A stretch of 64,000 nt of DNA. Source: a virus. The notes beneath the pieces are model-generated. The model was not told where the DNA came from, ran no database searches, and worked only from the letters and a program-made list of their open reading frames with translations. Where the stretch lies: positions 1-64,000 of IMG/VR virus record IMGVR_UViG_3300037180_000021; one strand, given 5' to 3'. This document shows, one piece after another, positions 1 through 64,000 of the stretch. A program made the position numbers and the translations under genes. Every line of letters starts with the position of its first letter. Positions within the stretch are counted from its first letter, which is position 1.

Positions 1-337
1 AACGCGGCCACTCATCAGCGTTTTTGTTCCGCTTGGCGAGGTCAGAGTACGACTGGCACGGCGGCGAAGCGTGTACGGCATCAAACAAAGCGATAAACTT
101 CGGGTCTAGGGTAAGGGCGTCCGCTTGGATGAATGGCAGCGAGTAGTTCGGCTGATGATTTATGTCAACGCCGACAACCTCAAACCCGGCGCGGCTGTAG
201 CCGACCCCGGCTCCGCCGGCGCAGCAGAATAAATCGAGCAGTCGAGGTTTTCTTGGAACTGCGTGACCAGCGCGGGCGTGTTTCTTCTTCGCGGGTTTTG
301 CAGTCGGTCTGAATTTAAGATCGAGGGACATGGACAT
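1..337 (-). CDS. DNA (cytosine-5)-methyltransferase, N-terminal part (gene runs off the left edge)
   Basis: My own minus-strand translation from the ATG at 337: [98 protein letters not shown]. It has C5-MTase motif I (DLFxGxGG) and motif IV (PPCQ). It is absent from the ORF track because there is no stop inside the window. Confidence 0.8.
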
Positions 338-366
338 ACTCGTTCCAGTGACATTTGGCGACCCGA

Positions 367-1524
367 TCAAGATAGCGAACTCTTCAGCTTTCGCATTGAA
401 TCTTCACTTAGTAGAAAACTCACCGGCGCTCCGCCCATCACCACGCGCAATATCTTACCATGGCTAGTTTCCTCAATGCTTATCGAATCGGAATTAATGA
501 TTGGGCCGTCGCTGTCGGTATAAATACTCATCGCATGCATCAGAGCGCCAATAGCTTCCAATAATCGCCGCTCCTCGAAAGCAAGAGCAAATTCTTTCCC
601 ATTGAGTGAGGTGAATTTGACATAGCACATTTGTCTCCCGCCCATTCTAAATCCGTCAGTGCTTTCAATGGGGGTAATTGGAATTTTTTCCTCGCCATCG
701 AAGAAATATGGCATAGGGCCGTCGTTATTTATCGTCAGCATCGTAGTTATTGGAGATCGCACGCTTAGTGGCCAATCCTCGACTACTAGACTCCGCTCAC
801 CATTTGTCGTCGTGACATACGCGAGAGTGTGTGGAATCTCCAAGAGGCTCATAAAATCCTTGCGCGGAGGGCGCGCAGGTTGGGTGCCGAAGAAACGGTC
901 TTTTACATATTTGGCGCTCTGCCATGCCAGTATGTCCGCCGCTTGCAGCAAACACACCTTTTGCTTCGCTGCGAAGGAAATAGACGCAGATGTTGATTTC
1001 AATCTTTGTGCGATGTGCTTGTAGGCTCGGCCTCGGTTCTCGTGGCCGGTCTCAAAAAAGTATGCGATATCTCCCGAAAGCCGGTGAATTTCTAGAAAAG
1101 ACCTAAGAGCCGTAACACAGGTTGACACACAGGAACTGTATTCATCCGGTTCATCGTCCGACGCGGAAAAGTATTCAGCTTTAGTGAGCACCGAAAAGCC
1201 AGCCAATACTCCTCTTTTGATTAGATCGATGAGTTTTTTTGCTATTTCTATTCTTTCATCTTTGCTCTTCTCTTTGAAAACCCCGACGCCATGCGCACAA
1301 TCGACCATGTGAAAATAAGGGAGGCTGTGATCGCTCAGCACCTTGCGCCAGTCCACGTCCATTGTTTTCGCGGCATCGGAGGTAAAAAAATAGCCTGCAA
1401 CGCAGAAAATCTTCGGCCCTACATCGAAATCGCCGCTTTCGTCGAAATAGCCTTCATATGCGACCATAACAATACCCTGGCTCGGCAATAGGATATCGAC
1501 GAGCCTCGAAAAACCGGGGGTCAC
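367..1524 (-). CDS. DUF3800-like protein (AT-richer than the backbone)
   Basis: 385-aa ORF. N-terminal [11 protein letters not shown] resembles the DUF3800 signature (xxDESG). GTG start at 1524 overlaps the upstream stop; an alternative ATG is at 1467. Confidence 0.45.
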
Positions 1525-1781
1525 GAATCAAGCCCCTGCAGGGCGTCGTGCGCAGTGTCGGCCACTTGCTCAAATGCTTTGTTAGCTCCTAACTGATGTG
1601 CCTTGTCGCAATCATCTCCAAGAGAGGGGGCTATCAAGGTCATGCCCCGCATTGCGGAGATAAATTCCAGCGCCGCCCGCAGCCGACTAATCTCAACATA
1701 AAGTTCCCAACGTGTGAGGCGCGTGATACCAATTGCAATCATTTCTGCTTCTATCGCTGAGTAATCCGGCGTCGCGGTCAT
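1521..1781 (-). CDS. hypothetical protein
   Basis: 86-aa ORF, start/stop-coupled to both neighbours in a minus-strand operon. Confidence 0.5.
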   Translation of the reverse strand: MTATPDYSAIEAEMIAIGITRLTRWELYVEISRLRAALEFISAMRGMTLIAPSLGDDCDKAHQLGANKAFEQVADTAHDALQGLDS

Positions 1782-1963
1782 GAGGCATCCTCGTCGTTCT
1801 TTAGAGAGCGGTACCGCCTCCAGTGCGCAGCTTCCTCCTCAATGTCCTGCATCTCCGTCTCTGGATCGCGCGGGCCGCGCCGCCACATGACAACTAGTAC
1901 CGATACGTTGATCGCGAGCATCGCTGCGATGATGATGATGATTGTGTCTAAGGCTGTCACCAT
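1778..1963 (-). CDS. small single-pass membrane protein
   Basis: Internal start MVTALDTIIIIIAAMLAINVSVLVVMW chosen so that the overlap with the GcrA-like stop is only 7 nt. One hydrophobic helix. Confidence 0.4.
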   Translation of the reverse strand: MVTALDTIIIIIAAMLAINVSVLVVMWRRGPRDPETEMQDIEEEAAHWRRYRSLKNDEDAS

Positions 1964-2409
1964 TGTTTCCCCCTGGTATAAGATTTCGCCACATGAGCGG
2001 CACAGTATGGAAAGTGATCTACGGATCGACACCCACAGAAAAGAAAAGTGCCATGCTCATCTTTGCCGACGGGCCAGCGGCACTGGTTGAGATCCAGATC
2101 AACGATAGTTGCCGCCGGCCTCCGTTGGGTCATGGCGCGCGGCGTGTTCCACTGGAATGAGCTGTCGAGGACCCTGGTCTGGCGATCAGAGGGCGGCGGC
2201 GTCCTGCGCTGTGGCGGCTCGACCGTGTACGCCTCTCTGGTTTCAGGGTTCAGCCGTAGGCCGAGGCGGTGACACTTGCCACTGACCACATTGCGCGTGA
2301 CACTCACACCCAGCTCACCGGTCAAGATGCGCACAATTTCTCCACGCGTCTTACCTTCCGCATGCAACGCCTTGAGGCGTTCGATGACCTTCTCCGTCCA
2401 GTTAATCAT
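1957..2409 (-). CDS. gcrA: GcrA-like cell-cycle regulator homologue
   Basis: N-terminal WTEKVIERLKALHAEGKTRGEIVRILTGELGVSVTRNVVSGKCHRLGL and C-terminal CRWPVG...FCG...PYCAAHVAKSY match the two conserved GcrA segments. Confidence 0.8.
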   Translation of the reverse strand: MINWTEKVIERLKALHAEGKTRGEIVRILTGELGVSVTRNVVSGKCHRLGLRLNPETREAYTVEPPQRRTPPPSDRQTRVLDSSFQWNTPRAMTQRRPAATIVDLDLNQCRWPVGKDEHGTFLFCGCRSVDHFPYCAAHVAKSYTRGKQW

Positions 2410-2636
2410 CTGCTCAACTCCCTGTCGATCCTCGTCACCAACCGCCTGGCCCTGGCGTAGAGACTGGCGGCGACGTCGCCTCGGGGACGGTCCTGCTCCA
2501 GCATCACGCGGTCGCTGAGGTTGTTGATCTCCACCAACAGCCGACGGCTGGCTGACAGCAGACGGACGTAGCGGTCGTAGCGGGCCCAGTACCGGGTCAT
2601 TGTTTGCGCACGCGGCCCTCGCTGTCGCGGAACCAC
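2406..2636 (-). CDS. hypothetical protein
   Basis: 76-aa ORF coupled to the downstream gene. Confidence 0.35.
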   Translation of the reverse strand: MVPRQRGPRAQTMTRYWARYDRYVRLLSASRRLLVEINNLSDRVMLEQDRPRGDVAASLYARARRLVTRIDRELSR

Positions 2637-2679
2637 CAGTAGCCGAGCTGGTGGAACGGGTTCGAGTCGCTCACGCCAA

Positions 2680-2931
2680 TTAATCCTTAATTGTGTTGAG
2701 CTTATCTTTTAAAGCAGAAATCTCATCTTCAGCATGATTCAGATTAGCTATTGTGTCTTTTAATTCATCTTTTAAAGTCCGCATATCTTCTTCATAGTTA
2801 TGGAGTGCTCTGATAAAGTCAGCCTGCAACGTTGGCCAACCATTTGTAATATGCGCCACCAGATAACCGTTGAACTCGATCTCGTTACCAATGACTCGGA
2901 TTTCCATTTCATCCTCCTTTACACAAGCCAT
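2680..2931 (-). CDS. hypothetical coiled-coil protein (AT-rich)
   Basis: 83-aa ORF with a charged helical C-terminus. Overlaps the SNF2 stop by 13 nt. Confidence 0.45.
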   Translation of the reverse strand: MACVKEDEMEIRVIGNEIEFNGYLVAHITNGWPTLQADFIRALHNYEEDMRTLKDELKDTIANLNHAEDEISALKDKLNTIKD

Positions 2932-4316
2932 TCCCGGTAGTTGTCACCAGTGATGGCAGTCGCCATGTCAATCTTGTTGCGTAGCGCATTTAAAATTTCT
3001 TCTTCAACTGTGCCAGGAACAATCAGATCGACATATAACATCGATTGGGTCTTACCGACCGCCAGTGTACGACTCTCGGCCTGCATGCGATGTTCGAGAT
3101 TGTTGGTTGAGGAATAGAACACTTCCATGCTGGCGCAGTCCCAGGTACGCCCCAAGCCACCGGCGGCAGCCGTCGCCACCATGAATCGGCAATTTGCATC
3201 AGTCTTGAAACGTGCCTCTTCAACTTCGCGGGTTTCGTAACCACCCCAGAACCGGGCAGCAGAGCCTTCGCCAAATTCCTTGATGATTGATGCGGTAATC
3301 TTCTGAACGTCGGCGACATAGCTACAGAAGATCACTGCCTTCTCGCTGGTCTCATTGAGCAGTTCAAGCAGTGTAGCAATGCGGTGCTCGCCAAGGTCAT
3401 GCGTCACGTCATTCTCATCGACGGCGCGTCCCATCAGGACCTGATGCATCCGTAGGATCTGCACGATCACCATGCCGGCGGTGACGTGATCGGAGCTTTC
3501 CAGCTCAGCCGTGGCGTGCTTCTTTAGATCCTTATAAACGCGTTTTTGTTCATCAGTTAGCTTCACTTCGCGCACCATGTAGGTGCTGGTTGGTAGATCG
3601 GTGCACTCGCTGAGCAGGACGCGGAATGAATGTGGAGCAATCTTGCGCTGCAGCTCCTCGGTGTTTCTGTAGCCGACGACGATCTCGACTGAGCGATTAC
3701 CAACTGGGATTTTTTTCAGGATTGCATAGCGTTTCCTGAACACAAAATAATTTGGGTAGTTAAGGATTGCCGGGTCGAGAAAGTACATCTGTGCGTAGAG
3801 GTCGAAGGGGGATCGGGGAGTAGGGAGGCCGGATAATATCCGGCGATAAGCCGCGCGAGGGGCGAGACTGAGAGTAATGAATTGAGTGCGCTTGGCGGAA
3901 TGGCTTTTGATGATTGTGCTTTCGTCGATAACGAGCATGACCTTTCGGCGCTGCTCCATGAAATCAACACAGAGATTTTGCGCGTCCTCGACCGACGATA
4001 ATGTTTCGACGTTCATCAGCAGGACACGGCATCCCTTATGTTTCAGGAATGGGGTAACATCGGCGCGTTCGCTGCTGACCCAGGTGTAGACCAGCGGCAT
4101 CTCGACGGCGTCGTCATGCAGCGCCTGCCCCCAGACGCGATAGACCGAAGCCGGAGCAATCACGAGCAAGTCAGGACAATCCGGTCGACGCTGCCAATCA
4201 TCGATGATAACCTTCGTCTTACCGGTACGCATTTCCATGAAAAGGGCAAAAGCCTTTTTCCCGGATATCAGGGATAAGGCTTCCGCCTGCTTCTCTCTTG
4301 GTTTACGTTTCAACAT
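2919..4316 (-). CDS. SNF2-family DNA helicase/ATPase
   Basis: Walker A-like MEMRTGKT, DExx box VIDESTIIK, and a C-terminal helicase lobe (ATAAAGGLGRTW, QAESR). Confidence 0.85.
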   Translation of the reverse strand: MLKRKPREKQAEALSLISGKKAFALFMEMRTGKTKVIIDDWQRRPDCPDLLVIAPASVYRVWGQALHDDAVEMPLVYTWVSSERADVTPFLKHKGCRVLLMNVETLSSVEDAQNLCVDFMEQRRKVMLVIDESTIIKSHSAKRTQFITLSLAPRAAYRRILSGLPTPRSPFDLYAQMYFLDPAILNYPNYFVFRKRYAILKKIPVGNRSVEIVVGYRNTEELQRKIAPHSFRVLLSECTDLPTSTYMVREVKLTDEQKRVYKDLKKHATAELESSDHVTAGMVIVQILRMHQVLMGRAVDENDVTHDLGEHRIATLLELLNETSEKAVIFCSYVADVQKITASIIKEFGEGSAARFWGGYETREVEEARFKTDANCRFMVATAAAGGLGRTWDCASMEVFYSSTNNLEHRMQAESRTLAVGKTQSMLYVDLIVPGTVEEEILNALRNKIDMATAITGDNYREWLV

Positions 4317-4351
4317 GTGCCTTTAGATTTACCTGCGATCGTGGACGTCTG

Positions 4352-4615
4352 TCAAGGCGCTTTACCTTCACTTATCCAGTATTGGCTTTCCCGCGGTCCT
4401 TGATAGCCAAGACTTTTCAATTCGAAGTTTTCGCCATTGGCTTTTATTTTTTCGTCGAGCTTACGCAGGAGGAAAGTCATCGCCTCCAATGCATGCTTCG
4501 GCGTTTGGTTACGGTAGAACACCCTGATCAGAGCCTTCGTCTTGAACCTGCCACCACCGTGGAAAATGGCGAGCAGCTGCAGCTGACTAGGACTGTACGG
4601 CTTTAACTTTTTCAT
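4352..4615 (-). CDS. hypothetical protein
   Basis: Start MKKLKPYSPSQ is preceded by GAGGAGAG. The longer ORF-track start would run through the upstream terminator hairpin. Confidence 0.5.
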   Translation of the reverse strand: MKKLKPYSPSQLQLLAIFHGGGRFKTKALIRVFYRNQTPKHALEAMTFLLRKLDEKIKANGENFELKSLGYQGPRESQYWISEGKAP

Positions 4616-4637
4616 ATGTCTCTCCTCTTCACAAACG

Positions 4638-4678
4638 AAAAAAGCGGGGTACCCGCGGAACGTCCACGGGTACCCCGC
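4638..4678 (-). terminator. rho-independent terminator
   Basis: Minus strand reads GCGGGGTACCCG-loop-CGGGTACCCCGC followed by TTTTTT, downstream of the 4876..5169 gene. Confidence 0.7.
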
Positions 4679-4875
4679 TGTCAAGTTAGAAGGCCATTTC
4701 CATGACGCGGACGGAAGCCCGGTCGAGGACAACACGATCGTCGGCATTAGGAAGATCATGAGCGATCTCCGTTAAGCCGCCGGCTTAGAGCGCGCCCGGC
4801 CAGGAAGTGACCAACACCGAAACGATGACGAAGGTTGTCATCATTAGGGCGCTGGTCAGCAGTGTCAGGCGTAAT

Positions 4876-5169
4876 TCACACATACTCTTTAGCCTGTACC
4901 CGCGCGGCGACGCGAACCGTCGTCACGGGAGTAGTACGGGTATGAGCACGAATAAACTGAGACGTAAGCTTTTCGCGAACGGCTTCCATGTCCAAAGTTT
5001 CACGTTCGGAAAAGGATACCGTCGCCCGGAACAGATCACCTTCGTGCGAGCCTTCACCAAGCTCCACGATCTGCTCTTTCAGCTCCTTTTCCCGGCGGGC
5101 AAGATCTGCCAGCTGAGCCTTGACCCGGCCAAGGTCGTCGATCAGCGGCCGAATGTTTTCATGTACCAT
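4876..5169 (-). CDS. hypothetical coiled-coil protein
   Basis: 97-aa ORF with AGAGGAGAG before the ATG. The overlapping plus ORF 4807..5271 looks like an antisense artefact. Confidence 0.55.
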   Translation of the reverse strand: MVHENIRPLIDDLGRVKAQLADLARREKELKEQIVELGEGSHEGDLFRATVSFSERETLDMEAVREKLTSQFIRAHTRTTPVTTVRVAARVQAKEYV

Positions 5170-5395
5170 GTTTCTCTCCTCTTGAAGTTCAAGCTGAACT
5201 TCGTGACGCGCCGGTCAAGCCGGCGCGCTTCGAAGATCAGGTGCGAGGCAAGTGTTGGCTTCCATGAGTAATATAGGGGGTGGTAAAGCAAAATGCAATA
5301 GGGCATTTATCATAGCTTTTTCAACAAGTTGCCGCCTCCGGGATAAACCGAAGGCGGCTAAAGGCTTTACTTTAAGAAGTGCTCTTCTAAGGCGT

Positions 5396-5998
5396 CATGC
5401 TTATCCGGTTGCCACACACAGCTCTACATCTTGTGTTCACGGCACTCTCCGAAAAGTGGAGCGGTCGCCTCGGGTTGCACAAGGCTCGCACGGCGTGGAA
5501 GCCGCTCGTCCAATGGACCGGCCGCAGAAAGGAATTGCTTGAACGGGACGCCGCCGGGTTCGCGGTACTCCGCCCACGGCAATTTGCGCAGGACCGTCTC
5601 GTCTTGGGCGCGGAGGATTGCTGGACGCGCGGCATCGCGCCGCAGCGGGAAAATCCACCAATCCTTGACCGCCTCTTGTCGACCCTCAGACCATGACCCA
5701 TTGCCCGTAGGCGGCGGTCGCAGCCGATGCCATGTCGGAGCCCACCACCAATTACAGGCGCGGTAGAGCGCTCCTGTGTGGCCTCGCGAGGGATCAGAAT
5801 AGGGGGCCCCGGAATACGACGCGCGGTAGGTGTTGCAATGATGATCGCTCCGAAATTGTCCTGCCACGCAACGCCACGGCTGATCGGCCCGAGATAGTGG
5901 TTCTCAGTGAGCAGTCCAGCAACCGATTTGCACGTTGTCCAGGTCATCTACATCTAGTGGGTTTCAGATTTTATGTGTGCGGCAACCGGATAAGCATA
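5396..5998. mobile_element. non-autonomous (MITE-like) element sharing the ends of the IS at 30289..32541; no target-site duplication seen
   Basis: Left end CATGCTTATCCGGTTGCCACACACA. Reverse complement of the right end TATGCTTATCCGGTTGCCGCACACA. Flanks TAAGGCGT and AAAATTTC do not match. Confidence 0.6.
5424..5947 (-). pseudogene. frameshifted Mom/GNAT-like gene carried inside the MITE-like element
   Basis: Frame a: MTWTTCKSVAGLLTENHYLGPISRGVAWQDNFGAIIIATPTARRI. Frame b continues APYSDPSRGHTGALYRACNWWWAPTWH. The two frames meet at a GGGGCCCCC run near 5805-5815. The HYLG and GxxYxAxNW motifs recall Mom-like proteins (from memory). Confidence 0.35.
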
Positions 5999-6362
5999 AA
6001 AATTTCACTTCTTTCCAATTCCATTTGGTCGGTCCGTAAACGCCGTCCGGCTTGCCGTCGACGCGCCCGGACGCCAAGGCTCCTGGGATCATGTACAGCT
6101 CATCGACGGCTTTATTCTTGCGCCGGACGGCGACGAAACTGCGACTGCCGAAGCGGGCCAGCGCCTGATGAAATGCAATCTGAAAGGGACTAATGCGATA
6201 AGTCAGTGTCTTGGTGAATTTATATTCAAGCCATCCGGAAGAGCCTCCTCGAAAGCAGTACCAACTGTCGGGGATGCCGGCGCCAGTGCTGCCGCTTTCT
6301 ATGCTGACCCACATTGCCTCGGGAATATTTTTTCTAAACAGCTTGCGAAGATCTCCGTCCAT
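5964..6362 (-). CDS. VRR-NUC-type nuclease, C-terminus replaced by MITE sequence
   Basis: GAGIPDSWYCFRGGSSGWLEYKFTK...SPFQIAFHQALARFG fits the VRR-NUC pattern G.PD....G...E.K....Q. The last 12 codons (LCLSGCRTHKI-stop) are encoded by the right inverted repeat of the element at 5396..5998. Confidence 0.6.
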   Translation of the reverse strand: MDGDLRKLFRKNIPEAMWVSIESGSTGAGIPDSWYCFRGGSSGWLEYKFTKTLTYRISPFQIAFHQALARFGSRSFVAVRRKNKAVDELYMIPGALASGRVDGKPDGVYGPTKWNWKEVKFLCLSGCRTHKI

Positions 6363-6516
6363 TTGTTCTTCTCTGAATTTCGCGGTCCACGAAGCGGCGG
6401 AGGGTCTCGGCGATGCTGATTTTTTCTTGCACGGCATAAGCTACGACCTCCTTCTGCGTTTCAGGATCGATCCGACATTGCAGCGCTCGAGTGATGGCGT
6501 TGTATTTCTCGCACAT
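6334..6516 (-). CDS. small ribbon-helix-helix-like protein
   Basis: 60-aa ORF. KEVVAYAVQEKISIAETLRRFVDREI resembles CopG/Arc-type folds. Confidence 0.35.
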   Translation of the reverse strand: MCEKYNAITRALQCRIDPETQKEVVAYAVQEKISIAETLRRFVDREIQRRTNGRRSSQAV

Positions 6517-6824
6517 CAGATCTGTTCCTTGACAATCTTATTCAAGGCTACGCCGAGCGGACCGCTCATACTGCCGTCGGCATTTCGCGTCATCGATCGC
6601 AATAAGACTTTTGGGCTGGCGCCAAACTGTAAGGCAATCGAAGCGGCGATAGCTGCATCTCTGGCGTTGACGTCGAGATCAGACCCGGCTTTCGATGATG
6701 ACAAGAAAATTTCCATTGGTTCATTCTTGTAATGACCGACGCCTAACGTGTACTTGACGTCATTGTGTATGAAGTCGAGGACGAGATGTGATCGCCGCTG
6801 CGGTAAGTCGGTACGCTCACTCAT
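6516..6824 (-). CDS. hypothetical protein
   Basis: 102-aa ORF in a start/stop-coupled chain. Confidence 0.5.
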   Translation of the reverse strand: MSERTDLPQRRSHLVLDFIHNDVKYTLGVGHYKNEPMEIFLSSSKAGSDLDVNARDAAIAASIALQFGASPKVLLRSMTRNADGSMSGPLGVALNKIVKEQI

Positions 6825-6943
6825 TTCTTCTTCCTAATCCACATGTCTATAGCTCTGATCATCTGGCGGCGTTTCTCTGCCCCACGTTTTTTCCTATTGC
6901 TGCGCAAATCTTCACGGACTTCTTTCATTTCGGCCACGGTCAT
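6821..6943 (-). CDS. hypothetical small basic protein (40 aa)
   Basis: My translation: MTVAEMKEVREDLRSNRKKRGAEKRRQMIRAIDMWIRKKK. ATGA overlap with the next gene. Below the ORF-track size cut-off. Confidence 0.3.
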   Translation of the reverse strand: MTVAEMKEVREDLRSNRKKRGAEKRRQMIRAIDMWIRKKK

Positions 6944-6959
6944 TTCAAACAGACGAAAA

Positions 6960-7120
6960 TTATCCACGGCTATTCAACTCCTGAATTCGCGCCTTTGCAT
7001 GTATATGATCAATCAAAGTTTGAATTTCATGGTAAGTCATCGACCATGCCGAATGTTCCCGAGCCATCTGCTCGATTTTATTAGCGAGATCACGTAAATC
7101 TTCCCAAGTATTAATTTGAA
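6960..7120 (-). CDS. small helical protein whose 5' end abuts the IS insertion
   Basis: ORF-track entry 6960..7169, but codons upstream of 7120 are IS-derived. The native part reads QINTWEDLRDLANKIEQMAREHSAWSMTYHEIQTLIDHIHAKARIQELNSRG. Confidence 0.3.
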
Positions 7121-7134
7121 CGGACCTGTACGCT

Positions 7135-8043
7135 TTAAGGCTTGATCGCAAGATGCAGCACTCCATCAAGATCGCAGCCGACGTTCCGCAGATTGTAGCG
7201 GTACGCCAACTCTTTCAGATAGAGCGGCAGATACTTGACGTTCACCGAATGGAATTGGCCAACAAAGACGCGCTTCACGATGGCCCAGAAACTCTCAATC
7301 GTGTTGGTATGCGTCGGGCCGAATTGTTCAGCGAACATGTCCCAATCGACATAGACAACGCTGTGGTTGATGACGCGGTGCGCCACGATGTTATTGAGCC
7401 GGTTGTAGCCGAGATATTCGTCCGTCGTCAGAACGGTGTGCGGCAGGTCAATAGTCTCGCGCGTGAAGGCTTCCATGTCGTCACCGGTCATTTCGTCATG
7501 GGCAACCATCTTCGTCTTGACGCGGCCGCCGCGCTCGACGGCGCCGACGATAGGCGTCTTGCTGGTCGCGCGACCGCGTGGCGACCGCGTGTCGTCATCG
7601 CGTCGGTTGCGCTTGCGGGGCTTCCCGCCGATGTACGCTTCGTCCATTTCGACCAGCCCGGACAGCAAGCGGCCGTCATCCTGCATCGCCCCGCGAATCC
7701 GGTGCATCATCGACCAGACGGTGGGACGCCTCATTTCCAGGTCGCGCGCCGCTTGCATCGCCGAAAGCCCCTTCTTGGCGTTCAGCATGAGCGTGATGAG
7801 CAGGAACCATCGTTGAAGATCGACGTGGCTGTTGTGGAAGATCGTGCCCACGGTCGCGCTAAACGATTTGCGGCACCCCCAGCATTGCCAGCGGTCGGCT
7901 TGGCCCTTTTCGGCGTGCCGTGCCGTGTTGGTCGAGCCGCACAGCGGGCACTCCGGGCCGTGCGGCCAGCGGACCTGTTCCAAGTGAGCGACCGCCGCCT
8001 CCTTTGTCGGGAAGCGGCGGTAGATTTCGATGAGGCTGGTCAT
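7135..8043 (-). CDS. IS1595-family DDE transposase
   Basis: N-terminal Zn-ribbon CPLCGSTNTARH...WQCWGCRKSF, then FHNSHVDLQRWFLLITLML and an ISXO2-like DDE region. Confidence 0.85.
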   Translation of the reverse strand: MTSLIEIYRRFPTKEAAVAHLEQVRWPHGPECPLCGSTNTARHAEKGQADRWQCWGCRKSFSATVGTIFHNSHVDLQRWFLLITLMLNAKKGLSAMQAARDLEMRRPTVWSMMHRIRGAMQDDGRLLSGLVEMDEAYIGGKPRKRNRRDDDTRSPRGRATSKTPIVGAVERGGRVKTKMVAHDEMTGDDMEAFTRETIDLPHTVLTTDEYLGYNRLNNIVAHRVINHSVVYVDWDMFAEQFGPTHTNTIESFWAIVKRVFVGQFHSVNVKYLPLYLKELAYRYNLRNVGCDLDGVLHLAIKP

Positions 8044-8046
8044 GGC

Positions 8047-8514
8047 TCAGGCTGCCTCATCCGAGCCGCGTACAACTGCGGTCATGCCAAACCCCAGAAT
8101 CATGCGGACAGCAGGCGCAACGCCGGGGCCTTCGCCTTTGTATTCCTTCGGAGGAGGTCCAACGATGACCTCGAAGGTGTTTTCTTCCGGCGTGCGCTCA
8201 ATCATCGGCATCTGTTCGCCGCTCGGCTCTTTTGTGAATTTCTTACGTCCGCCGCCGCGCAACCCCGTCGCTTGGAGCCATTCGTCTTTGTCGATGGTGT
8301 AGCAGCCCGGCCCTGTATTGGGGTGCGTATGGGGGATGTTGCCCCCCTCGTGCGAATGGCTGAAATGCGAGGTCGTTTTTTGCGTCGCCCGGATGAACAT
8401 TCCGTGCGAACGCGGGCCGGAAACAAAGACGTGCTCGTGAACCTCGAAACGGCCCGGTTTCTTGCCCTTCTTGCCAAATTCCATCGAAATCTGCTCGTTT
8501 TCCTGATTTGCCAT
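8047..8514 (-). CDS. IS passenger protein, His-rich, unknown function
   Basis: Start MANQENEQISMEF is preceded by GGGAGAG. Contains HFSHSHEGGNIPHTHPNTGPG. The stop is 1 nt upstream of the transposase ATG. Confidence 0.5.
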   Translation of the reverse strand: MANQENEQISMEFGKKGKKPGRFEVHEHVFVSGPRSHGMFIRATQKTTSHFSHSHEGGNIPHTHPNTGPGCYTIDKDEWLQATGLRGGGRKKFTKEPSGEQMPMIERTPEENTFEVIVGPPPKEYKGEGPGVAPAVRMILGFGMTAVVRGSDEAA

Positions 8515-8762
8515 GTCACTCTCCCTGTAGGCACTCTGGCCCCGCAATATGGCAAATATAGGCGTTCCACATATAGCTGTCAAGCCTTAAAGCGTACAGG
8601 TCCGAATTTGAACATCCCCGAATCCCGGAGGAGAGAAAGCCAACAGGACCCGGGGTGCCCAATTCCGACGCCGAACGCGACGCAGAACGAGCCTACGCTG
8701 CCATGAGAAAGATAAAGCAGCAAGGGTAAAGGATTTAGGTAAAGTGCTTGACAACTTTCATG

Positions 8763-8990
8763 GAGCGAGCCGTGATGCTTGAGAGTACCGTGCCTCTGGA
8801 ACGTTCAATAAGCCCTGTGAGAGTACCGAAGAAAAAGAGCTAGCCATAATCGAAGAGTGTTCCGCAACATATGAGTGAGCCTTATTTGATGAGAGGTACC
8901 GGAAAACGCGAGCGAATCGTATTGTTGGAGAGTACCAAAGAACAAGAGTGAGCCGCTATCCTGGAGAGTATCAACGCCGATGAGTGTTTT
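8763..8990. repeat. six tandem ~36-38-bp units with two alternating boxes (iteron-like array)
   Basis: Box A GAG(C/T)GAGCC at 8763, 8837, 8873, 8910, 8946 and 8982. Box B GAGAGTACC at 8781, 8819, 8891, 8928 and 8964, plus a degenerate copy at 8855. The region is non-coding and lies directly upstream of the DNA polymerase gene. Confidence 0.7.
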
Positions 8991-9010
8991 TTATTTATGC
9001 GCGGTATCCT

Positions 9011-10828
9011 ATGATGACAACGAGCTTCCCTGATCTCAAGGGTCGAGGCCCGATCGCATTCGACTGCGAAACTACGGGCCTCAATCCGCGCCGCGGTGCA
9101 ACCATCGCCGGCGTCGCTGTCGCTGTCGATGGCTGGTCCGGTTATTTCCCCGTAGCGCACGAGAATGGACCCAACCTCGACAAACGCAAAGTCTATGCCT
9201 GGCTGAACAAGCAACTGAAATTGCCGGTGCCAAAAATCGGCGCGCGGCTGATTTTCGATCTGGAGATGCTCGCCGCCGAAGGCGTTAATGCTGTCGGCCC
9301 GTTTTATGACGTGCAAGTGGCTGAACCGCTGATCGACGAGACGCGCTTGCGTTACAACTTGGAGTCCATCGCCCAGCATCATCTCAAGACCGGCAAGCTC
9401 GGCGAGCCGATGGAGCAGTGGATCGTCGAACATCTTAAGGTCAAGCCTAGCAAGGTCATGGAACACGTCTGGCGAGCCCCGCCGTCTGTCGTTGCTCCCT
9501 ACGCCGAAGGCGACGTGAAGCTGCCGTTGCGCATCTTTACCAAGCAGCAGCCTATGCTGCAGCAGCTTGGACTGTGGAATCTGTTCCTGATGGAATCCAA
9601 ACTGATCCCTATGCTCTTGGCGATGCGACAGCGAGGCGTTCGTGTCGACCTCGATCGCGCCGAGCAACTAAAGCGGCAAATGGCGAAAGAGCAGGTCACG
9701 ATTGAACGCAAGATCAAACAGCAGACCGGCATCAAAATTGAATTGTGGGCAGCACGCAGCCTTGCAAAGATTTTTGATAAGCTGGGATTAGAGTATTCTC
9801 TCACCGAAAAGACTGAAGCGCCGTCGTTCCGCCAGGAATTCCTCTATCACCACCCACATCCGATTACCGGCTTGATCCGCCGGGCACGGCAGCTCGACAA
9901 GTTGCGCAGTACTTTCATCGAAAGCGCCATTCTCGACAGCAACATCGACGGCCGTATCCATTGTCACTTCAACCAGCTGCGCAGCGACGCCGGCGGTACA
10001 GTCAGCGGCCGTCTGTCAAGTTCCAAACCGAACCTTCAGCAGGTCCCCGTCCGTGGTGAACTGGGCAAGTCCATCCGGTCGATCTTCGTGCCGGAGTTAG
10101 GTGAAGAGTGGCACAAGCATGACTTCAATCAGATCGAATACCGGTTGATGGTCAACGACGCTGCCGAGTTTGAGCTTAAGGGTGCCGACGACGTCGTTGC
10201 TCTTTACGTTAACGATCCTTCAACCGACTTCCATCAGGCTGTCGCCAATATGACCGGGCTGGAGCGAGCCGCGGCTAAGACGGTTAACTTCGGCATCGCC
10301 TACGGCGAAGGCGTCACCAAATTGTGCCGCGATCTCGGTCTCGATCGTGACGAAGGCGAGAAGCTGTTGCGGACCTATCACCGTAACGCGCCATTCATGC
10401 GACCGTTGATGAATTATTGGATGGACCGCGCCGAGACCGATCCCTTCGAAATCAGGACCCTGTTCAACCGGCGGCGACAGTTCAACAAGTGGATGCTTAA
10501 GCGCAATGACAAGATCAGCATCTTAGATCATTGCGTACCCGGCAGCGAACGAGCCTTCACCTACTCGGCACTCAACGCCCGTATCCAGGGCAGCGCTGCC
10601 GATATCTTCAAGGCGTCGATGGCCAAGATCTGGGAAAGCGGCGTCTGTGACGTCGTCGGCGTTCCCCTGCTGCTGGTGCATGATGAGTTTGACTGGAGCG
10701 TTCCGAAGACCAAGAAGGCCCGCGAAGCAATGAAAGAAATCAAACACATCATGGAGCATGTCGTCGACTTGAGCATACCATTAGTGGCGGAAGCATCGAG
10801 CGGTCAGAATTGGGGCGATTGCGCTTGA
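9011..10828 (+). CDS. family A DNA polymerase with 3'-5' exonuclease domain
   Basis: Exo I FDCETTGL; motif A DFNQIEYRL; motif B RAAAKTVNFGIAYG; motif C LLVHDEF. Confidence 0.9.
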   Translation: MMTTSFPDLKGRGPIAFDCETTGLNPRRGATIAGVAVAVDGWSGYFPVAHENGPNLDKRKVYAWLNKQLKLPVPKIGARLIFDLEMLAAEGVNAVGPFYDVQVAEPLIDETRLRYNLESIAQHHLKTGKLGEPMEQWIVEHLKVKPSKVMEHVWRAPPSVVAPYAEGDVKLPLRIFTKQQPMLQQLGLWNLFLMESKLIPMLLAMRQRGVRVDLDRAEQLKRQMAKEQVTIERKIKQQTGIKIELWAARSLAKIFDKLGLEYSLTEKTEAPSFRQEFLYHHPHPITGLIRRARQLDKLRSTFIESAILDSNIDGRIHCHFNQLRSDAGGTVSGRLSSSKPNLQQVPVRGELGKSIRSIFVPELGEEWHKHDFNQIEYRLMVNDAAEFELKGADDVVALYVNDPSTDFHQAVANMTGLERAAAKTVNFGIAYGEGVTKLCRDLGLDRDEGEKLLRTYHRNAPFMRPLMNYWMDRAETDPFEIRTLFNRRRQFNKWMLKRNDKISILDHCVPGSERAFTYSALNARIQGSAADIFKASMAKIWESGVCDVVGVPLLLVHDEFDWSVPKTKKAREAMKEIKHIMEHVVDLSIPLVAEASSGQNWGDCA

Positions 10829-10888
10829 CTGTGCATCGGACTTTTGTCAGCGTCAAATCTTAAATAATTAAATAAGGAAAGATAAAGC

Positions 10889-11932
10889 ATGCTCAAGGAA
10901 TTGATAGACGCCTTGATTGTCCCTAAGACATGGCAACATGACCGCTCAAAAACCGTAGGCGCGTCTGAGATTGGCCAGTGCGAACGCCGCATCTGGTATG
11001 TCAAACAAAAGCACGATCAAGATGACGACTTTATCCAGCGCTGGGGAGCGTCAGCGCGTGGTGACCTGATCGAGGCCAACGTCTTCGTGCCGGCACTGCG
11101 TAAGAAGTATGGCGATAAGCTGAAATTTGCCGGTGATGAACAACATACCATCGAAGGCAAGCACCTGTCGGCAACGCCGGATAGTTTGCTGGTCGGCATG
11201 TCACGTAGTGTTCTCAAGCACCTCGGCGTCGATAATATTGGCAGTGATTGCCTGGTAGTCGAATGTAAAAGTATAGACCCGCGTGTGAATCTGACCGAAG
11301 CCAAACATCAGAACATAATGCAGGCACAAGTGCAGATGGGGCTGATCCGCGAGACAACCAAGTATCAACCAAATTATGCATTGCTAGCTTACATCGACGC
11401 CTCGTTCCACGACACCGTGACGGAGTTTGCCATTGCTTTTGATGAGGCAATTTTTGAGGCCGCCAAGACCAGGGCATTAAATATCTTAATGGCGCGTAGC
11501 GCCAAGGAACTGAAGCCGGAAGGCTACATCAAGGGCGGCCGCGAATGTGAGCATTGTCCCTACATCAAGAGCTGCGGTATCGAGCGACATAACTTGCCAT
11601 TCGCCAAGTACACAGCTGATGAAGTGCCAAAGCAGTTCCGCGCCGAAATTGTCGATGCGGTGCGTGCCGCCAACAAGATGCGGAAAGTACGCGACAGCGC
11701 AGATAAGGCGTTCCTGGCGGCGCAGGAAGAGATCAAGGAAAGATTGCGCGAGAAGGGCATCCGCCAGATCAAGAACGTGTTGAGCTGGATCGAAGTCAAA
11801 GGTGTCAAGCGCTATGACATGCAGGCGCTGGCCAAGGCAGCGAAGCTGCAAGGTTTTGATATTGAGAAATTTGCCAAACCTGGAGCGCCGACCTCCAGGC
11901 TGACACTACTGAATGTCAGCGATGAACTGTAA
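10889..11932 (+). CDS. PD-(D/E)XK exonuclease with Cas4-like Cys cluster
   Basis: GASEIGQCERRIWY near the N-terminus, VVECKSID core, and C-terminal CEHCPYIKSC. Confidence 0.7.
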   Translation: MLKELIDALIVPKTWQHDRSKTVGASEIGQCERRIWYVKQKHDQDDDFIQRWGASARGDLIEANVFVPALRKKYGDKLKFAGDEQHTIEGKHLSATPDSLLVGMSRSVLKHLGVDNIGSDCLVVECKSIDPRVNLTEAKHQNIMQAQVQMGLIRETTKYQPNYALLAYIDASFHDTVTEFAIAFDEAIFEAAKTRALNILMARSAKELKPEGYIKGGRECEHCPYIKSCGIERHNLPFAKYTADEVPKQFRAEIVDAVRAANKMRKVRDSADKAFLAAQEEIKERLREKGIRQIKNVLSWIEVKGVKRYDMQALAKAAKLQGFDIEKFAKPGAPTSRLTLLNVSDEL

Positions 11933-11948
11933 ACAAGGAAACAGGAAA

Positions 11949-12662
11949 ATGAAAATGAAACTCAATAAGACCGGTACACGTCAGGCCACCGGGTCCGGCG
12001 TAAGTCTCTATTTCAACGAAACCGTGACAACGAGAAAAGAGAAATTGGAACGGCTGGTTCAATATGGCAAAAGCGCCAGCGCTGGCCGCGGTTCGATCGT
12101 CGGCAAACTTCTGCGCTTTACCAAGGGGGAGTGGCTGGCGGGACAGGACGACGAGGAGATCGCCGTCGGCACCAAGGTCATTCTCAATCCCGACAGTTTA
12201 ATGGCTGGTTGGACACGTTGGGAGGCCAACAAGCCTGCCGAACAGGACATGGGGCCGGTTATCGAAGGCTTCCAGCCGAAACTACGCAGCGCCCTCGGCT
12301 GGGACGACAAGACCGATTGGGAAGAAGACACCTCCGGCCAGAAACGCGACCCCTGGCAATTTGGCAACCAAGTGCTGATGAAGGGTACCGGCAAGAACGG
12401 CGATATCTATACCTTCGTGACGACCTCCAAGGGTGGCATTGGCGTACTGGGAAAACTGATCGAGGACGCCGCCAATAAGAGCATGGAACGCGATAACGAC
12501 GACTTCCCGATCATTACACTTGGCAAGGACTTCTACATGCACCCGACCTACAAGAAGGTGTTCATTCCGCTATTTGAGATTGTTGGCTGGTCTGCCGCTT
12601 CGGCCTTCAAGGTTGCTCCAGCCGAAGAGCCGAAGAAAGGTGCTAAGCAACTGACTTACTGA
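11949..12662 (+). CDS. hypothetical replication-module protein
   Basis: ATG at 11949 follows AAGGAAACAGG. No family recognised. Confidence 0.5.
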   Translation: MKMKLNKTGTRQATGSGVSLYFNETVTTRKEKLERLVQYGKSASAGRGSIVGKLLRFTKGEWLAGQDDEEIAVGTKVILNPDSLMAGWTRWEANKPAEQDMGPVIEGFQPKLRSALGWDDKTDWEEDTSGQKRDPWQFGNQVLMKGTGKNGDIYTFVTTSKGGIGVLGKLIEDAANKSMERDNDDFPIITLGKDFYMHPTYKKVFIPLFEIVGWSAASAFKVAPAEEPKKGAKQLTY

Positions 12663-12675
12663 TCGCCAACATTAG

Positions 12676-12713
12676 GGGGCATCGCGACGGCGGTGCCCCC
12701 GCCTTATTTTTTG
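12676..12713 (+). terminator. rho-independent terminator/attenuator
   Basis: GGGGGCA-loop-TGCCCCC followed by TTATTTTTT, sitting immediately before the primase ribosome-binding site. Confidence 0.6.
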
Positions 12714-12724
12714 GAGCAATTAAA

Positions 12725-14941
12725 ATGATGCCCACCCGAGGTGCGGCAGAAAAGTTTTTGAAAATACTTGACCCGAATGCAAAGGCATTCACTTTCCAGA
12801 TATTTCATGATTTGCCCAGCGGCAGCAAGACGCCGAAGGATGACAGTCTGTCGCGGATCATTCATGGCTCGCTTGAGGACTGCTGGGACGGTCTGTGTGA
12901 GCTAAATAAGCGTGGTGCAGGTGTTTACGTCACCATCAACGAAACAGACTTGAAGGGCCGAGAGGCGAAGAATGTCAAACGTATTCGCGGCGTATTTGTT
13001 GATCTCGATGGTGCTCCGCTCGAGCCGGCGATGACGCCAACGCCACACATCGTCACCGAAAGTTCGCCGAAACGCTGGCACGTGATCTGGCGGGTTCAGG
13101 ACATGCCGCTCGATGCCGAGGTCTTTCGTAATGCACAGCGGAGGTTGATCAACCGGCTTAAGAGCGACAAGAAGATAACCGACCTGCCTCGCGTTTTACG
13201 CCTTCCTGGTTTTATTCACCACAAAGGCAAACCATTCCTTGTTCGCATTGTCAAGTTGAACGATTTCAAATCATACAAGGCCAGCCAATTTATTGATAAG
13301 AATGCGGAGCCGAAGCGCAAAGTAACACGAATCAACAACCGGCAACCGGTCGAGCAGGCTGATATCCAGGCAGCACTCGATATCATTGCATCCGATGATT
13401 ACCAGATCTGGTTTGAAGTTGGGTGTGCATTGTTGCAGGAATTAGGAGACGAGGGTTTCGAGCTGTTTGATCGCTGGTCACGCAAGTCAGAGAAATATGA
13501 AAAGACAGATTGCAGAAATAAATGGAAAGAATGCAAGAAGGTCACGAAGTTTACTGCTGGCACAATCTTCCATTATGCCGCTGAGGTCGACGCTAATTGG
13601 AAGCTTGGGCAGATACCAAGCGGCGCCGCAATCGACGACTTCGTCAGTTTTTTGCCGTCGCATAAATATGTCTATCTAGCCACCGGTCAGTCATGGCCGG
13701 CAACAAGCGTCAATGCGCGGTTGCCGAAGCAGCTGGTCGAGGCGACCGGCAAGCGCATTGCCGCCAGCGCCTGGCTGGACCGCTTCAGGAAGGCAGAAGC
13801 GATGACGTGGTCTCCAGGCGATCCAGAGTTAATCCCAGACCGCGTAGCACGCACCGAAGGAGGTTGGATTGAGAAGCCGGATACTACCTGCCTTAACCTT
13901 TATCGGCCACCACGGATCAAGCCAGGCGACCCGCAGCGGGCATGGCCATGGGTCGATCATGTTCACAAGCTTTACCCCGATGATGCCGAGCATATCCTCG
14001 ATTGGTTTGCGCAGCGCGTACAGTTTCCCGGCATCAAGATCAATCATGGCCTGCTGTTGGCGGGAGAACAAGGCATCGGCAAGGACATGAGCCTGAAGCC
14101 GCTGCGGCAGGCGATCGGTGACTGGAATTGGATAAACGTCGCTCCTAAGGATATCATGGGTAGTTTTAATGCTCACGTTAAGTCGGTTGTCTGTCACATC
14201 GATGAGGCACGTGATCTTGGCGACACCAGGCACTATGACTTTTACGAACACCTGAAGACGTTGACGACAGCGCCTCCTGATATTCTGCAATGCAACGAGA
14301 AGCATTTGAACAAGTATGCTGTCGTTAATGTGACAGGAATCATAATTACTACCAATCATCGCACTGGAGGTATTTATCTGCCGCCTGGGGATCGGCGGTT
14401 TTATGTGGCGTGGAGCAACAAGATCAAGGAGGAGTTTAAGGCTTCGTTCTTTACCGACCTCGAGGCTTTCTATAACGATAGTGGATACGAGCACGTTGCA
14501 GCATGGCTGCGCTCCCGCAATCTATCGAAGTTCAACCCGAAGGCCCCACCGAAGCAGACCGAAGCCTTCTTCGATATCGTCGAGGCTAGCTTGCCGATGG
14601 AAGATGCGGAGTTTGCCGAAGCCCTCAACATCCTGGAACGGCCGCAGGCCGTGACAGTGGCGCAAATTAATAAGGCGACGCCTTCCGGCAGCTTTGCCAA
14701 GTTCCTGGAGGAGCGACGCAACGCCAGGGCTATCCCACACAGGCTGGAAAGCTGCGGCTATATTGCCGTACGCAACCCTGGCGTGGGGCATAATCGCTGG
14801 CAATTCAGGATTTTGAAGAATGGAAAAACGACAATGCACGAAACTGCAATTTACGTTTTGCGGGAATTATCGCCGGCGGTGAGAATTCAGGCCGCAAGGG
14901 CGTTAATACAGAAATATCAAGATGATAGCCGAAATACGTGA
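12725..14941 (+). CDS. bifunctional primase-polymerase / helicase (PriCT-2 plus P-loop NTPase)
   Basis: VYVTINETDLKGREAKNVKRIRGVFVDLDG (prim-pol), YQIWFEVGCALLQELGDEGFELFDRWS (PriCT-2-like), and Walker A LLAGEQGIGKD. Confidence 0.8.
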   Translation: MMPTRGAAEKFLKILDPNAKAFTFQIFHDLPSGSKTPKDDSLSRIIHGSLEDCWDGLCELNKRGAGVYVTINETDLKGREAKNVKRIRGVFVDLDGAPLEPAMTPTPHIVTESSPKRWHVIWRVQDMPLDAEVFRNAQRRLINRLKSDKKITDLPRVLRLPGFIHHKGKPFLVRIVKLNDFKSYKASQFIDKNAEPKRKVTRINNRQPVEQADIQAALDIIASDDYQIWFEVGCALLQELGDEGFELFDRWSRKSEKYEKTDCRNKWKECKKVTKFTAGTIFHYAAEVDANWKLGQIPSGAAIDDFVSFLPSHKYVYLATGQSWPATSVNARLPKQLVEATGKRIAASAWLDRFRKAEAMTWSPGDPELIPDRVARTEGGWIEKPDTTCLNLYRPPRIKPGDPQRAWPWVDHVHKLYPDDAEHILDWFAQRVQFPGIKINHGLLLAGEQGIGKDMSLKPLRQAIGDWNWINVAPKDIMGSFNAHVKSVVCHIDEARDLGDTRHYDFYEHLKTLTTAPPDILQCNEKHLNKYAVVNVTGIIITTNHRTGGIYLPPGDRRFYVAWSNKIKEEFKASFFTDLEAFYNDSGYEHVAAWLRSRNLSKFNPKAPPKQTEAFFDIVEASLPMEDAEFAEALNILERPQAVTVAQINKATPSGSFAKFLEERRNARAIPHRLESCGYIAVRNPGVGHNRWQFRILKNGKTTMHETAIYVLRELSPAVRIQAARALIQKYQDDSRNT

Positions 14942-14943
14942 TG

Positions 14944-15055
14944 GGGGTGAAGGGTCATGAAGGGAGGTCTTCATAAACTCCTCAAGCGCGTTGTCTGATT
15001 CCTATTTTGTTTTCATAGTTTATAAAGACCCCCCTTCATGACCCTTCACCCCCTC
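14944..15055. promoter_or_regulatory. 35-nt-arm inverted repeat (33/35 match) with ~41-nt spacer
   Basis: 14944-14978 GGGGGTGAAGGGTCATGAAGGGAGGTCTTCATAAA pairs with 15020-15054 TTTATAAAGACCCCCCTTCATGACCCTTCACCCCC. It lies between the primase-helicase and NusG-like genes. Confidence 0.6.
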
Positions 15056-15188
15056 CTCCAGTTTTTGAGGATGGAGCCGGCGGCAGGATTGCTGTTCAAC
15101 CGGAGGTAGTAAGGGGGTAAGGAGGAATTTGCACTGCGCCGCGGATTGGCGTATGTTGATTGTCGGAGGTATTGATTTGGGGAATTGG

Positions 15189-15659
15189 ATGCCTTGGACC
15201 GTTGCCGTCGTTTCTCACCAACCAGATCAGTTGATAAGGGATGCAGGCTTTGAAATATTCAGCCCGCAAGTTCGTATGACGACGCATGTCCGCGGTCGAC
15301 GGCGTGTGCGTCTGCGCCCACTCTTTCCAAATTACATTTTTGTTTTCATTGGTGATGCCTGGCCGAGGCTTCTCGATATTTTTGGTGTGTACGCCTTGCT
15401 GATGATGGATGGTGAGCCGGCAATTGTGAGGCAGGAGGAGATGGATAAGTTGAGGGGGAGGTGCAGAGATGATGTTTTGTTGATGCCTTCTGATGAGCGT
15501 TTCAAGGTTGGTCAGGAGGTGGTCGCCGAGGTTGGTGTCTTTCGTGGTTGTGTTGGTGTCTATGACGGCATGGTCAATTGCCGGGAAACGGCGCTGTTAA
15601 ATTTGTTTGGTGGTCCAACAAAAGTGAAGTTCAAGGCGAACGAGCTTGTAGCTGTTTAG
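15189..15659 (+). CDS. NusG-like transcription antitermination protein (NGN plus KOW)
   Basis: WTVAVVSHQPDQLIRDAGFEIFSPQV...LFPNYIFVF (NGN) and FKVGQEVVAEVGVFRGCVGVY (KOW). Confidence 0.7.
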   Translation: MPWTVAVVSHQPDQLIRDAGFEIFSPQVRMTTHVRGRRRVRLRPLFPNYIFVFIGDAWPRLLDIFGVYALLMMDGEPAIVRQEEMDKLRGRCRDDVLLMPSDERFKVGQEVVAEVGVFRGCVGVYDGMVNCRETALLNLFGGPTKVKFKANELVAV

Positions 15660-15933
15660 TAGCGAAACGCCGGGACGCCAGGCCCGTCGCCGTGTAGCTC
15701 ACGAATGTTGCTTCGTGGCCGATTGCCGCGCAATGGCGTATGATCAAATGGAGGAAATGGACTTGAGCGCCAGTGCTGCTGCTATGATAAGATGAGACAG
15801 TAAAATTAAAAGGCCTTTGGCCACTTGACGTATGTAATGATTTGGGGGCAGAATCGGTAGCATGCACCGATTCCCCATCCCCTGACCTCATAGGTTGTGT
15901 CATTCTATTGGCACCATTTGAGGGCACGGGACG

Positions 15934-16776
15934 ATGGCTTCAACCCCAAAAATCACGATTGGTGCAATCAACATTGCAGCCGACCCACATCCGACCGGAA
16001 TTTATTGGCATCTTTTCCAAATGGTGGCCGAAAAAGCAATTCCGGTCTGGGGAAAAGATTGGGCCAAAATTACTGAACCGCAGGATCGTGACACCACTCC
16101 TCCCAGCTTTTTCGGACGCATACTTGTGTGGACGGAAATCGAAGACGGCAAGTGGCTCGATCAGGAAACCGACAAAGAGGCAACTCCTGATGAAAAGGAT
16201 AAAATCCAAATACCAGAGCATCTCCGTCCAAATTTTCGATCTTTCAATTTTGTTTTTCTGGAGAGCAAACATCTTCTTGTGTTGGAGTACATTAACGAGC
16301 TTGGTGAACACTTCGGATCAAAAAGAGCGCAGTATTTTTTTACCGAGCTTCTCAGCGAAGAATATTTGGGGCCGAATGAGCCGGATGTTTCAGTCACGGT
16401 GGTTCCTTCAAGGGAAGCACTCTCACGAATCTACGCCATGCGTCTTCGTAGACTCGAAATTTTTGTGGTGCGCCCCAACGCTGATGACTTAGCGAGGGAT
16501 CAAAAAAGGCTACTCGATAGGCTTATGAAGCAAGGCGCGAAAAGTCAGAACCTAGAACTGAAGAAAAGAGCGAAAGTCCCAACAATCATTCCAGATGATG
16601 AAACACAAACACTTGCGCAAATTGCGGCAGCGGGCAACGGGCATGTGACAGGTGAAGGAACAGACGCAGATGGCAAACCCACTACCGAATCCACAAAAGA
16701 TCATCCAAAAACTGTCACGGCTGAGGTCGAGGTTAGCTCTATTGGCGCTTTATTCAACGCACTCAGGCGCTTTTGA
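15934..16776 (+). CDS. IS cargo protein 1, unknown function (280 aa, AT-rich)
   Basis: Long ORF in an AT-rich segment. No family recognised with confidence. Confidence 0.55.
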   Translation: MASTPKITIGAINIAADPHPTGIYWHLFQMVAEKAIPVWGKDWAKITEPQDRDTTPPSFFGRILVWTEIEDGKWLDQETDKEATPDEKDKIQIPEHLRPNFRSFNFVFLESKHLLVLEYINELGEHFGSKRAQYFFTELLSEEYLGPNEPDVSVTVVPSREALSRIYAMRLRRLEIFVVRPNADDLARDQKRLLDRLMKQGAKSQNLELKKRAKVPTIIPDDETQTLAQIAAAGNGHVTGEGTDADGKPTTESTKDHPKTVTAEVEVSSIGALFNALRRF

Positions 16777-17284
16777 ATACTGGAAAAATCAAGCTGACAC
16801 AATCCGGCAATACTGGATTATTTATGGGGGCTTTGGAGCGCTTATCAAGTCGCCTTATCTAATCGTCTCATTAGTTTTGACTCTTGTATCGTTCCTTTTC
16901 TGGGCACCAAATGGCAACAAGGCGTCTGACCTTGTTGTTTCAGCTATCCCTAACTTGTTGGGATTCACGGTCGGCGCACTCGCCATTGTTCTCGCATTCT
17001 CTTCGGCTGAAATATTCAAAGTTCTTGCTGAGGATGGCGAGCCGCTGTCCTACTTTATGAAATTAACAGCCGCTCTTGTGCATTTCATCTTGGTTCAGGT
17101 ACTTGCGCTTATCTGTGGCATAGTAGCAAAAATTACGGATAGTCGTCTGTTAGATATCTTGAGTTTATTTTTATTGTTTTACGCAGTTCTTATAACCTTC
17201 TCAGCGGCATTACAGTTGTTCCTTACTGCGCAGGTCTATAATGCGCATGCGAGCTTGCCTAATGATGATGAAGAGAAAAAATGA
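16652..17284 (+). CDS. IS cargo protein 2, multi-pass membrane protein
   Basis: About four hydrophobic helices (LIVSLVLTLVSFLFW, LLGFTVGALAIVLAF, ALVHFILVQVLALICGIV, LSLFLLFYAVLITFSAAL). The only in-frame ATG starts overlap cargo 1 by 107-125 nt. Confidence 0.5.
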   Translation: MKEQTQMANPLPNPQKIIQKLSRLRSRLALLALYSTHSGAFEYWKNQADTIRQYWIIYGGFGALIKSPYLIVSLVLTLVSFLFWAPNGNKASDLVVSAIPNLLGFTVGALAIVLAFSSAEIFKVLAEDGEPLSYFMKLTAALVHFILVQVLALICGIVAKITDSRLLDILSLFLLFYAVLITFSAALQLFLTAQVYNAHASLPNDDEEKK

Positions 17285-17296
17285 GGTTACCTGAAA

Positions 17297-17506
17297 ATGT
17301 CACGCGGAAAATATCTCAGTCTCGAAGAAGCCCGCAAGAGCGGGAAGCTTGACCACTTTGCGAAAGAGCATCCATCGGAAGCCGACCGTGATCGCTTCAA
17401 CCGGCTTCTCGATGCTATGTCGCGAGGCGTTTTAGAAGAAGAGGAAACATCGCATTCGGGTCAGTCCTCAAATTCCAACGGAACTCGAACTCGGCGAGGT
17501 ACTTAG
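17297..17506 (+). CDS. small hypothetical protein inside the IS
   Basis: 69-aa ORF, MSRGKYLSLEEARKSGKLDHFAKEHPSEADRDRF. Its 3' third overlaps the convergent transposase gene. Confidence 0.35.
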   Translation: MSRGKYLSLEEARKSGKLDHFAKEHPSEADRDRFNRLLDAMSRGVLEEEETSHSGQSSNSNGTRTRRGT

Positions 17507-18284
17507 CAAGATGCCGCTTCGATACATGCACGTGCGTTCCTTTTATCGAGCGCTTCAACAGCGACCAAAAGCCTTCGAGGCTGTTGGTATGGTGCACGCC
17601 ATCAACCCAAACCTCTTTGGCGTGATTGACTGCACCGTGCTCGTAACCGAGCCGCGCAAGCTTGGCGTAGGATTTCAATTCATCCGTGGAAACTGTCGAT
17701 CCCTTGCGCACGTTGGCGACAATATGCGGCTCAAGCGTCGCGCGGCGCACGTTATCAACGATCCGCGTCATCACGTCGCCGTCGCGCTCCAGCATTCCGA
17801 ATACGACCGTCTTGCCCGGAGCGCCGCGACCGCGCTTGCCGCCAGAACGCTTCCCGCCGATCATCGTTTCGTCCGCCTCTATGTGTCCCGAAAGCTGGTC
17901 GTCGCCATCCACAAAGCCGAGATACTTGCGAAGCTCATGGCCCATGCGCCATGCGGTCTTGTAGTTCACGCTAAGCTGGCGTTGCAGTTCCTTCGCCGGG
18001 ACGCCGTGGCGCGTAGTGGTGAACAGATACATCGCATAGAACCACTTTTGCAGCGGAGTATGCGTTCGGCCGAACGGCGTTCCGACCATCGGGTGAATGT
18101 GCTCGCCACACTGGCAGGTATAGGCGGGCATCTTCGAGAGTTTGTGGAACTTGCCTATCTCGCCGCAGCGCGGGCACTTGAAGCTTGTTCCGTAGCGGAG
18201 CCGGAAAAGGTGCTCCAAACATGCGTCGTCATCCGGGAACATCCGCATGAAATCTTGGATCGTCAGAGACTTGGCCATAGCCAT
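17415..18284 (-). CDS. IS1595-family DDE transposase
   Basis: Zn-ribbon FKCPRCGEIGKFHKL...YTCQCGEHIHP, then THTPLQKWFYAMYLF, KTAWRMGHELR and a DDE region. Confidence 0.85.
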   Translation of the reverse strand: MAMAKSLTIQDFMRMFPDDDACLEHLFRLRYGTSFKCPRCGEIGKFHKLSKMPAYTCQCGEHIHPMVGTPFGRTHTPLQKWFYAMYLFTTTRHGVPAKELQRQLSVNYKTAWRMGHELRKYLGFVDGDDQLSGHIEADETMIGGKRSGGKRGRGAPGKTVVFGMLERDGDVMTRIVDNVRRATLEPHIVANVRKGSTVSTDELKSYAKLARLGYEHGAVNHAKEVWVDGVHHTNSLEGFWSLLKRSIKGTHVHVSKRHLAKYLAEFEFRWNLRTDPNAMFPLLLKRLAT

Positions 18285-18365
18285 CTCCCATTCCTAGGGA
18301 GAATGTAACGTGGCCGGTTACATACGTCAAGTGGTCAATCGCCAATTAAAATCGAGTACGAAGCT

Positions 18366-18896
18366 ATGCCCGGAGGAAGACCGACAGCGTATGATCCAGA
18401 GTGCATCAAGATCGTCAAGGCGATGGCGAAGCTAGGGGCTACTAACGCGGACCTTGCTTCTGAGTTTGAAGTTAGTCACGCGACTATTGATAATTGGATG
18501 ATAAAACATCCTGAGTTTTTAGGCGCCTTAAAAGAAGGTAAGGAAGCTTTTGACCAACGTATAGAGCGTTCTTTAGCTCAAAAAGCGATTGGTTATGAAC
18601 GCCCAGTGGTAAAGACTACGACATTTGAAAATGAAGATGGCGGCACGACCGTTTCAACAGTGGAATACGTAGAGCATGTCCCGCCTGACACAACGGCCTG
18701 TATCTTCTGGCTCAAAAACCGCAAGCCGAAAGAATGGCGGGACCGGCATGAATTTAGCGGGGACCCGGAAAATCCGCTCCAAATTGTCCATGCTGTCCAG
18801 CTTATCGTTACCGACTCTCGGGAAGACTGGGACAAAATTGCTGCCGATAGGGATCGCCTCTGTCTTCCTGCCCCTGAAGGAAGCGGCGAGGTATAA
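18366..18896 (+). CDS. terS: terminase small subunit
   Basis: GRPTAYDPECIKIVKAMAKLGATNADLASEFEVSHATIDNWMIKHPEFLGALKEGKEAF is the typical HTH-type TerS N-terminus. It sits directly upstream of terL. Confidence 0.8.
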   Translation: MPGGRPTAYDPECIKIVKAMAKLGATNADLASEFEVSHATIDNWMIKHPEFLGALKEGKEAFDQRIERSLAQKAIGYERPVVKTTTFENEDGGTTVSTVEYVEHVPPDTTACIFWLKNRKPKEWRDRHEFSGDPENPLQIVHAVQLIVTDSREDWDKIAADRDRLCLPAPEGSGEV

Positions 18897-20613
18897 GGGC
18901 GCACACGGCGGTCGCGGTAGCGGCAAGTCGCATTTCTTTGCCGAGCAGCTAATCATTCATTGTCTTGAGCATCCCGGCTTACGCGCCGTGTGCCTGCGTG
19001 AAGTTCAGCAGTCTTTGAAACAATCTTCCAAGCTTTTGCTCGAAGACAAGATTGTCTTGTTCAGGGTGGGAAACCAGTTCCGTGTGCTGGAGGATCGTAT
19101 AGAGACGCCCGGCGACGGTATCATTATCTTTCAGGGCATGCAGAATCACACGGCCGAGTCGATCAAGTCGCTGGAAGGTTACGACATCGCTTGGTTTGAC
19201 GAAGCGCATCGCGCTAGTAAATTCTCGTTAGGTCTTTTGCGCCCCACGCTTCGTAAGCAGCACTCGCAGTTGTGGTTCTCCTGGAACCCAAATAGTGATT
19301 CCGATCCAGTTGAAGAATTGCTGCGTGGTCCGGAGCGACCTAAAGACTCGATCGTCGTCGAGGCCAACTATTCCGATAACCCGTTGTTCCCCGACGTGCT
19401 CCGCGAGGAGATGGAGTACGACAAGCGCCGCGATCCTGACCGCTACGCCCATGTCTGGATGGGCAAGTACCAAGTGGCGAGTGAGGCAAGAGTATTTAGG
19501 AACTGGAGGATCGAGGAGTTTGAGACGCCGAGGGACGCCAGGTTCTACATGGGAGCTGACTGGGGGTTCGCGGTCGACCCTACAGTGCTTGTCCGCTGTT
19601 TCATCAGCGGTCGCACCTTATTTGTCGACTTTGAAGCTTGGAAGGTTGGCTGTGACATCGACCACACTCCGGCGTTGTTCGCCGGCGGCAGCAGCGAGTG
19701 GCAGAACCCGTACGGCTGGCAGGGCATCCCCGGCGCGCACGACTGGCCGATCATCGCGGACTCGTCTAACCCGCAGGCGATCAGCTACCTGAAGCGCTTC
19801 GGCTTCAACATTGAGCCGGCAATAAAAGGTGTAGGAAGCATTGAGGAAGGAATTACGTTTCTAAAAAGCTACGATATTGTCGTGCATCCTAGGTGCAAGC
19901 ATGTTGCTGATGAGCTGGCAACGTATAGCTACGAAACCGATAAGAAGACTGAAGAAGTCTTACCCAAGCTTGCGGATAAGAAGAATCACTGTGTGGCAGA
20001 AGGCACACTGGTGACTTGTGAGCGTGGCGATGTCCCTATCGAGCAGGTGACGACTAAGGACAGCGTGTTGACGCGTGGCGGTTACCGGCGTGTGTTGTTT
20101 GTTGGGCAGACTGACGTCCAGCGTGAGACGTTGTTGGTTCGCACGACCGCTGGATCTGTGCGCTGTACGCCGGACCACAAAATTTACACGAGTAGAGGGT
20201 TTACGCGGGCTGATGCACTAAGCGGCGAGCTTCGAAGGTTGATGATGTCGAGCGAATCTGCGTTGAGTGTGATAAACATTTCTGGCGGAACAAGTACACA
20301 CAGACACAAACTTGTTCACGGTCGTGTGCTAACCGTTACCGATGGCGGCATCGCCGAGCGGGTTTATGATTTGACTGTTGAGGGTGACCACGAGTTCTTT
20401 GCTGGTGGCGTGCTGGTTCATAATTGCATAGACTCGCTGCGCTACGCGGTGGAGAACGAGCGCCGCGCCACCTACGACAGCTCGCTTAGCTGGGTAGGAT
20501 ATCCCACGATCGAGGAGCGCAAGAAGACGGGAGAGCTGGAGGACCCGACCGTGCCGCCGCACTTCGTGCCGGGGCGACTGGCCCGCATCGACTGGAACGC
20601 AAGAGGACGTTGA
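18790..20613 (+). CDS. terL: terminase large subunit, interrupted by a mini-intein
   Basis: ARYKGAHGGRGSGKSHFFA (Walker A) and nuclease motif KKNH / CIDSLRYAVE split by the intein. The start is uncertain: ATG at 18790 or in-frame TTG at 18838. Confidence 0.85.
   Translation: MLSSLSLPTLGKTGTKLLPIGIASVFLPLKEAARYKGAHGGRGSGKSHFFAEQLIIHCLEHPGLRAVCLREVQQSLKQSSKLLLEDKIVLFRVGNQFRVLEDRIETPGDGIIIFQGMQNHTAESIKSLEGYDIAWFDEAHRASKFSLGLLRPTLRKQHSQLWFSWNPNSDSDPVEELLRGPERPKDSIVVEANYSDNPLFPDVLREEMEYDKRRDPDRYAHVWMGKYQVASEARVFRNWRIEEFETPRDARFYMGADWGFAVDPTVLVRCFISGRTLFVDFEAWKVGCDIDHTPALFAGGSSEWQNPYGWQGIPGAHDWPIIADSSNPQAISYLKRFGFNIEPAIKGVGSIEEGITFLKSYDIVVHPRCKHVADELATYSYETDKKTEEVLPKLADKKNHCVAEGTLVTCERGDVPIEQVTTKDSVLTRGGYRRVLFVGQTDVQRETLLVRTTAGSVRCTPDHKIYTSRGFTRADALSGELRRLMMSSESALSVINISGGTSTHRHKLVHGRVLTVTDGGIAERVYDLTVEGDHEFFAGGVLVHNCIDSLRYAVENERRATYDSSLSWVGYPTIEERKKTGELEDPTVPPHFVPGRLARIDWNARGR
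19990..20424 (+). other. mini-intein (145 aa, no endonuclease domain) in terL
   Basis: Begins CVAEGTLVTC (block A), has RCTPDHKIYT (block B), VYDLTVEGDHEFFA (block F), and ends GVLVHN followed by Cys+1. Confidence 0.8.
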
Positions 20614-20650
20614 TGACGATGAAGTCGCGCACTCCTGAGCGGGTAGCAGC

Positions 20651-21034
20651 ATGAACAAGCACGACCACGACAAAATCATGGACCTGTGGGTCAACGGCAT
20701 GTCGTCGCGCGAGATCGCGGACATCATTGGCTCATCCATAACGGCGTCACTGGTTTCCAGCATCGTCTCGTCTCACCGCCAGGATGGCGATCTCCGCGCG
20801 CTGCGCTGGGACGATCCGCGCCGCAGGGCCGGCGTCAGGATCGCGGAGCTAGGCTCCACTCCAGTTAACCCAGTAGGAACGAGAGAGCGCCGCAAGCTCG
20901 ATGCCAACTCCGTGGGTAATGATCTGCCATTCCCGTGTGACCGCCCGATCAACGTTGGCTACTTGGACCGGCTGCTGGAGAAGCTAATCGAGGTGCACGG
21001 CGAGCCGCGCGAGGACCTGTTTGCAGGCGCGTGA
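20651..21034 (+). CDS. HTH-containing hypothetical protein
   Basis: IMDLWVNGMSSREIADIIGSSITASLVSS looks like a helix-turn-helix. Confidence 0.45.
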   Translation: MNKHDHDKIMDLWVNGMSSREIADIIGSSITASLVSSIVSSHRQDGDLRALRWDDPRRRAGVRIAELGSTPVNPVGTRERRKLDANSVGNDLPFPCDRPINVGYLDRLLEKLIEVHGEPREDLFAGA

Positions 21035-21203
21035 CTACTAGACAAAAAATGGGAAGAGGTGTCATGATTGTGGTGCGCCCCCGGCAAGCTATCCTGTGGC
21101 GAAGGAGAAGAAGCATGTTCGACAGAGTAGCCGCCATCACATTTTTCTTCATACAAATCGCCCTGTGCGGGTACGTGCTGTATTGCTTAAGAGGCATGTA
21201 TTC

Positions 21204-21680
21204 ATGATTGTGGTGTCGAAGCGAAATCTAGTTGCGCTGCTCGGCCTCGCGCCGATTTCTGTGGCAGCTGCTTCTATACAGCCGGAGAACTTCAACCGCA
21301 ACATCGGCGACAGCCCGTCTGACCAGCCGTCGCCGGGTGTCAGCCACCTGCGTGTCACCAAGTATGATCCAGAGAAGATGGCGCAGACGTTCGAGAAGCT
21401 GGCGCATGAGATCAGGACGAAGGGCGTCGCGATCAGCCGCTTCCATATCGGTTGCACGGCTGTGGGGGACGACCACTCAGACGAGCACGTCGTCGAGCTA
21501 CCGGCGACTTGGACGCCGGCGCAGATGCGCGAGTTTCATCGCTGGTGGCGCGACACGCCACCTGGACCTGGGCGCGTGCTGCCGTGCGGTGCGCGGATAG
21601 TCCGTGACTACGACGGCCAGTGGCTGACGCAGACGCTGACCATCGACCTTGAGATGCATCACAAGGACGAGCCGGCGTGA
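21204..21680 (+). CDS. secreted hypothetical protein
   Basis: Internal start MIVVSKRNLVALLGLAPISVAAAS gives a signal-peptide-like N-terminus. Confidence 0.45.
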   Translation: MIVVSKRNLVALLGLAPISVAAASIQPENFNRNIGDSPSDQPSPGVSHLRVTKYDPEKMAQTFEKLAHEIRTKGVAISRFHIGCTAVGDDHSDEHVVELPATWTPAQMREFHRWWRDTPPGPGRVLPCGARIVRDYDGQWLTQTLTIDLEMHHKDEPA

Positions 21681-22021
21681 GCTTAGAACGTGTAGACATC
21701 GCCGGATCCGTCAAGTGCAATATCCCCATTGGTACAACGTCGATGTTCTTAAGCAGATTGACGCACTGCTCCATCCCCCACCTGCGGTATGATCGAATGT
21801 GGACCATCCTGATCGTCGGCTCCGTCATCACAACCGGCCTGCCGTTCAAGTACACGAGCGACGAGCAGTTCAAGACCGAGGTCGAGTGTCTGGAATACGT
21901 GCACGAGCGCGCCGCTGACATGTCGTTCATGGTGCGCACGCTGCTGCTACAGGACGACGGCCTGACGATCAACATCAGGTGCGTGGGCGAGAACAATCGT
22001 GTTCAGGGGAGGACAGCGTAA
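21677..22021 (+). CDS. hypothetical protein
   Basis: 114-aa ORF coupled to its neighbours. An alternative start is MWTILIVG at 21797. Confidence 0.35.
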   Translation: MSLERVDIAGSVKCNIPIGTTSMFLSRLTHCSIPHLRYDRMWTILIVGSVITTGLPFKYTSDEQFKTEVECLEYVHERAADMSFMVRTLLLQDDGLTINIRCVGENNRVQGRTA

Positions 22022-22323
22022 TGACACCGCAAGAGCTAACCGCAGCCGAAGCCGCAGAGGATTCCTACTGGGGCTTTGAGGACGCCTTCATCCCGCGCGG
22101 CGCCATCGAGGGCATGGCCGAGTGCGTCGGCGAGGCCGCTGACGCCGCGACGCCGCAGACCGCGCCCGCCCGCTTCGCTGCCGGGCAGGCCGCGCTCATG
22201 GCCGAGGCGATTAAATCAGGTCACGGCGATCAGATGACGCAGACGATGTCGGCAGCGATCACGACGGCGGTGCTGGTGGCTGTGGCGCAGGTCAGGGCAC
22301 AAATTAAGCAAGCAAAGAGGTAA
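22021..22323 (+). CDS. hypothetical protein
   Basis: TAATG overlap with the preceding ORF. MTPQELTAAEAAED... Confidence 0.4.
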   Translation: MTPQELTAAEAAEDSYWGFEDAFIPRGAIEGMAECVGEAADAATPQTAPARFAAGQAALMAEAIKSGHGDQMTQTMSAAITTAVLVAVAQVRAQIKQAKR

Positions 22324-22467
22324 ACAAACATGCAATCAGTTGTCACCATCGTGGCGATGGTCTTCTCATTCCCACACAACTACGTCTCCATGGTCGGGTC
22401 GTTTCCTAATATCGTCGCCTGTGGCGGCGGCGGTGCAGACCCATGTTGATCCTGGTAACTGGATCGA

Positions 22468-22848
22468 GTGCCACATGATGTCCGGCAAGACGCTGAAGTA
22501 CAAGACGAAGCCGGTGAAGAAGTGATCTCCAGCCGCGTCACCGGCTATTTGCTGTTCATCGCCGTCTGCGCCGTCGCCATTGTCATCCTGCTCGGCGTGG
22601 TGATGATGCACGGCGCGCAGGCTGCTGAGAAGCCGCTGCCGTGTCTGACGACAGAGATCGTGCTGCATGACATCCTGGGCAACGCCGTCGTAGTCAACGT
22701 CGAGCTGATCGAGATGCGACGCGCGTTCTCCCACGTGATGGGCGATCCTGACGGCGCAGCTACGACGATCTACTTTAGCAGCGGCAACCACGCCGCCGTC
22801 AAGGAGAGCATCGCCGAGATCAACGAGATAATGGGGAGGAGACAATGA
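22468..22848 (+). CDS. membrane-anchored hypothetical protein
   Basis: One TM helix, GYLLFIAVCAVAIVILLGVVMM. The start is uncertain. Confidence 0.4.
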   Translation: MPHDVRQDAEVQDEAGEEVISSRVTGYLLFIAVCAVAIVILLGVVMMHGAQAAEKPLPCLTTEIVLHDILGNAVVVNVELIEMRRAFSHVMGDPDGAATTIYFSSGNHAAVKESIAEINEIMGRRQ

Positions 22849-23111
22849 TCAGGTTAACAGACATTCTTGCAGCTCTCTTGCTAGTCATGTTTGCAAGCAG
22901 CGCGTTAGCCGCCGACGACACCGCCAAGAAGAATAAGCAGGGGTGGTTTCTGATCGTGCCGGTCTACAACTGCGGTGAGTGTAAGGAGCGCCAGATGCGC
23001 ATCATTATGCCGTCCGTCGAGGTTTGTCGCGAGGTTCGCGATCTGAACTCCGGCATGGTCTGCGTGATGCAGGATGACACGAAGGCCAGCAAGCGCAGGG
23101 ACGACGATTAG
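22845..23111 (+). CDS. small secreted protein
   Basis: Signal peptide MIRLTDILAALLLVMFASSALA, with Cys pairs in the mature part. Confidence 0.45.
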   Translation: MIRLTDILAALLLVMFASSALAADDTAKKNKQGWFLIVPVYNCGECKERQMRIIMPSVEVCREVRDLNSGMVCVMQDDTKASKRRDDD

Positions 23112-23112
23112 G

Positions 23113-24267
23113 ATGACCGTAGAACTAACCCCCAGCGATTTTCTCGATACGTCCGAGGCGCTGCGCAAGATCGCGGCGGCGATCAATGCTGGTGGTGGTG
23201 GCGTCACCCCAGCAACAGATAACATGACGTTCTATGTCGATCCAGCTTCAGGGTCAGACACTAATCCAGGAACTTCAGGTAGTCCGTTCAAGACGATCCA
23301 ACATGCGTTGGACCAGGCGCGAGGTTTTGACTACCAATATAAATACACCGCTGCCGTCCAGCTTCTTGATGGCGTTTATAACGAGGCCAATCAGAACTGG
23401 TCTAGCAATTCCCTACCTGGAATTGCTATGCATGGGATAGTCAATGCCGCGCTTTTTGCTAATCTTGCCCCGTCTGTTTCTTTGATTGGCAACCCAACAA
23501 TCCCCGGTAATGTTGTTCTAGATTTTAGCGATGGCAGTGGGTCGCTTTTCATTTTTTCTGGTTTACTTAATGTGTTGGCCATTGGTGGATTCCATCTGAA
23601 AATATCTGGAGCAAATGGAACAACAATATTAATCAATAACTCTGTCGTAGAGATTGTCTATCCACTGGAAATTGAATTAATTAGCGGCGCTGGCGGCGCT
23701 AAAGTTTTTTCAGTAGAAGCTAGCGCATTTTTTGTTGGGGCTAATATTACGATAAGCGGAACCCCTTTGCCTGGGGACTTTTCAGGTTTTTTTTATATAG
23801 TTGGTCCCGCTTACGACACTGCAAATCTAATTATGGCTGGAGGCAACCTAGTCTTTGCAACCTCTATCGATTTTACATCTGGTAAATTTATAAGTCTGGA
23901 CAGCCAGGCAAGTGTTACTATGGCTACTGCTAACATTGTTAACCCTTCCAACATCGTAGGTCCTGGGTACAACATAACAAATGGTAGTACGCTTTCCACC
24001 GATGTTGATCCGACAGCATTTGTTGGAACACAACCAGGTTTTATAGATTCAACAAGTTCATGGACTAACTATAATTGGAGTATTGGCTTGCCTCTTTTCG
24101 GTGGTGGACAAGCGTTTACTGTTGGCACCTTACCTGCAGGACCTGCAATCGGAATGCGAGCCTTTGTAAGCGATGCCCACAGTTCAGAATTTGGTTCTGC
24201 CCCAGTTGGTGGCGGTGGTGTGACAGTACCTGTCTTTTTCGATGGGACAAATTGGATGGTTGGTTAA
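23113..24267 (+). CDS. beta-helix tailspike/receptor-binding-like protein located outside the tail module
   Basis: N-terminal MTVELTPSDFLDTSEALRKIAAAINAGGG is shared with the 47261 gene. FYVDPASGSDTNPGTSGSPFKTIQHALDQA is a right-handed beta-helix-type start. The C-terminal FVSDAHSSEFGSAPVGGGGVTVPVFFDGTNWMVG is shared with the 62107 gene. AT-richer than the backbone. Confidence 0.65.
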   Translation: MTVELTPSDFLDTSEALRKIAAAINAGGGGVTPATDNMTFYVDPASGSDTNPGTSGSPFKTIQHALDQARGFDYQYKYTAAVQLLDGVYNEANQNWSSNSLPGIAMHGIVNAALFANLAPSVSLIGNPTIPGNVVLDFSDGSGSLFIFSGLLNVLAIGGFHLKISGANGTTILINNSVVEIVYPLEIELISGAGGAKVFSVEASAFFVGANITISGTPLPGDFSGFFYIVGPAYDTANLIMAGGNLVFATSIDFTSGKFISLDSQASVTMATANIVNPSNIVGPGYNITNGSTLSTDVDPTAFVGTQPGFIDSTSSWTNYNWSIGLPLFGGGQAFTVGTLPAGPAIGMRAFVSDAHSSEFGSAPVGGGGVTVPVFFDGTNWMVG

Positions 24268-24407
24268 CTCAAAATAAGAAATAAGTTCGGACCCGCCTGG
24301 TGCGCTCGCCAACGGCAGCGTGTTGACCGAATGGATCGGTCTGGTTCTGGTTGTGGCTGCTCCTGTCTAATTTTCGCTCGCATTCGAACAGGTGTGTGAA
24401 TACGGCG

Positions 24408-24731
24408 ATGACCATTTGCCCGTGCTGCGGCAGTGAGATCGTCGGTGATCCTCTGATCGTCGACCTTGGCTCCAACATCGCCGCGTTCAAAGACAAGCAT
24501 GCGCGGATGAGCCCGCATATGGCCGCGCTGCTGCACTCCTTGAACCAGGCCTATCCTGCGACAGTGACCTTCGATAAGCTGATCAGCGATGTTTACGGCG
24601 TTCTGGAACCGGACAGAGCCAAGGATAACGTTCGCCAGATAGCACATCAGTGCAAGCGCGCCATCGACGCGTTCGGCTTTCGCATCGAGGCGGTCTGGAC
24701 GGTTGGCTACAAGCTCGTCAAGCCGCGCTGA
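24408..24731 (+). CDS. OmpR/PhoB-type winged-helix DNA-binding protein
   Basis: LISDVYGVLEPDRAKDNVRQIAHQCKRAIDAFGFRIEAVWTVGYKLV matches the trans_reg_C pattern. Confidence 0.6.
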   Translation: MTICPCCGSEIVGDPLIVDLGSNIAAFKDKHARMSPHMAALLHSLNQAYPATVTFDKLISDVYGVLEPDRAKDNVRQIAHQCKRAIDAFGFRIEAVWTVGYKLVKPR

Positions 24732-24908
24732 TTAAGCTCACTCTTCTGGTGTTATAACGGAGCAAGAAAATGGGCCTCATTCTTCTCATCATCGTCATCC
24801 TGGATCTACCGGCAAAGGGACTGGGCGTCATATCATATGCTTCATTTTAAGTCCTATAGGCGGTGGTCATGGGTAACAATCGGATATAAGATAAAAGGAG
24901 AAAATGCT

Positions 24909-25076
24909 ATGCTCGGAACCATATTGCTTGTTTTTGCGTTTGTAATCATGTGCCTAGCGGCTGCCAACTGGCCTGCTGCGAATGCAGGGCGCTGGACGCT
25001 AGGTTGGCTGGCGCTGGCTTTCTATTTCGCCTCGATACTTTTCGGCGGCGGATCAATCGAGCGCTTCTTCCATTGA
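24909..25076 (+). CDS. small two-helix membrane protein (holin-like size)
   Basis: MLGTILLVFAFVIMCLAAANWPAANAGRWTLGWLALAFYFASILFGG. Confidence 0.4.
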   Translation: MLGTILLVFAFVIMCLAAANWPAANAGRWTLGWLALAFYFASILFGGGSIERFFH

Positions 25077-25333
25077 TGGATCGCTATCAGATAAGCTTCG
25101 TCGTCATCGTGCCGATAGTCGTCGTGGCGGTGTATGTGTTCATGAGGCTGACGGATCGGTGGCCGAAGCCAGAGCGACGGTGTAGGATGAGACGACGCAG
25201 ATCTGCTACGGCACTGGGCTGGACGGTCGTCCTGCTGGCGATCGCCTACGCTGCCTATTTTCTGACCATGGGCAGCGGCATCCTGTGGACATGCAAGGGA
25301 GATGACTGCGGGGTCGTTCGATCGGAAGAATGA
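25076..25333 (+). CDS. small membrane protein
   Basis: TGATG overlap. Two hydrophobic helices: ISFVVIVPIVVVAVYVF and LGWTVVLLAIAYAAYFL. Confidence 0.4.
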   Translation: MDRYQISFVVIVPIVVVAVYVFMRLTDRWPKPERRCRMRRRRSATALGWTVVLLAIAYAAYFLTMGSGILWTCKGDDCGVVRSEE

Positions 25334-25335
25334 GG

Positions 25336-25670
25336 CATGCTTATCCGGTTGCCACACATAAACGCTAACACCTACTAGCTGTAGAGGCACGAACAATGAG
25401 CAATAGCGGTGATCTTAGGATGCTTGGAGTATGTGACGGCTTCGCACATGCCATCGTGTACCTACGCCGAGAGATGGGTGCGGTCCGCTATCGTCCAATC
25501 AACCCGCGTCATGTGCGGCGCATTGCCGCCCGCGAGGCGAAGCTAAGACCGTTGCGTGAGATCGAAGCGTGGCTTGTAAAACAGCACACGAACACAAAGG
25601 CAGCTTATGAAAAGTCGAGAGAGCCGCGACCACAAGATGCAGTGCCGTGTGTCTAAACCGGATAAGCATA
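25336..25670. mobile_element. 335-bp MITE-like element with the same ends as the IS at 30289..32541
   Basis: Ends CATGCTTATCCGGTTGCCACACA and (reverse complement) TATGCTTATCCGGTTTAGACACA. Perfect 8-bp direct repeat GAATGAGG at 25328-25335 and 25671-25678. Confidence 0.85.
25396..25656 (+). CDS. 86-aa ORF filling the MITE-like element
   Basis: The only long ORF in the element. No family recognised. Confidence 0.35.
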   Translation: MSNSGDLRMLGVCDGFAHAIVYLRREMGAVRYRPINPRHVRRIAAREAKLRPLREIEAWLVKQHTNTKAAYEKSREPRPQDAVPCV

Positions 25671-25692
25671 GAATGAGGGATAGGAGACGGGA

Positions 25693-25980
25693 ATGAACTT
25701 TCACGTTGGACAGAAAGTGGTTTGTGTAAGCGATGATTTTGTCGGGAAGTGCGGCGAGATTTTCCCCGTCGTCGGCGGTGCCTATACAATTCGTTGCTTT
25801 GATGAGCCAGAACCGGACGGAACGACTTTTATCTTTTTGGTCGAAATTCTTAATATAGCAGACGAATATGATGATGACGACTTCGGCGAATGTTCATTTG
25901 CAACTGAATGTTTCCGACCGGCCGTCGAACGCAAAACTGATATCTCGATCTTCACTAACATGCTGAAAGACGTGCGCTAG
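25693..25980 (+). CDS. hypothetical protein
   Basis: 95-aa ORF with GGAGACGGGA before the ATG. Confidence 0.5.
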   Translation: MNFHVGQKVVCVSDDFVGKCGEIFPVVGGAYTIRCFDEPEPDGTTFIFLVEILNIADEYDDDDFGECSFATECFRPAVERKTDISIFTNMLKDVR

Positions 25981-26102
25981 AAAGAGCCCGTTTAATGACA
26001 ATTGCGGCCAGCGGTTCTCCGACCCCCAGCCGCATAGGCGGCGCCAGGTGGTCCCCCTCATCCCTCGCCTGGCGCCGCTGCCTCTTTATAAAGGAATACC
26101 CC

Positions 26103-26708
26103 ATGCCAGATGACAACATCGCAGTCCTGCAGAAGATTCTTGGAGTGCTGAATACTGGCGAGTCCAACCTGGACAAGCTGCTGAGCTGCGCCGTGATTGG
26201 GTTGACGTCTGCTGCGGAGTTTGAGCTTGTAGAGCTGCAGTCGCAGCAGACGCCGCCGCCAGTGAGCGGCACTCAGTATGCGCGTGCGGCGTATGATGCT
26301 ACGCTAGCTGCGTGGGGCCGTCGCGGGAGCCGCCACGGCGGCAGCCTCACGGGGTTCTTCAACGAGGTGCTGCTGAACCAACAGCAGATGATGTCCCTTC
26401 TCAACCAGATCTTAACCCAGGAGAATGCAATGGCCGTAGACCTCACTAGCCTGACTGCCGAGGTGGCGAACAACACCACCGTCGACGGAAGCATCGTCAC
26501 TCTCATCAACAACCTGGCGACGCAGATCGCCGCCATTCCCAGCACGGATGCCGCCACCCAGACCGCGCTCACGGCCTTGGTGACGACGTTGCAGACCAAC
26601 GACGCGGCCATCGCCGCGGCGGTCGTGGCCAACACGTCGGCCGCGCCGACGCCGAGCCCTGGCTCAGCGCCGGCCTCTGGCCAACGTCGCCCCGGCGAAC
26701 GCCGGTAA
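26103..26708 (+). CDS. hypothetical protein with Ala/Thr-rich helical C-terminus
   Basis: Start MPDDNIAVLQKILGVLN chosen. The upstream part of the ORF-track entry looks non-coding. Confidence 0.45.
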   Translation: MPDDNIAVLQKILGVLNTGESNLDKLLSCAVIGLTSAAEFELVELQSQQTPPPVSGTQYARAAYDATLAAWGRRGSRHGGSLTGFFNEVLLNQQQMMSLLNQILTQENAMAVDLTSLTAEVANNTTVDGSIVTLINNLATQIAAIPSTDAATQTALTALVTTLQTNDAAIAAAVVANTSAAPTPSPGSAPASGQRRPGERR

Positions 26709-26740
26709 CTTCCCACCCACAACTCAAAGGAGTAACGACA

Positions 26741-26902
26741 ATGTCTGTACATGATTCTGGCCCCGGCACCTATCAGGGCAAGCCCATCACCATCGTGCGC
26801 AAGGCGGAGCAAGGCGCACGATGGTGCGACGCCAAGAAAGACCAGGTCGTCATCATGAAGGACGGCAAGGAGCAGACCGTCAACCGCGCCGACGTGGCGT
26901 AG
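26741..26902 (+). CDS. small hypothetical protein (53 aa)
   Basis: My translation: MSVHDSGPGTYQGKPITIVRKAEQGARWCDAKKDQVVIMKDGKEQTVNRADVA. AAAGGAG lies 8 nt upstream. Confidence 0.45.
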   Translation: MSVHDSGPGTYQGKPITIVRKAEQGARWCDAKKDQVVIMKDGKEQTVNRADVA

Positions 26903-26903
26903 T

Positions 26904-27188
26904 ATGAAGTCGCGTTTGTTGCTTACCGCGTTAGTGCTGGCTTGGGCGGCTAACCCCGCCCTCGCCCAGCACGGCAGCGGCCACGGAGGTGGCGGAGGAT
27001 TTTACGGAGGTGGCGGCTTTGGGCCTCACGGCCCAAGCCCAAGCCCAGGTGGTGGAGGCGGCGGCTTCGGGCCTCATGGCCCTGGCCCAGGTTTTCATCC
27101 TCGTGGCTGGGGCGGTATGATCCCCGGCTACGGTTGGTACACCTGTCTCGATCCGCTCGACCCCTACTACTATCAGTACTGCTACTGA
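26904..27188 (+). CDS. secreted Gly/Pro/His-rich small protein with Tyr/Cys-rich tail
   Basis: Signal peptide MKSRLLLTALVLAWAANPALA, then GSGHGGGGGFYGGGGFGPHGPSPSPGGGGGGFGPHGPGPGFHPRGWGG, ending YYYQYCY. Confidence 0.55.
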   Translation: MKSRLLLTALVLAWAANPALAQHGSGHGGGGGFYGGGGFGPHGPSPSPGGGGGGFGPHGPGPGFHPRGWGGMIPGYGWYTCLDPLDPYYYQYCY

Positions 27189-27442
27189 CAAGCCGTGATG
27201 CCTATCCACGTCACGTGCTGTGAATGTGAAGGTGAGACGTGGTTTGATGGCGCCGGTAAGGAAGTCTATCAGTCAGAAATAGGGGCGACACTTTGAATCT
27301 GACCTGTGAGGAAATGGTGAAGCTCGGCTTACGCACGGTGGAAGATTGCCATCATCATTATTTTGTCTCCGGTGCTGTGTTCATCGTAGGGTTGTTGGTT
27401 TTTGGTTGCTTTGTTATGGCGATGAAGGAATAGGAGCCATCG

Positions 27443-27787
27443 TTGGCACGTACAGGACTACAGCGGCTTGATGCAATAATCCCCGCAATAGAACGCGGTG
27501 AGTCATTCGAAAAGCGCATTCCTGCGGCTGGCACATTAATCGACTACGCGGACCTCATGGCGGAAGCTATAGCGATGGCCAAAGATGCCCGTATGGCGGA
27601 AGCTATAGCGATGGCCCAAGATGCCCGTAGCCTAGAAACGGTCGGCCGCAACGGCCGCAAGGTAATGTCAGTTGAAGAATTAAAGGCCGCTCATTGTATG
27701 AACGTGGCTCGCATCTCATATCTTGCCGCTAAAGAGCGGTTGGCGCATGGGAACCAAAGAAGGCGCACGAGAGGAAAATTTGCTTAA
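27443..27787 (+). CDS. hypothetical protein containing a 12-codon tandem duplication
   Basis: TTG start in the ORF track. Internal repeat MAEAIAMAKDAR / MAEAIAMAQDAR. Confidence 0.4.
   Translation: MARTGLQRLDAIIPAIERGESFEKRIPAAGTLIDYADLMAEAIAMAKDARMAEAIAMAQDARSLETVGRNGRKVMSVEELKAAHCMNVARISYLAAKERLAHGNQRRRTRGKFA
27557..27628 (+). repeat. 2 x 36-nt tandem duplication (35/36 identical)
   Basis: ATGGCGGAAGCTATAGCGATGGCCAAAGATGCCCGT is followed by the same unit with a single A-to-C change. Confidence 0.9.
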
Positions 27788-27939
27788 CGCGATCCGCGCA
27801 AGGAACTTAGAGGCCAAGCCCTATGGCGGCATCTGTCCACCGACCTCTGAGCAAATTTGCGCCAGTCCGATTTGCCCACGCCGTCCACCATTAGGATATG
27901 TTCCTCCGCAGACAATGCCTTGAAGAAATAGGAACGGTT

Positions 27940-28134
27940 ATGGCCCCTAGCGAAGTTGCAAACGAGCTGATGATGATGGCCGCAGGGCGATCCGTCCAAA
28001 CCCAATTTGGCTGGTCGCATCCTGATTGCGAAGTTCTAATGGAGGCCGCGCGACTTATCCGCTGTGAGCCCGAAAAGATTGATGTTCCGCCAGAAGCCGT
28101 TGCATGCTGGGCAATGGGCTGGCGTGGTCCATGA
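27940..28134 (+). CDS. hypothetical protein
   Basis: Start MAPSEVANELMMMAAG chosen within the ORF-track entry 27898..28134. Confidence 0.4.
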   Translation: MAPSEVANELMMMAAGRSVQTQFGWSHPDCEVLMEAARLIRCEPEKIDVPPEAVACWAMGWRGP

Positions 28135-28154
28135 GCGCTGGCTCAGGAAACAAA

Positions 28155-28234
28155 GCCGAGTAGGAAGGATGCAAGCGGCACTCTCGTAATAGGGAGACCA
28201 GCCGCATGCCGGTGGAATTCCGGTTCAATTTTTC
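28155..28234 (+). ncRNA. unclassified structured-RNA-like module, copy 1 (short insert)
   Basis: 29-nt 5' module GCCGAGTAGGAAGGATGCAAGCGGCACTC, a 9-nt insert, then a 42-nt 3' module GGAGACCAGCCGCATGCCGGTGGAATTCCGGTTCAATTTTTC (hairpin plus T-run). Strand is inferred from the T-run only. Confidence 0.35.
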
Positions 28235-28380
28235 TAACGAGAGCTTTTGTGGCCGAAAAATTCCTCCTTGACAGAGATCACGCCCCCCGCTAAGAGACTG
28301 GCGCGATTCACTCCCACCGTGCTGCCACTGCCCGGCTCGCGCATCTGCGACCAAAGGCGAACTGGCGAAAGCCGAAGCGA

Positions 28381-28506
28381 GCCGAGTAGGAAGGATGCGA
28401 GCGGCACTCACAGGTAAAGCGCGACGGGGATCAAAAATTGTCCCTCCGCCGCGTGACGCCTTAAGGAGACCAGCCGCATGCCGGTGGAATTCCGGTTCAA
28501 TTTTTC
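28381..28506 (+). ncRNA. unclassified structured-RNA-like module, copy 2 (55-nt hairpin insert)
   Basis: Same 5' module (28/29) and an identical 42-nt 3' module. The insert can fold (GGGGA/TCCC and GCGCG/CGCG arms). Confidence 0.35.
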
Positions 28507-28750
28507 GAACGTGCGGAATAGACGTTTCCAAAGACCGGCTGCTACTCACGGGTGCCGGCGGTTCAATCGGTTGCCATACATCGACGTGGGGACCTGACCA
28601 TGTTTCAATTTCTCATTGACTCCGCGTTCGCCGGTATCTGGGCGGAAGTTTGGACGCTCGGAGGTTAGCGTTTTCTGGCGTCACGTATCCGCCGGGCGCA
28701 CGCAACGGCCGAACTGAAAAGCAACGCCGCAGTAATCAGGAGAAATTTCT

Positions 28751-28834
28751 TCAGGGCGGTAGGATTTGAACCTACGACCCCCGGAGTCCGGGTCCCGGGT
28801 CCGGTACTCTACCAGCCGTCGCCGCTTGGCCCCG
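28751..28834 (-). tRNA. degenerate tRNA-Pro(CGG)-derived element (probable pseudo-tRNA)
   Basis: Minus strand: CGGGGCC-AA-GCGGCGACGGCTGGTAGAGTA-CCGGA-CCCGGGACCCGGAC-TCCGG-GGGTC-GTAGG-TTCAAAT-CCTAC-CGCCCTG-A. Canonical T-arm, Pro-type variable loop GGGTC and 6/7 acceptor pairs, but a 7-nt duplication in the anticodon loop and extra bases in the D-arm. Confidence 0.45.
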
Positions 28835-28999
28835 CCGAACTGTCGAGTCAATTCAACAAGTGGGCCGAGCAGGTCCCGTGGCTACGTGTCCCAGCTCGGT
28901 GCCAAGGAAGCTAGAGCACAGGACCGCGCTGCTGGGATGACACCGGCGCAAAGAGGGGCGAGCACGCAGGTGCTTCGCTCATGCGAAGAAGAAAAAAAG

Positions 29000-29143
29000 A
29001 TGACTGGCGCGCGGGCCAAGCGGCGAGCCATAATCGCGGCCGTCTTCTTCGCCGGCCTCATGCTCGGCGCGTTCCTGTCGGAGGTTCGGCAGGAGATAGC
29101 CCACCACATTCACAGGTCGGGAGATAGCGCATTTATCCCTTGA
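29000..29143 (+). CDS. small membrane protein (47 aa)
   Basis: MTGARAKRRAIIAAVFFAGLMLGAFLSEVRQEIAHHIH. The upstream part of ORF 28766..29143 overlaps the tRNA-like element and looks spurious. Confidence 0.4.
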   Translation: MTGARAKRRAIIAAVFFAGLMLGAFLSEVRQEIAHHIHRSGDSAFIP

Positions 29144-30288
29144 CAGCATTTACGGGTTGCGCGCATATGTTGGAGTCTTGGAAGCCCCTGCCCGGCCCGA
29201 TGCCCTATTGGGTCTGGCAGAAACGGCGAAACGAGATGCGGGTCACGGACCTGATTCGCAAGAGCGTCGTATTTATCGGCCATCGCGGCGTTGACGACAG
29301 CTTTTGTCCAGACGGCACGGGATTTTTTCTCGTCCTTCAGGCTTACGAAGCCTCATTCCCCTATATCGTCACCGCAAAACACGTGATCGATCAGGCGGCA
29401 GGCGAAGAGCGTTTGAACGACATCTTAATTCGAGTGAATACGACGGCCAGCGACGTCGACTATATTAAAACCAAGATAGCAAAATGGCATATGCATCCTG
29501 ACCATCTAGAAGAGGGTAAAAAGCGAAAATACATTGACGTTGCGGCGTATAGCGTCGTCAACTACCGCGACTGGGCTAAAAGCGATCTGCATAAGTATGA
29601 TTTCACTTTCACCATTGAGGAAGATGTCTGCACCGATGATATCATTAAGAAATACGCGATTGGGCTCGGGGATGAGGTGGTGATACCTGGGCTTTTTCTT
29701 TCACACATCGGCACCCAACAAAATATTCCGGTTGTGAGAACTGGAAACATTGCGGCCGATCGGGGCGAGCACATTCCTACAAGCTACGGTCCAATGGACG
29801 CCTACCTCGTGGAGATGCGTTCAGTTGGAGGGATCAGCGGGTCGCCTGTCCTCACTCAAATGGCTGTTCGGCCAGAATCCCTGCACCCCGGAACTGACAT
29901 CGAAACCACGCTAGAGAAATCCGAAAAAGCTCATTTTCTGTTGGGATTAGTGCACGGGCACTATACTATCACCGCGCAAGAGGAGTGGGTTTTCAAGACG
30001 AACCAGCATGTTGGCAACATCAATGCTGGTATTGCGGTTGTCGTTCCCTACTCCAAGATAATGGAAACGATATTGCAGTCATCAACCTTTGGTGAGGGCC
30101 AGGAAATGGCAAGGCAGTATAGCGAAGCTGTGAATTCCCGCTCGAAAACGGTAGCAGACAGTGCCAAGCCTACCTCCTCCTCTTCTTCAACTCCTTCGGA
30201 CGACGACGTCAATCCACGTCACCTAGAGGATTTCACACGTCTTGTAGACGTGGCAGCGCGAAAGCGACCACGAGGCGATCAAACATAG
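29140..30288 (+). CDS. trypsin-like (S1/Trypsin_2-type) serine protease homologue
   Basis: Candidate triad: His in IVTAKHVID, Asp in YIDVAAYSV, Ser in GGISGSPV. Ser-rich C-terminal tail. Start uncertain. Confidence 0.6.
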   Translation: MTAFTGCAHMLESWKPLPGPMPYWVWQKRRNEMRVTDLIRKSVVFIGHRGVDDSFCPDGTGFFLVLQAYEASFPYIVTAKHVIDQAAGEERLNDILIRVNTTASDVDYIKTKIAKWHMHPDHLEEGKKRKYIDVAAYSVVNYRDWAKSDLHKYDFTFTIEEDVCTDDIIKKYAIGLGDEVVIPGLFLSHIGTQQNIPVVRTGNIAADRGEHIPTSYGPMDAYLVEMRSVGGISGSPVLTQMAVRPESLHPGTDIETTLEKSEKAHFLLGLVHGHYTITAQEEWVFKTNQHVGNINAGIAVVVPYSKIMETILQSSTFGEGQEMARQYSEAVNSRSKTVADSAKPTSSSSSTPSDDDVNPRHLEDFTRLVDVAARKRPRGDQT

Positions 30289-30303
30289 CATGCTTATCCG
30301 GTT

Positions 30304-31371
30304 TCAACATGCAGGCTCTAGGGATTGACGGGTGCCATGACTGACATTCGGGTGCGTCCACTCGCCGCTATACAGCCCGTCATAGGTCGGGCTTTCCCCG
30401 TTTGCGCCGATGCCCAAGAGCGAGCGGAAGGCGTTGAACGGGTAGAAGCGGCGATTGAAACGGAAGGTAAATTCATTGAGGTAGGCTTGCAGGTGCTTAG
30501 GCTCGATGCGCCCGTGGTGAGTACCTTGCAGCCAAGCCTTGAGGTTGCTGAAAACAAGGTGAACGATAGGCAGGTATTCTTCGGCCACCTCGGGCTTGTT
30601 CGACTCGACAACCGGCATGTGGGCGTAGCCGCGATCAGCCAGCGAGTTGTAGCCGCCCCAAGCGTCGGTAACGACCATGTTGGACGTAGGATCGACCGCT
30701 GCCTCTACAAAGCCGCACAGGGACTTGGCGGTACGGTCGGGGACAATTTCCAGCCTGAGACGGCCAGCGTAGCGCCCGCCACGCCTTTCGGGCTTGTCGC
30801 CCTTCTTGGGCGGTCTGGTGCGAACCTCGACGGCGGCGACCACAAGCGTCTTTTGGTCGGCATGTGGGCCTTTGCCCTCCCCGCGCAGCACGCCGCCGAT
30901 ATAGGTTTCGTCGATTTCAATATGGTCCCGGCCCGAAATGCTGCCGCCGATCCGGTCGCGGTCTTGGCGCACCATACCGGCGCGAAGCTTGTGCAGGATG
31001 CCAAAGGCAGTTTCATACCGGGTCAAGCCAAGCTGGCGCTGGAATTGAACGGCAGACAGGCCGGGCGTCATGCTGGAAATGAGGTAAGCGCCCCAAAACC
31101 AAGTCGTCAGCGGTGTATGGGTGCGCTCCATGACCGTGCCGACCGTCAGAGAGGTTTGCTTACGGCACTTCCGACACGCCAGCACAAGCGGGCGTTTGGC
31201 AATGCGTACAGGCTCGCCACGGGCTTTGCAGTGCGGGCATTGGAAGCCGTCAGGCCATTTTGCGCCTTCCAGATAGCGACCGCAGGCCGCGTCGTCCGGG
31301 AACAGTTTTTGGAACTGCGGCAGGGACTTGGGGAAGGGCAGGTGTTCCCATTTGTGAATGTCGTGGGTCAT
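30304..31371 (-). CDS. IS1595-family DDE transposase
   Basis: Start MTHDIHKWEHLPFPKSL. Zn-ribbon FQCPHCKARGEP...LACRKCRKQTS, then THTPLTTWFWGAYLI, YETAFGILHKLR and a DDE region. Confidence 0.85.
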   Translation of the reverse strand: MTHDIHKWEHLPFPKSLPQFQKLFPDDAACGRYLEGAKWPDGFQCPHCKARGEPVRIAKRPLVLACRKCRKQTSLTVGTVMERTHTPLTTWFWGAYLISSMTPGLSAVQFQRQLGLTRYETAFGILHKLRAGMVRQDRDRIGGSISGRDHIEIDETYIGGVLRGEGKGPHADQKTLVVAAVEVRTRPPKKGDKPERRGGRYAGRLRLEIVPDRTAKSLCGFVEAAVDPTSNMVVTDAWGGYNSLADRGYAHMPVVESNKPEVAEEYLPIVHLVFSNLKAWLQGTHHGRIEPKHLQAYLNEFTFRFNRRFYPFNAFRSLLGIGANGESPTYDGLYSGEWTHPNVSHGTRQSLEPAC

Positions 31372-31375
31372 GTGG

Positions 31376-31627
31376 CTAGTAGAATTTCCGTTCAAGATAA
31401 ATCTCCCCGTCGAAGTGATCAAAGGGACAACACTCAAGCTCTTTGTCGGTCGTCTCCGGGTCAACAAGACCATCGCAAGCCCATACACCATGGCCCTCAT
31501 ATTCGAGCGTGCCGCCGCATACAGGGCATTTCTTCGGAACAAATCGTCCGTTGTTATCTCTCGGTGATAGGGGCGTCAGGGATTTAGGGAAAGGCAGTTT
31601 TTCCCAGTTGTGAATGTCGTGGATCAT
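31376..31627 (-). CDS. small Zn-ribbon protein sharing its first 16 residues with the transposase
   Basis: MIHDIHNWEKLPFPKSL... then CPVCGGTLEYEGHGVWACDG. Confidence 0.5.
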   Translation of the reverse strand: MIHDIHNWEKLPFPKSLTPLSPRDNNGRFVPKKCPVCGGTLEYEGHGVWACDGLVDPETTDKELECCPFDHFDGEIYLERKFY

Positions 31628-31639
31628 AAAATGCGCCTC

Positions 31640-31888
31640 TTATTTATGGTCAATGCGTTCAATCTCAGCGACGATCAAAGCGCCAGCGCGGACAAGGTTG
31701 CGGCGGCGTCCTTTTGGTTTCCACCAACTTGCATCCCACGGCCATTGAGCCAGCTTAATGCCAAGCGCGTAGCAACCTGCTGCGCGTGCCAATTCCCCGT
31801 CAATGTGTTTGGCGTCATGTTCGGGCGTCCACCCCTCGCCTTCAATCTGGCGCTTGCGTTCGGCAGCAATTTCATCAATCGCGCTCAT
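31640..31888 (-). CDS. conserved small phage protein (EGWTxEHD motif)
   Basis: ERKRQIEGEGWTPEHDAKHIDGELARAAGCYA...WPW...RRRNLVRAGALIVAEIERID. I recognise this pattern from many phage genomes, but its function is unknown to me. Confidence 0.5.
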   Translation of the reverse strand: MSAIDEIAAERKRQIEGEGWTPEHDAKHIDGELARAAGCYALGIKLAQWPWDASWWKPKGRRRNLVRAGALIVAEIERIDHK

Positions 31889-31891
31889 GGC

Positions 31892-32209
31892 TTAGGCCCT
31901 AATCATATCGGCTTTAGAAATTTTCAGACCTTGGTGCCGGGCGATTGCTACCCCGCGCTCTTGGGCGGCCTGACGACTTGTATAGCCGTGGTCGGCATAT
32001 CCATTTACCACCACCCCATAAAGCGTTTGCCCCGTCGATTGTGGAAGTTCCACGATCTGAATTTTGGCGGTAGCCGGGTTGGTTGGAACAGAGTTAACGC
32101 CGACTTGATGTGAGGCTCCGGCACCTATCCGTTTGGCAAAGCCCCGCGCGGCCTCCTTAGTGAAAACTCCGCCCCGGCTTTCGCTTCCGTGTCCTTTTGC
32201 GTCTTTCAT
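31892..32209 (-). CDS. hypothetical protein (IS cargo)
   Basis: 105-aa ORF. Confidence 0.45.
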   Translation of the reverse strand: MKDAKGHGSESRGGVFTKEAARGFAKRIGAGASHQVGVNSVPTNPATAKIQIVELPQSTGQTLYGVVVNGYADHGYTSRQAAQERGVAIARHQGLKISKADMIRA

Positions 32210-32339
32210 GGAACTCTCCTGTTATTTCGTCTGTTAGAACTGTAAACGCGCCGATGACTACCAGCGCGATTATGATGCCGACCCCCCAAACTAGGCCGCG
32301 CGGGAGCAGAGTATTTCCAACCCAAATTAGATCGCCCAT
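32157..32339 (-). CDS. small membrane protein (IS cargo)
   Basis: MGDLIWVGNTLLPRGLVWGVGIIIALVVIGAFTVL. Overlaps the next ORF by 53 nt, so its extent is uncertain. Confidence 0.3.
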   Translation of the reverse strand: MGDLIWVGNTLLPRGLVWGVGIIIALVVIGAFTVLTDEITGEFHERRKRTRKRKPGRSFH

Positions 32340-32741
32340 TGGCCACGCTCCTATTTTAGAAAGCGTGTGTTGTACCGAAACGAGCAATCGGCCTCTATCG
32401 GCATGATGTAAGTCCCGACGCTCATCAGCCAGCGCCCGATATAAAATCTCAGTCGTTTCACGGTCGCTCCCTTTATTGGCCCGTTTTGGCCTATGCCCTT
32501 ATCTAGCACAGGTGGGTGCATGTGTCAAGCGGATAAGCATAAAACATAGGGAATTCCGCTATCCGACCTTCCGAATGATTTGGTCAGTCTCGGCGATCTT
32601 GAACGTGTTGGCATCAATCTGATTGACGTGCGACCCGTCGTCTAAGAGCAAAAATTGCCGCGGGCCGCCGGGCCGCATTGGTTGGATATATTTCCTGAAA
32701 CTGCTTAAAGGTGTGTTTGGCCATGACCATGACCCCTATTT

Positions 32742-32990
32742 TTATTGGAATGTCGGCTGCTTCGCGTCAGCGGAAATCAATTCTAAGACGCCTTGGAGTT
32801 TTGCGGCTGCCGAACGGTTCGCGAGCTTTCCAGTTCTCAGATTGGCTTCTATTGCCGTCCGAAGCATTTGTTCTGCCTCGGACTTCGGCAAAAGCCCGTT
32901 CTGGACCAAAGTCCAAAAAGAGAGTTGCGGGAGCATATAGGCCGCGATAGCGGTTCCTGATACGTCGTCAATCGGACTGAGTTTGGCCAT
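32742..32990 (-). CDS. hypothetical protein
   Basis: 82-aa ORF, the only minus-strand gene between the IS and the portal. Confidence 0.45.
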   Translation of the reverse strand: MAKLSPIDDVSGTAIAAYMLPQLSFWTLVQNGLLPKSEAEQMLRTAIEANLRTGKLANRSAAAKLQGVLELISADAKQPTFQ

Positions 32991-33291
32991 AGGATTATCC
33001 CCCTACCTGCGATTGTGGGACCGCGCCATCTACGACAGCTCAGCGCTACGAGATCCGCTCTGTGACCAACAGCCTGCAGTACACACCAGGCGACTACTTG
33101 GACACGCCTGCGGTACAGGCGCTGATCGACGACGTCAGGTGGGGCGTCACCATTATCGCGCCTAACTTGGCCATTCCATTCGTGCCGTCATCGTCATGAT
33201 GGAAGTATTAACCATGATCGTCGTCGCCCTGGGCACCGAGCTGGTGATCATCAGCATCGTCGGCTGGGCGCTGGAATCCAACACGGGTTAG

Positions 33292-35397
33292 ATGATGGGT
33301 AAGCTGACGCTGTTCCGCGACAACCTCGTCAACTTCGTGACGGGCCTCGGCACGTGGAAGGACCCGTCAGCAAGCCTGCGCTACAATTTGAATTTGGTCC
33401 AACGTGACCAGCTGGAGAACGCCTACCGCAGCGACTGGATCTCCAGGCGGCTGGTTGACGCGCCGGCCGACGACGCCGCCCGAGAGTGGCGCCAGTGGCA
33501 CGCGTCCCAGGACCAGATCGAGGTCATCGAGGACGTCGAGCGCGAGCACAACATCCAGAAGAAGCTGCGGCTGGCGCTGATCCGCGCCAGGCTGTACGGC
33601 GGCGCCGGCATGGTGCTGGGGGTGGACGATGGTAAGCCTGCGGAGGAACCACTGGACATCGACGCCGTCGGCAAGGACGCGCTCAAGTTCGTGGTGGTGA
33701 TGAACCGCTACGAGCTGGCCGCGGGACCTCGCATCTACAACGTCGAGTCGCCGTGGTACACCTACCCAGAATACTTCACGGTGCAGTCGCCGCTGTTCGG
33801 CTTCTACGGAGAGAAGGGGAACAGTCAGCCCGAGAGCTGGCAGGGGCAGGCCGGCGATCCTGCGCGGCAGGAGACGCCGCAGTCAGGCATGGTGCGCATC
33901 CACCCCAGCCGCGTGGTGCAGTTCGCCGGTGCCGAGCTGCCTGACTGGCGGCTGGTGCCGCTGGGCGGCCTGTGGGGTGATAGCATCTTACAGGCGGTTG
34001 AGGACATCCTGAAGAAGTTCGGCATGACCGTCGGCGGCCTGGCCGCCATGGTCAACGATGCCAAGATGGACGTGGTCAAGATACCAGAGTTCAGCAAGAA
34101 GATCTCCACGGCCGAGTACGCCAACCAGCTGATCGGACGCTTCAGCGCTGCCAACCAGGCCAAGTCTGTCATCAACACGCTGGTCCTCGACACCAACGAG
34201 GAGTGGGAGCGGGTGCAGACCAACTTCGGCGGCGTGCCGCAGGTGTTGGAGAAATTCATGACGCTGGCCTGCGCGTCCGCCGGCGTGCCGTTCTCACGGG
34301 TGTTCGGCCAGCAGAGTCGCGGCCTCGGCGGCAACGAGCACAGCGGTGCCAGCAGCGACGTCAAGAACTACTACGATATGATCGCTGCGGACCAGAAGAA
34401 TGTCTACACCCCGGCGCTGGACACGCTCGACCAGGTGCTGCTGCGCTCCGCGCTAGGCAAGTTCGACCCCAACGTCTACTACGAGTGGAACCCTCTGTCG
34501 CAGCCCGACCCCAAGGAGATCGCGGCCATCAGCTTGCAGAAGGCCCAGGCCACGCAGGTCTATATGACGGGTGGCTTGATCAACGAGGACGCACTGCGCG
34601 CCGCCGTAGTCAACCAGCTGATCGAGGACGGCGTCTATCCTGGGCTGGAAGACGCCATCGACGAGTTCGGCGAGGAGCCGGATGAGCCCGACGGCAGCTT
34701 CGACCCGCAGTCTGGTGCCCCCATCCCCGGCTCACCGGTCCAGGCAGCGATGGAACAGATGAAGGCGAGCGGCAACGGGGGCGACAAGCAGGTCGGTGAC
34801 GCCAAGGAGCCGACGCGGCGGCCGTCGCTGATGCGAAAGCGCACGTATCGTGACTTCAGGAAGATGAGGGATAGCGCGGAGTACTTCGACCGCCTGTCAC
34901 TTCTATCTGTTCGAGATGCTATCCCGCGCACGCTGTACGTGCGGCGTGACGTGCTAAACGGCGACGACATTGTGAAGTGGGCCAAGGCGCAGGGTTTCTC
35001 CACCACACTCCCAGCGGCAGCTATGCACGTCACCATCGCGTTCTCAAAGACGCTGGTTGATTGGATGAAGATGGGCAACGACTATACCGGGGACGACAGG
35101 GGTCGATTCACCGTGCCGCCCGGCGGAGTACGGCTGCTGGAGCGGCTAGGCGACGCCGTGGTCCTCATGTTCTCTTCGTCGCAACTGGCCTACCGCCACG
35201 AGGGCATGAAGAAAGAAGGTGCTAGCTGGGACCATCCTGAGTACCAGCCGCACATCACGGTCAGCTGGGATGTGCCCGAGGATTTTGATCTAGATGCTGT
35301 CGAGCCATACCGTGGGCCGATAAAGCTGGGGCCAGAGATATTCGAGCCGGTGAAGGAAGACTGGAAGTCGACCATCCACGAGGACGCAGCAGAGTGA
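33292..35397 (+). CDS. portal protein (DUF1073-type) fused to a C-terminal 2H-phosphoesterase-like domain
   Basis: The N-terminal ~470 aa resemble DUF1073 portals (FVTGLGTWKDPSAS...SDWISRRLVDAPADDA...). The C-terminal ~155 aa carry two HxT motifs, AAMHVTIAFS (H579) and QPHITVSW (H654). Confidence 0.75.
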   Translation: MMGKLTLFRDNLVNFVTGLGTWKDPSASLRYNLNLVQRDQLENAYRSDWISRRLVDAPADDAAREWRQWHASQDQIEVIEDVEREHNIQKKLRLALIRARLYGGAGMVLGVDDGKPAEEPLDIDAVGKDALKFVVVMNRYELAAGPRIYNVESPWYTYPEYFTVQSPLFGFYGEKGNSQPESWQGQAGDPARQETPQSGMVRIHPSRVVQFAGAELPDWRLVPLGGLWGDSILQAVEDILKKFGMTVGGLAAMVNDAKMDVVKIPEFSKKISTAEYANQLIGRFSAANQAKSVINTLVLDTNEEWERVQTNFGGVPQVLEKFMTLACASAGVPFSRVFGQQSRGLGGNEHSGASSDVKNYYDMIAADQKNVYTPALDTLDQVLLRSALGKFDPNVYYEWNPLSQPDPKEIAAISLQKAQATQVYMTGGLINEDALRAAVVNQLIEDGVYPGLEDAIDEFGEEPDEPDGSFDPQSGAPIPGSPVQAAMEQMKASGNGGDKQVGDAKEPTRRPSLMRKRTYRDFRKMRDSAEYFDRLSLLSVRDAIPRTLYVRRDVLNGDDIVKWAKAQGFSTTLPAAAMHVTIAFSKTLVDWMKMGNDYTGDDRGRFTVPPGGVRLLERLGDAVVLMFSSSQLAYRHEGMKKEGASWDHPEYQPHITVSWDVPEDFDLDAVEPYRGPIKLGPEIFEPVKEDWKSTIHEDAAE

Positions 35398-35807
35398 GCG
35401 ACGTATTCGACCCCTACGCGGTGCTCGACCCGCTTCGCATGGAGCGGCAGATCAATGAGCTGTCAGCCGGCGGTGGCTCTGGAGTCAGCGTCACTGACGC
35501 CGGCAACGGCAACGTCGTCGTCACTCCGTCGCCCGGCACTGGCACGTTCACGCTCGACGTGAACCCAACGCAGATGCACATTGGAGCTGTTCTCATAACG
35601 TCGTCTGCAGGAGGAGTTGGCTTGGCTGCCCCAAGCGGCGTTGCCGGGATAGCTGGGGAGATCGCTGAAGTGGTCGGACCGAGCAGCCAAGCACTTCAGA
35701 TCAATAGCACTGGTATTATCCTGGTGGGGCTGCCGTCTTCTGACCCACACGTTCTTAATGCGCTGTGGGTTGAGTCCGGTGGAGCATTGATGGTGAGCGC
35801 GGGATGA
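35394..35807 (+). CDS. hypothetical Gly-rich protein
   Basis: 137-aa ORF, coupled on both sides. Confidence 0.5.
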   Translation: MSDVFDPYAVLDPLRMERQINELSAGGGSGVSVTDAGNGNVVVTPSPGTGTFTLDVNPTQMHIGAVLITSSAGGVGLAAPSGVAGIAGEIAEVVGPSSQALQINSTGIILVGLPSSDPHVLNALWVESGGALMVSAG

Positions 35808-35977
35808 TGACCGAAGACCCCACTCCGAAGAAGCCCGGCAACATTGCCAAGCCGGACTCCCGGCCGCCGCCGACCCAGGGCGGCATCACGCCGACCACCA
35901 ACGTCGGGGCCAAGCGCGTGCAGATCAAGCCGACGCCCGCGGCGCACGAGCCTCCGAAGCCGGAGGATAAGCCGTGA
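35804..35977 (+). CDS. small Pro/Lys-rich protein (57 aa)
   Basis: My translation: MMTEDPTPKKPGNIAKPDSRPPPTQGGITPTTNVGAKRVQIKPTPAAHEPPKPEDKP. ATGA overlap upstream and GTGA overlap downstream. Confidence 0.35.
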   Translation: MMTEDPTPKKPGNIAKPDSRPPPTQGGITPTTNVGAKRVQIKPTPAAHEPPKPEDKP

Positions 35978-36141
35978 GGGAGCAGCAGACGCAGCAGCTC
36001 GCCTACGAGAAGTTCTGGCCGTCGGCGCGTATCCCCACCGGCACGGTGGGCCAGTTAGACGTGCGCTCTGGCCTGGTGTGGCCGTCTGGCGACTCGCGCT
36101 CGCCGTTCGCCACCTCCTCCGGTTACGTGGTGCAGAGCTGA
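35974..36141 (+). CDS. small hypothetical protein (55 aa, GTG start)
   Basis: VREQQTQQLAYEKFWPSARIPTGTVGQLDVRSGLVWPSGDSRSPFATSSGYVVQS. TGATG overlap with the next gene. Confidence 0.3.
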   Translation: MREQQTQQLAYEKFWPSARIPTGTVGQLDVRSGLVWPSGDSRSPFATSSGYVVQS

Positions 36142-38030
36142 TGCTGCTGGGAACTAACCGGAAGCCGTTCTATGACCAGCGCAAGGTTCTCGTAGAGGAC
36201 GCGCGCCCGCGCCCGTACGACCCCACCGGCACCGGCCCGCTGCGCGGCAAGTTCCGCAACGACCTTGATCGCCGCTGGGCCAAGCTGCGGCAGCTCGCCG
36301 TTAGCGCCTTGACCGACCACGGCATGGCCGACCCCACGGTGCAGTCGATCACTCACGCTATGCAGCTGGCGCAGACCGACAAGGTGCCGATGTTCACGCG
36401 GTGGATGGAGGAAGCAACTCGCCAGGTGATGACCAACGAGGACCGCTTCGTCAACATGTACATTTGGCGCGCGGGGGAGGCCGCTGATCCGCAACTGCCG
36501 ACTAACAGTCGCGCCGCCAATGTCATGTCCGACCTCGCTTGCGCTGAGCTTAAAGGCATCTGCGCTGCGGTAGTGCAGCAAGCCACCAGAGTCGTGGCCA
36601 ACGGGCTGCTGGCCAATAAGAAGCCGGCGCGGATCGCGCGCGACGTGGCGGCGATGATCAAGGCGGTCGGCGTTAGTCGCGGTCGTGCCCTAGCCAACTT
36701 CATGGTGGTGAAGGCTTACAATTGTGCGCTGCTGGACATGTTCCGCCGGCAGGGCGTCACGCACGTCGGAGTGATGGCGGAGAGAATTAGAGTTAAGCGC
36801 GGGGCGCACGGGCTGACGCGGGATGCCGACGTCGATCTCTCCACCGTCGAGGTGCTCACGGCTGGCGACGATGACGTCTGCCCTACTTGTGAGGAGATCA
36901 GCAATGATGGCCCCTACGCGCTGGACGACGCCGAGGGGCTGATCCCTGCGCACCTGAATTGTGTTTTACCAGGGGCTATTGTTGAAGGACAGGTTTTGGC
37001 GTCTCTAAAATCCTGGTATTCTGGTCCAGCTATTGAGATTAGTACGAGAGGTGGGAAAAGACTTAGCGTCACTGGTCAACACCCCGTACTGACATCGCTC
37101 GGGCCTGTTGTGGCTCAAGATATTTGCGAGGGAATGAAGCTTCTTTGCAAGAGTGAGGATTTTAGGGGTAGCTCCGTTGGTTTTAATGATTACTACAGTC
37201 CACCTCTTATTGAGGAGATATTTGATGCGCTTAGGGTTCAGGGATGCTGCCTTGTCCCCCCAAGCAGTGATGATCTCCACGGCGATGCGAGGCTTATCAA
37301 TGGTGATGTCGACATTGTAGCGGTAGATTGGCGTTTGTTGCGTTACATCCAGTTTCAGTTCGCAAAGCGCGGCAGCAAGCTCATTCTCCCATTTACCAAC
37401 ATGGGACATGTGGAACTGCTTAGACTTGCTGCGGTGAAGCAGCTCCTTTCTCGACGCTTTGCGTCCTTTGGCAGCTTTCCAAGCTCCGGAGCACTGACGT
37501 CGGACCGCCCTGCGACCTTTTTTCTTGATCAGCCCCCATTTAAGATACTCAGCTTCGGAAGCGGATCTCAGTTTGATACCCCCTTTCATGAAACATTTGC
37601 CAAGTACCCCTCGTCCTATTCCAGTTTGATCCGAAAGGTTTTTCATAGAAGTTCCGGCCAAGTAACCATTGATAAGTTGACGAAGCTGTCCTCTCTTAAA
37701 AATAATCTTGGGTCGTCCGGGATTTCTAAGTACGTCCTTGAGCAGGCTGTAAATTTCTCTTCGAGGTATGCCCAGTTTTTTAGTGATCTTATGACCCGAC
37801 AACCCTTGTTGATAGAGATGGATGATGTCGTTTCGGTCCGCAGCTTTAACTATGTGGGACATGTTTATGACCTCCAGACGTCTGTTGGATACATGATAGC
37901 ACAAAAAATCCTTTTGTGTAACTGCCGCTGTGCGTTCGTGCCGGCTGAGGACTTGCGGTTCGCTCCGGTGCGCGACGCCTTCGACCCGGACGAGCCGCGT
38001 GATGAGCATGGGGAGGAGAGTGATGAATAA
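36141..38030 (+). CDS. head morphogenesis protein (Mu F / SPP1 gp7 family), interrupted by an intein
   Basis: Hallmark C-terminal motif GDDDVCPTCEEISNDGPY...IPAHLN / CRCAFVP is split by 321 codons. Start MLLGTNRKPFYDQRK chosen. Confidence 0.75.
   Translation: MLLGTNRKPFYDQRKVLVEDARPRPYDPTGTGPLRGKFRNDLDRRWAKLRQLAVSALTDHGMADPTVQSITHAMQLAQTDKVPMFTRWMEEATRQVMTNEDRFVNMYIWRAGEAADPQLPTNSRAANVMSDLACAELKGICAAVVQQATRVVANGLLANKKPARIARDVAAMIKAVGVSRGRALANFMVVKAYNCALLDMFRRQGVTHVGVMAERIRVKRGAHGLTRDADVDLSTVEVLTAGDDDVCPTCEEISNDGPYALDDAEGLIPAHLNCVLPGAIVEGQVLASLKSWYSGPAIEISTRGGKRLSVTGQHPVLTSLGPVVAQDICEGMKLLCKSEDFRGSSVGFNDYYSPPLIEEIFDALRVQGCCLVPPSSDDLHGDARLINGDVDIVAVDWRLLRYIQFQFAKRGSKLILPFTNMGHVELLRLAAVKQLLSRRFASFGSFPSSGALTSDRPATFFLDQPPFKILSFGSGSQFDTPFHETFAKYPSSYSSLIRKVFHRSSGQVTIDKLTKLSSLKNNLGSSGISKYVLEQAVNFSSRYAQFFSDLMTRQPLLIEMDDVVSVRSFNYVGHVYDLQTSVGYMIAQKILLCNCRCAFVPAEDLRFAPVRDAFDPDEPRDEHGEESDE
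36960..37922 (+). other. intein (321 aa) in the Mu F-like gene
   Basis: Starts CVLPGAIVEG, has LSVTGQHPVLT (block B), VGHVYDLQTSVGYMIAQKILLCN (blocks F/G), then Cys+1 of CRC. No in-frame LAGLIDADG or HNH motif seen. Confidence 0.7.
37005..37862 (-). CDS. putative homing endonuclease (two HTH segments plus Vsr/DUF559-like PD-(D/E)XK) encoded antisense inside the intein
   Basis: MSHIVKAADRNDIIHLYQQGLSGHKITKKLGIPRREIY...YLAGTSMKNLSDQTGIGRGVL...GKWENELAAALCELKLDVTQQTPIYRYNVDITIDKPRIAVEIITAWGDK...WTVVIIKTNG. 285 aa with protein-like composition, in an AT-rich segment. Confidence 0.55.
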   Translation of the reverse strand: MSHIVKAADRNDIIHLYQQGLSGHKITKKLGIPRREIYSLLKDVLRNPGRPKIIFKRGQLRQLINGYLAGTSMKNLSDQTGIGRGVLGKCFMKGGIKLRSASEAEYLKWGLIKKKGRRAVRRQCSGAWKAAKGRKASRKELLHRSKSKQFHMSHVGKWENELAAALCELKLDVTQQTPIYRYNVDITIDKPRIAVEIITAWGDKAASLNPKRIKYLLNKRWTVVIIKTNGATPKILTLAKKLHSLANILSHNRPERCQYGVLTSDAKSFPTSRTNLNSWTRIPGF

Positions 38031-38373
38031 TAAACTGATGAACGACACCTCGGCCGAGGCCGTCAACGTCGGCCTGGGCAAGCCGGCGCCGGCTCAGGTA
38101 GGCCCGGACCCGCGGCTGATCCACGAGCTGGCCACCTACGTCAGCAAGGTCGGCATCGGCGCCGACCTCAACGCCTTCATCGCTGCACTCGCAGTCGTGG
38201 CCGGCGGCATGATCGGCGGCTACTGCGCCACGGCCGAGGCTGTGGACAATACTATAGGCGGCCACAACGCGATCGTTGCCTCGCAGGCCCGGTTGCGCTG
38301 GCGCACTAACCAGGACGCCAAGAAGAAGGAGCACGATGAACGTGCCGCACAACAGCAAGAAAAAGTTCAGTAA
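38023..38373 (+). CDS. hypothetical protein
   Basis: Start MNNKLMNDTSAEAV overlaps the Mu F stop. One hydrophobic segment, AALAVVAGGMIGGY. Confidence 0.45.
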   Translation: MNNKLMNDTSAEAVNVGLGKPAPAQVGPDPRLIHELATYVSKVGIGADLNAFIAALAVVAGGMIGGYCATAEAVDNTIGGHNAIVASQARLRWRTNQDAKKKEHDERAAQQQEKVQ

Positions 38374-40177
38374 GAACTTAGACGCCTCGTTTTCCTCCCT
38401 CATACGCCAGCTCGAGGACGCTCAGCAGGGTCTCAGCTTCGAGACCAGCGAGGAGAGCGAAGATGTCACCTGCCCACAGTGCGACACCGTCTATCCCAAA
38501 GAACAAGAACACTGCCCCAACTGCGGAGCGACGAATATGAGAGACCACTCTATCCAGATGTTCGACGCCTTCGTGGTTGACGGCGTGCGCAGGACAAGCG
38601 ACGGCTACCTGACGTGCAACGCACGCGTGGCGCGCACCGGCATCCAGACCTACAAGGGCTCCGAGCTGGGACGCCCGGACCTCGGCGAGGTCCGCGTCTA
38701 CCGCCCGCCGAGCGAGGTATTCAGCAAGGACGCCATGCACTCCATGGCGCACCGGCCGATAACGCTGAACCACCCCAGCGAGCAGGTCAACGCCGCCAAC
38801 TGGAAGAAGTACGCGATAGGCCACACCGGTGACGAGGTGGTGCGCGACGGCGACGTCATCCGCGTGCCCATGGTGGTGATGGACGCCGCGGCGATCGACG
38901 CCATTGAGAGTGGCAAGGCGAAGGAGCTGAGCGTCGGCTACACCACTGACCTGAAGTGGAAGAAGGGAACCACCGACAAGGGCGAGACCTACGACGCGAT
39001 GCAGACTGCTATCCGAGGCAACCACCTGGCCGTGGTGCCGGTGGCCAGAGGCGGCGACAAATTGAGAGTTGGCGACGATGACTCTGTGCAGGAGATCGAC
39101 CCCGACTCTCTCCACTATCTCCGCGTCATGACCCATCACAAGTCGGCACCGGTAGTCAAGAAATTGGCGGCGGCGGACCTGAAGTCTTTGCTGACCACCA
39201 ACTACGGTGACGCCATCGGCACGGCAAAATACGATGAGTATTGTGCTGGGCTTGATCTGGACGACGCCGCGGTCGACGACCGCGGGTTCTCTGAAGAGGA
39301 CCGCAAGAAGCTGGCCAAGTCCGGCGCCGCGCTACCCGGCGGCGGCTTCCCGATCAAGACGGTGGAGGACTTAAAGAACGCCGTCAGGGCCATCGGCCGC
39401 GCCAAGGACCCGGCGGCGGCCAAGGCTCACATCATTTCTCGCGCCAAGTCTCTAGGCGCGACGAAGGAACTACCCGCCGACTGGGTCAAGTCGAAAACAA
39501 GCGACGCTCAAGAACAAGGAGAAAAAACTATGAGCGCTATCGTAACCATCGACGGCAGCCCGATCGAAGTTGCCGATGAGCTGTCTGCCAGTGTCATCCG
39601 CAAGCAGATTGCCACTCTGATCGCCGACAAGGCGGACCTGAAGGGCAAGCTGGACAAGGCAGCAGCCGACAAGGAAGAAGAAGATGAGGAGAAGGTCCGC
39701 GGCAAGAAGGCCGTGGACGCCAAGGACGGCGAGATCGCTGCGCTCAAGAAGCAGCTCGTCGACGCGCAGGCCGGGGCCACTCCGGCAATCCTTGACAAGC
39801 TGGTCAAGGACCGCCTCGCCGTGATCGACCGTGCCAGCAAGATCCTGGACAAGGCGTTCTCGTTCGACGGCAAGTCGAACTCCGACATCGCCCGCGCGGC
39901 GGTCGCCAAACACTACGGCGACTCATTCGTCAAGGACAAGTCGGACGACTACGTCGCCCCGTTGTTCGACGCGATCGACGTCAAGGATGGCGACAAGGGC
40001 CGCAATACCGGCCATCGCAATCTTGGACGCGCCATTGGTGACGCAGCCAGGCGGCATGGTAACAGCTCCGGAGACAGCAGCGTTGACGTCCGCGACGCGG
40101 CGTTCGCCGACATGGAGAAGGACCTCAACAACGCTTGGCGCCGCCCGCACGCCGCCGGCGGCGGCGACGGCAAGTAA
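38336..40177 (+). CDS. DUF2213-like scaffold/prohead protein with N-terminal Zn-ribbon and C-terminal coiled coil
   Basis: CPQCDTVYPKEQEHCPNCG, then RRTSDGYLTCNARVARTGIQTYKGSELG...VRVYRPPSEVFSKDAMHSMAHRPITLNHP (DUF2213 pattern from memory). Position is between the Mu F-like gene and the capsid gene. Confidence 0.55.
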   Translation: MNVPHNSKKKFSKNLDASFSSLIRQLEDAQQGLSFETSEESEDVTCPQCDTVYPKEQEHCPNCGATNMRDHSIQMFDAFVVDGVRRTSDGYLTCNARVARTGIQTYKGSELGRPDLGEVRVYRPPSEVFSKDAMHSMAHRPITLNHPSEQVNAANWKKYAIGHTGDEVVRDGDVIRVPMVVMDAAAIDAIESGKAKELSVGYTTDLKWKKGTTDKGETYDAMQTAIRGNHLAVVPVARGGDKLRVGDDDSVQEIDPDSLHYLRVMTHHKSAPVVKKLAAADLKSLLTTNYGDAIGTAKYDEYCAGLDLDDAAVDDRGFSEEDRKKLAKSGAALPGGGFPIKTVEDLKNAVRAIGRAKDPAAAKAHIISRAKSLGATKELPADWVKSKTSDAQEQGEKTMSAIVTIDGSPIEVADELSASVIRKQIATLIADKADLKGKLDKAAADKEEEDEEKVRGKKAVDAKDGEIAALKKQLVDAQAGATPAILDKLVKDRLAVIDRASKILDKAFSFDGKSNSDIARAAVAKHYGDSFVKDKSDDYVAPLFDAIDVKDGDKGRNTGHRNLGRAIGDAARRHGNSSGDSSVDVRDAAFADMEKDLNNAWRRPHAAGGGDGK

Positions 40178-40217
40178 GTAATTCCCCTGAAGGGCAAAGC
40201 ACAAGGAGAACAATAAA

Positions 40218-40742
40218 ATGTTGCAGCCCGCACCAGTCCAACAGTACTACAACCGCTACCTCACTTCTGGACAGAACGGCATGCCCGCGACGTCCACGGG
40301 GTGGGACATCGACACTCGCATCTGCGAGGATTACTCCGGGAACGGCATCGGCTTCGGCCTCGTAGTCTCGCAGGGCTTGTCGACCGACCGTGCCGCGGTG
40401 CTCGGGGCCCACGGCGGCACCCAGGCGCTCGGCATCACGGTCAGCGACATTACGCTGCCGAACGTGGTCTCCCCCGGTCCCGACCGCTACCAGAACACCG
40501 ACAACATGGCCGTGGCCGTGCGCGGTGACTTCTGGGTCACGGCCGCCACCAACGTGACGGCAGGGTCGCCGGTGTACTTCGACCCGTCCACCGGGCAGCT
40601 CGGCGATACTGGCACGCTGCTCGAGGGTGCCATGTGGATGACGTCTGCCACCATCGGCCAGCTGGCATTTGGCGCGCAGACCGAGTCACCCAACTTGGCC
40701 GTGGTTCGCCTGGCGCTGAACACCGGCAACGTCAACACCTAA
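40218..40742 (+). CDS. possible capsid decoration/cement protein
   Basis: 174-aa ORF immediately upstream of the major capsid gene. Call is by position only. Confidence 0.35.
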   Translation: MLQPAPVQQYYNRYLTSGQNGMPATSTGWDIDTRICEDYSGNGIGFGLVVSQGLSTDRAAVLGAHGGTQALGITVSDITLPNVVSPGPDRYQNTDNMAVAVRGDFWVTAATNVTAGSPVYFDPSTGQLGDTGTLLEGAMWMTSATIGQLAFGAQTESPNLAVVRLALNTGNVNT

Positions 40743-40780
40743 CGCGTCTCGCACGCAACAACAAGAAAAGGACAACGCAG

Positions 40781-41737
40781 ATGCGTTTGAACTTGTACGA
40801 TGACCAGGAGGCGCTGAGCTTCCTCGTGTCGCAGACCACCTACATCGAGGCAGAGGTATATCGGATTCAGTACCCCGAGATCCTCTACAAGCAACTGGTG
40901 CCGGTCGACTCGTCCGCCAACGAGTGGGCGAAGAGCGTCACCTACTTCAGCATGGACAAGGTTGGCCACGCCGATTGGTTCTCTGGCCAGGCCAGCGACA
41001 TGCGCTTCGCAGACATCAACCGCAACAAGTACGAGCAAGGTATCGAGATGGCCGGCATCGGCTACCGGTACACGCTCGAGGAGATCGGCGCCGCCATGAT
41101 GGTGCCGGGCCTCAATCTTACGGCTGAGCGGGCCGAGGCGGCGCGCTTTGCCTACGAGATGTTCGTGGATCGGTTGGCCTACTTCGGTTCCACAACCAAG
41201 AACACCTACGGGCTGTTCAACGCCCCGACGGTGACGGTGGCAGAGGCGATCGCCGACGGCACCGGCAGCTCGCCGCTGTGGACCACCAAGACGGCGGACC
41301 AGATGATACGCGACGTCAACAACGCGCTGACGGCCGTGTACACCGGGTCGCAGACCGTCGAGCTGGCCGACACCGTGCTGCTGCCGTTGCAGGCGATGTC
41401 GATCCTGTCCAACACCCGCGTGCCCAATACCTACGGCAACGCGCTTGACTACCTGGCGAAGTACAATCAGTACACCTTCCTCACCGGGGCGCCGCTGACC
41501 ATCCGCGGCATCATCGGTCTGGACACCGCTGGTCACGCCGGCCAGGGGCGGCTGGTTGCCTATCGTAAGGACCCGCGGGTGGTGAAGCTTCACGTCCCGA
41601 TGATCCACCGCTTCTTGCCGGTGTGGCAGACTGGACCGATCACGTTCGAGATCCCCGGAATCTTCCGCGTCGGCTCGGTCGAAGTGCGTCGGCCGGCGGC
41701 GTTCCAGTATCTCGACGGAATCACGTCCAACTCGTAA
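40781..41737 (+). CDS. major capsid protein (DUF2184 / HK97-fold type)
   Basis: MRLNLYDDQEALSFLVSQTTYIEAEVYRIQYPEILYKQLVPVD...GIGYRYTLEEI. Followed by a strong terminator. Confidence 0.7.
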   Translation: MRLNLYDDQEALSFLVSQTTYIEAEVYRIQYPEILYKQLVPVDSSANEWAKSVTYFSMDKVGHADWFSGQASDMRFADINRNKYEQGIEMAGIGYRYTLEEIGAAMMVPGLNLTAERAEAARFAYEMFVDRLAYFGSTTKNTYGLFNAPTVTVAEAIADGTGSSPLWTTKTADQMIRDVNNALTAVYTGSQTVELADTVLLPLQAMSILSNTRVPNTYGNALDYLAKYNQYTFLTGAPLTIRGIIGLDTAGHAGQGRLVAYRKDPRVVKLHVPMIHRFLPVWQTGPITFEIPGIFRVGSVEVRRPAAFQYLDGITSNS

Positions 41738-41774
41738 GATCAAGAAGAATAAAGAGCGACGACGTGACACTCAC

Positions 41775-41813
41775 GGGCCGCAGGCCCGCAACTTCTTGCG
41801 GTCCGTCTTTTTC
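41775..41813 (+). terminator. rho-independent terminator after the capsid gene
   Basis: GGGCC-GCA-GGCCC and CGCAA-CTTC-TTGCG hairpins followed by GTCCGTCTTTTTC. Confidence 0.6.
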
Positions 41814-41842
41814 ATTCAAAAAACAAATCGGAGGCGAATTAA

Positions 41843-42130
41843 ATGGTTATCATCAAGACTTCTACCTGCACGGTCAAGAATGTTTCTAAGCACACGCCGC
41901 GAGCCTTCTATGATGGCATCGACAATGCCAACAACATCAGGATAGAACCCGGCGAGATCAAAGAGAACTTGAGGCTGGCCGACACGGCTATCGAGAAGAT
42001 GATCAAGCGCCCTGACGACTTCCTGGTGTCTGAGGTCAAGCCAGCGGCGCCGGTGACGACTCGCTCGGCCGTGCCGCAGCTGGAGCGCGAGGACGATGAG
42101 TTACAACCACCGCGCAAGGTGGCGAGATAG
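41843..42130 (+). CDS. hypothetical protein
   Basis: 95-aa ORF with GGAGGCGAA before the ATG. Confidence 0.5.
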   Translation: MVIIKTSTCTVKNVSKHTPRAFYDGIDNANNIRIEPGEIKENLRLADTAIEKMIKRPDDFLVSEVKPAAPVTTRSAVPQLEREDDELQPPRKVAR

Positions 42131-42145
42131 AAAAGGACAACGCCA

Positions 42146-42742
42146 ATGGAACATACCGAGCGCGCCAACGCTGCGCATAAGCAGTATGCTACTGTAATTC
42201 GCGGTGCACCACTTTCTGATATGCTCGACCCAAAAGGTCGCTTCGAGTTTGAGTGTGTTGGTCCTGACGGAAAGGTGAAATGGAGCGACACCATCGACAA
42301 CGTGGTGGTGACTGAAGGTAAGAATCTTGCCTTTAACACCATCTTTGCAGGATCGTCTTACACTCCTACTGGTCCGTATATGGGACTGATTTCATCAGTG
42401 GGTTACTCGGCGACGGCGGCTGGAGACACCGGACTTCAGATCAACGGCACCAACGGCTGGAAAGAGGCTGGTGGCGCAAATGCTCCGACTTACACCGGAA
42501 ATCGTAAGACGTGCGTGTGGTCATCTGCCTCTGCTGGAGCCATCGCGCTGTCGGCTGCGTTGTCATTTGCCATCACCGGCATCGGGACTATCGAGGGCGC
42601 ATTCATCCTTTATGGGAGCACGGCGATTGCCACTAAGGATGATGCTCATGGCACGATCTGGAGCGGTGGGGTGTTCGCTGGCGGCACTCGCGCGGTGCTG
42701 AGCGGAGACACTGTGAACGTCAGCTACTCTGTGAGCATGTAA
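42146..42742 (+). CDS. hypothetical virion-module protein
   Basis: 198-aa ORF. Confidence 0.5.
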   Translation: MEHTERANAAHKQYATVIRGAPLSDMLDPKGRFEFECVGPDGKVKWSDTIDNVVVTEGKNLAFNTIFAGSSYTPTGPYMGLISSVGYSATAAGDTGLQINGTNGWKEAGGANAPTYTGNRKTCVWSSASAGAIALSAALSFAITGIGTIEGAFILYGSTAIATKDDAHGTIWSGGVFAGGTRAVLSGDTVNVSYSVSM

Positions 42743-42745
42743 TTA

Positions 42746-43321
42746 ATGTCAATCTCCACCTCTGGCGTCTTCCGCATCGGGGCAGCGTCCAGCGTGATGG
42801 CCGCCGGGCTAGCTGGCGGTGCGCCGATTTATTCGTTTCGATGGGGCGTACCAACGACGCCAAATTTGAAGGTGGCGCTACGACGGATACGGATCAGCGC
42901 TGGTGATACTTCTGCGGCGTTTACGGCTGGCACGTTCACCTTTCAACTGATTATCGCGCGGTCGTTCACGGCTTCGGACAGTTCTGGCACCGGGATCGCC
43001 CCGGTTAACAATGATGGCAAGCTAAACACGCTTTACGCCAAGTCGCAGATCGCCGATCTGCGCATTGCCAGTACTGCAGCTTTGACGGCTGGGACGCGGA
43101 CGCTCGACGCCCAAGCGCTTTCGTCACTGACCACGAGCGATCAGGCAACAGCTGGCAATTCAATCTTAGCGCCTATCGATATGTTTACCGGGTATGCGGC
43201 CGGTGAGCAGCCAATCATTCTCGCCTCCAACGAAGGCTTCGTCATAGCAGCCACGGTGCCTGCGACGGGGACATGGAGCTTTTCTGTGGAGACTAATTGG
43301 GAAGAAGCGGTGGGATTCTGA
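42746..43321 (+). CDS. hypothetical virion-module protein
   Basis: 191-aa ORF. Confidence 0.5.
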   Translation: MSISTSGVFRIGAASSVMAAGLAGGAPIYSFRWGVPTTPNLKVALRRIRISAGDTSAAFTAGTFTFQLIIARSFTASDSSGTGIAPVNNDGKLNTLYAKSQIADLRIASTAALTAGTRTLDAQALSSLTTSDQATAGNSILAPIDMFTGYAAGEQPIILASNEGFVIAATVPATGTWSFSVETNWEEAVGF

Positions 43322-43322
43322 C

Positions 43323-43715
43323 ATGACAGTAACAACGCCGAATACCTCCACCTCTGGTACCGTCGGTACGCCGTCACCGGCACCGATAGCAACTGAGTCG
43401 CTGGATAATTCAGTAGCAGCAGCAGCAAGCGACAATATTCAGTGGATATCGTTGGTTAATATTGCTGTGCAGATGCGCAATGCGTTGAACCTCATCGCGC
43501 AAGCTCTATCAGTAGCACCTGATTACAGCGGAAGACTTCGTGTTGTCCTTGATACCGGCGCAGGCCAGCAGAGTCTAAATATTGTATCCACTGTAAGTTC
43601 AGTTTCTAGTGTGGCTAAGTTAGGAAGCAGTGGTCCAGATGCAAGCACGATGACGACAGATGCAATGCAAAATGCTTGGGCCAGCTCGATTAATCCAACG
43701 ATAACGAGAACCTAA
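43323..43715 (+). CDS. hypothetical virion-module protein
   Basis: 130-aa ORF. Confidence 0.5.
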   Translation: MTVTTPNTSTSGTVGTPSPAPIATESLDNSVAAAASDNIQWISLVNIAVQMRNALNLIAQALSVAPDYSGRLRVVLDTGAGQQSLNIVSTVSSVSSVAKLGSSGPDASTMTTDAMQNAWASSINPTITRT

Positions 43716-43716
43716 A

Positions 43717-45336
43717 ATGGTGCTGAACCTCAACTGGAAAGCTGGGCTTGACCGTTCGCCGTGGCGGCCGGAGGCACCGTGTATAGCTCTAGGTTCTGCT
43801 GGCACCGCGTTTATCTACGATCAAAGAAACAACAACACCAGATTGCCGTTTATTTTCTTCTATCGGTCTACCGGGATACTTGATGCCTTCAACACGTTCA
43901 CAGGCGACTGGCTTAATGTAACCAGTTCTTTAACCCTCGCAACGGTTGGTGCCGGTTCTTGTGCAATTTTTCATCCGTCGCAAGGTCCCGGTGTTGGGAC
44001 GCTTAGCGGTTCTGGTAGCATCGGTACTATCAGTGCGGGTTCGACCACCACCGTCACACTTTCGACTGTACTTCTTCAAGCCGTAGGTCTGAACCAGCTT
44101 GCTGATCGTGGTGATGGCATCGGTTTTCGCATGCGTGTCATTGGCATGTCGAGCGGCGGTTCTGGTCACACCAACGAAGTTACCATCACCAAGAATACGG
44201 CTGGGACGACCCCGACCATTACATTTACACCGGCATTGGACTTCACTCCGCAAGCTGGTGACGGTTACGAGATATTGTCGGGCAAAGTCTATGTGCTTGG
44301 CATAGGGGCCAGCCCAATTATTAAAATGCTAGATATCGGAACCGGGTACCCATCCAGTGTTGGTTTATCAAACACCAACTTGCCGACCATTGGCACCGAC
44401 AGTTTTTTTCTTGCTACGGCAGAGGTCTATATTTCTAACGACCGCAATCCAGGCGACGGCTTCATAGACAACGGAGCAACATACAATCAGGCTGGGAACA
44501 AAGCCTGCTCGGTGACCGGGTCGCCTACCAGCATCACGATACAGGCGGCTGCGCTCACCAATCCAAGCATTCCGTCACTCGGAACCAACGAGTATCGCAA
44601 CTTTCAGATCAGGATCGTGCAGGACGCAACCGCGCCAACTTCTGTTGGTCAGCGCCGTAACATCACTTCGCACACTTCTGGCAACACGCCGACATTCACT
44701 GTGCCTGCCTTCACTGTAACACCGAGCACGGCAGCGTTGTTCGTTGTCGAGCAGAACAATGATCGTTTGCTGCTGCGAACTTCTGCTTCTACTAACATGT
44801 ACAACTACAGTATCGGCGGTAATGCTTGGGATGCCTCGACAACGTGGGCGGCTGGTGGCACCGGGAATGGCGCTGGAGTAATGATTGCGCCTGCCTTTGG
44901 CATTACCAGAGACCCCACTGGCAATCGTCTGCAAGGGCAGATGTTTGTCTTTACGGGTGGTAATAACGCTAACGTCGATATGTTTGATATCACAGCTGGA
45001 GCAACTGGAGCGTGGACTGCAGCAATTGCCAAAGGTTTTGGTGGCGCTGTCTTGTCGACCACCGGAACTTGCGGTTGCTATGACCCAGTGACTTTAGGTG
45101 GGCAATATTTTCATATTAGTACTGTGGCGGCTTCTTCGGCCGCCCGCATGTCCCGTTTCAATGTTCTGACGCAGACCTTCGAGGCAGGAACCTACATGCC
45201 GTATTTCTGCGGTTCCTCCGTTATAGGGCAACGAATGGCGATGAGTTATGTCTTTGACGGTGCCACAAAATTGGCGGTGCTTTATCAAGAAGTTGCCAAC
45301 GCCATTCAGATGTTTTCGCAGCTCGTACCAATCTAG
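43717..45336 (+). CDS. hypothetical large virion-module protein
   Basis: 539-aa ORF, Gly/Thr/Ser-rich. Confidence 0.55.
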   Translation: MVLNLNWKAGLDRSPWRPEAPCIALGSAGTAFIYDQRNNNTRLPFIFFYRSTGILDAFNTFTGDWLNVTSSLTLATVGAGSCAIFHPSQGPGVGTLSGSGSIGTISAGSTTTVTLSTVLLQAVGLNQLADRGDGIGFRMRVIGMSSGGSGHTNEVTITKNTAGTTPTITFTPALDFTPQAGDGYEILSGKVYVLGIGASPIIKMLDIGTGYPSSVGLSNTNLPTIGTDSFFLATAEVYISNDRNPGDGFIDNGATYNQAGNKACSVTGSPTSITIQAAALTNPSIPSLGTNEYRNFQIRIVQDATAPTSVGQRRNITSHTSGNTPTFTVPAFTVTPSTAALFVVEQNNDRLLLRTSASTNMYNYSIGGNAWDASTTWAAGGTGNGAGVMIAPAFGITRDPTGNRLQGQMFVFTGGNNANVDMFDITAGATGAWTAAIAKGFGGAVLSTTGTCGCYDPVTLGGQYFHISTVAASSAARMSRFNVLTQTFEAGTYMPYFCGSSVIGQRMAMSYVFDGATKLAVLYQEVANAIQMFSQLVPI

Positions 45337-45345
45337 TAGGTTAAG

Positions 45346-46440
45346 ATGTCACTGCTTTTTTTCTTTAATCAATCAAATGGAGCTAGCGCAAATACTTATG
45401 CTGTTTCCATTATTGAGGCAGCGTCGGCGACTGATAGTCTTGGGGGTTCCGCAGTTCAAGCCAACGCCATTATCGAGGTAGCGTCGGCCAATGATAATGT
45501 CAGCGACGTTGCAACACTGCCGATTGTAATTTCAGAAACAGCGTCGGCTGCTGACACAGCATCATCGTTGCTATCAGCCACCGACGTTGCGGTTGAAGCA
45601 GCGGCGGCTTCAGATGTCACGGATGCCGTCACCACACTGTTAGGTGTGGTTTCTGAAGCCGCCAGTGGTGCTGATAACCAAGACGCCTTGCTCAGTACAG
45701 TAGATGGCGTACTGGAGACGGCCTCTGCTGTTGACGTTATAGACGCTCTACTCAGCACCAGCGATGGTATTTCGGAATCGGTTGTTGGCGATGACAGTGT
45801 CACTGCTCTACTTTCAACGGCTGATACGCAGGAAGAGGTTGTTGGCGCTTTTGATGTTCTGACCGACACCGCTGTAGTGAGAAGCTCGATAGCGGAGGCA
45901 GCTGCCGTTTTTGATATGTCCTCGATTGGCGGGGACGTTTTGATGATGACGATCTCGGAGGCAGTGACTGCTTCCGACGCTGCCTCTGACATCGCCACGT
46001 TGCCAAGCACAGTCTCTGAAGTTCTTTTCGCTATCGAGAGCGAGAGCAGCTTAGTAACGGTCTCTGAAGAAACTGTTGAGGCCGCGTTTGCCGACGACCA
46101 GTCATCGGCGTCTGCGTCCGTTCGGGAGACCGTCAGCGAGGCGGCATCGGCCGTTGATACGTCATCGGCGTTGGCGATCCTGCCGATGGTCGTCGCAGAG
46201 AATGCCACGGCGCTCGACATCGCCCGCGCGGCTGGCGTCTTCGTTGTCAGCATCGATGAAGCAGCCGATGCCAGCGATAAGCAGTATTGGCCGATCTTCA
46301 ATAGCATCACGCTCGACGGGGAGCGCAACCGGACCACATTGGCTGGGATGCGAGCGCAGACGGAAATGATAGGGGCGCGAGCGAAGACCACGCTCAAAGG
46401 TGCTGCACGCTCAAGTGTGACGCTCACTGGGAGGCGCTGA
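45346..46440 (+). CDS. protein built from 15 tandem 20-residue repeats
   Basis: 364-aa ORF. See the repeat feature at 45409..46308. Confidence 0.6.
   Translation: MSLLFFFNQSNGASANTYAVSIIEAASATDSLGGSAVQANAIIEVASANDNVSDVATLPIVISETASAADTASSLLSATDVAVEAAAASDVTDAVTTLLGVVSEAASGADNQDALLSTVDGVLETASAVDVIDALLSTSDGISESVVGDDSVTALLSTADTQEEVVGAFDVLTDTAVVRSSIAEAAAVFDMSSIGGDVLMMTISEAVTASDAASDIATLPSTVSEVLFAIESESSLVTVSEETVEAAFADDQSSASASVRETVSEAASAVDTSSALAILPMVVAENATALDIARAAGVFVVSIDEAADASDKQYWPIFNSITLDGERNRTTLAGMRAQTEMIGARAKTTLKGAARSSVTLTGRR
45409..46308 (+). repeat. 15 x 60-nt in-frame degenerate tandem repeats
   Basis: Exactly 20-aa units with pattern h-x-E-x-A/V-x-A-x-D. Examples: IIEAASATDSLGGSAVQANA, IIEVASANDNVSDVATLPIV, ISETASAADTASSLLSATDV, through to SIDEAADASDKQYWPIFNSI. 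Confidence 0.85.
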
Positions 46441-46829
46441 TGTCCTGGCAGGATCAACCAACTGGACCGGACGTTCAGAACTTCTCGATCTCAGCGGGAA
46501 ATCTATTTGAGGTGACTTTCGACTTTTCAGGCGTCACCGGGCTGGACAGCCTTGACGGCTATACGGTTTATTGGAGCGCCTACGAGGAAACCGTTGGCGT
46601 GCCTTTAGCTGGCGTTTCTGCTGTCATCACCAAGTCGTCATTAAGCGGCGGCGGCATCGAGCTTCTTGACTCGCCGTCGACTAGCTGTGTCATGACACTC
46701 AGTGGAATAGACACCGTTGGCTTGCTGCGTAACTACTATCATGAAGCGAGCATCGTCGATGCTGGTGGCAACCAAATCACGCCGACTACCGGCATCATGA
46801 CTGTGCTCGGAACTGAAAATAGAGAATAG
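46440..46829 (+). CDS. hypothetical protein
   Basis: 129-aa ORF, ATGA-type coupling. Confidence 0.5.
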   Translation: MSWQDQPTGPDVQNFSISAGNLFEVTFDFSGVTGLDSLDGYTVYWSAYEETVGVPLAGVSAVITKSSLSGGGIELLDSPSTSCVMTLSGIDTVGLLRNYYHEASIVDAGGNQITPTTGIMTVLGTENRE

Positions 46830-46839
46830 GGGAGGAACC

Positions 46840-47271
46840 GTGGATGTTAGACTTATCTCCGCCAGCATCGCCGCATACTACGCGGAGGTCGTGGCCGAAC
46901 TGGCGCGACATAGTACTAATCCTGAAGATCGCGGCGCTCGTGTATCTAGTGAATTTCGTGATACATTTCTTTCTCATCGGGCTAAGCAAATGACACCGAA
47001 ATTTCGTGGTGTCGGTGAGGCACTGAAGAAATTCCAACACAACTTGGATGCCGATGCCTCCAAGTTGATGGAGCGCATCGAGGGCGCAGACCACCGACGC
47101 GAGGCTGTCTTCACCAAGTCTCACGCGGCGCTGGCAGACGCGAACGCCTCGCTCGACGAGGTCGACACGTTTCTATCTGATCTTGAGAAGACCAACGCAG
47201 GCCCTCCCTTAGACGACTCGCCGCGCTCGTCAGAGGTGGCTCAGCGGCAGCGAGAGTGGAATGACCGTTGA
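46840..47271 (+). CDS. hypothetical helical protein
   Basis: 143-aa ORF (GTG start in the track). Confidence 0.45.
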   Translation: MDVRLISASIAAYYAEVVAELARHSTNPEDRGARVSSEFRDTFLSHRAKQMTPKFRGVGEALKKFQHNLDADASKLMERIEGADHRREAVFTKSHAALADANASLDEVDTFLSDLEKTNAGPPLDDSPRSSEVAQRQREWNDR

Positions 47272-49504
47272 ACTTTTTCCCAGCGATTTTCTCGACACGT
47301 CGGAGGCGCTGAGGAAGCTCGCGGCGTCTATCAATACTGGTGGCGGTGTCAGTCTCACCGTCACTGATGGCACACATACTGTAAACGCGGCGGGGATGAT
47401 CACTGTCTCTGGCGCAACAGTAGGTGGTACGTCCCCTAATGCTACGCTGGCGATAAGTGGTGGTATCACCGGAACGCGAGGACTTCCTGCCACTTTCGAT
47501 TCAGCAAATGCGCTAGCCCAAGCAGCAACAGCCAACTGCCCGATCTATTATTTGAGCGAATGGATCGTCGGTGACGGGTCTGCTGATGATACTGCGGCTT
47601 TGAACGCCGCCTTTGCGCTCGCCGCCGGAGTTTCAACAGGAGCAACATTTATTCTGAATGGTATCTGTAACATCTCCGATACCATCGTGATTGGCGACAA
47701 CACCGGCTCTGACGCTGCCCCAACTAGCTTCATCAATCTGATCTGTACCGGAGGTGCTGGGGCTGCGCCATTTCGCTGGAGTGGCCCTAGTGACGGACGC
47801 CCGGCTATTCTGTTTGCCAGGAACAAGTATTTCTACGTTCGCGGCCTCGGCCTACAAAACAACGGAGAAGTAGGTTCCTCGGTTGGTCTTCTGTTAGGTG
47901 GCAGCGGTGGTACGGATAGTGGGACCGCGACACTGGCAGCGGTCTTTGATAAATGCTCTGTTTCAGGTTTCAATACCGGCATTATAGACGGCAACTACGG
48001 TGGCAGTTCTGAGATACTGTGGAACAGTCTCAGTTTATATAATTGTAATACTGGATGGGTATCTGATGACTTCAACACACTCAATCATGTCTTCGTCATG
48101 CTCCAGATGGGTGGCTGCGGCGTTGGATTAGACAGTGGTGCCGGTGAGGGCTTCCACGTCTATGGTGGCTCATCGTCGCAATCATCGATTTGCGACTTCA
48201 ACGTCCAATCGAATGGCGCTTGCGACGTGACTTCTTTCCGCAACGAGAACTCGGTCGGCTTTGTCAGGGGACAAGGCGGCTCGATCTTGCTCAAGAACTG
48301 CAACCAGAAGGCGTCTGTCCTCGCTGGTGATTTTAACGCTGCTGTTCCTGGCGGTGTATCCGTATCTGGTGTGTTTGACCGTTTGGTGATCGATAACTGC
48401 CAGTTGGACGGGTGGGTGTCGCTTGGTGCTCTAGGCGGAGCCAACTCGATAGCGATCACGAACTCGTTTGTCCAAGTTGACCCCAACAACAATATGCCGA
48501 TATCATTACAGAGTAGTGACTTCGGAACAATAACCAGATTGTTTCTTAAGCACAACGAGAGCATACAGTCCAATCACATCAACACCAACGATTTTGACGG
48601 GTTCGTCACGGGCGGCGGCTTCAATGCGCCGACCCAAACGACGCTCCTTAGTTCTGTCATCAAGAAGGTTCAGCAGGACCAAACACCTATTATTAACTCC
48701 GGGCAGACCTACGGTGCCGACACCCTCGCCATGGGCTATGTCAGGCACCTTGGAGAGGGCCCCCTGCCTGGGATCACGACCGCGAGTGTGCAATCTGAGA
48801 CGACCAGCGCGGCTACCTTAGCTGGTAGCAACATTCTGACGGTCTCAGCTGTGCCGTCTTGGTTGACGCCTGGGATGATCGTGACCGACGCGACGGCACC
48901 GGGCGCCTTGCCCTACAGTACTTCTGTGGACCACTTTAGTGCGACCGAGATTTTCCTCACTGCCAATGTGGTAAGCCCTGGAGTAGGTTCAGGTGACACG
49001 CTCAACTTCTACACTTCGTACGGCGTCTCTTACAGCGGCAACAATCTGCGAGTGTCAGGCACCTTCGGGTCAAGCGGGACGCTGGACTTCACGTTCACTA
49101 GAGATGTCACGGTCAACACTGGGACAGGTCAGAACAATGTTCTGGTGGCCGTTTCTGGTATCTTCATGCCGACCGACGTAGGAAAACCCATAGCCATTGC
49201 AGGTCATGGAAATCAGGCTTGGACCGACTGGTACGGTTACGGAGTGAAATACATCGATGCGACGAACCTGTTGGTGCAGCCAGCGGGTGGGCAAGCTACT
49301 CCATACGTACCTTCAGGTGTCGGCAACGCGACGGCGGTGATCGGACAGAACGAACCAGACGCAAACTACATTGTCGCCAGCATTGTGGGCAATGCTGCTG
49401 CCCCTGAAACTTATTCCATAACCGCACAGACGGCATCCGGCTTCACCGTGGCGTCGTCCAATGCAAGCTCGACAGCGACAGTGACTTTCCTACTGATCCG
49501 GTGA
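47261..49504 (+). CDS. pectate-lyase-fold tailspike/depolymerase-like protein
   Basis: N-terminal MTVELFPSDFLDTSEALRKLAASINTGGG, then GDGSADDTAALNAAFALAAGVSTGATFILNGICNISDTIVIG (Pectate_lyase_3-like start). Confidence 0.7.
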   Translation: MTVELFPSDFLDTSEALRKLAASINTGGGVSLTVTDGTHTVNAAGMITVSGATVGGTSPNATLAISGGITGTRGLPATFDSANALAQAATANCPIYYLSEWIVGDGSADDTAALNAAFALAAGVSTGATFILNGICNISDTIVIGDNTGSDAAPTSFINLICTGGAGAAPFRWSGPSDGRPAILFARNKYFYVRGLGLQNNGEVGSSVGLLLGGSGGTDSGTATLAAVFDKCSVSGFNTGIIDGNYGGSSEILWNSLSLYNCNTGWVSDDFNTLNHVFVMLQMGGCGVGLDSGAGEGFHVYGGSSSQSSICDFNVQSNGACDVTSFRNENSVGFVRGQGGSILLKNCNQKASVLAGDFNAAVPGGVSVSGVFDRLVIDNCQLDGWVSLGALGGANSIAITNSFVQVDPNNNMPISLQSSDFGTITRLFLKHNESIQSNHINTNDFDGFVTGGGFNAPTQTTLLSSVIKKVQQDQTPIINSGQTYGADTLAMGYVRHLGEGPLPGITTASVQSETTSAATLAGSNILTVSAVPSWLTPGMIVTDATAPGALPYSTSVDHFSATEIFLTANVVSPGVGSGDTLNFYTSYGVSYSGNNLRVSGTFGSSGTLDFTFTRDVTVNTGTGQNNVLVAVSGIFMPTDVGKPIAIAGHGNQAWTDWYGYGVKYIDATNLLVQPAGGQATPYVPSGVGNATAVIGQNEPDANYIVASIVGNAAAPETYSITAQTASGFTVASSNASSTATVTFLLIR

Positions 49505-49541
49505 GCATACAAAAGATAATTGATTTAGGAAACTCAGTAAC

Positions 49542-49916
49542 ATGGTCACAGCAGTCGCCGCCCCGACGTCTTTCTCCATCAAGGCCAAGTTCCCTGAGTT
49601 CTCTGGTGTGCCGGACCCGGTCGTGGAGTTCGCCATCGAGGAAGCTAGCTTGGCCGTAGACAGCACGTGGCTGCCGAGCAATCAGCTCATGGCCATCTCG
49701 TACCTGGCTGCGCACTTTCTCATGATCTCGCTCTCCGCGGCCGAGTCCGCCAACGGGCAGATGGTGTCTAGGGAGGACATCGGCGAGATCAGCATATCGT
49801 ATCGCTCCCCGGAGGCGCCGCAGGAGAACTTTGACACCGACTTATACAGCACCCCCTACGGCGTGCGTTTTGCTGATCTGCTTTCCAAGAACTTCCCGGC
49901 GGTCGCGATCATATGA
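49542..49916 (+). CDS. head-tail adaptor-like protein (DUF4054-like)
   Basis: FSIKAKFPEFSGVPDPVVEFAIEEASLAVDSTWLPSNQLMAISYLAAHFL resembles the DUF4054 pattern. Confidence 0.5.
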   Translation: MVTAVAAPTSFSIKAKFPEFSGVPDPVVEFAIEEASLAVDSTWLPSNQLMAISYLAAHFLMISLSAAESANGQMVSREDIGEISISYRSPEAPQENFDTDLYSTPYGVRFADLLSKNFPAVAII

Positions 49917-50293
49917 GAGACTATCTACGCACTCAGCGCGTGGCACGCGGCATGATCTACCGTGCCGGCATGGCAGCTATTCTGCGACGTGCTGGCGAGC
50001 CGGATCGTCCCTGCACCGTGGTGATCCAGGACTACACGTCCATGGAGCGCATGGGCAAGATGTATGATCCGATCGACAAGAAGGCGCTGATCGCCGCCGA
50101 CACCGTGACGCTAGGCACGCCTCCGGACCGCGACCTAGACGTGCTGATCACCTATCGGCAGCCGATGAGCAATCCGCCGACTGAGTACCAGAAGTTCAGG
50201 ATCACCATGCCAGTGGTCCCTCTCAGCCCTGGCGGCATCGTGGTCTACTGGAAGCTGACCGTGCGCGGCAGCGAGCCACCGAGCCTAGCATGA
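49913..50293 (+). CDS. hypothetical head-tail joining protein
   Basis: 126-aa ORF. Call is by position. Confidence 0.4.
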   Translation: MRDYLRTQRVARGMIYRAGMAAILRRAGEPDRPCTVVIQDYTSMERMGKMYDPIDKKALIAADTVTLGTPPDRDLDVLITYRQPMSNPPTEYQKFRITMPVVPLSPGGIVVYWKLTVRGSEPPSLA

Positions 50294-50826
50294 TCGACAA
50301 ACGCGAGCTGATCCTGGTGCGACTGTTCACCCTGCTGGGAGAGCAGCCTGGCATCAAGACCGTGTACCGCAACGGCAGCCAGCTGACCGAGGCCGAGAAG
50401 CCTGGCGCCGTGCTGCTGGACGGCACCGAGGAGATACTGACCAGCCCGGCGCGGCGCTCTATCGTGCAGATGCCGCCGGCCGAGTTCGTGCTGCACCCGC
50501 AGATATTTGTCGTGCTGCCGATGGCAGACAACATAACGACAAACCTCAACGTCACCGTGCTGGGGGTGCCTCACGCCGCCACCGAGGTCGGTGGCCAGAT
50601 GATGAGCCCGCTGGGGCCATTGATCTCTCAGTATCGTGCGGCAATGATCAGCGCCATCCTCAATGACCAGAGCCTGGTGGCCCTGGTAGGCGCCAACGGT
50701 CAGATCATCTACGAAAGGATGGAGACCGACATGCAGACAGGCAGCACCGTGGGCGCGCTAGGTGCGACTGTGATGTTCCAATTCGCGCTCACCTACGTCC
50801 TCAACCCAAGCCAGCTGTCTCAATAA
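50290..50826 (+). CDS. hypothetical head-tail joining/tail terminator-position protein
   Basis: 178-aa ORF. Call is by position. Confidence 0.4.
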   Translation: MIDKRELILVRLFTLLGEQPGIKTVYRNGSQLTEAEKPGAVLLDGTEEILTSPARRSIVQMPPAEFVLHPQIFVVLPMADNITTNLNVTVLGVPHAATEVGGQMMSPLGPLISQYRAAMISAILNDQSLVALVGANGQIIYERMETDMQTGSTVGALGATVMFQFALTYVLNPSQLSQ

Positions 50827-50841
50827 TAAGGAGCAAATCCA

Positions 50842-51666
50842 ATGCCTGGCATCTTCTCGCCGTCAGTCTTCAACATCCAAGTACCGAAGGGCTTCGCGCT
50901 GTTCACCCCGCTGGGGGCGACGGTCGCCACCCACCTTGGCAACATGACCAAGTTCACCTACACGCCGGCGGTGGAGATCAAGCCGCACTTTACCGAGATG
51001 GCCGGCACCAAGCTGCAGGACTTCTCGGCCATCCTGTCCAAGGGCGGCGCCATCAAGGCCAACGCCGAGGAGCACACGGCGTTCAACCTGTCGATGTTCT
51101 TCAATGGCACCGTCAACTACAGCAACCCGAATGCGGTTACCGTCAACATCTTCGACCTCAACGCCCAGATCCAAGGCGCGCTGAGGTTCGTGGGCACCAA
51201 CGACGTCGGCCCGCGCTGGGACTTCCAGCTCACCAACGTGCTGATCGCACCGTCTGGCGACTACGAGTTCGTGGCCGACGATTATACGGCGCTGCCGCTG
51301 ACCATGACGCACGTGGTCGACCAGAACCTCACGTTCGGCCGGACTATCTTGCTGCCGGACGTGGCCTCCATCGCCCCGGAGAACTACCTGCTGCCGTTCA
51401 TCACCGGCACTATCAACCAGGGCGACATCCCGGCGTTCGCCCAGGTAGGGGAGACCATGACCGCCAACATCGGCCAGTGGGTGGCGGTGTCGACGCTGGC
51501 CTTCCAGTGGTACAGCAACAACGTGTTGATCGTCGGTGCCACTAATCAGAATTACGTGCCGAACGCACACGACGTCGGCAACCCGCTGACGGTGGAGGTC
51601 ATCGCCTACAACGACAACGGCCACTACGCCGTTACTTCCGGCCCAACTCTGCCAGTTCACTCGTAA
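50842..51666 (+). CDS. major tail (tube) protein with C-terminal Ig-like domain
   Basis: Sits immediately before the chaperone and tape-measure genes. The C-terminus MTANIGQWVAVSTLAFQWYSNNVLIVGATNQNYVPNAHDVGNPLTVEVIAYN looks Big_2/Ig-like. Confidence 0.6.
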   Translation: MPGIFSPSVFNIQVPKGFALFTPLGATVATHLGNMTKFTYTPAVEIKPHFTEMAGTKLQDFSAILSKGGAIKANAEEHTAFNLSMFFNGTVNYSNPNAVTVNIFDLNAQIQGALRFVGTNDVGPRWDFQLTNVLIAPSGDYEFVADDYTALPLTMTHVVDQNLTFGRTILLPDVASIAPENYLLPFITGTINQGDIPAFAQVGETMTANIGQWVAVSTLAFQWYSNNVLIVGATNQNYVPNAHDVGNPLTVEVIAYNDNGHYAVTSGPTLPVHS

Positions 51667-51667
51667 G

Positions 51668-51898
51668 ATGCAGATCGGCCGCGTCCTTAATGCTACTCGC
51701 GTTCTTGGCAAGAGCCAGGGCTACCTTGGCTTACCGGTGCGAGATGAGGTTGTTAGTGGGGTACCATCAATGCTGACGTCGTGGCACCCTACTCCGAAAG
51801 AACTCGAGGCGCTTAACACGGGTGCTCCGGTGCACGTGCGCATTTTGGGTAGCTCACACCCGCCGATCAAAGTGGGCGTCGGAGAAGTACCAAAATAA
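51668..51898 (+). CDS. hypothetical protein
   Basis: 76-aa ORF. Confidence 0.4.
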   Translation: MQIGRVLNATRVLGKSQGYLGLPVRDEVVSGVPSMLTSWHPTPKELEALNTGAPVHVRILGSSHPPIKVGVGEVPK

Positions 51899-51909
51899 AG
51901 GGAGATTTC

Positions 51910-52425
51910 ATGGCGAGCCTGCTCGACATCGCGCCCCTGACCGGAGAAGTCCCGGTCAGGGGCACTAGCATCACTACCTACGGCGTCACCGTGGCGGGGG
52001 TGTTGTACCTGGCGCGGGAGTTCGAGGAGGTGCGGCTGCTGATCGACGGTCGCATCTCTGAGATGAAGCCGGAGAAGCTCATGACCATGGCGCCTAAGAC
52101 CATCGCGCACGTCATCGCCGTGGGCACCACCGACCCCGGGCTGAAGGAAGAGCCGTGGCTGGCTGCCGTCAGCAAGGGAGCGCTGCGGGCCAAGAGCCTG
52201 GCCATCGGGGATCAGATGGCGTTGGTAGTCAGCATCTTCGACCTCACGTTCGCGGCGGGCTTTGGCCCTTTCATCGTCGCCCTCAATTCCTTAACCCGAG
52301 GGCTAAGCAGCGCGCAGGGGCCAGGAAACGAACCGCCGCCACCGAGATCAGGAAGTGCTATCAGCGCTTCATTGGTGACGGACATCAGCCAGCTGCCGCA
52401 AGGCAACTCACTCCACGCCAACTAG
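51910..52425 (+). CDS. tail assembly chaperone (G-like, zero frame)
   Basis: Call is by position. An overlapping -1 frame ORF extends 134 nt past its stop. Confidence 0.55.
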   Translation: MASLLDIAPLTGEVPVRGTSITTYGVTVAGVLYLAREFEEVRLLIDGRISEMKPEKLMTMAPKTIAHVIAVGTTDPGLKEEPWLAAVSKGALRAKSLAIGDQMALVVSIFDLTFAAGFGPFIVALNSLTRGLSSAQGPGNEPPPPRSGSAISASLVTDISQLPQGNSLHAN

Positions 52426-52559
52426 CTGCCTACTATGAGGATTCGGAGCGCGATCGCATCGGCAGGCTCGCTGATGAGTTCTACGCGATGCGCATGGCGT
52501 TCGGCGGCGACCAGACCAAGGCGCAAGAGTACTACATGAAGATGCTGGATGTCAGATGA
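52266..52559 (+). CDS. candidate -1 frameshift extension of the tail assembly chaperone (GT-like)
   Basis: Heptamer C-CCT-TTC lies in the correct phase at 52266-52272. The -1 frame has no internal start codon, yet ends in protein-like sequence QLTPRQLAAYYEDSERDRIGRLADEFYAMRMAFGGDQTKAQEYYMKMLDVR. Confidence 0.45.
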   Translation, partial: PFHRRPQFLNPRAKQRAGARKRTAATEIRKCYQRFIGDGHQPAAARQLTPRQLAAYYEDSERDRIGRLADEFYAMRMAFGGDQTKAQEYYMKMLDVR

Positions 52560-52744
52560 GAATATCATGTGACCAAGGCGACGTCGCCTTCTTCTCCACC
52601 CAGGTGCTGATGTCGAGGATGAAGCGCATCATCGTGTTCCTGGACAGTCATGGGGTAGAGTCTGTGATAACGGCCGACAGCGTCGAAGGCTTCGTCAGTC
52701 ACGCGATGAGAGGCTCATCATTGATCATGGCAGAGTGGAAATAA
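52556..52744 (+). CDS. hypothetical protein
   Basis: 62-aa ORF, ATGA overlap. Confidence 0.35.
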   Translation: MRISCDQGDVAFFSTQVLMSRMKRIIVFLDSHGVESVITADSVEGFVSHAMRGSSLIMAEWK

Positions 52745-52780
52745 CAGTATGTACCCTTCAATAAACTCTGGAGAAAGTAG

Positions 52781-53218
52781 ATGAGAATGCTTGCAACAGC
52801 GATCGCGGTCATTGGTCTGATGAGCGCGTCGTCCTCTGCTCACGCGCTGTGGAACTACGGTGCCGATGTCGGCGTGCCGTCGCGGCACTGGAACGCGCCG
52901 CAGCAGAAACGACATTACGCGCGTGGCGGTGGTGGTCACGTCAGCGGTGATTGCTGGGTGGCAGCACGCAAGGGCGGCCCCTGCGGGTGCATGGCGATGC
53001 GCATCGTAGGCTTGTCAGACCGCAAGTTCTGGCTGGTTGCGAACTGGTTTGCCTTCCCACGCACGTCGCCTCACGTCGGGGCGGCAGCGATCTGGGGACG
53101 GCACCACGTCGAGATCGTCACGGCGGTGCACGGCGACGGCACTGTCAGCACTAGCGGGAGTGTCGGTCACTCGCGTGTTCCCATAGGTCGTCTTGCTTTC
53201 GTGGAGCCAAGGCGGTGA
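52781..53218 (+). CDS. secreted NlpC/P60- or CHAP-like cell-wall hydrolase
   Basis: Signal peptide MRMLATAIAVIGLMSASSSAHA. Candidate Cys (GGPCGCMAMRIV) and His (WGRHHVEIVTAV) nucleophile pair. Confidence 0.45.
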   Translation: MRMLATAIAVIGLMSASSSAHALWNYGADVGVPSRHWNAPQQKRHYARGGGGHVSGDCWVAARKGGPCGCMAMRIVGLSDRKFWLVANWFAFPRTSPHVGAAAIWGRHHVEIVTAVHGDGTVSTSGSVGHSRVPIGRLAFVEPRR

Positions 53219-53673
53219 CCACCGTACGCATCTACATGGACGGTAGCCGGGTGGGTCCAAAGTTCACCAGGCTGAGCGGGAAGTTCAGCTCGGCGCTGCG
53301 CGTCGCCGCCAGGGACATGGCCGCAGACATCGAGCAGGACACCAAGGCCGATGTCCAAGGCGCCGGCAAGTTCGGCAGCCGGTGGTTCCCGCACGCCGCT
53401 GTATCTGAGGGCGGCGGCCACGTGCGCATCGCCGTCACCGAGGACGTGCCGTACTGGACTATCTTCCAGTACGGCGGGACCATCTACGGTAAGCCGTTGC
53501 TGTACTTTAAGCCCAGCGAGGGTTTCTTTGGGAGAGGCAGCAAGACGCCGCTGGTGATCTCCAAGCACTCGGTGTTCGAGCCGAAGAAGTTCCACATCAT
53601 AGAGATCATCCGCAAGATCGCGCAACAGACCGGCGACTATCTTGCTGCCAGGATGCAGCAGGACCAGGAGTAG
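53215..53673 (+). CDS. hypothetical virion protein
   Basis: 152-aa ORF, GTGA overlap. Confidence 0.4.
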   Translation: MTTVRIYMDGSRVGPKFTRLSGKFSSALRVAARDMAADIEQDTKADVQGAGKFGSRWFPHAAVSEGGGHVRIAVTEDVPYWTIFQYGGTIYGKPLLYFKPSEGFFGRGSKTPLVISKHSVFEPKKFHIIEIIRKIAQQTGDYLAARMQQDQE

Positions 53674-53677
53674 CTTC

Positions 53678-56626
53678 ATGGCTGACAATGCCGTCATCAC
53701 CATCGACCTTGAGGGCGACGACACCATCAAGTCGAAGCTCGAGGCCCTGGCCAGGGTCGCTGAGGAGACGTTCAAGAAGACCGGCGACGCGGCTAAAGAT
53801 GCCGGTGATCAGATAGACAAGGTCGGCTCCGATGCCGTCAAGCTCCCATCCGTGCTCGCACCAGGACTCGCTGGTGGAGGCGGCGGCGGGAGAGGCTTGC
53901 TCGACCTGCTGGGTCTCGGTGCCGTCGAGGACGGCCTCGCCAGGACCAGCGGGCGTTTCAATGAGGGGTCGGAGGCGGCCAGAGGATTTCGTGAGGCACT
54001 GCACGTTGCCCACCCCGTCCTGGAGGAAGCTGGGCTGGGCATAGGAAACCTCAGCGCGCTGTCTTCGGCCGCGCGCGTCGGTCTTGGTGGCCTGACCATC
54101 GCCCTGGCCGGCGGGGTCCTGGCAGGTTTAGCCAAGCTTGGCGACGAGTCAGTCGCCACCAAGCGGCGCCTCGAGGACGTTTTTGGCGGCACGGATGCCG
54201 GTACCAAGGTGTTCGAGGACATGAGGAAGGAGGCGGATCGCCTCGGTGCCGATGTCGGTAAGCTGGCACCCTCGGTTGAGAACCTCCAGAACGCCGTGCG
54301 TCGTGGCAGCACCATCCAAGTCAGGTCCGTTCCCGGCCAGGAGCGCGCCCAGCCTGGCGCGTTCTCCCCGGAGAAGCTCATCGAGACCACCGGGGCCCTC
54401 TACGAGATCCTGCGAACTAGCGGGGTCAGAAATGAGCAGGCTGCCAAGGCGACTAATGACTTCACCGAGGCTCTTGCCAAGCAGGGGGCTGGCGCGCACC
54501 TGACCGTGGAAATGCTCAGACAGCTCGAGCAAGTTTCTCCGGGAGCGGCGAACGCGCTGGCCAAGATCTTTAACAGGCGCGACGCCGTCGACTTCGAGCA
54601 GTACCTGAACATAGTGCGGCCTGGTCTCACAGAATTGTTCACGAGATTACAGAGCTACAAGCCTATCGCCGACGCTGCCTTCGCCGATCCTGCCAAGAAC
54701 GTGAAGACGTTCGGGTCAGAACTCGACGCCGTCGGCACCGACTTGAAGAAGTATTTCACCAATCTCTCAGAAGGAACCGACGCCGGGAAATTCATGATCA
54801 ACCAAGTTGATCATACTAGGGACGCGATCAAGTCAACGGTGGAGGAGGTCGGCGCGCTTGCCAAGGCGTGGACAGACCTGACAAACAAGGACTTCAGCAA
54901 GCTACGAAAAGACATAGCACCGGTCGTCACGTTTGGACCGACAAAGGATGAGGCTGGTAAGAAACAAGCCGACGAGGAGCACGCCGCCAACCAGCAGATG
55001 CTCAGCGAGCACCCGATAATAGGAAGACTACTGGGCATAAAGCCGGACACATTCGCCGATCGTTTCCCTACCCCACCCGCGCCGCCACCAGGTGCGGCAG
55101 CAGCAACAGCAGCAGCAGCAGCAGGGGGCGGCGGCCCGCTCGCCGGGGCGCCGGTTCCATCTGGAGAGGTCGTCCCTGTCTTTGATAAGGGCGGCAACGT
55201 CACTGGGTACCGTCCTGCCGCGCCAGAGGAGCAGTCGCACCCGAGGGTTGCGCTAGCAGCACCGGCAGCCCCGGCAGTTTCGGCGGAAAAGGCCACCAAT
55301 ACTGGCGGCATTGTTGTCGAGCATGTCGGTCCTGCTCAGCCGCCTGCCCTCACTCCTGATGCTCTTCTTGCGGCGGCTTCTGCTCCGCTTGCTCCTCAGC
55401 CGCTTGCTCCTCAGCCGCTTGCCCCTGCTCCGCTTGCTCCTCAGCCGCCTGCTTCTGCTCCGCTTGCTCCTCAGCCGCTTGCTGAACCAGCGCCACCAGC
55501 AGCAGAAGAAGAAGCATCTCCGGCCATCAGTATTCTTCAGCGTATTCTCGGCTTCATCAGTGGTGTCGCCGCACCAGCCGCGGCGCTTGTCCCTCCCGAG
55601 ACCGGGAGCGCATTAGGCATACGCGGGGAGGCTACTCCGGAGGTCGGGGGAGCCGCTCCGGAGGCCGGAGGGGTCGTAGCTGGGGGAACTGCTCCTGGGG
55701 CCGGAGAGGTCGCCGCGGGTCTCACCCAGGTGGGGACGGCGGCGACGCAGGCCGCGCCGGGACTTGAGCAGATCGGCTCATCTTCCTCCCAGGCCGCCAG
55801 CGGCCTTGACCAGATTGCCAGCGCCACGTCCAGCTTCGTGAGTGCGTTGCAGACCATCAACGTGGCCTCTGCGGGCCAGGCTCAGCCTGGCGGTGCCCAG
55901 GGGGCGGAGTCAGGCGGCACCCAGGCGGCCGGGGCCGAGGGCGGCCTGGTCTCTGTCGTCAGCAGGGCGTTCGGCGGCCCCGTGCACGGCGGCATGGCCG
56001 TGGCGCGCGTTTCCCATGGCGAGACCTACATTCCCCCCGACATGACGGCGCGGGTTGGCCTGCCAATCCTGCACGCGATCAATGAGATCGGCCTCGCCGG
56101 CGGCGGCCCGATCAGGATCGAGGGTCCCGGCACCGGCACCAGCGACTCTATCGTCGCGGCGCTGCCTCATGGCTCCTTTATCCTCAACGCCAAGGCGACC
56201 GAGCGCGTCGGCGTGTCGTCCCTCGCCGAGGGCGGCGTCGTCGAGGTCGGGGCCACTCCGAAGCATAAGACTATCCCCGGTGTGTTCTCAGCCATCAGCA
56301 ACGTGGTCGGCTCCGGTTTGGCATCCGACGTTGGGCACCAGTATAGCTTCGGCGGCCTGGTCAGCGGCTTCTCAGACAGCATCGCGACGTCCATGACGTC
56401 CGCGGCGCCGCGGTTGGCGGGCGGCGGCTCGGTGGACAGGTTCGCCGGTGGCGGTCCGATTGGTCACTACACGGTGGACCTGCGCACCGACAAGGGCGTG
56501 GTGAGCGGGCTGCGCGGCGGCCAGGATCAGATCGACCAGCTCAGCCGCAGCGCGGTCAACCGCAAGATCACCACCATGTTCACTGGCGGCGGCGTGCCGG
56601 ACTGGTATGGCGGCAGGAATAGCTAA
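53678..56626 (+). CDS. tape measure protein
   Basis: 982 aa. Position is after the chaperone pair. Helical Ala/Gly-rich N-terminal half, with a Pro/Ala repeat region PLAPQPLAPQPLAPAPLAPQPPASAPLAPQPL. Confidence 0.7.
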   Translation: MADNAVITIDLEGDDTIKSKLEALARVAEETFKKTGDAAKDAGDQIDKVGSDAVKLPSVLAPGLAGGGGGGRGLLDLLGLGAVEDGLARTSGRFNEGSEAARGFREALHVAHPVLEEAGLGIGNLSALSSAARVGLGGLTIALAGGVLAGLAKLGDESVATKRRLEDVFGGTDAGTKVFEDMRKEADRLGADVGKLAPSVENLQNAVRRGSTIQVRSVPGQERAQPGAFSPEKLIETTGALYEILRTSGVRNEQAAKATNDFTEALAKQGAGAHLTVEMLRQLEQVSPGAANALAKIFNRRDAVDFEQYLNIVRPGLTELFTRLQSYKPIADAAFADPAKNVKTFGSELDAVGTDLKKYFTNLSEGTDAGKFMINQVDHTRDAIKSTVEEVGALAKAWTDLTNKDFSKLRKDIAPVVTFGPTKDEAGKKQADEEHAANQQMLSEHPIIGRLLGIKPDTFADRFPTPPAPPPGAAAATAAAAAGGGGPLAGAPVPSGEVVPVFDKGGNVTGYRPAAPEEQSHPRVALAAPAAPAVSAEKATNTGGIVVEHVGPAQPPALTPDALLAAASAPLAPQPLAPQPLAPAPLAPQPPASAPLAPQPLAEPAPPAAEEEASPAISILQRILGFISGVAAPAAALVPPETGSALGIRGEATPEVGGAAPEAGGVVAGGTAPGAGEVAAGLTQVGTAATQAAPGLEQIGSSSSQAASGLDQIASATSSFVSALQTINVASAGQAQPGGAQGAESGGTQAAGAEGGLVSVVSRAFGGPVHGGMAVARVSHGETYIPPDMTARVGLPILHAINEIGLAGGGPIRIEGPGTGTSDSIVAALPHGSFILNAKATERVGVSSLAEGGVVEVGATPKHKTIPGVFSAISNVVGSGLASDVGHQYSFGGLVSGFSDSIATSMTSAAPRLAGGGSVDRFAGGGPIGHYTVDLRTDKGVVSGLRGGQDQIDQLSRSAVNRKITTMFTGGGVPDWYGGRNS

Positions 56627-56627
56627 C

Positions 56628-57104
56628 ATGGCCTACCCGAGCTTCCTGGTCATCACGCCGATCTCCAACAGCACCGGCGCCGACACGCCTCAGCTGCCGA
56701 CGTACTCGGTGCGCGGTGCTACGCAGTCGCTCAGCATTATAGCCGGGGACAAGAATGACGCAGCCATCGGCACGGTGATCCGGCGGTCCATCAACGGCCA
56801 GCTGATTGATCTTACGGCGCCGCAGTTCAGGAAGTACGACAGCGAGATCACGTTCAACGACGTGGAGATGCCGGCGATGGACGACGCTTGGCTTGGCACC
56901 GTCGTTCTAGTCCAGTGCGCCGTGGAGCTAGGGTTCCCCACTGGTGGCACTCCGGCGCGTCCTGTGGTGGCGGGGTCGGAGAGAGAGGAAGGCCACTTCA
57001 CGTTCTACCGGCCGGAGCTGACCATGATGGTGTACGGCTTTTCCACGTCGTTTGACGAGTGGGGAGCTGAATATCGCTCGGGCTTGAAATTACAAGAGCA
57101 GTAA
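56628..57104 (+). CDS. distal tail protein-position gene
   Basis: 158-aa ORF directly after the tape measure gene. Confidence 0.4.
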   Translation: MAYPSFLVITPISNSTGADTPQLPTYSVRGATQSLSIIAGDKNDAAIGTVIRRSINGQLIDLTAPQFRKYDSEITFNDVEMPAMDDAWLGTVVLVQCAVELGFPTGGTPARPVVAGSEREEGHFTFYRPELTMMVYGFSTSFDEWGAEYRSGLKLQEQ

Positions 57105-57105
57105 G

Positions 57106-60100
57106 ATGCTAGGCCCGTCAGGTTTTCCTCCCGGACCTTTCTACTTCGCCCAGGTGTTCGACGGCGACGACGTGTTCGGACCGCACCACTACCGCAACGA
57201 CCTCGTCGTGCTGCGCTATGACTACGAGCAGGACGAGACCGGCAAGCCCACGCTCAGCGTCGAGGTGCCCAATCCGCGCCGAGGATTGATAGCGGCGGGC
57301 GTCCCGACCTGGTGCTGGTTCTCCGTCTACAACTACAGCAGCGCCGCCGTCACTGGACCCGACGGCAACAGCTACGCGTCCGGCGAGGTGGTCCCGCTGT
57401 TCCACGGTCGCCTCATGTCGATCCCGACCAGCATCCTCAACGAGACCATCACGCTGCAGTACCAGACCTGGCCAGACGACTTCGTCCAGCAGAAACAGCA
57501 GGTCGCCGAGACCATCAAAGTCCCCCCCGGGTATGACCCCATCTGGCTGGACGATGAGCACCGCGACGACCCAGACAGCATCCTGCAGGGTTACTCGCGC
57601 GTCTGGAACATCAATCCGGTGACGATGGTGGTCAGCACCACAGATGTCATCATCGGCGAAGATGGCATCATCACGTTCGGCCAGGGCGACGCGCCGTACG
57701 ACAGCGTCGAGGAGGTCATCAGCCAGACGCCCCCGCTGCAGAACGTCAAGATAGAGGCCACCGTGGGGTGGAAGCAGACCTCCACCGGGGTGGTCAACTT
57801 TGGTACCAACACGTTCGTCAGCCTGACCGGGGACTCGCTGATCTCGTCGTGGCCGCATGCCGGCGCCAGCCTCGGCGGCGGGTGGCAGATCGACTCGGCC
57901 ACGGCGCGAGATGTCTCCGGCACGGCGTACATCGTCTCGGGCAGCGCCAACTACTCGTACAACAATCCGGCCAAGTTTCATAGCTTCGGCGACATGATGT
58001 CGCGAACCACGTCGATCACGTGGCCCGCTGGCGGCGCCATAGCGCAGACTGTCGTGCTGAACCTGTTCGAGCAGATCGGACTGCAGGCCCCGCAGGGCGT
58101 CTTCGTCACCATCGAGGGCGCGCCGATCACGGTCAACATACCGTTCGTCTACGACGAGCAGCTGTTCTTCGTCTACGCCTGGATCATCGGCACGTCGCTG
58201 GCGCTGCGCTACCTGCCAGACAGGGACTACAAGGAGCAGCTGAACATTACATTGCAGGCCAGCACCCAGGCGGTGGTGGTGGACCCCACCATCCAGCAGG
58301 AGAGCGAGCTTATAAAGCTGCCAGGAGTAGACGTCGGCCAGCCGCTGATCAACGTGCTGAGCTGGCTGGCGGTGGCCGGCAAGGTGGTGGGAGTCGGCAC
58401 CGTGGTCGTCCCGACTAGCCAGGCGCCGGCCGGGCCTAACGGCGTGATCTCTCAGTCGTCGCAGATAGCCGTCGTCGAGGGCACGGCCGGGACCACGGAG
58501 CCGAACTTCTCGGACGTGATTGGTGACCAGACCATCGACGGCACCGTTTACTGGGTATGCACCGGCGCCAACCTGGAGCCGGTCCCGTGGCAGGCAATAG
58601 CCAACGTCCCCACCGGACAACTGCTCATACCCATTCGGCCGAACCCGTTGGATACCTACGCCAACTACGTGGCGGCGGGCCACATCGACGAGCCTATCCC
58701 CACCGGGTCCGAGATCGGCACCGGGTGGTTCGCCACCGACACCTCTGGCAACTTGTGGCAGTGCATGCGCGGCGGCACCACCAGCCCGTACAGCACCGAC
58801 CCCAGCTCGACCGACGGTCAGGTGACGTGGAACGAGGTCGGTACCAGCATCCCTGACGGCACTGTGGTCTACCTCTGCGTCAGCGGCGGCCAGACTTCCT
58901 CTCTGCTGCCGAACTTTGATACCACGCTGGGGGCCGTCACCGTGGAGGTAGGCGACCAGACCTGGGGCGGCGGCGCCGGGGTGGAGTGGCTCAGCCTCGG
59001 CCCCGTGGCCCAGAGCAAGTTCGCCATCCCCGTCGGCGGCACGCCCGGCAACGTGACGGCGCGGGACTTCTTCCCTACCGACCGTGGCCAGCAGGCGATC
59101 CAGGCGGCGTTGGCACGCGGCGTGGCACGGCTGCGCTATCGCGCGCGGGTGGTGGACCTGAGCTGGGACTGCAACAACTACTTCAAGGCTGTCGGCCTCA
59201 CCACCAGGATGAATGCTGCGATAGAAGACTACCGCATATCTGGCGGAGTGGCCGAGGGCAAAGTGACCAAGATCAAGCATGGCTGCAACGGCGACACAGG
59301 CGTCCTCTACGGCACTGTGAAGATCGGCGCCACGGTCGGGACCGGGGGGCACGTGACAGAGGTCGTTGGCCCGGACACCTACGCCACCGACTACGCCACC
59401 GACTACACCCAGAGCACCGGCTCCGTCGTGGTGCCGTTTGACGACTACAGCATCGGCTACACGCCGCTGAGCAGCGCCCCCGGAGACGACGGCCTGGTGT
59501 TCCCCCTGACCAGCGCCGCGCAGGTGGCCGTAGTCAACGAGACGGTGGGCACACTGGGAGATCAAGTGGCCGCGATCCAGCCGTGGGTGTCGGCTATCGT
59601 CACCATGGCGTACGACTCTAACCACAACCCGTCCGTCGGGGAGATGCAGAACGCGGCGTACAACGTTCAGAGGACCAACCCGTCGCTGCTGATGGTGGGT
59701 CACGAGGTCTACCTGGACCTCAGACTGATGCCGGTGGCAGGCAACAGCTTCACCAACGCGTACCAGCTCTCCACCACCGATCTGATCATACCGAAGACCA
59801 TAGATCTGTCGGCGGTTTCCAACAGCAATGGCGGTGGCGGTGGCGGTGGCGGTGGCGGTGGCGGTGGCGGTGGCGGTGGCGGTGGCGGTGGCGGTGGCGG
59901 TGGCGGTGGCGGTGGCGTCACTGATCCGTATGCGGCGATCGACGGTTCGTTGAGTGCGCCGGCAGGGACGCCGCAATATCCGACGCTGCTTTCCGGCTAT
60001 GTTGCGCGGCCGCCTTGGAATGTGGCGGGCGTTGATTACTATACCGGATGCCCGGAGAACATAACGCTCGCCGATCCGACCACGATGGACATTGCTGGTG

Positions 60101-60963
60101 TGTCGGTGAATTTGTCCAACTACACCGCCACCATTACAGGCAACAATGTCACCATCAGCGGTTTCGATTTCAGTGAGACGAGCGGGTTTTCCGGCGCTGG
60201 TCTTTGGACGATCAATGATGATGGCAGCAATAATATCGTCACGCAGTGCAAATTTGGAATAGCGTCAGCCTACACCGGACAAACAGGCGTCGTTAACGGC
60301 AACACCAATTTCATCGGCTCCTACCTAACAATGGATGGTGGGTGCAATCCTAATTCCACCACCGCGCCGTGGACTGAGAGTGCATATCCTAATAATTTGA
60401 TAGGTTGCAAGACGGGAACCTTTTCCTACTGCTGGCTTAAAAATTCTCCGGGTGATAATTTTGGGGTGGGTGAAGGGACGGGAACGGTCACCATTGAATA
60501 TTGTTTTGTCGAGAATAGCGCCTGCGTTGAAGGTGTTCACAATAATTGGACGCAGTTTTACGGCGGCACTTATACCGCCCCGACAGTCAAATTCTGCACC
60601 ATGCGACAAAATGCTTTGGGAGCAAACTACCAGAATGGATCGGGTGACGGCATCCAAATAGACACCCAGGGAGGCGGCTCCATCACTGATTGTTTGGTCG
60701 AGTATTGCACAGTGATCGCTAGACAAGTTACCCCCGGCGGCTCTAATAACGGTCAGTCCATCTCTTATTTGATAACTTGGCAGGACAGCGATGCGGCCGG
60801 TAAGAATGTCGGCGGAACTTACGACTACAACTATTTCGACACGGACGGGGTTTATACCGGTAGCAACGCCACGGGCGCCTACGGATTCTTCTCAAATGAT
60901 GGCGATGTAGATGCCGCGAGCGGCGGTCATAATATAAACATGGCCACCGGAGCGGCATCATGA
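57106..60963 (+). CDS. large tail hub/host-specificity protein with poly-Gly linker and C-terminal beta-helix domain
   Basis: 1285 aa. A 29-Gly run precedes an AT-richer C-terminal 349 aa (NVTISGFDFSETSG...YCFVENSACVEGVHNNW). Confidence 0.6.
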   Translation: MLGPSGFPPGPFYFAQVFDGDDVFGPHHYRNDLVVLRYDYEQDETGKPTLSVEVPNPRRGLIAAGVPTWCWFSVYNYSSAAVTGPDGNSYASGEVVPLFHGRLMSIPTSILNETITLQYQTWPDDFVQQKQQVAETIKVPPGYDPIWLDDEHRDDPDSILQGYSRVWNINPVTMVVSTTDVIIGEDGIITFGQGDAPYDSVEEVISQTPPLQNVKIEATVGWKQTSTGVVNFGTNTFVSLTGDSLISSWPHAGASLGGGWQIDSATARDVSGTAYIVSGSANYSYNNPAKFHSFGDMMSRTTSITWPAGGAIAQTVVLNLFEQIGLQAPQGVFVTIEGAPITVNIPFVYDEQLFFVYAWIIGTSLALRYLPDRDYKEQLNITLQASTQAVVVDPTIQQESELIKLPGVDVGQPLINVLSWLAVAGKVVGVGTVVVPTSQAPAGPNGVISQSSQIAVVEGTAGTTEPNFSDVIGDQTIDGTVYWVCTGANLEPVPWQAIANVPTGQLLIPIRPNPLDTYANYVAAGHIDEPIPTGSEIGTGWFATDTSGNLWQCMRGGTTSPYSTDPSSTDGQVTWNEVGTSIPDGTVVYLCVSGGQTSSLLPNFDTTLGAVTVEVGDQTWGGGAGVEWLSLGPVAQSKFAIPVGGTPGNVTARDFFPTDRGQQAIQAALARGVARLRYRARVVDLSWDCNNYFKAVGLTTRMNAAIEDYRISGGVAEGKVTKIKHGCNGDTGVLYGTVKIGATVGTGGHVTEVVGPDTYATDYATDYTQSTGSVVVPFDDYSIGYTPLSSAPGDDGLVFPLTSAAQVAVVNETVGTLGDQVAAIQPWVSAIVTMAYDSNHNPSVGEMQNAAYNVQRTNPSLLMVGHEVYLDLRLMPVAGNSFTNAYQLSTTDLIIPKTIDLSAVSNSNGGGGGGGGGGGGGGGGGGGGGGGGGGGGGVTDPYAAIDGSLSAPAGTPQYPTLLSGYVARPPWNVAGVDYYTGCPENITLADPTTMDIAGVSVNLSNYTATITGNNVTISGFDFSETSGFSGAGLWTINDDGSNNIVTQCKFGIASAYTGQTGVVNGNTNFIGSYLTMDGGCNPNSTTAPWTESAYPNNLIGCKTGTFSYCWLKNSPGDNFGVGEGTGTVTIEYCFVENSACVEGVHNNWTQFYGGTYTAPTVKFCTMRQNALGANYQNGSGDGIQIDTQGGGSITDCLVEYCTVIARQVTPGGSNNGQSISYLITWQDSDAAGKNVGGTYDYNYFDTDGVYTGSNATGAYGFFSNDGDVDAASGGHNINMATGAAS
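59830..59916 (+). repeat. perfect (GGCGGT)14-GGC microsatellite encoding 29 glycines
   Basis: Read directly: 87 nt of strictly alternating GGC and GGT codons. Confidence 0.95.
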
Positions 60964-61003
60964 GCTGGACAATCGGAAATAGTAGCACAGGGAGATCGAG
61001 CAG

Positions 61004-61210
61004 GTGCCCCTAGAAACCATCATACGACAGTTCCAGACCGGCAATTCTACGCCGCCAGACCGCGTCTACTCGTCGGTCAGGCAGCCGCCGCTGGTCATCA
61101 TCACCCCCGGCAGGACCGGGGGCAGCGTCAAGTCCGGCACCGCGCACGTCCACATAGTGGCGACATTCTACGTGCCGAAGACGCCGACCGAAGTCACGTC
61201 AACCGGGTAA
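61004..61210 (+). CDS. hypothetical protein
   Basis: 68-aa ORF (GTG start). Confidence 0.35.
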   Translation: MPLETIIRQFQTGNSTPPDRVYSSVRQPPLVIITPGRTGGSVKSGTAHVHIVATFYVPKTPTEVTSTG

Positions 61211-61214
61211 GTTG

Positions 61215-62105
61215 ATGCCCACGCTGTTCAGCCCACGTGGCGGTGCTCTTGCCGGGGCTGATGGCCCTGTCACCACCGGCCCACAGCCGCTTTCCACGGC
61301 TACCGGCATACGCGTGTCGCAGCCCCTGCTCATCATCGACCCCGGCGGCAGCGGCAACGGCATCAATATTCCACTCATCAAGTCTGTCGGGTTCAACGAG
61401 AACGACACTGGCCAGCTGCAGATACTCTCGTTCTCTAACCTTGGTCAGGCGGGGAACATCCCTGACGGCACCCCGGCCGGCGCGGTCATGGCCGTGGGTC
61501 AGGTGCGACAGGCGCACCCTGCGATCGTCTACAACCTGGACAGCACTGACCCGTGGACAGGAACTGTCACCCCCGGGACAGGCACTCCGGCTTTCATCGT
61601 GGAGCGCGTCGACCAGCTCATGGTCTATGACCAGAATACCACGGGCGGCCCGCGTGAGATCAACGACCCTGCGGCCGGCGGCGTCAACCTGGACACGGAC
61701 GGGGCGTACCAGGGCGGCGGCCAGGTGTCAGTGTACGCCGTGGACAACTACGACGGCGAGGTACCTGGGGCCGCGCTCTCTATCGGCGCCACCCCGGACG
61801 TTGCCATCTACGACAGCATCGACTCCAGCACGACGCCGCCAGACTTCTCTAAGGCTGGAGGCCAGGGCGGGGTTCACGACACGTGCCACGTGGTACGCAT
61901 CTATGGCGGCCAGATACAGACCAACGACGACGGCAGCTATCAGCTGAACGACGACGGCAGCGCAGCCCTGATGCTTGATCCAGGCGTGTGGGCAGACGTG
62001 CAGTACATCGACGTGCTCGACGTCATCGACGACGACGGCCAGGAGCGGTTCTGGACGCTGACCCAGAACCCGACCCAAGATAATTATCCATACCCGGGAA
62101 GCTAA
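61215..62105 (+). CDS. hypothetical tail-module protein
   Basis: 296-aa ORF. Confidence 0.5.
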   Translation: MPTLFSPRGGALAGADGPVTTGPQPLSTATGIRVSQPLLIIDPGGSGNGINIPLIKSVGFNENDTGQLQILSFSNLGQAGNIPDGTPAGAVMAVGQVRQAHPAIVYNLDSTDPWTGTVTPGTGTPAFIVERVDQLMVYDQNTTGGPREINDPAAGGVNLDTDGAYQGGGQVSVYAVDNYDGEVPGAALSIGATPDVAIYDSIDSSTTPPDFSKAGGQGGVHDTCHVVRIYGGQIQTNDDGSYQLNDDGSAALMLDPGVWADVQYIDVLDVIDDDGQERFWTLTQNPTQDNYPYPGS

Positions 62106-62106
62106 G

Positions 62107-63057
62107 ATGCCACTCATAACAGCTCTGACGTACCGCACCACTGGGGCCTGGGGCACTGGCACCGGCAGCGACCTGGTGAACTCTGCTGTCGACACCAATT
62201 TCTGGGACCTGGTGCAGAATGACCAGTACCTGCTGGGGCTGATCAACGGCTTCATCACCACGCCGCCGACCAGCATCGCAGATTTTATCGTATCTGGAGA
62301 TAGTTTTTTCGTCGAGCTGACCAACCACACCATGCTCGGGCCGTACACCTTGCCGGCTATCGATCTGAACTTCGTCGGGGCGTGGCAGCCGAGCACACCG
62401 CACTCGGTCAACACCGTGTTTGACATCAACGGCACGGTGTACGTCGTCGTCTTGGCCGATCCTGGACAGGTGACGTTCGACCCCGGCGCCAACGACGGCA
62501 ACGGCCACAACTACTTCCAGGTCCTGTTCTCGATGCCAGGCAACGTGCTGCCTACCGGCGGCACGGTGGGACAGGTGCTCACGGCCACTTCGATCGGCGG
62601 CATCGCCGTGCCGACGGTGGCGTGGGCCACGATGGACTTATCCGCTCTGGGCGACGTCACGCTGACAACGCTAGCCGTAGGCAACATCCTAAGGTGGAAC
62701 GGCTCGATGTGGGCGAATGCCGTTCCTACCTTGCCTACATATACTTTGGAAAATCTTACTGACGTTCAGATACTTAGTCCACTTGACTCGGGAGATCTGC
62801 TTCAGTGGAACGACAGCAAATGGGTTAACTCTACAATAGCTGCCCTCGGAATAACCTATGCAGACGTCAGCGGCACACTGACATACGCAAGCATCAGTGG
62901 TACGGCAAACACTGTTTCTTCTCTATTTGCTCCTGCTGTCGGAATACGAGACTTCGTTACTGATGCAACAGTTAATACTTTTGGAGCGCCGGCCGTCGGC
63001 GGTGGTGCCTTTGCCATGCCGGTGTGGAGCGATGGAACCGGCTGGTTCATAGGCTGA
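62107..63057 (+). CDS. tail fibre-like protein
   Basis: The C-terminal FVTDATVNTFGAPAVGGGAFAMPVWSDGTGWFIG motif is shared with the 23113 gene. The distal third is AT-richer. Confidence 0.55.
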   Translation: MPLITALTYRTTGAWGTGTGSDLVNSAVDTNFWDLVQNDQYLLGLINGFITTPPTSIADFIVSGDSFFVELTNHTMLGPYTLPAIDLNFVGAWQPSTPHSVNTVFDINGTVYVVVLADPGQVTFDPGANDGNGHNYFQVLFSMPGNVLPTGGTVGQVLTATSIGGIAVPTVAWATMDLSALGDVTLTTLAVGNILRWNGSMWANAVPTLPTYTLENLTDVQILSPLDSGDLLQWNDSKWVNSTIAALGITYADVSGTLTYASISGTANTVSSLFAPAVGIRDFVTDATVNTFGAPAVGGGAFAMPVWSDGTGWFIG

Positions 63058-63887
63058 TGCCAGACACCATCACCATCAACCCGCCGTGGCGGCTAGACCC
63101 ATTTCAGAACATCATCAATGTCAGTTTTGGCAGCTACTACGTTACTTTCGCTGGCGGTAGTACCAATGTTGGTATCGTAGGTACTGCTACTATTGGCGGT
63201 AAGACTGCTGCTTTTTCCGGAAGTGGAGGTAATCCGGGCTATATAAGCGTGAGCGGCGCCACTATCCTTCAGCAGGTAAATAGCTCACAGACAAGAACTC
63301 AGAGTGTCTACATCGATCTTGGCAATCCAGATAATAATCCGGGTGATAATATACAGGGGACAGGCACCTTTATCCTTAACAATACGGCAGGCGTCCTTCA
63401 GGTTTCCCCAGGTATTAAGACATTCGGTTTTAACTACGGCGCAAACGATTTTCTCATCACGGCAGATGAGGGCGGCGTGAGCTTTGCTCTAACTGAGGGC
63501 GGTGCCGTTACTTGGCAAGTTTATGCGATAGCGCCCGGCTCAAGCTCCCCACCACCTTACTGGAATGGCACCTATTTTGTGACTGGAGACCTCGTGCTTG
63601 TTAGTCAGGGGTCGTATGGCACTGGCGCGCCAGCTGATTTCAGTCTCCCAAGCGGTGATTCTGGTATTATTGCGGGCGCGCAGGGCACCGTCGCCATGTC
63701 CCTGATAAAGAAAGGTAACCTTGTGTACACGTGGCCAACAGGTGGTTCTTCATACTGGCAAGTAAGCGGTCCATATACACCGCCCGCCTTCCGTGACTTT
63801 GGCTTGGAAACCACACTTTGGTATGCAACTTACCCAGGCAACCTGGGCCCCTACGCAATACTACCATCCGGAACGCAGCCCTTCTAA
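63057..63887 (+). CDS. hypothetical tail fibre-associated protein
   Basis: TGATG overlap. 276 aa, Gly/Thr/Ser-rich, AT-richer. Confidence 0.45.
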   Translation: MPDTITINPPWRLDPFQNIINVSFGSYYVTFAGGSTNVGIVGTATIGGKTAAFSGSGGNPGYISVSGATILQQVNSSQTRTQSVYIDLGNPDNNPGDNIQGTGTFILNNTAGVLQVSPGIKTFGFNYGANDFLITADEGGVSFALTEGGAVTWQVYAIAPGSSSPPPYWNGTYFVTGDLVLVSQGSYGTGAPADFSLPSGDSGIIAGAQGTVAMSLIKKGNLVYTWPTGGSSYWQVSGPYTPPAFRDFGLETTLWYATYPGNLGPYAILPSGTQPF

Positions 63888-64000
63888 GTATGATCATCAC
63901 CGATGACTACCTGGAGCAGACATGCGTCATGACCTAGTGGTTCAAGAACGCCGTGGTGCTGAGTGATCTACGAAGTTAAGAACCTGAGCCCGTCGCCTCG

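Follow-up and report, generated by a model that had tools for sequence, protein, structure and literature searches.

The window, by which we mean the whole 64,000-nucleotide stretch analysed here (positions 1 to 64,000 of IMG/VR record IMGVR_UViG_3300037180_000021), is phage genome. Its genes include those for a family A DNA polymerase (PolA), a primase, a SNF2 helicase, a large terminase, a portal protein and a GcrA-like protein, and GANTC sites are strongly avoided (94 sites versus 241 expected). In public contigs the phage genome is about 74.6 kb long and carries a DNA methylase gene as well as the one for the GcrA-like protein; no integrase was seen in it. The GANTC avoidance and the GcrA-like protein together point to an alphaproteobacterial host, judging from site counts and gene content. 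The closest sequenced phages reach at most about 40% identity in the portal and 42% in the DNA polymerase, and there is no close cultured phage. The portal carries an Acb1 anti-CBASS domain.

The repeated modules described below lie within a 12.7-kb hypervariable island that extends from the terminase to the portal; in several of the closest phage records, one match region covers both of these genes. The island contains many orphan small ORFs, an IS1595 element and MITE-like derivatives, and includes an 865-nt stretch without a confident gene. The features of the locus are as follows.

18676-20613: large terminase
27940-28134, plus strand: last gene of a plus-strand accessory operon (64 aa, orphan)
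28154-28239, plus strand: copy 1, about 86 nt, made of a 5' module, a 9-nt centre and a 3' module
28154-28183, plus strand: 5' module of copy 1, AGCCGAGTAGGAAGGATGCAAGCGGCACTC, containing a purine-rich SD-like tract and the predicted 5' strands of helices P0, P1 and P2 (RNAalifold)
28190-28239, plus strand: 3' module of copy 1, with SD-like GGGAG (28192-28196), the P1 3' strand GCCGC (28201-28205), ATG (28206-28208), P3 (28208-28224, GCCGG-TGGAATT-CCGGT), the P0 3' strand (28228-28238) and a U-run (28229-28233)
28206-28271, plus strand: 21-codon candidate ORF from the copy 1 ATG, MPVEFRFNFSNESFCGRKIPP, read from the sequence
28240-28379, plus strand: unique 140-nt spacer between the copies, containing a weak promoter candidate of alphaproteobacterial type
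28380-28511, plus strand: copy 2, about 132 nt, made of a 5' module, a 55-nt centre and a 3' module
28380-28409, plus strand: 5' module of copy 2, with G at 28399 where copy 1 has A (28173)
28410-28461, plus strand: variable hairpin insert of copy 2, predicted to lengthen helix P2; unique in the window and unrelated to the 9-nt centre of copy 1
28462-28511, plus strand: 3' module of copy 2, with SD AGGAG (28464-28468), ATG (28478-28480), P3 (28480-28496) and a U-run (28501-28505)
28478-28597, plus strand: 39-codon candidate ORF from the copy 2 ATG, annotated by a gene caller in public contigs
28754-28823, minus strand: tRNA-like remnant (18.9 bits in Rfam, threshold 29)
29000-29143: membrane-type ORF (47 aa), downstream of the modules
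29167-30288: trypsin-like protease, whose homologues carry PF13365
30289-32541: IS1595-family element with 8-bp target duplications
33292-35397: portal

Copy 1 starts 20 nt past the stop codon of the 64-aa gene at 27940-28134, the last plus-strand gene of the operon, and therefore lies where the end of the operon is expected; no relatives of the 64-aa protein were found. The feature that the original prediction took for a decayed tRNA-Pro is a sub-threshold match. The protease and the small membrane ORF do lie downstream, as had been noted, but the tie to the protease is probably a matter of chance. The protease gene adjoins an IS1595 transposase in unrelated contigs (in one case beside recA), and the upstream sequence shared by these protease/IS1595 units has its left boundary near 29125, about 600 nt downstream of the modules. 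Because protease and transposase recur together in unrelated contexts, the protease is read as part of a mobile unit, and on this comparison of contigs it is probably unconnected in function to the modules.

Repeat finding placed two near-identical copies of each module on the plus strand, at 28154-28239 and 28380-28511. The 30-nt 5' modules agree at 29 of 30 positions, the sole difference being the A/G at 28173/28399. The 50-nt 3' modules (28190-28239 and 28462-28511) agree at 48 of 50, with G/A at 28192/28464 and T/G at 28235/28507, and enclose a 42-nt core that is identical in both copies (28193-28234 in copy 1). The tandem arrangement of paired modules set out in the original prediction is thus real, its centres of 9 nt (28184-28192) and 55 nt (28410-28464) agree with our coordinates, and CCGG-TGGAATT-CCGG followed by TTCAATTTTT was found in both copies and scored as terminator-like in a consensus scan. 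Two occurrences in the 64-kb window were counted both for a 40-nt core and for an 18-nt 5' core, where shuffled sequences gave expectations of 0.00 and 0.03, respectively. Pattern searches and a covariance model agreed on exactly 2 copies in the phage. No further copy was found in the rest of the ~74.6-kb genome as represented by public contigs, and covariance model R1, built from both copies, matched only those two in 305 kb comprising the window and related loci. At about 28553-28566, a sequence (GCCGGCGGTTCAAT) that might be a third, incomplete 3' module was rejected as not significant, 57 of 500 shuffles being equally good.

The two copies occupy different frames of long overlapping ORFs, and the module spacings are 226 and 272 nt, so that no protein accounts for the repeat. 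In this sense, each long ORF reading the two copies in different frames, the data support a non-coding repeat. The conservation forms a mosaic: module identity is 96%, while the two centres and the 40-nt flanks on both sides show a similarity between copies no better than chance, and the spacer has no homology with the flank after copy 2. When modules and centres were compared, 3 differences in 80 positions stood against 4 in 9 (Fisher p = 0.0016, a figure that accepts the MAFFT alignment of the centres as it stands). On this alignment, the contrast argues for constraint or gene conversion acting on the modules, and not for a plain recent duplication.

A segmental duplication without function, in a hypervariable island that tolerates junk, with the fold, the ribosome-binding site and the terminator-like hairpin all incidental, would be compatible with the 96% identity if the event were recent, and the wealth of orphan ORFs, IS1595 and MITE-like sequence in the island, its 865 nt without a confident gene, the lack of relatives and covariation, and the marginal fold statistics given below all speak in its favour. 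However, a simple tandem duplication should have copied the spacer, and the sequence after copy 2 is unrelated to it. The unrelated centres would also need a second replacement that hit a predicted helix tip precisely, and the sequence inserted there is self-complementary. The mosaic conservation and the helix-tip position of these unrelated self-complementary centres suggest constraint and argue against neutral duplication, which we consider unlikely.

Neither a search of Rfam nor blastn, the two database tools named in the original prediction, returned relatives. With Rfam 15 (4227 models), the whole window gave no match at the gathering score, and hence no family for the modules; when the threshold was relaxed to E <= 10, the interval 28140-28520 gave only DUF805b (15.5 bits) and H19_3 (11.6 bits). 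The DUF805b candidate (RF02914) was rejected, as its 15.5 bits compare with a gathering score of 35.6 (E 0.088-0.26) and the match is found only at 28362-28392. The matched region resembles the DUF805b RNA motif in having a small hairpin with a GAAAGCCGAA-like loop followed by GAGUAGG, and differs from it by a 6-nt deletion; since most of the match falls in the unique flank upstream of copy 2, and copy 1 gave none, it is not a property of the modules. The blastn comparison against INPHARED phages and PLSDB plasmids likewise yielded no match.

Other routes to relatives gave the same result. Exact 20-mer, 17-mer and 15-mer scans of viral contigs returned zero or chance matches only. An exact 20-mer of the 3' module, searched in one genome for each of 185,579 species and in a metagenome set, gave four chance matches, a weak negative in that the scan admitted exact matches only and did not return even the JGI contigs of the phage itself. 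In portal-related phages (L020-L031, 53-63% identity), which have only structural genes in common with this phage, neither BLAST nor covariance model R1 detects the module. When the modules were translated in six frames and used as a pseudo-protein query, 5.8 billion proteins returned no match. The region itself is carried by more than 20 public contigs, all 100% identical, and many assemblies break within the repeat; one variant contig (L015, 98.6%) begins inside copy 2 and shows no differences there. At present, the element is outside every catalogued family and confined to one clonal phage genome.

Several specific origins were tried and rejected. For a tRNA-like origin, ARAGORN with default settings reported 0 genes and the Rfam tRNA model had no match on the modules; with -ps80, ARAGORN reported copy 1 but also 66 'tRNAs' in the window, and this call was therefore taken as noise. 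A ToxI-type RNA of type III toxin-antitoxin systems needs abutting repeats of about 36 nt beside an endoribonuclease toxin gene, whereas the units here measure 86 and 132 nt, with 140 nt between them; in the neighbouring ORFs, Pfam and PHROG scans found no toxin family. A MITE, REP or RIME-type repeat was also rejected as a candidate, the modules having neither terminal inverted repeats nor target duplications and only two copies in the phage. The broader reading of a mobile or host-derived dispersed repeat of these types has in its favour that the phage genome does host mobile DNA, with three elements bounded by inverted repeats of about 24 bp, two of them with 8-bp target duplications. Against it stand the lack of such boundaries at the modules, a similarity to the IS1595 inverted repeats that was not significant, the two copies in the phage and, as a weak negative, the chance-level outcome of the exact 20-mer search in the genome and metagenome sets. 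We regard this reading as very improbable.

When the copies were folded as RNA, both the minimum free energy (MFE) structure of copy 1 and the consensus that RNAalifold derived from the two copies had a closed three-helix form. In helix P0, positions 28160-28170 are predicted to pair with 28228-28238, joining the purine tract GUAGGAAGGAU to the U-rich tail AUUUUUCKAAC; the helix matches the edges of sequence conservation and is so rich in G-U pairs that it exists on the plus strand only. P1 joins GCGGC (28175-28179) and GCCGC (28201-28205) in copy 1, which is the pairing between modules anticipated in the original prediction. P2 joins CUCUC with GGGAG in copy 1 and CUC with GAG in copy 2, where the helix is extended by the insert. 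The tip of the P1-P2 arm is a 6-nt loop in copy 1 and a 52-nt hairpin in copy 2, and both unrelated centres continue helix P2. P3 (GCCGG-UGGAAUU-CCGGU) is a 5-bp hairpin with a 7-nt loop and is followed by UCAAUUUUU.

The stability of these folds differed between copies and strands. Copy 1 reached -31 kcal/mol on the plus strand (z -2.04), compared with z -0.38 on the minus strand; the plus strand is the better-folding strand of copy 1 owing to the G-U-rich closing helix and the U-run. Copy 2 reached -47.4 kcal/mol on the plus strand with z -0.17, and it adopts a different fold in a 386-nt context. The 52-nt insert of copy 2 taken alone forms a hairpin of -20.9 kcal/mol (z -2.49; 4 of 200 shuffles as good), which bears out the expectation that this centre can fold by itself. 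Compensatory changes were seen at 0 of 22 predicted pairs, two near-identical sequences being all that could be compared. The plus-strand three-helix fold is therefore a plausible model, but one that scores only marginally better than shuffled sequence.

The idea of a conserved fold with a variable stem, put forward in the original prediction, stands in part: the mosaic conservation, the self-complementary centre at the helix tip and the strand asymmetry of copy 1 agree with it, whereas the lack of an Rfam family, the 0 of 22 compensatory changes and the near-zero z of copy 2 on the plus strand do not. Its observation that the A/G difference preserves a pair with U holds for U28207, but only if P1 is lengthened by three pairs, an extension in competition with the first two pairs of the P3 hairpin. 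Loop-loop dimerisation through the palindrome GGAATTCC appears weak, because the palindrome contributes only AAUU to the 7-nt P3 loop.

The palindrome also bears on a reading at the DNA level, in which the modules would serve, as a pair, to bind a protein of the phage or its host (at an operator, partition, replication or recombination site), with the quasi-palindrome CCGGTGGAATTCCGG and the SphI-like GCATGC as candidate recognition elements. In the window, GGAATTCC occurs 4 times against 0.9 expected, two of the occurrences falling within the modules, and the direct repeats stand about 250 bp apart in a non-coding stretch. However, the conserved units (30 and 50 nt) far exceed typical operator half-sites, the palindrome is imperfect and no DNA-binding protein gene was recognised nearby. 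The closing helix dependent on G-U pairs and the strand asymmetry of the fold are, moreover, features of RNA, and we hold paired DNA sites to be quite unlikely.

The consensus scan classed both copies as terminator-like on the plus strand (5 bp with 4 GC pairs, a 7-nt loop and the tail TCAATTTTTC). P3 alone has a predicted energy of -7.1 kcal/mol, and its U5 run begins 4 nt after the stem. Matches of this quality numbered 30, as compared with 19.4 +/- 5.2 in shuffles, or about 1.5 times as many. The hairpin lies 75-100 nt past the last stop codon of the operon, which fits the position expected of an intrinsic terminator; by these predictions, P3 with its U-run would be a weak terminator candidate. 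A sigma-70 consensus scan and reading of the sequence found no conserved promoter upstream of the modules. Reading of the sequence gave a weak promoter candidate before copy 2 only (CTTGAC at 28267-28272, 17 nt, CTAAGA at 28290-28295), and this candidate is absent from the output of the consensus scan. No phage target pairing with the modules better than with shuffled queries was found.

Taken together, the modules constitute a real, lineage-restricted element that probably acts at the RNA level. The explanation we favour, tentatively and as a possibility short of probable, is that they are paralogous small RNAs or operon-end RNA modules encoded on the plus strand. The two copies would be paralogous, self-contained RNA elements closing the phage accessory operon at its 3' end, copy 1 being transcribed as the 3' untranslated end of the operon and copy 2 through read-through or from the weak promoter in the spacer. 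P3 and its U-run would stop or attenuate transcription ahead of the minus-strand tRNA-like remnant and the IS-linked genes, and the closed fold would leave a stable small RNA of about 85 nt from copy 1 and 130-200 nt from copy 2. The repeat itself, its mosaic conservation, the strand asymmetry of the fold and the location at the operon end are shown, while transcription, termination, RNA stability and any trans-acting role are inferred. In favour of this reading are also the agreement of P0 with the conservation edges, the continuation of P2 by both unrelated centres, the terminator-like score of both copies and the lack of a protein that accounts for the repeat. This small-RNA reading is weakened by the lack of relatives and hence of covariation, by the marginal fold statistics, by the weak terminator, by the absence of a promoter and of targets in the searches above, and by a well-formed ribosome-binding site and ATG in the module, which translational control would explain more directly.

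In both copies the 3' module carries AGGAG or GGGAG, 9 nt and an ATG (at 28206 and 28478), a geometry equal to that seen at strong ribosome-binding sites of the phage itself, such as those at 26741, 40218 and 50842. The two candidate ORFs that start there, of 21 and 39 codons, have their first 11 codons in common (MPVEFRFNFSN) and diverge completely after them; the T/G difference is synonymous in this frame (TCT/TCG). Among 1.84 billion representative proteins, the 39-aa product matched only itself and one low-complexity sequence. The statement in the original prediction that the region has no convincing ORF thus holds insofar as the 39-codon ORF is an orphan, and fails insofar as that ORF has a canonical SD and ATG and was called as a gene.

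In the predicted fold, the SD is paired with CUCUC or CUC, and the 5' module pairs with the AUG. The predicted cost of unfolding positions -16 to +5 was 15.2 kcal/mol for copy 1 and 11.8 kcal/mol for copy 2, compared with a median of 7.2 and a maximum of 14.9 kcal/mol in the 31 phage genes tested, so that copy 1 lies above all of them. By this modelling, an occluded start fits a regulated start site and an untranslated structural RNA alike.

Those features can be read as cis-acting translation-control leaders or attenuators. The 3' module would then hold the beginning of a small ORF, from its ribosome-binding site through the start codon to codon 11, and the 5' module would supply the anti-SD (CUCUC/CUC) and anti-AUG (GCRAGCGGC) strands that block initiation. 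The ORF spans P3 and the U-run, and a translating ribosome would melt P3 and so couple termination to translation, for which pyrBI-type attenuators offer an analogy of ribosome-coupled termination. The match to phage ribosome-binding-site geometry, the calling of the 39-codon ORF in public contigs and the high opening energies favour such leaders, and all three substitutions would be neutral under them: one lies in the leader, the G/A change keeps GGAG and the T/G change is synonymous. On the other side, the ORFs are unrelated past codon 11, neither resembles a membrane or otherwise known peptide, and neither copy precedes an ORF of recognisable function. The 39-aa product has no homologue among the representatives searched and the six-frame module query was empty. 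The nucleotides of the first 11 codons are as conserved as the untranslated part, leaving no visible coding signature, and a strongly occluded ribosome-binding site is expected equally of a structural RNA that is not translated. We consider leaders or attenuators of this kind a doubtful possibility, yet the main rival of the favoured small RNAs or operon-end modules.

In a further, rather improbable reading, the modules would belong to a class of phage RNA not described before: closed three-helix units mimicking a translation-initiation region and acting either as decoys or sponges or as ribosome-coupled attenuators of a type not catalogued so far. In the predicted fold, the SD and AUG are locked in a helix, and further GGA or SD-like tracts are present, as such a mimic might have. 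The partner of a sponge could be a host or defence RNA-binding factor, and the units would sit in an anti-defence or accessory island of a phage with an Acb1 anti-CBASS domain in its portal. A CsrA/RsmA sponge of the CsrB/RsmZ type was rejected as a candidate: each copy has 4-5 GGA motifs, with only one in a predicted loop, and no homologue of CsrA, Hfq or ProQ was found in the six-frame translation of the phage. CsrA is generally not known from alphaproteobacteria.

We would file the modules, with low confidence, as a new candidate phage small RNA or cis-regulatory leader. If functional, they would give an uncultured lineage of alphaproteobacterial phages an RNA-level element in its accessory island; few small RNAs and leader structures of such phages have been catalogued. 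For experiments, two tandem copies whose helix tip varies freely also make a convenient handle. Their immediate value is as a candidate for follow-up and not as a discovery.

Three kinds of known system offer points of comparison. The early mRNA of phage T7 contains RNase III processing sites, at which cleavage leaves a stabilising 3' hairpin. Like those sites, the modules would be irregular conserved stem-loops repeated between the genes of a polycistronic phage transcript. In contrast to them, the module helices are short, P0, P1 and P2 adding up to about 25 bp only if stacked and with P3 branching off, and the modules are just two, adjacent to each other.

SD-sequestering leaders include the ROSE-type RNA thermometers of Bradyrhizobium and the leader-ORF attenuators of the ermC and pyrBI types. 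The modules have no match to ROSE or any other cis-regulatory family of Rfam and no ORF of recognisable function downstream, and their ORFs diverge after 11 codons. They share with these leaders an SD and AUG placed in helices, by prediction, with an upstream complementary strand, and a short ORF that overlaps a terminator-like hairpin.

AbcR1 and AbcR2 of Rhizobiales are tandem paralogous small RNAs that end in terminators. Unlike AbcR1/AbcR2-type RNAs, the modules have no Rfam match and no recognisable promoter, their terminator is weak, their 5' tract is purine-rich and SD-like instead of the usual pyrimidine-rich anti-SD seed, and no phage target was predicted above background. They resemble them in size (about 85-130 nt) and in the presence of two near-identical copies side by side, and the parts also follow the same order, from a single-stranded tract at the 5' end through an internal hairpin to a 3' hairpin with a U-run.

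Transposable elements account for several of the features in the window. Three elements are flanked by imperfect inverted repeats of ~24 bp ([C/T]ATGCTTATCCGGTTGCCACACA), and the gene calls of the compared public contig loci L049-L051 give a second transposase of the same family.

5396-5998: inverted-repeat-bounded element, 603 bp, with no target duplication
25336-25670: MITE-like element, 335 bp, with target duplication GAATGAGG
30289-32541: IS1595-family element, 2253 bp, with 8-bp target duplication AAACATAG
30304-31371, minus strand: IS1595-family transposase of the 2253-bp element
7135-8043, minus strand: second IS1595-family transposase, 302 aa

Given these three inverted-repeat-bounded elements, two of them with target duplications, an IS/MITE family is active within this lytic-type phage genome. 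Besides its transposase, the 2253-bp element carries four to five small passenger ORFs. The 302-aa transposase is located in the replication region, with the minus-strand early genes on one side and the DNA polymerase on the other.

In the phage, the gene of a trypsin-like protease (29167-30288) is convergent with the IS1595 transposase (region 29125-31371), and the same convergent pair recurs in unrelated bacterial contigs (loci L016-L019), in one of which it adjoins recA and gcvTHP. The phage and bacterial loci share the conserved upstream motif ATTTATCCCTTGAC. It looks as if the protease and the transposase move as one unit, or as if the protease gene has a favoured insertion site at its 3' end.

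Upstream of this pair, several small features surround the RNA-like modules. The 114-aa ORF at 27443-27787 contains a 36-nt tandem duplication (27557-27628, 35/36 identical) that keeps the frame and repeats the peptide MAEAIAMA[K/Q]DAR. A 22-codon hydrophobic ORF (28600-28668; MFQFLIDSAFAGIWAEVWTLGG) begins 2 nt past the stop of the 39-codon ORF of module copy 2, and GGGGA precedes it by 8 nt; the small ORF could be either translationally coupled or present by chance. Further downstream lies the following feature.

28754-28823, minus strand: tRNA-like remnant, scoring 18.9 bits against the Rfam tRNA model (below the threshold of 29)

The T-arm of the remnant is intact (GTAGGTTCAAATCCTAC), the D-arm and acceptor stem are damaged, and the anticodon region shows an apparent 7-nt duplication, GGACCCG; the remnant probably represents a phage tRNA that has decayed. 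One arm of a perfect 14-nt inverted repeat (28819-28832, TCGCCGCTTGGCCC; 29013-29026, GGGCCAAGCGGCGA) lies at the 5' edge of the remnant and the other in codons 5-9 of a 47-aa membrane ORF (29000-29143). In a plus-strand transcript, the two arms would pair as a long-range helix across the start region of the 47-aa ORF.

The whole window contains 94 copies of the CcrM methylation site GANTC, compared to 241 expected from base composition. A DNA methylase gene of the phage lies just beyond the window edge, and the following gene lies within it.

~1957-2409, minus strand: GcrA-like protein

Together, the GANTC scarcity, the GcrA-like protein, and the DNA methylase are an alphaproteobacterial host signature.

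Among the packaging and head genes, the large terminase (18676-20613) gave Intein_splicing/Hint signals at residues ~439-583 and the head protein (35844-38030) a weak intein match; both may contain inteins. The portal protein (33292-35397) has a C-terminal Acb1 domain (anti-CBASS, 2H-phosphoesterase; residues 546-693, E = 1e-39), which makes it a virion structural protein with a fused anti-defence enzyme. Two further phage proteins belong to families frequently tied to defence or counter-defence.

367-1524, minus strand: DUF3800 protein
15934-16776: DUF4747 protein

Follow-up and report, generated by a model that had tools for sequence, protein, structure and literature searches.

The stretch of viral DNA analysed here (64,000 nucleotides, hereafter the window) carries on its plus strand a portal-Acb1 fusion gene at 33292..35397, whose product of 701 aa from the first ATG matches the Pfam families PF06381 (portal) and PF23474 (Acb1). 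The preliminary description of this DNA had proposed that a portal and a C-terminal 2H-like domain lie in one protein, and this was borne out by the single ORF, which reads through core and tail without an intervening stop. Metagenome gene calls place the start at the second ATG (33295), giving 700 aa, and the identical 700-aa protein (P0036) was found on seven independent metagenome contigs from different samples, which rules out an assembly or frameshift artefact. The fusion of portal core and Acb1 domain in one gene is genuine. A match to PHROG 146 ('portal protein') spans aa 1-693, Acb1 tail included. Comparison of GC and GC3 between core and tail (GC3 0.89 vs 0.74) gave no clear sign of recent acquisition, and neither of the ATGs at 34830 and 34864, examined as internal starts for a free domain, has a convincing, properly spaced Shine-Dalgarno sequence. 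A megablast search with the 30-40 kb part of the window returned zero matches to cultured phages, indicating that there is no close reference genome.

The fusion gene is followed on the same strand by a MuF-like head-morphogenesis gene, a prohead protease, a cement protein and the major capsid protein. The MuF-like product (36141..38030; PHROG 758 and 15127) contains an intein-like insert with an Intein_splicing match, and its weak Phage_Mu_F match emerges only after in-silico splicing. The prohead maturation protease at 38336..40177 belongs to the DUF2213 / Pa193_gp24 family (PF09979, E 3.8e-53; PHROG 530 'head maturation protease', E 1.6e-97); its start follows a homologous gene call in L002, and the longest ORF begins at 38276. 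The cement protein (40218-40742; PF22758, E 1.5e-24) is of the Pam3 gp6 / E217 gp24 type and the major capsid protein lies at about 40781-41737 (PF09950, E 1.1e-76), both placed by L002 gene calls.

Within the fusion protein, the portal core (33409..34686) comprises a Phage_portal_3 domain, formerly DUF1073, at aa 40-422 (PF06381, E 3.6e-85) and C-terminal crown helices that extend to about aa 465. The AlphaFold2 model of the full-length protein has a modest to low mean pLDDT of 66.8 and was used solely for linker disorder and portal matches; its best PDB match was the portal of cyanophage Pam3 (8hds_A, E 1.4e-20, 30% identity), followed by the E217, T1 and Pa193 portals. The core is thus a Phage_portal_3 portal by family HMM, portal-like predicted structure and position in the head module. 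It is joined to the tail domain by a linker of about 75 aa (~aa 466-541; 34687..34914), which starts with a segment rich in acidic residues and proline (EEPDEPDGSFDPQSGAPIPGSP) and also holds a basic stretch (RRPSLMRKRTYRDFRKMR) that the preliminary description did not mention. The linker is predicted to be disordered, as most of aa 466-543 has a pLDDT under 50 (segments 466-481, 490-518, 525-528 and 532-543). Its length ranges from 26 to 88 aa across 30 fusion homologues, where it is hypervariable to the point of being unalignable and rich in P, D, E and K. No conserved cleavage or protease site was found in the linkers of these 30 homologues, the DAxPR motif at the domain boundary being the only conserved element.

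The tail domain (34915..35394) begins with this boundary motif at D542 and matches the Acb1 family PF23474 at aa 546-693, with E-values of 1e-39 to 4e-41, 136 bits against a cut-off of 27, and coverage of model positions 1-143 of 144. [quoted passage not shown] The AlphaFold2 model of the tail domain (pLDDT 91.9) is predicted to adopt the 2H fold, with pseudo-twofold alpha+beta lobes around a central cleft. Its top Foldseek match was FBB1 Acb1 (7t26, E 1.1e-7, TM 0.76), and the Acb1 structures 7t26/7t27 were followed by a Burkholderia phage BCSR5 phosphodiesterase (PDB 9q2y) and, further down, E. coli LigT. Every one of the 35 best PDB matches, a set that includes all hits at E <= 0.001, is a 2H enzyme or has the 2H fold.

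The tail had originally been assigned to the 2H superfamily from two H-x-T tripeptides, which by themselves are weak evidence, as chance alone would put about one into 700 aa. The assignment held, resting now on the PF23474 match, the sequence match to 7t26, the predicted fold and invariant histidines, and it can be narrowed to the Acb1 type. The first tripeptide, H579-V-T581 (35026..35034), lies in AAMHVTIAFS with the histidine codon at 35026-35028, and aligns with H44/T46 of Acb1 (PMC9117128); the second, H654-I-T656 (35251..35259), lies in YQPHITVSW with its histidine codon at 35251-35253, exactly 75 residues on, and aligns with H113/T115. Across 68 homologous domains that share 38-63% identity with the tail domain, H579, T581 and H654 are invariant (68/68), while the position of T656 is Thr in 57 and Ser in 7 (T or S in 94%); the pattern also holds in full-length fusions.

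Acb1 contacts its ligand through the stacking residues Y12, W74, F107 and W147, the last of which forms a lid, and through E141, which is adenine-specific (PMC9117128). By sequence alignment only, the equivalents of Y12 (Y549), E141 (E685) and W147 (W691) are retained, the F107 position (648) is His here and Y, W, H or F across the family, and W74 is replaced by the non-aromatic E617. Since W74 is not conserved, the substrate range may differ from that of T4 Acb1. R552, N556, W591, R614 and R635 are further invariant residues that the family of the tail domain has of its own. The tail is an Acb1-type 2H phosphoesterase domain with an intact active site, and the invariant HxT residues together with the retained ligand-residue equivalents suggest that its catalysis is under selection.

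A survey of related proteins found that the architecture is widespread. Portal fusions account for 124 of the 150 closest cluster representatives and span three or more portal families; 112 share the same portal core, and 12 join Acb1 to other portal families (PF06381, PF04860, PF06074). Another nine representatives are fusions to prohead proteases (XkdF-type S78_2, DUF2213 and S78), an arrangement that also occurs in cultured Ruegeria/Roseobacter (roseobacter-group) phages and an Edwardsiella phage, and none of the 150 is fused to a tail, capsid-shell or terminase protein. Acb1-domain proteins at E <= 1e-30 form 1254 clusters, there are hundreds of independent fusion clusters, and about 30 cultured-phage records carry the fusion, including Pseudomonas syringae phiPSA1, Rhizobium RHEph04-06, Synechococcus phages and cyanophage Pam3. 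Within this Acb1 subfamily, fusion to a portal is the dominant arrangement. One apparently standalone homologue (P0014) was rejected as a free form, as its contig has fragmented terminase, portal and protease genes and the short protein probably represents part of a fusion broken by a frameshift. In sister portals, the place of the Acb1 domain is taken by other cargo of effector type, namely ADP-ribosyltransferase, NUDIX, zeta toxin, histidine phosphatase and MuF domains. Because databases almost always label portal-Acb1 genes simply as 'portal protein', counter-defence content is under-annotated.

These observations make it probable, in our view, that the portal C-terminus carries an Acb1-family enzyme that is targeted to the capsid, released and injected to silence immune signals. 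The Acb1 domain, catalytically competent by prediction, would sit on a long disordered tether at the portal C-terminus, the end that faces the capsid interior. Since proheads are nucleated by the portal, a dodecamer, up to 12 Acb1 copies would be placed inside each head. Capsid-interior targeting is the most likely purpose of the fusion, based on the restriction of fusion partners to head-interior proteins among the 150 closest representatives and on the other effector cargo of sister portals. By homology with the T4 and FBB1 enzymes, the HxT/HxT tetrad would catalyse metal-independent cleavage of the 3'-5' bonds of adenosine-containing cyclic di- and trinucleotides, which would silence CBASS signalling and possibly cA3-type signalling as well. 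A domain still covalently bound to the portal could not be injected; it would first have to be cut free within the hypervariable linker, with the DUF2213 prohead protease as the probable agent, before leaving with the DNA for the next host. Proteolytic release is possible because this protease is encoded two genes downstream of the fusion, making it the candidate enzyme for the step. Substrate, packaging, cleavage and injection of the domain are all steps that we infer.

The same enzyme with the same chemistry could instead act late in the producing cell without being injected, as a prohead-tied local sink for cyclic nucleotides on free portals and open proheads. Its fusion to the portal, or in other phages to the prohead protease, would couple where and when it is made to prohead assembly, which is when CBASS is set off. 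This alternative is possible, if on balance unlikely. A 2026 preprint (PMC12991175) reports that CBASS fires late in infection, which makes an injected enzyme less necessary, and that prohead proteases activate CD-NTases, with signalling starting right after prohead formation. The fusion of Acb1 to prohead proteases, both among the closest representatives and in cultured phages, fits such a role, as does the missing cleavage motif in the linkers of the 30 homologues, and passage through the portal channel would be unnecessary. However, timing alone predicts that any late protein could serve as a partner, whereas only head-interior ones were seen among the 150 closest representatives, and an enzyme in a closed, DNA-filled head is sealed from the cytoplasm. 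The typical injected effectors on sister portals, ADP-ribosyltransferases and toxins, also argue for packaging and injection. The two explanations are compatible. Combining them, we suggest only tentatively that fusion to the portal or prohead protease positions Acb1 where and when CBASS is triggered, so that tethered enzymes would neutralise the assembly-stage signal, and/or about 12 copies would be cleaved and injected pre-emptively.

A role in RNA-end processing, in which the domain would be a LigT-like 2',3'-cyclic phosphodiesterase, a 2'-5' phosphodiesterase or a Usb1-like RNase serving RNA repair or cutting, for example after anticodon-nuclease attack, appears improbable. The domain is a member of the 2H superfamily, its structural match to E. 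coli LigT is significant, and there is a weak match to the LigT_PEase Pfam family (E 1e-4 to 3e-3), but that model scores 18-22 bits, under its cut-off of 23.3, compared to 136 bits for the Acb1 model, and the nearest fold is Acb1, whose adenine-contacting Glu and lid Trp are conserved. The 'RNA ligase' labels on homologues in PHROG 755 and in many GenBank records go back to an old annotation of T4 57B, the very protein now called Acb1. An RNase function was also weighed by Iyer et al. in 2017, who noted that RNA ligases are never found in association with these 2H versions (PMC5512222); in the window, neither an RNA ligase nor a polynucleotide kinase was seen among the annotated ORFs. RNA repair is therefore a weaker reading than degradation of cyclic-nucleotide signals. 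That the tail is a catalytically irrelevant appendage, or the fusion a sequencing or gene-calling artefact, is highly implausible and effectively refuted by conservation and recurrence: the domain is missing from the model of the Pam3 portal, the one solved portal carrying it, and frameshifted-contig fragments among 'standalone' metagenomic homologues show that calling errors occur in the family, but the catalytic His and Thr are kept over the 68 domains despite identities of only 38-63% to the tail, the identical ORF recurs on seven contigs from different samples, and there are hundreds of independent fusion clusters.

If the enzyme is packaged and delivered, a ready-made eraser of cyclic-nucleotide alarms would enter the cell before any gene expression, timing models of the contest between CBASS and phage would change, and the portal C-terminus would offer phage engineers a natural site for displaying cargo. 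Should either injection or a trigger-site antidote be confirmed, a portal would for the first time have been shown by experiment to carry an anti-immune enzyme. Cultured phages of tractable hosts that carry the fusion, such as P. syringae phiPSA1, the Rhizobium RHEph phages and cyanophage Pam3, make the published hypothesis directly testable.

Compared to E. coli LigT and cellular 2H enzymes, the tail domain shares the 2H fold and HxT/S motifs, but the match is much weaker (TM about 0.5, sub-threshold in Pfam), size and context differ, and no RNA-ligase partner was seen among the annotated ORFs. The likeness to Acb1 itself (T4 gp57B; Erwinia phage FBB1 Acb1, PDB 7T26/7T27; PF23474) is far closer, with a full-length HMM match, a shared predicted 2H fold and HxT/HxT tetrad, and residues corresponding to Y12, E141 and the lid residue W147. 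Unlike Acb1, a free protein of 152 aa, the enzyme is here the C-terminal domain of a 701-aa portal, shares only about 25-30% identity with the T4 and FBB1 proteins, lacks the stacking W74 and has His in place of F107.

The closest solved portal, Pam3 gp3 (8HDS), likewise carries an Acb1-like domain at its C-terminus (aa 463-619, E 1.9e-32) and comes with the same type of cement and major-capsid module, although its linker is shorter. The virion structure of Pam3 has a model for only 442 of the portal's 621 residues, the Acb1-like domain not among them, and the Foldseek search with our tail model did not match 8hds, which suggests that the domain is flexible or absent in mature virions. The C-terminal barrel is described as the innermost part of the Pam3 portal, and the main text of that study says nothing on a C-terminal domain, a protease or model coverage (PMC9942802).

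The logic proposed here also resembles that of other virion-delivered enzymes. T4 Alt, an ADP-ribosyltransferase, and the T4 internal proteins are directed into the head, cut free by the prohead protease and injected along with the DNA, and MuF-toxin fusions follow the same logic. These systems rely on a capsid-targeting sequence or on MuF as the carrier, whereas the carrier here is the portal, which stays in the capsid and makes linker cleavage obligatory for delivery. Virion-delivered effectors of this kind are also discussed in the introduction of PMC5512222.

The preliminary description knew of no portal-2H fusion, and this claim of novelty did not stand. Portal-2H and MuF-2H fusions were described computationally by Iyer, Burroughs, Anand, de Souza and Aravind in 2017, as 'polyvalent' or cargo-carrying head proteins (PMC5512222), and by Iyer et al. 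in 2022 (PMC9503650), and both papers proposed that the 2H fusions are packaged in the head and injected to counter nucleotide immune signalling; the fusion is moreover the dominant architecture of the subfamily, and PHROG 146 already spans the tail. Our searches found no literature on a portal-fused Acb1 under that name (portal, fusion, MuF, virion) and no biochemical or proteomic evidence, enzyme assay or phage test for any such fusion, and the Acb1 paper by Hobbs in 2022 mentions neither portal nor fusion. The architecture and proposed role are exactly those of the Iyer fusions, which were reported before (2017) or without use of the Acb1 assignment and offered no experiment, and as in their scheme an effector domain sits on a head-interior carrier, the partners among the 150 closest representatives being portals and prohead proteases only. 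The portal-Acb1 gene is thus a new example of a known design and not a new principle, to which our analysis adds that the partners include the prohead protease, now reported as a CBASS trigger.

The portal-Acb1 fusion is encoded by one uninterrupted ORF (33292..35397, + strand) of 701 aa, consistent with the preliminary description of portal and 2H tail as a single gene. Metagenome gene callers start the ORF one codon downstream, and the exact 700-aa protein that results was found on 7 independent contigs from several samples, so an artefact of assembly or frameshifting does not account for the fusion. Pfam searches assigned aa 40-422 to Phage_portal_3 (PF06381, formerly DUF1073; E 3.6e-85) and aa 546-693 to 'Anti-CBASS protein Acb1' (PF23474; E 1e-39, 136 bits against a cut-off of 27, model positions 1-143 of 144), and the generic LigT_PEase model scored under threshold for this ORF. 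The two H-x-T motifs are where they had been placed: H579 (nt 35026) lies in AAMHVTIAFS and, 75 residues on, H654 (nt 35251) lies in YQPHITVSW.

When solved structures were searched by sequence, the tail (34915-35394) matched the C-terminus (aa 463-619) of the portal of cyanophage Pam3 (PDB 8hds; E 1.9e-32) and the free Acb1 of Erwinia phage FBB1 (7t26; E 1.6e-10). Modelled with AlphaFold2 from 28 sequences, aa 536-701 (mean pLDDT 91.9) gave 7t26 and 7t27 as top Foldseek matches (E 1e-7, TM 0.76 on target), with a Burkholderia phage phosphodiesterase next and 2H enzymes including E. coli LigT after it. The original 2H-like assignment is thus correct and narrows to the Acb1 family. Alignment to PHROG 146 'portal protein' spans aa 1-693, showing that this profile already includes the tail, and the tail alone also matches PHROG 755 (legacy label 'RNA ligase').

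Among 68 homologous domains with 38-63% identity to the window domain, H579, H654 and T581 are invariant, supporting the earlier emphasis on the two histidines; at position 656, 57 domains have T and 7 have S. Y549, R552, N556, W591, R614, R635, P653, G675, G680 and E682 are also invariant or nearly so, and 30 aligned full-length fusions show the same pattern. Using residue roles from Hobbs et al. 2022 (PMC9117128), we mapped Acb1 onto the window domain through an alignment with T4-like Acb1 and 7t26. The catalytic pairs H44/T46 and H113/T115 correspond to H579/T581 and H654/T656, the base-stacking Y12 to Y549, the adenine-contacting E141 to E685 and the lid residue W147 to W691. Two further base-stacking positions diverge: W74 corresponds to E617, which is not conserved, and F107 to H648, a position that is Y, W, H or F across the family. 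On these alignments the catalytic machinery is intact and the ligand cage appears mostly retained, and the tail's substrate range could differ from that of T4 Acb1.

Portal core and tail are separated by ~75 residues that begin acidic and proline-rich, as first described, and also contain a basic stretch. A full-length model was of modest quality (pLDDT 66.8), with aa 466-543 mostly below pLDDT 50. In 30 fusion homologues the linker is 26-88 aa, unalignable and rich in P, D, E and K, closes with a conserved DAxPR(T/S)LYVRRDVLN boundary, and showed no conserved candidate cleavage motif; no convincing internal start that would give a free domain was found in the fusion gene. The innermost element of the Pam3 portal is its C-terminal barrel (PMC9942802), so an extension beyond this barrel faces the inside of the capsid. 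In the deposit, the Pam3 portal (8hds chain A) has 442 of 621 residues modelled and was not retrieved by the tail model in Foldseek. Its Acb1-like domain (aa 463-619) is unmodelled in the virion map and therefore flexible or removed, and the Pam3 paper (PMC9942802) describes five canonical portal parts without mention of this domain.

The window is a phage genome that also encodes an SNF2 helicase, DNA polymerase, exonuclease and primase. Its Pam3/E217-type head module runs from portal-Acb1 through a 137-aa ORF, a MuF-like head-morphogenesis protein and a DUF2213 prohead protease, so that a protease that could free the tail is present, and also encodes a cement protein (PF22758) and major capsid protein (PF09950). 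The large terminase (18676-20613) lies ~12.7 kb from the portal, unusually wide for a head-packaging module, and, apart from an IS element, the ORFs in the gap are mostly small or unassignable. This IS1595-family transposase (30304-31542, - strand; DDE_Tnp_IS1595 E 3e-32 plus its zinc ribbon) is ~1.7 kb upstream of the portal gene, inside the phage genome, and occupies the same place in one related contig. The 137-aa ORF (35394-35807, +) has a GTG start within ...GAGTGA that overlaps the portal stop codon and no match in Pfam or PHROG; it is kept at the same position in 4/4 related contigs, where 57-aa and 55-aa ORFs lie between it and the MuF-like gene. The longest reading of the protease ORF (38276-40177, +) has several weak sub-threshold zinc-ribbon matches at aa 49-96, and since the gene call in a related contig is shorter, at 613 aa, both start and zinc ribbon are uncertain.

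The MuF-like gene (36141-38030, +) is split by a 321-aa intein-like element (~36960-37922) with CVLPGA at its start and LLCN at its end, followed by a +1 Cys. In place of the usual His, the element has Cys as its penultimate residue, and its Intein_splicing match is weak (E 3e-5, below cut-off). The insertion point reads ...PAHLN|CRCAFVP..., which we take to be the conserved MuF 'H-x-N-C-R-C' motif, and a weak Phage_Mu_F match (E 0.012) crosses the junction only after in-silico splicing.

Searching 1.84 billion cluster representatives with the tail profile returned 3590 clusters at E <= 1e-3, of which 1254 reached E <= 1e-30. Out of the best 150, 87 have the same portal core with Acb1 at the extreme C-terminus, 25 have this core with extra domains beyond Acb1, 12 are other or divergent portal families (PF06381, PF04860, PF06074), 9 are prohead proteases (XkdF-type S78_2, DUF2213, S78), sometimes with ChaB, NUDIX or ADP-ribosyltransferase, and the remainder are short proteins or fragments; none has Acb1 fused to a tail, shell or terminase protein. 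That the partners are confined to the head interior, in at least three portal families and three protease families, points to capsid-interior targeting as the trait under selection. On proteases, Acb1 sits at the N-terminus (P0241, P0261, P0265, P0162, P0025), often alongside those same three accessory domains, and belongs to the same subfamily as the portal tail. Close portal homologues without Acb1 carry a histidine phosphatase, ADP-ribosyltransferase, NUDIX, zeta toxin or MuF domain at the same position, making the portal C-terminus in this clade a swappable cargo site. In one set of homologues (P0037-P0155, some of 1000-1200 aa), His_Phos_1, ADP-ribosyltransferase (PF03496/PF01129), NUDIX, zeta toxin/AAA_33, Phage_Mu_F, DUF3489 or CDO_I domains replace Acb1 or add to it. 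Many short 'standalone' metagenomic Acb1 matches may be pieces of portal fusions; on one 32-kb contig (L006, source of P0014) the terminase, portal, MuF and protease genes are each in short pieces, fitting an indel-rich assembly.

The best supported reading is a predicted active Acb1-type phosphodiesterase tethered on the portal's capsid-interior end, of which up to 12 copies would be incorporated into proheads for counter-defence against cyclic-oligonucleotide signalling; delivery to the next host would depend on cleavage off the portal. A serious alternative is that Acb1 on a portal or protease couples the antidote to the CBASS trigger in time and place, without injection. According to a 2026 preprint (PMC12991175), CBASS CD-NTases are activated by prohead proteases as soon as proheads have formed, and fusion of Acb1 to the protease itself would join antidote to trigger, a link not found in the literature searched. 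Such coupling is compatible with packaged counter-defence, and both could operate together. RNA repair is unlikely, as the match is Acb1-specific, the adenine-contacting Glu and lid Trp are conserved, and ligase partners were lacking among the ORFs annotated; Iyer et al. (PMC5512222) likewise reported that these 2H versions are never associated with RNA ligases. The conservation of the domain and the recurrence of the fusion leave practically no room for an inert appendage or an artefact.

The main value of these findings lies in pointing to cultured, tractable phages for testing the packaged-Acb1 hypothesis and to the systematic under-annotation of portals with Acb1; no experimental test was found in the literature searched. 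Portal-Acb1 occurs in Synechococcus phages Ssp-JY39 and Yong-M2-251, Rhizobium phages RHEph04/05/06 and many of the RHph series, P. syringae phages phiPSA1, psageB2, psageK9, MR15 and PSA-2T, Pseudanabaena phage Pam3 and Aminobacter phage Erebus, and protease-Acb1 in Ruegeria/Roseobacter phages and an Edwardsiella phage (DSS3P8, vB_RpoS-V10, vB_EpM_ZHS). Annotations of the cultured portal-Acb1 genes go no further than portal, head or hypothetical protein. The preliminary description knew of no portal-2H fusion, but the central idea was already in print: Iyer et al. 2017 (PMC5512222) and Iyer et al. 2022 (PMC9503650) described portal-2H and MuF-2H fusions and proposed that they are loaded into heads and injected against nucleotide-based immune signalling. 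The 2017 paper suggested that the 2H domains either act as RNases or degrade the nucleotides that nucleotide-activated defence systems produce. The functional hypothesis is reasonable and already published, and the fusion in the window is a further example of a known, widespread architecture.

Follow-up and report, generated by a model that had tools for sequence, protein, structure and literature searches.

An intein in a Mu F-like phage head gene with a predicted Vsr-like endonuclease gene on its antisense strand

Endonuclease genes read antisense to an intein have been described before. The closest precedent is provided by the 'VSR -1 ORF' homing endonucleases, which occur in the inteins of actinobacteriophage MuF-like minor capsid proteins (Gosselin, Arsenault & Gogarten, bioRxiv 2025, doi 10.1101/2025.01.02.630785), and among which the supplement of that preprint lists Malisha gp5 and Sejanus gp8. 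As cited in the same preprint, antisense LAGLIDADG endonucleases have been found in the inteins of Synechocystis DnaX and others (Gorbalenya 1998; Gogarten 2002). A different solution is seen in the 'fractured genes', as far as the accessible text describes them, in which a free-standing Vsr-like or GIY-YIG endonuclease gene lies between the halves of a split intein (Dassa et al. 2009, PMC2677866). I-Bth0305I, of the EDxHD family, is carried on the sense strand of a group I intron (Taylor et al. 2011, PMC3239194; PDB 3r3p).

In this study, we examine a locus within a window of 64,000 nucleotides of viral DNA (positions 1 to 64,000 of IMG/VR record IMGVR_UViG_3300037180_000021), in which a first-pass annotation had reported an intein with an endonuclease gene on the opposite strand. 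The observation itself, an intein and an antisense nuclease sharing one stretch of about 860 bases that encodes two proteins, is real. The accompanying claim that such an arrangement was undescribed does not survive the 2025 preprint, which already places antisense endonucleases within inteins of MuF-like proteins. The architecture is therefore known, and the window represents a further, probably non-actinophage, case. Our preferred reading, which we hold to be likely, is that of a mobile intein with an antisense Vsr-like homing endonuclease, residing in the Mu F-like head gene of a phage or prophage. The coordinates of its parts are collected in Table 1.

Table 1. Features of the interrupted head gene and of the gene antisense to its intein (positions in the window).
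Feature	Position	Strand	Remark
Mu F-like head-morphogenesis gene	36141..38030	+	intein-interrupted
N-extein, Mu F-like head-morphogenesis protein	36141..36959	+	likely start is ATG 36141
Intein, 321 codons	36960..37922	+	C1, block B, block F, L-L-C320-N321, then C+1
Intein block B, T38-G-Q-H41	37071..37082	+	opposite Q-Y-G-V, a conserved C-terminal motif of the nuclease
Plus-frame filler, intein residues 140-255	37377..37724	+	Ser/Leu/Phe-rich, pLDDT 28-49
Intein block F, H301-V-Y-D-L-Q	37860..37877	+	reverse complement holds nuclease ATG and GGAGG
C-extein, CRCAFVPAEDLRF...	37923..38030, including stop codon	+	
Putative homing-endonuclease gene, 285 codons and stop	37005..37862	-	frame -1 relative to intein
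Two helix-turn-helix modules, residues ~10-46 and 59-93	37584..37835	-	
Vsr/DUF559-like nuclease core, residues ~159-263	37074..37388	-	
Invariant acidic residue D185	37308..37310	-	
Invariant acidic residue E196	37275..37277	-	
Putative GGAGG Shine-Dalgarno sequence	37871..37875	-	8 nt upstream of ATG 37862
Sigma-70-like promoter candidate, GTTACA-18-TGcTATCAT	37893..37922	-	in block G region; consensus scan

The window and the published 'VSR -1 ORF' inteins have in common a MuF-like host protein, a Vsr-like nuclease encoded antisense in frame -1, a long helical N-terminus of that nuclease and an unstructured in-frame middle of the intein. Consistently, a tblastn search with the window's minus-strand protein recovered Malisha (E 3e-10) and Sejanus (E 1e-5), with the matches antisense within gp5 and gp8. 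The published cases are from actinophages; the window is probably not from one, its portal protein being nearest to the portals of Pseudomonas, Synechococcus and Rhizobium phages (36-40% identity).

The Mu F-like gene directly follows the portal gene (33292-35397) and precedes a protease/scaffold gene (38276-40177) and the gene for the major head protein (40634-41737), in a head module that is otherwise intact. Its frame is open from 35844 to 38030, or 728 amino acids counted from the first TTG, at 35844; the N-terminal stretch read from that codon is Arg/Pro-rich. The gene matches the head morphogenesis family phrog_758 (E 5.5e-7), and the product expected from splicing aligns with homologues of 300-350 amino acids over 85-90% of its length. 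Against Pfam Phage_Mu_F (PF04233), this spliced protein scores 16.8 bits, below the gathering score of 29.6, with a match (residues 227-278) that straddles the splice junction; PF04233 does occur in intein-bearing homologues. Megablast of the gene against the phage collection returned no match, and tblastn of the spliced extein against phages returned two distant haloarchaeal viruses and nothing else.

The junction (...GLIPAHLN, then CRCAFVP...) lies inside the most conserved Mu F motif, and the first-pass proposal that a 321-codon intein splits this motif is borne out by the nucleophiles (C1 at 36960, N321 at 37920 and C+1 at 37923), by the splicing blocks, by a predicted Hint fold and by uninterrupted homologues. 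Indeed, IPAHxxCRC is unbroken in all 77 of the nearest extein homologues, which are intein-free. Among 31 intein homologues, H41 of block B and V302 of block F are invariant, and T38, N40 and P42 of the former and G300, H301, Y303, D304 and L305 of the latter are nearly so. The score of the plus frame against Pfam Intein_splicing (PF14890), a domain carried by many of the intein homologues, is 24.4 bits, under the 35.8-bit gathering cut-off. In an AF2 model, residues 1-130 and 270-322 mostly have pLDDT >90, and every leading fold match, at probability 0.9-1.0, is to an intein or a hedgehog Hint domain, for example the Mtu RecA intein (1.00). In this model, the two ends of the plus frame take up the Hint fold and enclose a low-confidence middle of about 115 residues.

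It is very unlikely that the head gene is merely disrupted, as a pseudogene or by a non-splicing insertion, with its plus frame open only through the inserted gene's lack of antisense stops. The subthreshold Pfam score would suit such a reading, as would the penultimate intein residue, which is Cys320 where His is usual (relatives have Ser or His). However, no nucleophile is missing, blocks A, B, F and G can all be recognized, and these features are conserved; the model gives a Hint fold at pLDDT >90; the plus frame would be expected to hold 12.7 stops without selection (see below); the gene has its place among intact head genes; and phages that are cultured and viable, among them Aaphi23, Jerseyvirus, Sejanus and Malisha, retain the arrangement. 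Splicing of the Mu F precursor is what we predict under the preferred reading of a functional intein, and it would yield a Mu F protein of ~34 kDa and a free intein of ~36 kDa.

The middle of the intein was also considered as the site of a canonical in-frame endonuclease domain, with the minus ORF incidental. The sole point in favor is the length of 321 residues, typical of endonuclease-containing inteins. A Pfam search of the plus frame found no LAGLIDADG, HNH or other domain in the intein middle, in line with the first-pass impression for the two named motifs; no fold match covers it; residues 140-255 are modeled at pLDDT <50; and the intein frame of relatives has dN/dS >1 there. We therefore reject this explanation as extremely improbable. 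The middle segment is instead rich in three residues (19 Ser, 15 Leu and 12 Phe of 116), and its main constraint appears to be that of staying open. An earlier description of the whole 858-nt plus-strand translation as a featureless linker thus holds for residues ~140-255, about 115 codons, and fails for the rest, which includes blocks B and F and belongs to the Hint domain.

The minus-strand frame is open from 37005 to 38081 and encodes 285 amino acids from its ATG at 37862. It is exactly codon-aligned with the intein in antisense, position 1 of each codon lying opposite position 3. The intein is AT-richer than its flanks, with a GC content of 0.47 against 0.64 in the exteins, and both strands are nevertheless open, as had been remarked from the first inspection. 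From composition alone (48% GC in the overlap), the probability that 286 codons are open in both frames is ~1.5e-13. When synonymous codons were resampled with the minus protein held fixed, 12.7 plus-frame stops were expected; with the plus protein held fixed, 16.7 minus-frame stops were expected; and 0 of 5000 resampled sequences were open in either test. The minus ORF has 49 Leu and Ser codons, and TTA, CTA and TCA are absent among them. Chance opening of both frames is excluded, and beyond the ~115 filler codons the shared stretch genuinely encodes both the minus protein and the Hint splicing domain.

The minus ORF was also considered as a non-coding shadow ORF, such as often arises opposite GC-rich genes: frame -1 is the antisense frame most easily open, and several long shadow ORFs do lie opposite GC-rich genes elsewhere in the window. 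For the ORF under study, this reading is hardly credible and was rejected on the modest GC content of the region, a P of ~1e-13, membership of a large protein family, a mean model confidence of pLDDT 90.7, a dN/dS of 0.11-0.25 in the nuclease frame and conserved start signals (the ribosome-binding site and ATG). The view of the minus ORF as a genuine gene inside the intein, encoding two helix-turn-helix (HTH) modules and a Vsr/DUF559-type core, is instead upheld by family size, fold, selection and the conserved arrangement.

The HTH modules are the top-scoring part of the minus protein. The window protein matches Pfam HTH_23 (E 0.002), members of its family match HTH_58 (41 of 73) and HTH_7 (33 of 73), and the family profile finds the tandem HTH structure PDB 2lvs (E 1.6e-7); the Foldseek probability of the region is 0.98. 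In the available text of the 2025 preprint, the N-terminal part of the nuclease is left unmatched, in contrast to the tandem HTH match obtained for the window's family. For the C-terminal core, the family profile matches the DUF559 structure 3hrl (E 2.8e-5) and, more faintly, Vsr (1cw0, E 0.11). D185 and E196, the predicted catalytic residues on the core strands, are invariant in the 73 sequences of the family alignment, window included, and their counterparts in 3hrl are likewise D and E. Foldseek with the nuclease model (pLDDT 90.7, pTM 0.72, as compared with pLDDT <50 for the plus-frame middle) returned 3hrl at probability 0.99, 3r3p at probability 0.93 with TM 0.53, and 1cw0 with TM 0.47; the E-values are weak (0.015-0.06) because each match spans one domain. 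The window protein itself remains below threshold for both DUF559 (15 bits against 20.6) and MTES_1575 (13.4 against 38.2), and the assignment gains its support at the family level, where 50 of 73 members match MTES_1575 at E<0.01 (best 7e-10) and 26 of 73 match DUF559. The tie to DUF559 and REase_MTES_1575 is thus one of superfamily level.

I-Bth0305I resembles the window nuclease in that an N-terminal HTH-type DNA-binding region precedes a C-terminal Vsr-like catalytic domain. We rejected membership of the EDxHD family: the motif is absent from the window protein, the family profile gave no match to 3r3p at E<=1, though 3hrl was found by the same profile, and the likeness is in fold alone. 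Past E196 the window protein continues ...AVEIITAWGDK..., and it lacks both the G-G-x-W-H of some relatives and EDxHD, for which reason its catalytic competence is uncertain. A scan of IMG/VR with the single minus protein gave no confirmed relative and a word-indexed protein search gave one homologue only; the family emerged from an exhaustive profile search, which yielded at least 3,078 cluster representatives at E<=1e-3, 1,222 at E<=1e-10 and 158 at E<=1e-30.

The nested arrangement, antisense in frame -1 with both strands open, was present in all 23 related loci examined. These derive from phages of Pasteurellaceae, Idiomarinaceae, Pseudomonas, Mycobacterium and Gordonia, from enterobacterial phages (Salmonella, Escherichia, Pantoea), from a jumbo virus and from metagenome contigs. 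The closest relative, contig L004, has a nuclease homologue of 47% identity in the same nested position, and over the interior its minus frame is 35-60% identical to that of the window, as compared with 10-30% for the plus frame. Selection was quantified in nine Guernseyvirinae (Salmonella-type) phages, in which the nuclease ORF has 250 codons and neither frame contains indels or stops; interruption of the minus ORF in relatives, which would have told against a gene, was thus not seen there. Overall dN/dS in these phages is 0.25 in the nuclease frame and 0.69 in the intein frame. Over nuclease codons 51-150, which map roughly opposite the plus-frame filler, the ratio is 0.11 in the nuclease frame and 1.35-1.61 in the intein frame, whereas both frames are constrained (0.35-0.54) along the part of the ORF that lies opposite the N-terminal splicing domain. 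These ratios, computed on relatives since the window's exact lineage supplies a single homologue, at 47% identity, indicate purifying selection on the minus frame in those relatives. The comparison of Mu F homologues advised at first pass therefore produced both intein-free alleles and frame-specific constraint favoring the minus strand.

In the window as in the relatives examined, the nuclease ORF spans the stretch between block F and a point 15 codons past block A, and it consequently overlaps block B as well as block F. Read in complement, the block F His codon (CAT) supplies the nuclease ATG, and the codons GAC-CTC-CAG (D-L-Q) of the same block supply the GGAGG. Most related loci have GGAGG or GAGG at the same spacing; weaker variants are GGAGA in L004, GAAGG in L006 and TAGGT in L005, and L002 has none. 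Of 10 loci, 9 have CAT as the His codon, against 39% expected, and 9 have CTC as the Leu codon, against 28% expected. Most loci retain the start codon and the ribosome-binding site, with enforcement visible in the choice of codons. Their location within block F is not mentioned in the available preprint text. A consensus match further points to a candidate promoter in the complement of block G, with its -10 element ending 30 nt before the nuclease ATG. Over 15 loci, which are not independent, the mean of the best upstream promoter scores is 7.9, as compared with 5.0 in the background, and 6 of these 15 non-independent loci reach a score of >=9, as do 1.7% of background sequences.

Under the preferred reading of a mobile two-strand element, ribosomes on the plus-strand message would read the head gene straight through the element. 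The Hint domain (intein residues ~1-130 and 270-321) would then use Cys1, the T..H of block B, block F, Asn321 and Cys+1 to excise the intein, joining ...IPAHLN to CRCAFVP... and restoring the Mu F motif, and the middle ~115 residues would act as a spacer that mainly needs freedom from stop codons. The minus strand would carry a separate gene, codon-for-codon antisense, with its own start and ribosome-binding site, whose product would have two HTH modules connected through a helical linker to a Vsr/DUF559-like nuclease. This enzyme would most likely recognize and cut intein-less Mu F alleles near the ...AHxNCRC... site during co-infection, the presumed target being the ...IPAHLNCRCAFVP... allele, after which recombinational repair would copy the whole element there, which amounts to homing. 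That the minus gene is expressed, that its product is an active nuclease and that it cuts at this target are predictions. Recent mobility is suggested by the absence of the intein from the 77 nearest extein homologues and by its foreign GC content.

The minus protein could alternatively be real and expressed but not, or no longer, a homing enzyme, and instead serve as a DNA-binding regulator or a conflict nuclease (phage-phage or phage-host), or persist as a dead remnant locked to the intein sequence. We regard this as unlikely, though it is the most serious of the alternatives. A His-containing motif found after the catalytic Glu in DUF559 and some relatives is missing from the window protein, the DNA-binding modules of that protein score best, and several VSR-like intein groups look vertically inherited according to the preprint (doi 10.1101/2025.01.02.630785). 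These points are countered by the invariance of D185 and E196 across 73 diverse members including the window, by strong purifying selection on nuclease-core codons in relatives, and by the same absence from neighbors and foreign composition that suggest mobility.

The remaining known systems differ from the window in how nuclease and splicing element are combined. Antisense LAGLIDADG inteins, in the preprint's account, likewise have their endonuclease opposite a contiguous, presumably functional intein, but belong to another nuclease family and reside in other host proteins. The fractured genes, as far as the accessible text of PMC2677866 shows, share with the window a phage-associated, free-standing Vsr-like nuclease gene inside an intein, with its own translation signals and a coding sequence that overlaps that of the intein. 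There, however, the nuclease is on the same strand and the intein is broken into two separately translated, trans-splicing halves, whereas in the window the intein is one polypeptide and the nuclease antisense; that text mentions no antisense case.

Few natural instances of long antisense dual coding are as clear as this locus, in which the overlap extends over ~285 codons and, for part of that length, both products are folded. It illustrates how a selfish nuclease can join a protein-splicing element without fusion to it. Some group I introns carry homing-endonuclease genes on the opposite strand, and they too combine a mobile splicing element with an antisense nuclease gene. An intein must keep its sense strand translatable, whereas an intron need not, and real dual coding is therefore forced in the intein. 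To the 2025 description, the present analysis adds a spread well past actinophages (to cultured Pasteurellaceae, Pseudomonas, Idiomarinaceae and enterobacterial phages), quantitative evidence of selection on both frames, and a nuclease start codon and putative ribosome-binding site embedded in block F. The nuclease family comprises thousands of metagenomic sequence clusters, and the antisense gene has been overlooked by almost all genome annotations. Being compact, the element would also be suited to tests of dual-coding constraints and to the engineering of intein mobility.

A broader proposal, for and against which we see the balance as even, is that the HTH-HTH-Vsr-like family is an obligate antisense tenant of Mu F inteins over most tailed-phage lineages, well outside the actinophages too, the two strands forming one co-evolved element. 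Its expression signals would then lie in the complements of splicing motifs, with the promoter candidate opposite block G, GGAGG and ATG opposite block F, and the C-terminal tail opposite block B. If this is true, what is conserved as a motif on one strand is in part the shadow of a motif on the other, and annotation has a systematic blind spot, the nuclease being called almost exclusively on short contigs that truncate the sense ORF. Motifs seen to oppose one another across the strands are DLHGDAR and RIAVEI, Pro81 and Trp221, and HPVL and QYGV.

The intein that splits the Mu F-like head gene is open on both strands, and this two-frame observation was confirmed as real. Translation of the plus strand from 36960 gives CVLPGAIVEG...VTGQHPVLT...GHVYDLQTSVGYMIAQKILLCN/C, the slash marking the end of the intein, and the minus ORF reads MSHIVKAADRN...YRYNVDITIDKPRIAVEIITAWGDK...RIPGF before its stop. 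The two ORFs are in exact codon alignment in the antisense frame -1, a register in which TTA, CTA or TCA on one strand is a stop on the other. None of these codons occurs in either frame across 285 codons, except for the minus ORF's own stop. From base composition, the probability that both frames are open is about 1.5e-13; synonymous resampling with one protein held fixed predicted 12.7 and 16.7 stops in the opposite frame, which stayed open in 0 of 5000 resamples. The first-pass annotation had described an intein with an antisense ORF in a segment richer in AT than its flanks, and both descriptions hold, GC content being 0.64 in the exteins and 0.47 in the insert. Four other long antisense ORFs, opposite GC-rich genes of the head module, have the look of common shadow ORFs driven by GC content; they offer a useful contrast to the dual-coding region, whose GC content is 48%. 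The GC content of the window is 0.567 overall and that of the head module about 0.62-0.64, so that the rest of the window must in part be markedly AT-richer.

Features of the Mu F-like locus and other antisense ORF pairs in the window
Feature	Position	Strand	Remark
Sense ORF	35844..38030	+	open reading frame
Antisense ORF	37005..38081	-	open; 285 codons counted from ATG at 37862
Nuclease ATG	37862..37860	-	complement of block F His codon CAT
GGAGG	37875..37871	-	8 nt upstream of ATG; complement of GAC-CTC-CAG (D-L-Q)
Sigma-70-like promoter candidate, GTTACA-18-TGcTATCAT	37922..37893	-	consensus match; complement of block G
Portal	33292..35397	+	
Protease/scaffold ORF	38276..40177	+	
Shadow-type pair	30304..31542 / 30325..31587	- / +	
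Shadow-type pair	40739..41770 / 40634..41737	- / +	
Shadow-type pair	45456..46457 / 45346..46440	- / +	
Antisense ORF within protease/scaffold ORF	38378..39139	-	

The Mu F-like gene follows a portal gene (phrog_146, E 3e-127) and precedes genes for a protease/scaffold (phrog_530) and a major head protein (phrog_264). The precursor matches head-morphogenesis PHROGs, and Pfam Phage_Mu_F matches the protein spliced in silico below threshold (16.8 bits), with the match crossing the junction. [quoted passage not shown] The intein-less junction reads ...ATCCCGGCGCACCTGAAC/TGCCGCTGC..., with the insertion site at the slash. The splicing residues are present (Cys1, T38..H41 of block B, H-V-Y-D-L-Q of block F, Asn321 and Cys+1), the penultimate intein residue being Cys instead of His, and the Pfam Intein_splicing match, at 24.4 bits, falls below threshold. 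In an AlphaFold model built from 31 homologues, pLDDT is mostly above 90 at residues 1-130 and 270-322 and 28-49 at residues 140-255; every top structural hit of this model is an intein or a Hint domain (Mtu RecA, DnaX, DnaB, hedgehog). Neither Pfam nor fold matching of the model detected an in-frame endonuclease domain. The original proposal, a Mu F-like gene split by an intein with no endonuclease motif visible in its own frame, is supported. Within 36960..37350, opposite minus-ORF residues 170-285, plus-strand residues 81-130 are antisense to the nuclease catalytic core and yet have a high predicted pLDDT of 85-96; they may form a real structured Hint extension or reflect an artefact of covariation imposed from the other strand. 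Elsewhere in the module, the C-terminal ~140 residues of the portal (555-692) match phrog_755, "RNA ligase" (E 1.4e-21), besides the portal family; this PHROG may be misnamed, or the portal may carry a fused domain. The protease/scaffold ORF has a zinc-ribbon-like CPQC...CPNC in its N-terminal ~90 residues, before the phrog_530 match.

The minus ORF is a real gene. A word-indexed protein search returned one homologue, the database protein P0001, with 47% identity over the full length, and the strand opposite P0001 on its contig again encodes a Mu F gene with an intein. An exhaustive profile search expanded the family to 3,078 cluster representatives at E<=1e-3 (1,222 at <=1e-10 and 158 at <=1e-30), mostly of 230-300 aa. 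D185 and E196 are invariant in a 73-sequence family alignment, and N183, Q176, A194, R212, W221 and Y259 are nearly so. Against known structures the family profile matched the tandem-HTH protein 2lvs (E 1.6e-7) and the DUF559 "endonuclease-like" 3hrl (E 2.8e-5), and weakly Vsr 1cw0 (E 0.11); at E<0.01, Pfam assigned REase_MTES_1575 to 50, HTH_58 to 41 and DUF559 to 26 of the 73 members. The AlphaFold model of the window nuclease (mean pLDDT 90.7, pTM 0.72) gave domain-level fold matches to 2lvs, 3hrl, the I-Bth0305I catalytic domain 3r3p and Vsr. Profile, Pfam and fold matches support the HTH plus Vsr/DUF559-type nuclease read initially from the sequence. One family match, the 836-aa protein P0051, matches the HTH region of the profile 11 separate times and appears to be a long HTH-repeat array.

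Selection was resolved frame by frame. Between the window and L004, the contig with the closest relative, identity in the interior (37380-37740) is 35-60% in the minus frame versus 10-30% in the plus frame, and the two frames are comparable across the N-terminal splicing domain. A homologous element is present in 9/9 Guernseyvirinae (TS6, AH01, TU03, dunkel, sidste, SGP007, Snoke, PK1 and BPS11Q3), with an antisense ORF of 250 codons, no indels and both frames stop-free. Variable sites in this set number 83, 36 and 122 at nuclease codon positions 1, 2 and 3, and dN/dS for the whole ORF is 0.25 in the nuclease frame versus 0.69 in the intein frame; the first-pass annotation had proposed a check of codon-position-specific conservation on both strands. 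At nuclease codons 51-150 the values are 0.11 and 1.35-1.61, respectively; at codons 151-250, which lie opposite the N-terminal Hint domain sequence, they are 0.48-0.50 and 0.35-0.54. From this pattern, the central intein frame amounts to a passenger whose only constraint is to stay open, and the flanks of the overlap are truly dual coding. The view of the plus frame as a simple linker consequently stands for the middle but fails at the flanks, which are constrained in both frames.

The expression signals of the nuclease gene lie within the splicing motifs; the minus strand reads ...ctGGAGGtcataaacATG here. Most relatives have GGAGG or GAGG, an 8-nt spacer and ATG, with GTG in one; weaker ribosome-binding variants occur in the related loci L004 (GGAGA), L006 (GAAGG) and L005 (TAGGT), and among the loci compared L002 has no GGAGG-type motif at this position. 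CAT encodes the block F His in 9/10 diverse loci, versus a CAT share of 39% among the remaining His codons of the ORFs concerned, and CTC encodes the block F Leu in 9/10, versus 28%. This codon usage indicates selection, at the nucleotide level, for the start codon and ribosome-binding site of the antisense gene. The sigma-70-like site is a promoter candidate by consensus match only; upstream promoter scores across 15 loci, which are not independent, average 7.9 versus a background of 5.0 and reach at least 9 in 6/15 versus 1.7%, and high-GC actinophage loci score poorly. Plus-frame DLHGDAR lies opposite RIAVEI of the nuclease core, invariant Pro81 opposite Trp221, and block B H-P-V-L opposite nuclease Q-Y-G-V; some "conserved motifs" thus seem to be shadows cast by the opposite strand.

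A tblastn search with the minus protein gave matches in 91 phage records. Every match inspected (Aaphi23, Idiomarinaceae 1N2-2, Pseudomonas BR313c, Salmonella TS6, Mycobacterium Sejanus, Gordonia Malisha and virus Rctr197k) lies antisense within a CDS annotated as head, MuF or minor capsid. Aaphi23, like the Jerseyvirus phages, is a cultured phage. These loci and seven metagenomic contigs all combine an open, codon-aligned antisense ORF with an open sense frame; sense translations were inspected for the contigs and also contain intein motifs. These sequences provide evidence that the architecture is widespread among phages of Proteobacteria and in metagenomes. Protein-database members of the family come from contigs <2 kb, where the longer sense ORF is truncated and gene callers therefore report the nuclease; this also accounts for its near absence from GenBank annotations. 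PK1 (L021) is the sole inspected GenBank record to annotate the antisense ORF within the intein (609..1418, plus strand; XRA40086.1, "hypothetical protein"), and the Snoke record annotates the intein without the antisense gene, which suggests a blind spot of annotation in general.

The structural interpretation, a Mu F-like gene intein with an antisense nuclease gene, is supported, and the element belongs to a recently described kind of intein. The first-pass annotation took such an intein to be undescribed; this does not hold, since the supplement of a preprint (Gosselin, Arsenault & Gogarten, bioRxiv 2025, doi 10.1101/2025.01.02.630785) already lists Malisha gp5 and Sejanus gp8 as "minor capsid, MuF-like ... 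VSR -1 ORF", loci that are tblastn matches of our minus protein. All minor-capsid (MuF-like) inteins in that preprint's set are non-canonical, and it cites antisense LAGLIDADG cases (Gorbalenya 1998; Gogarten 2002). In fractured genes (Dassa 2009, PMC2677866) an intein is broken in two with a nuclease gene between the halves; no antisense case turned up when the text of that paper was searched. The EDxHD family (Taylor 2011, PMC3239194) shares its fold with the window nuclease, which lacks the EDxHD motif and sequence-level similarity to that family. The window portal is closest to those of Pseudomonas, Synechococcus and Rhizobium phages. Relative to what the preprint lists, our additions are incremental: what is probably a non-actinophage member of the antisense Vsr-type group, the spread to Proteobacteria phages and metagenomes, the HTH assignment of the nuclease N-terminal part, the frame-resolved selection, and the finding that the ORF overlaps blocks B and F and has its start codon and ribosome-binding site within block F.

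In the mechanism we propose, translation would run through the element and protein splicing would restore the head protein, giving a Mu F product predicted at ~34 kDa and a free intein of ~36 kDa. The antisense gene would supply a sequence-specific, HTH-guided, Vsr-like nuclease that cuts Mu F alleles lacking the intein, whose repair would then copy the element in. Its sporadic presence and foreign GC content fit a recent acquisition. The database protein P0151, on L023 (ENA metagenome contig WOOD18-1 scaffold_918), is identical to the window's protein throughout the intein and shares 99% identity with it across the extein region matched. Its gene call starts at the equivalent of window position 36573 and yields 485 aa, probably too short a protein, because intein-less homologues of 300-350 aa align from near 36141.
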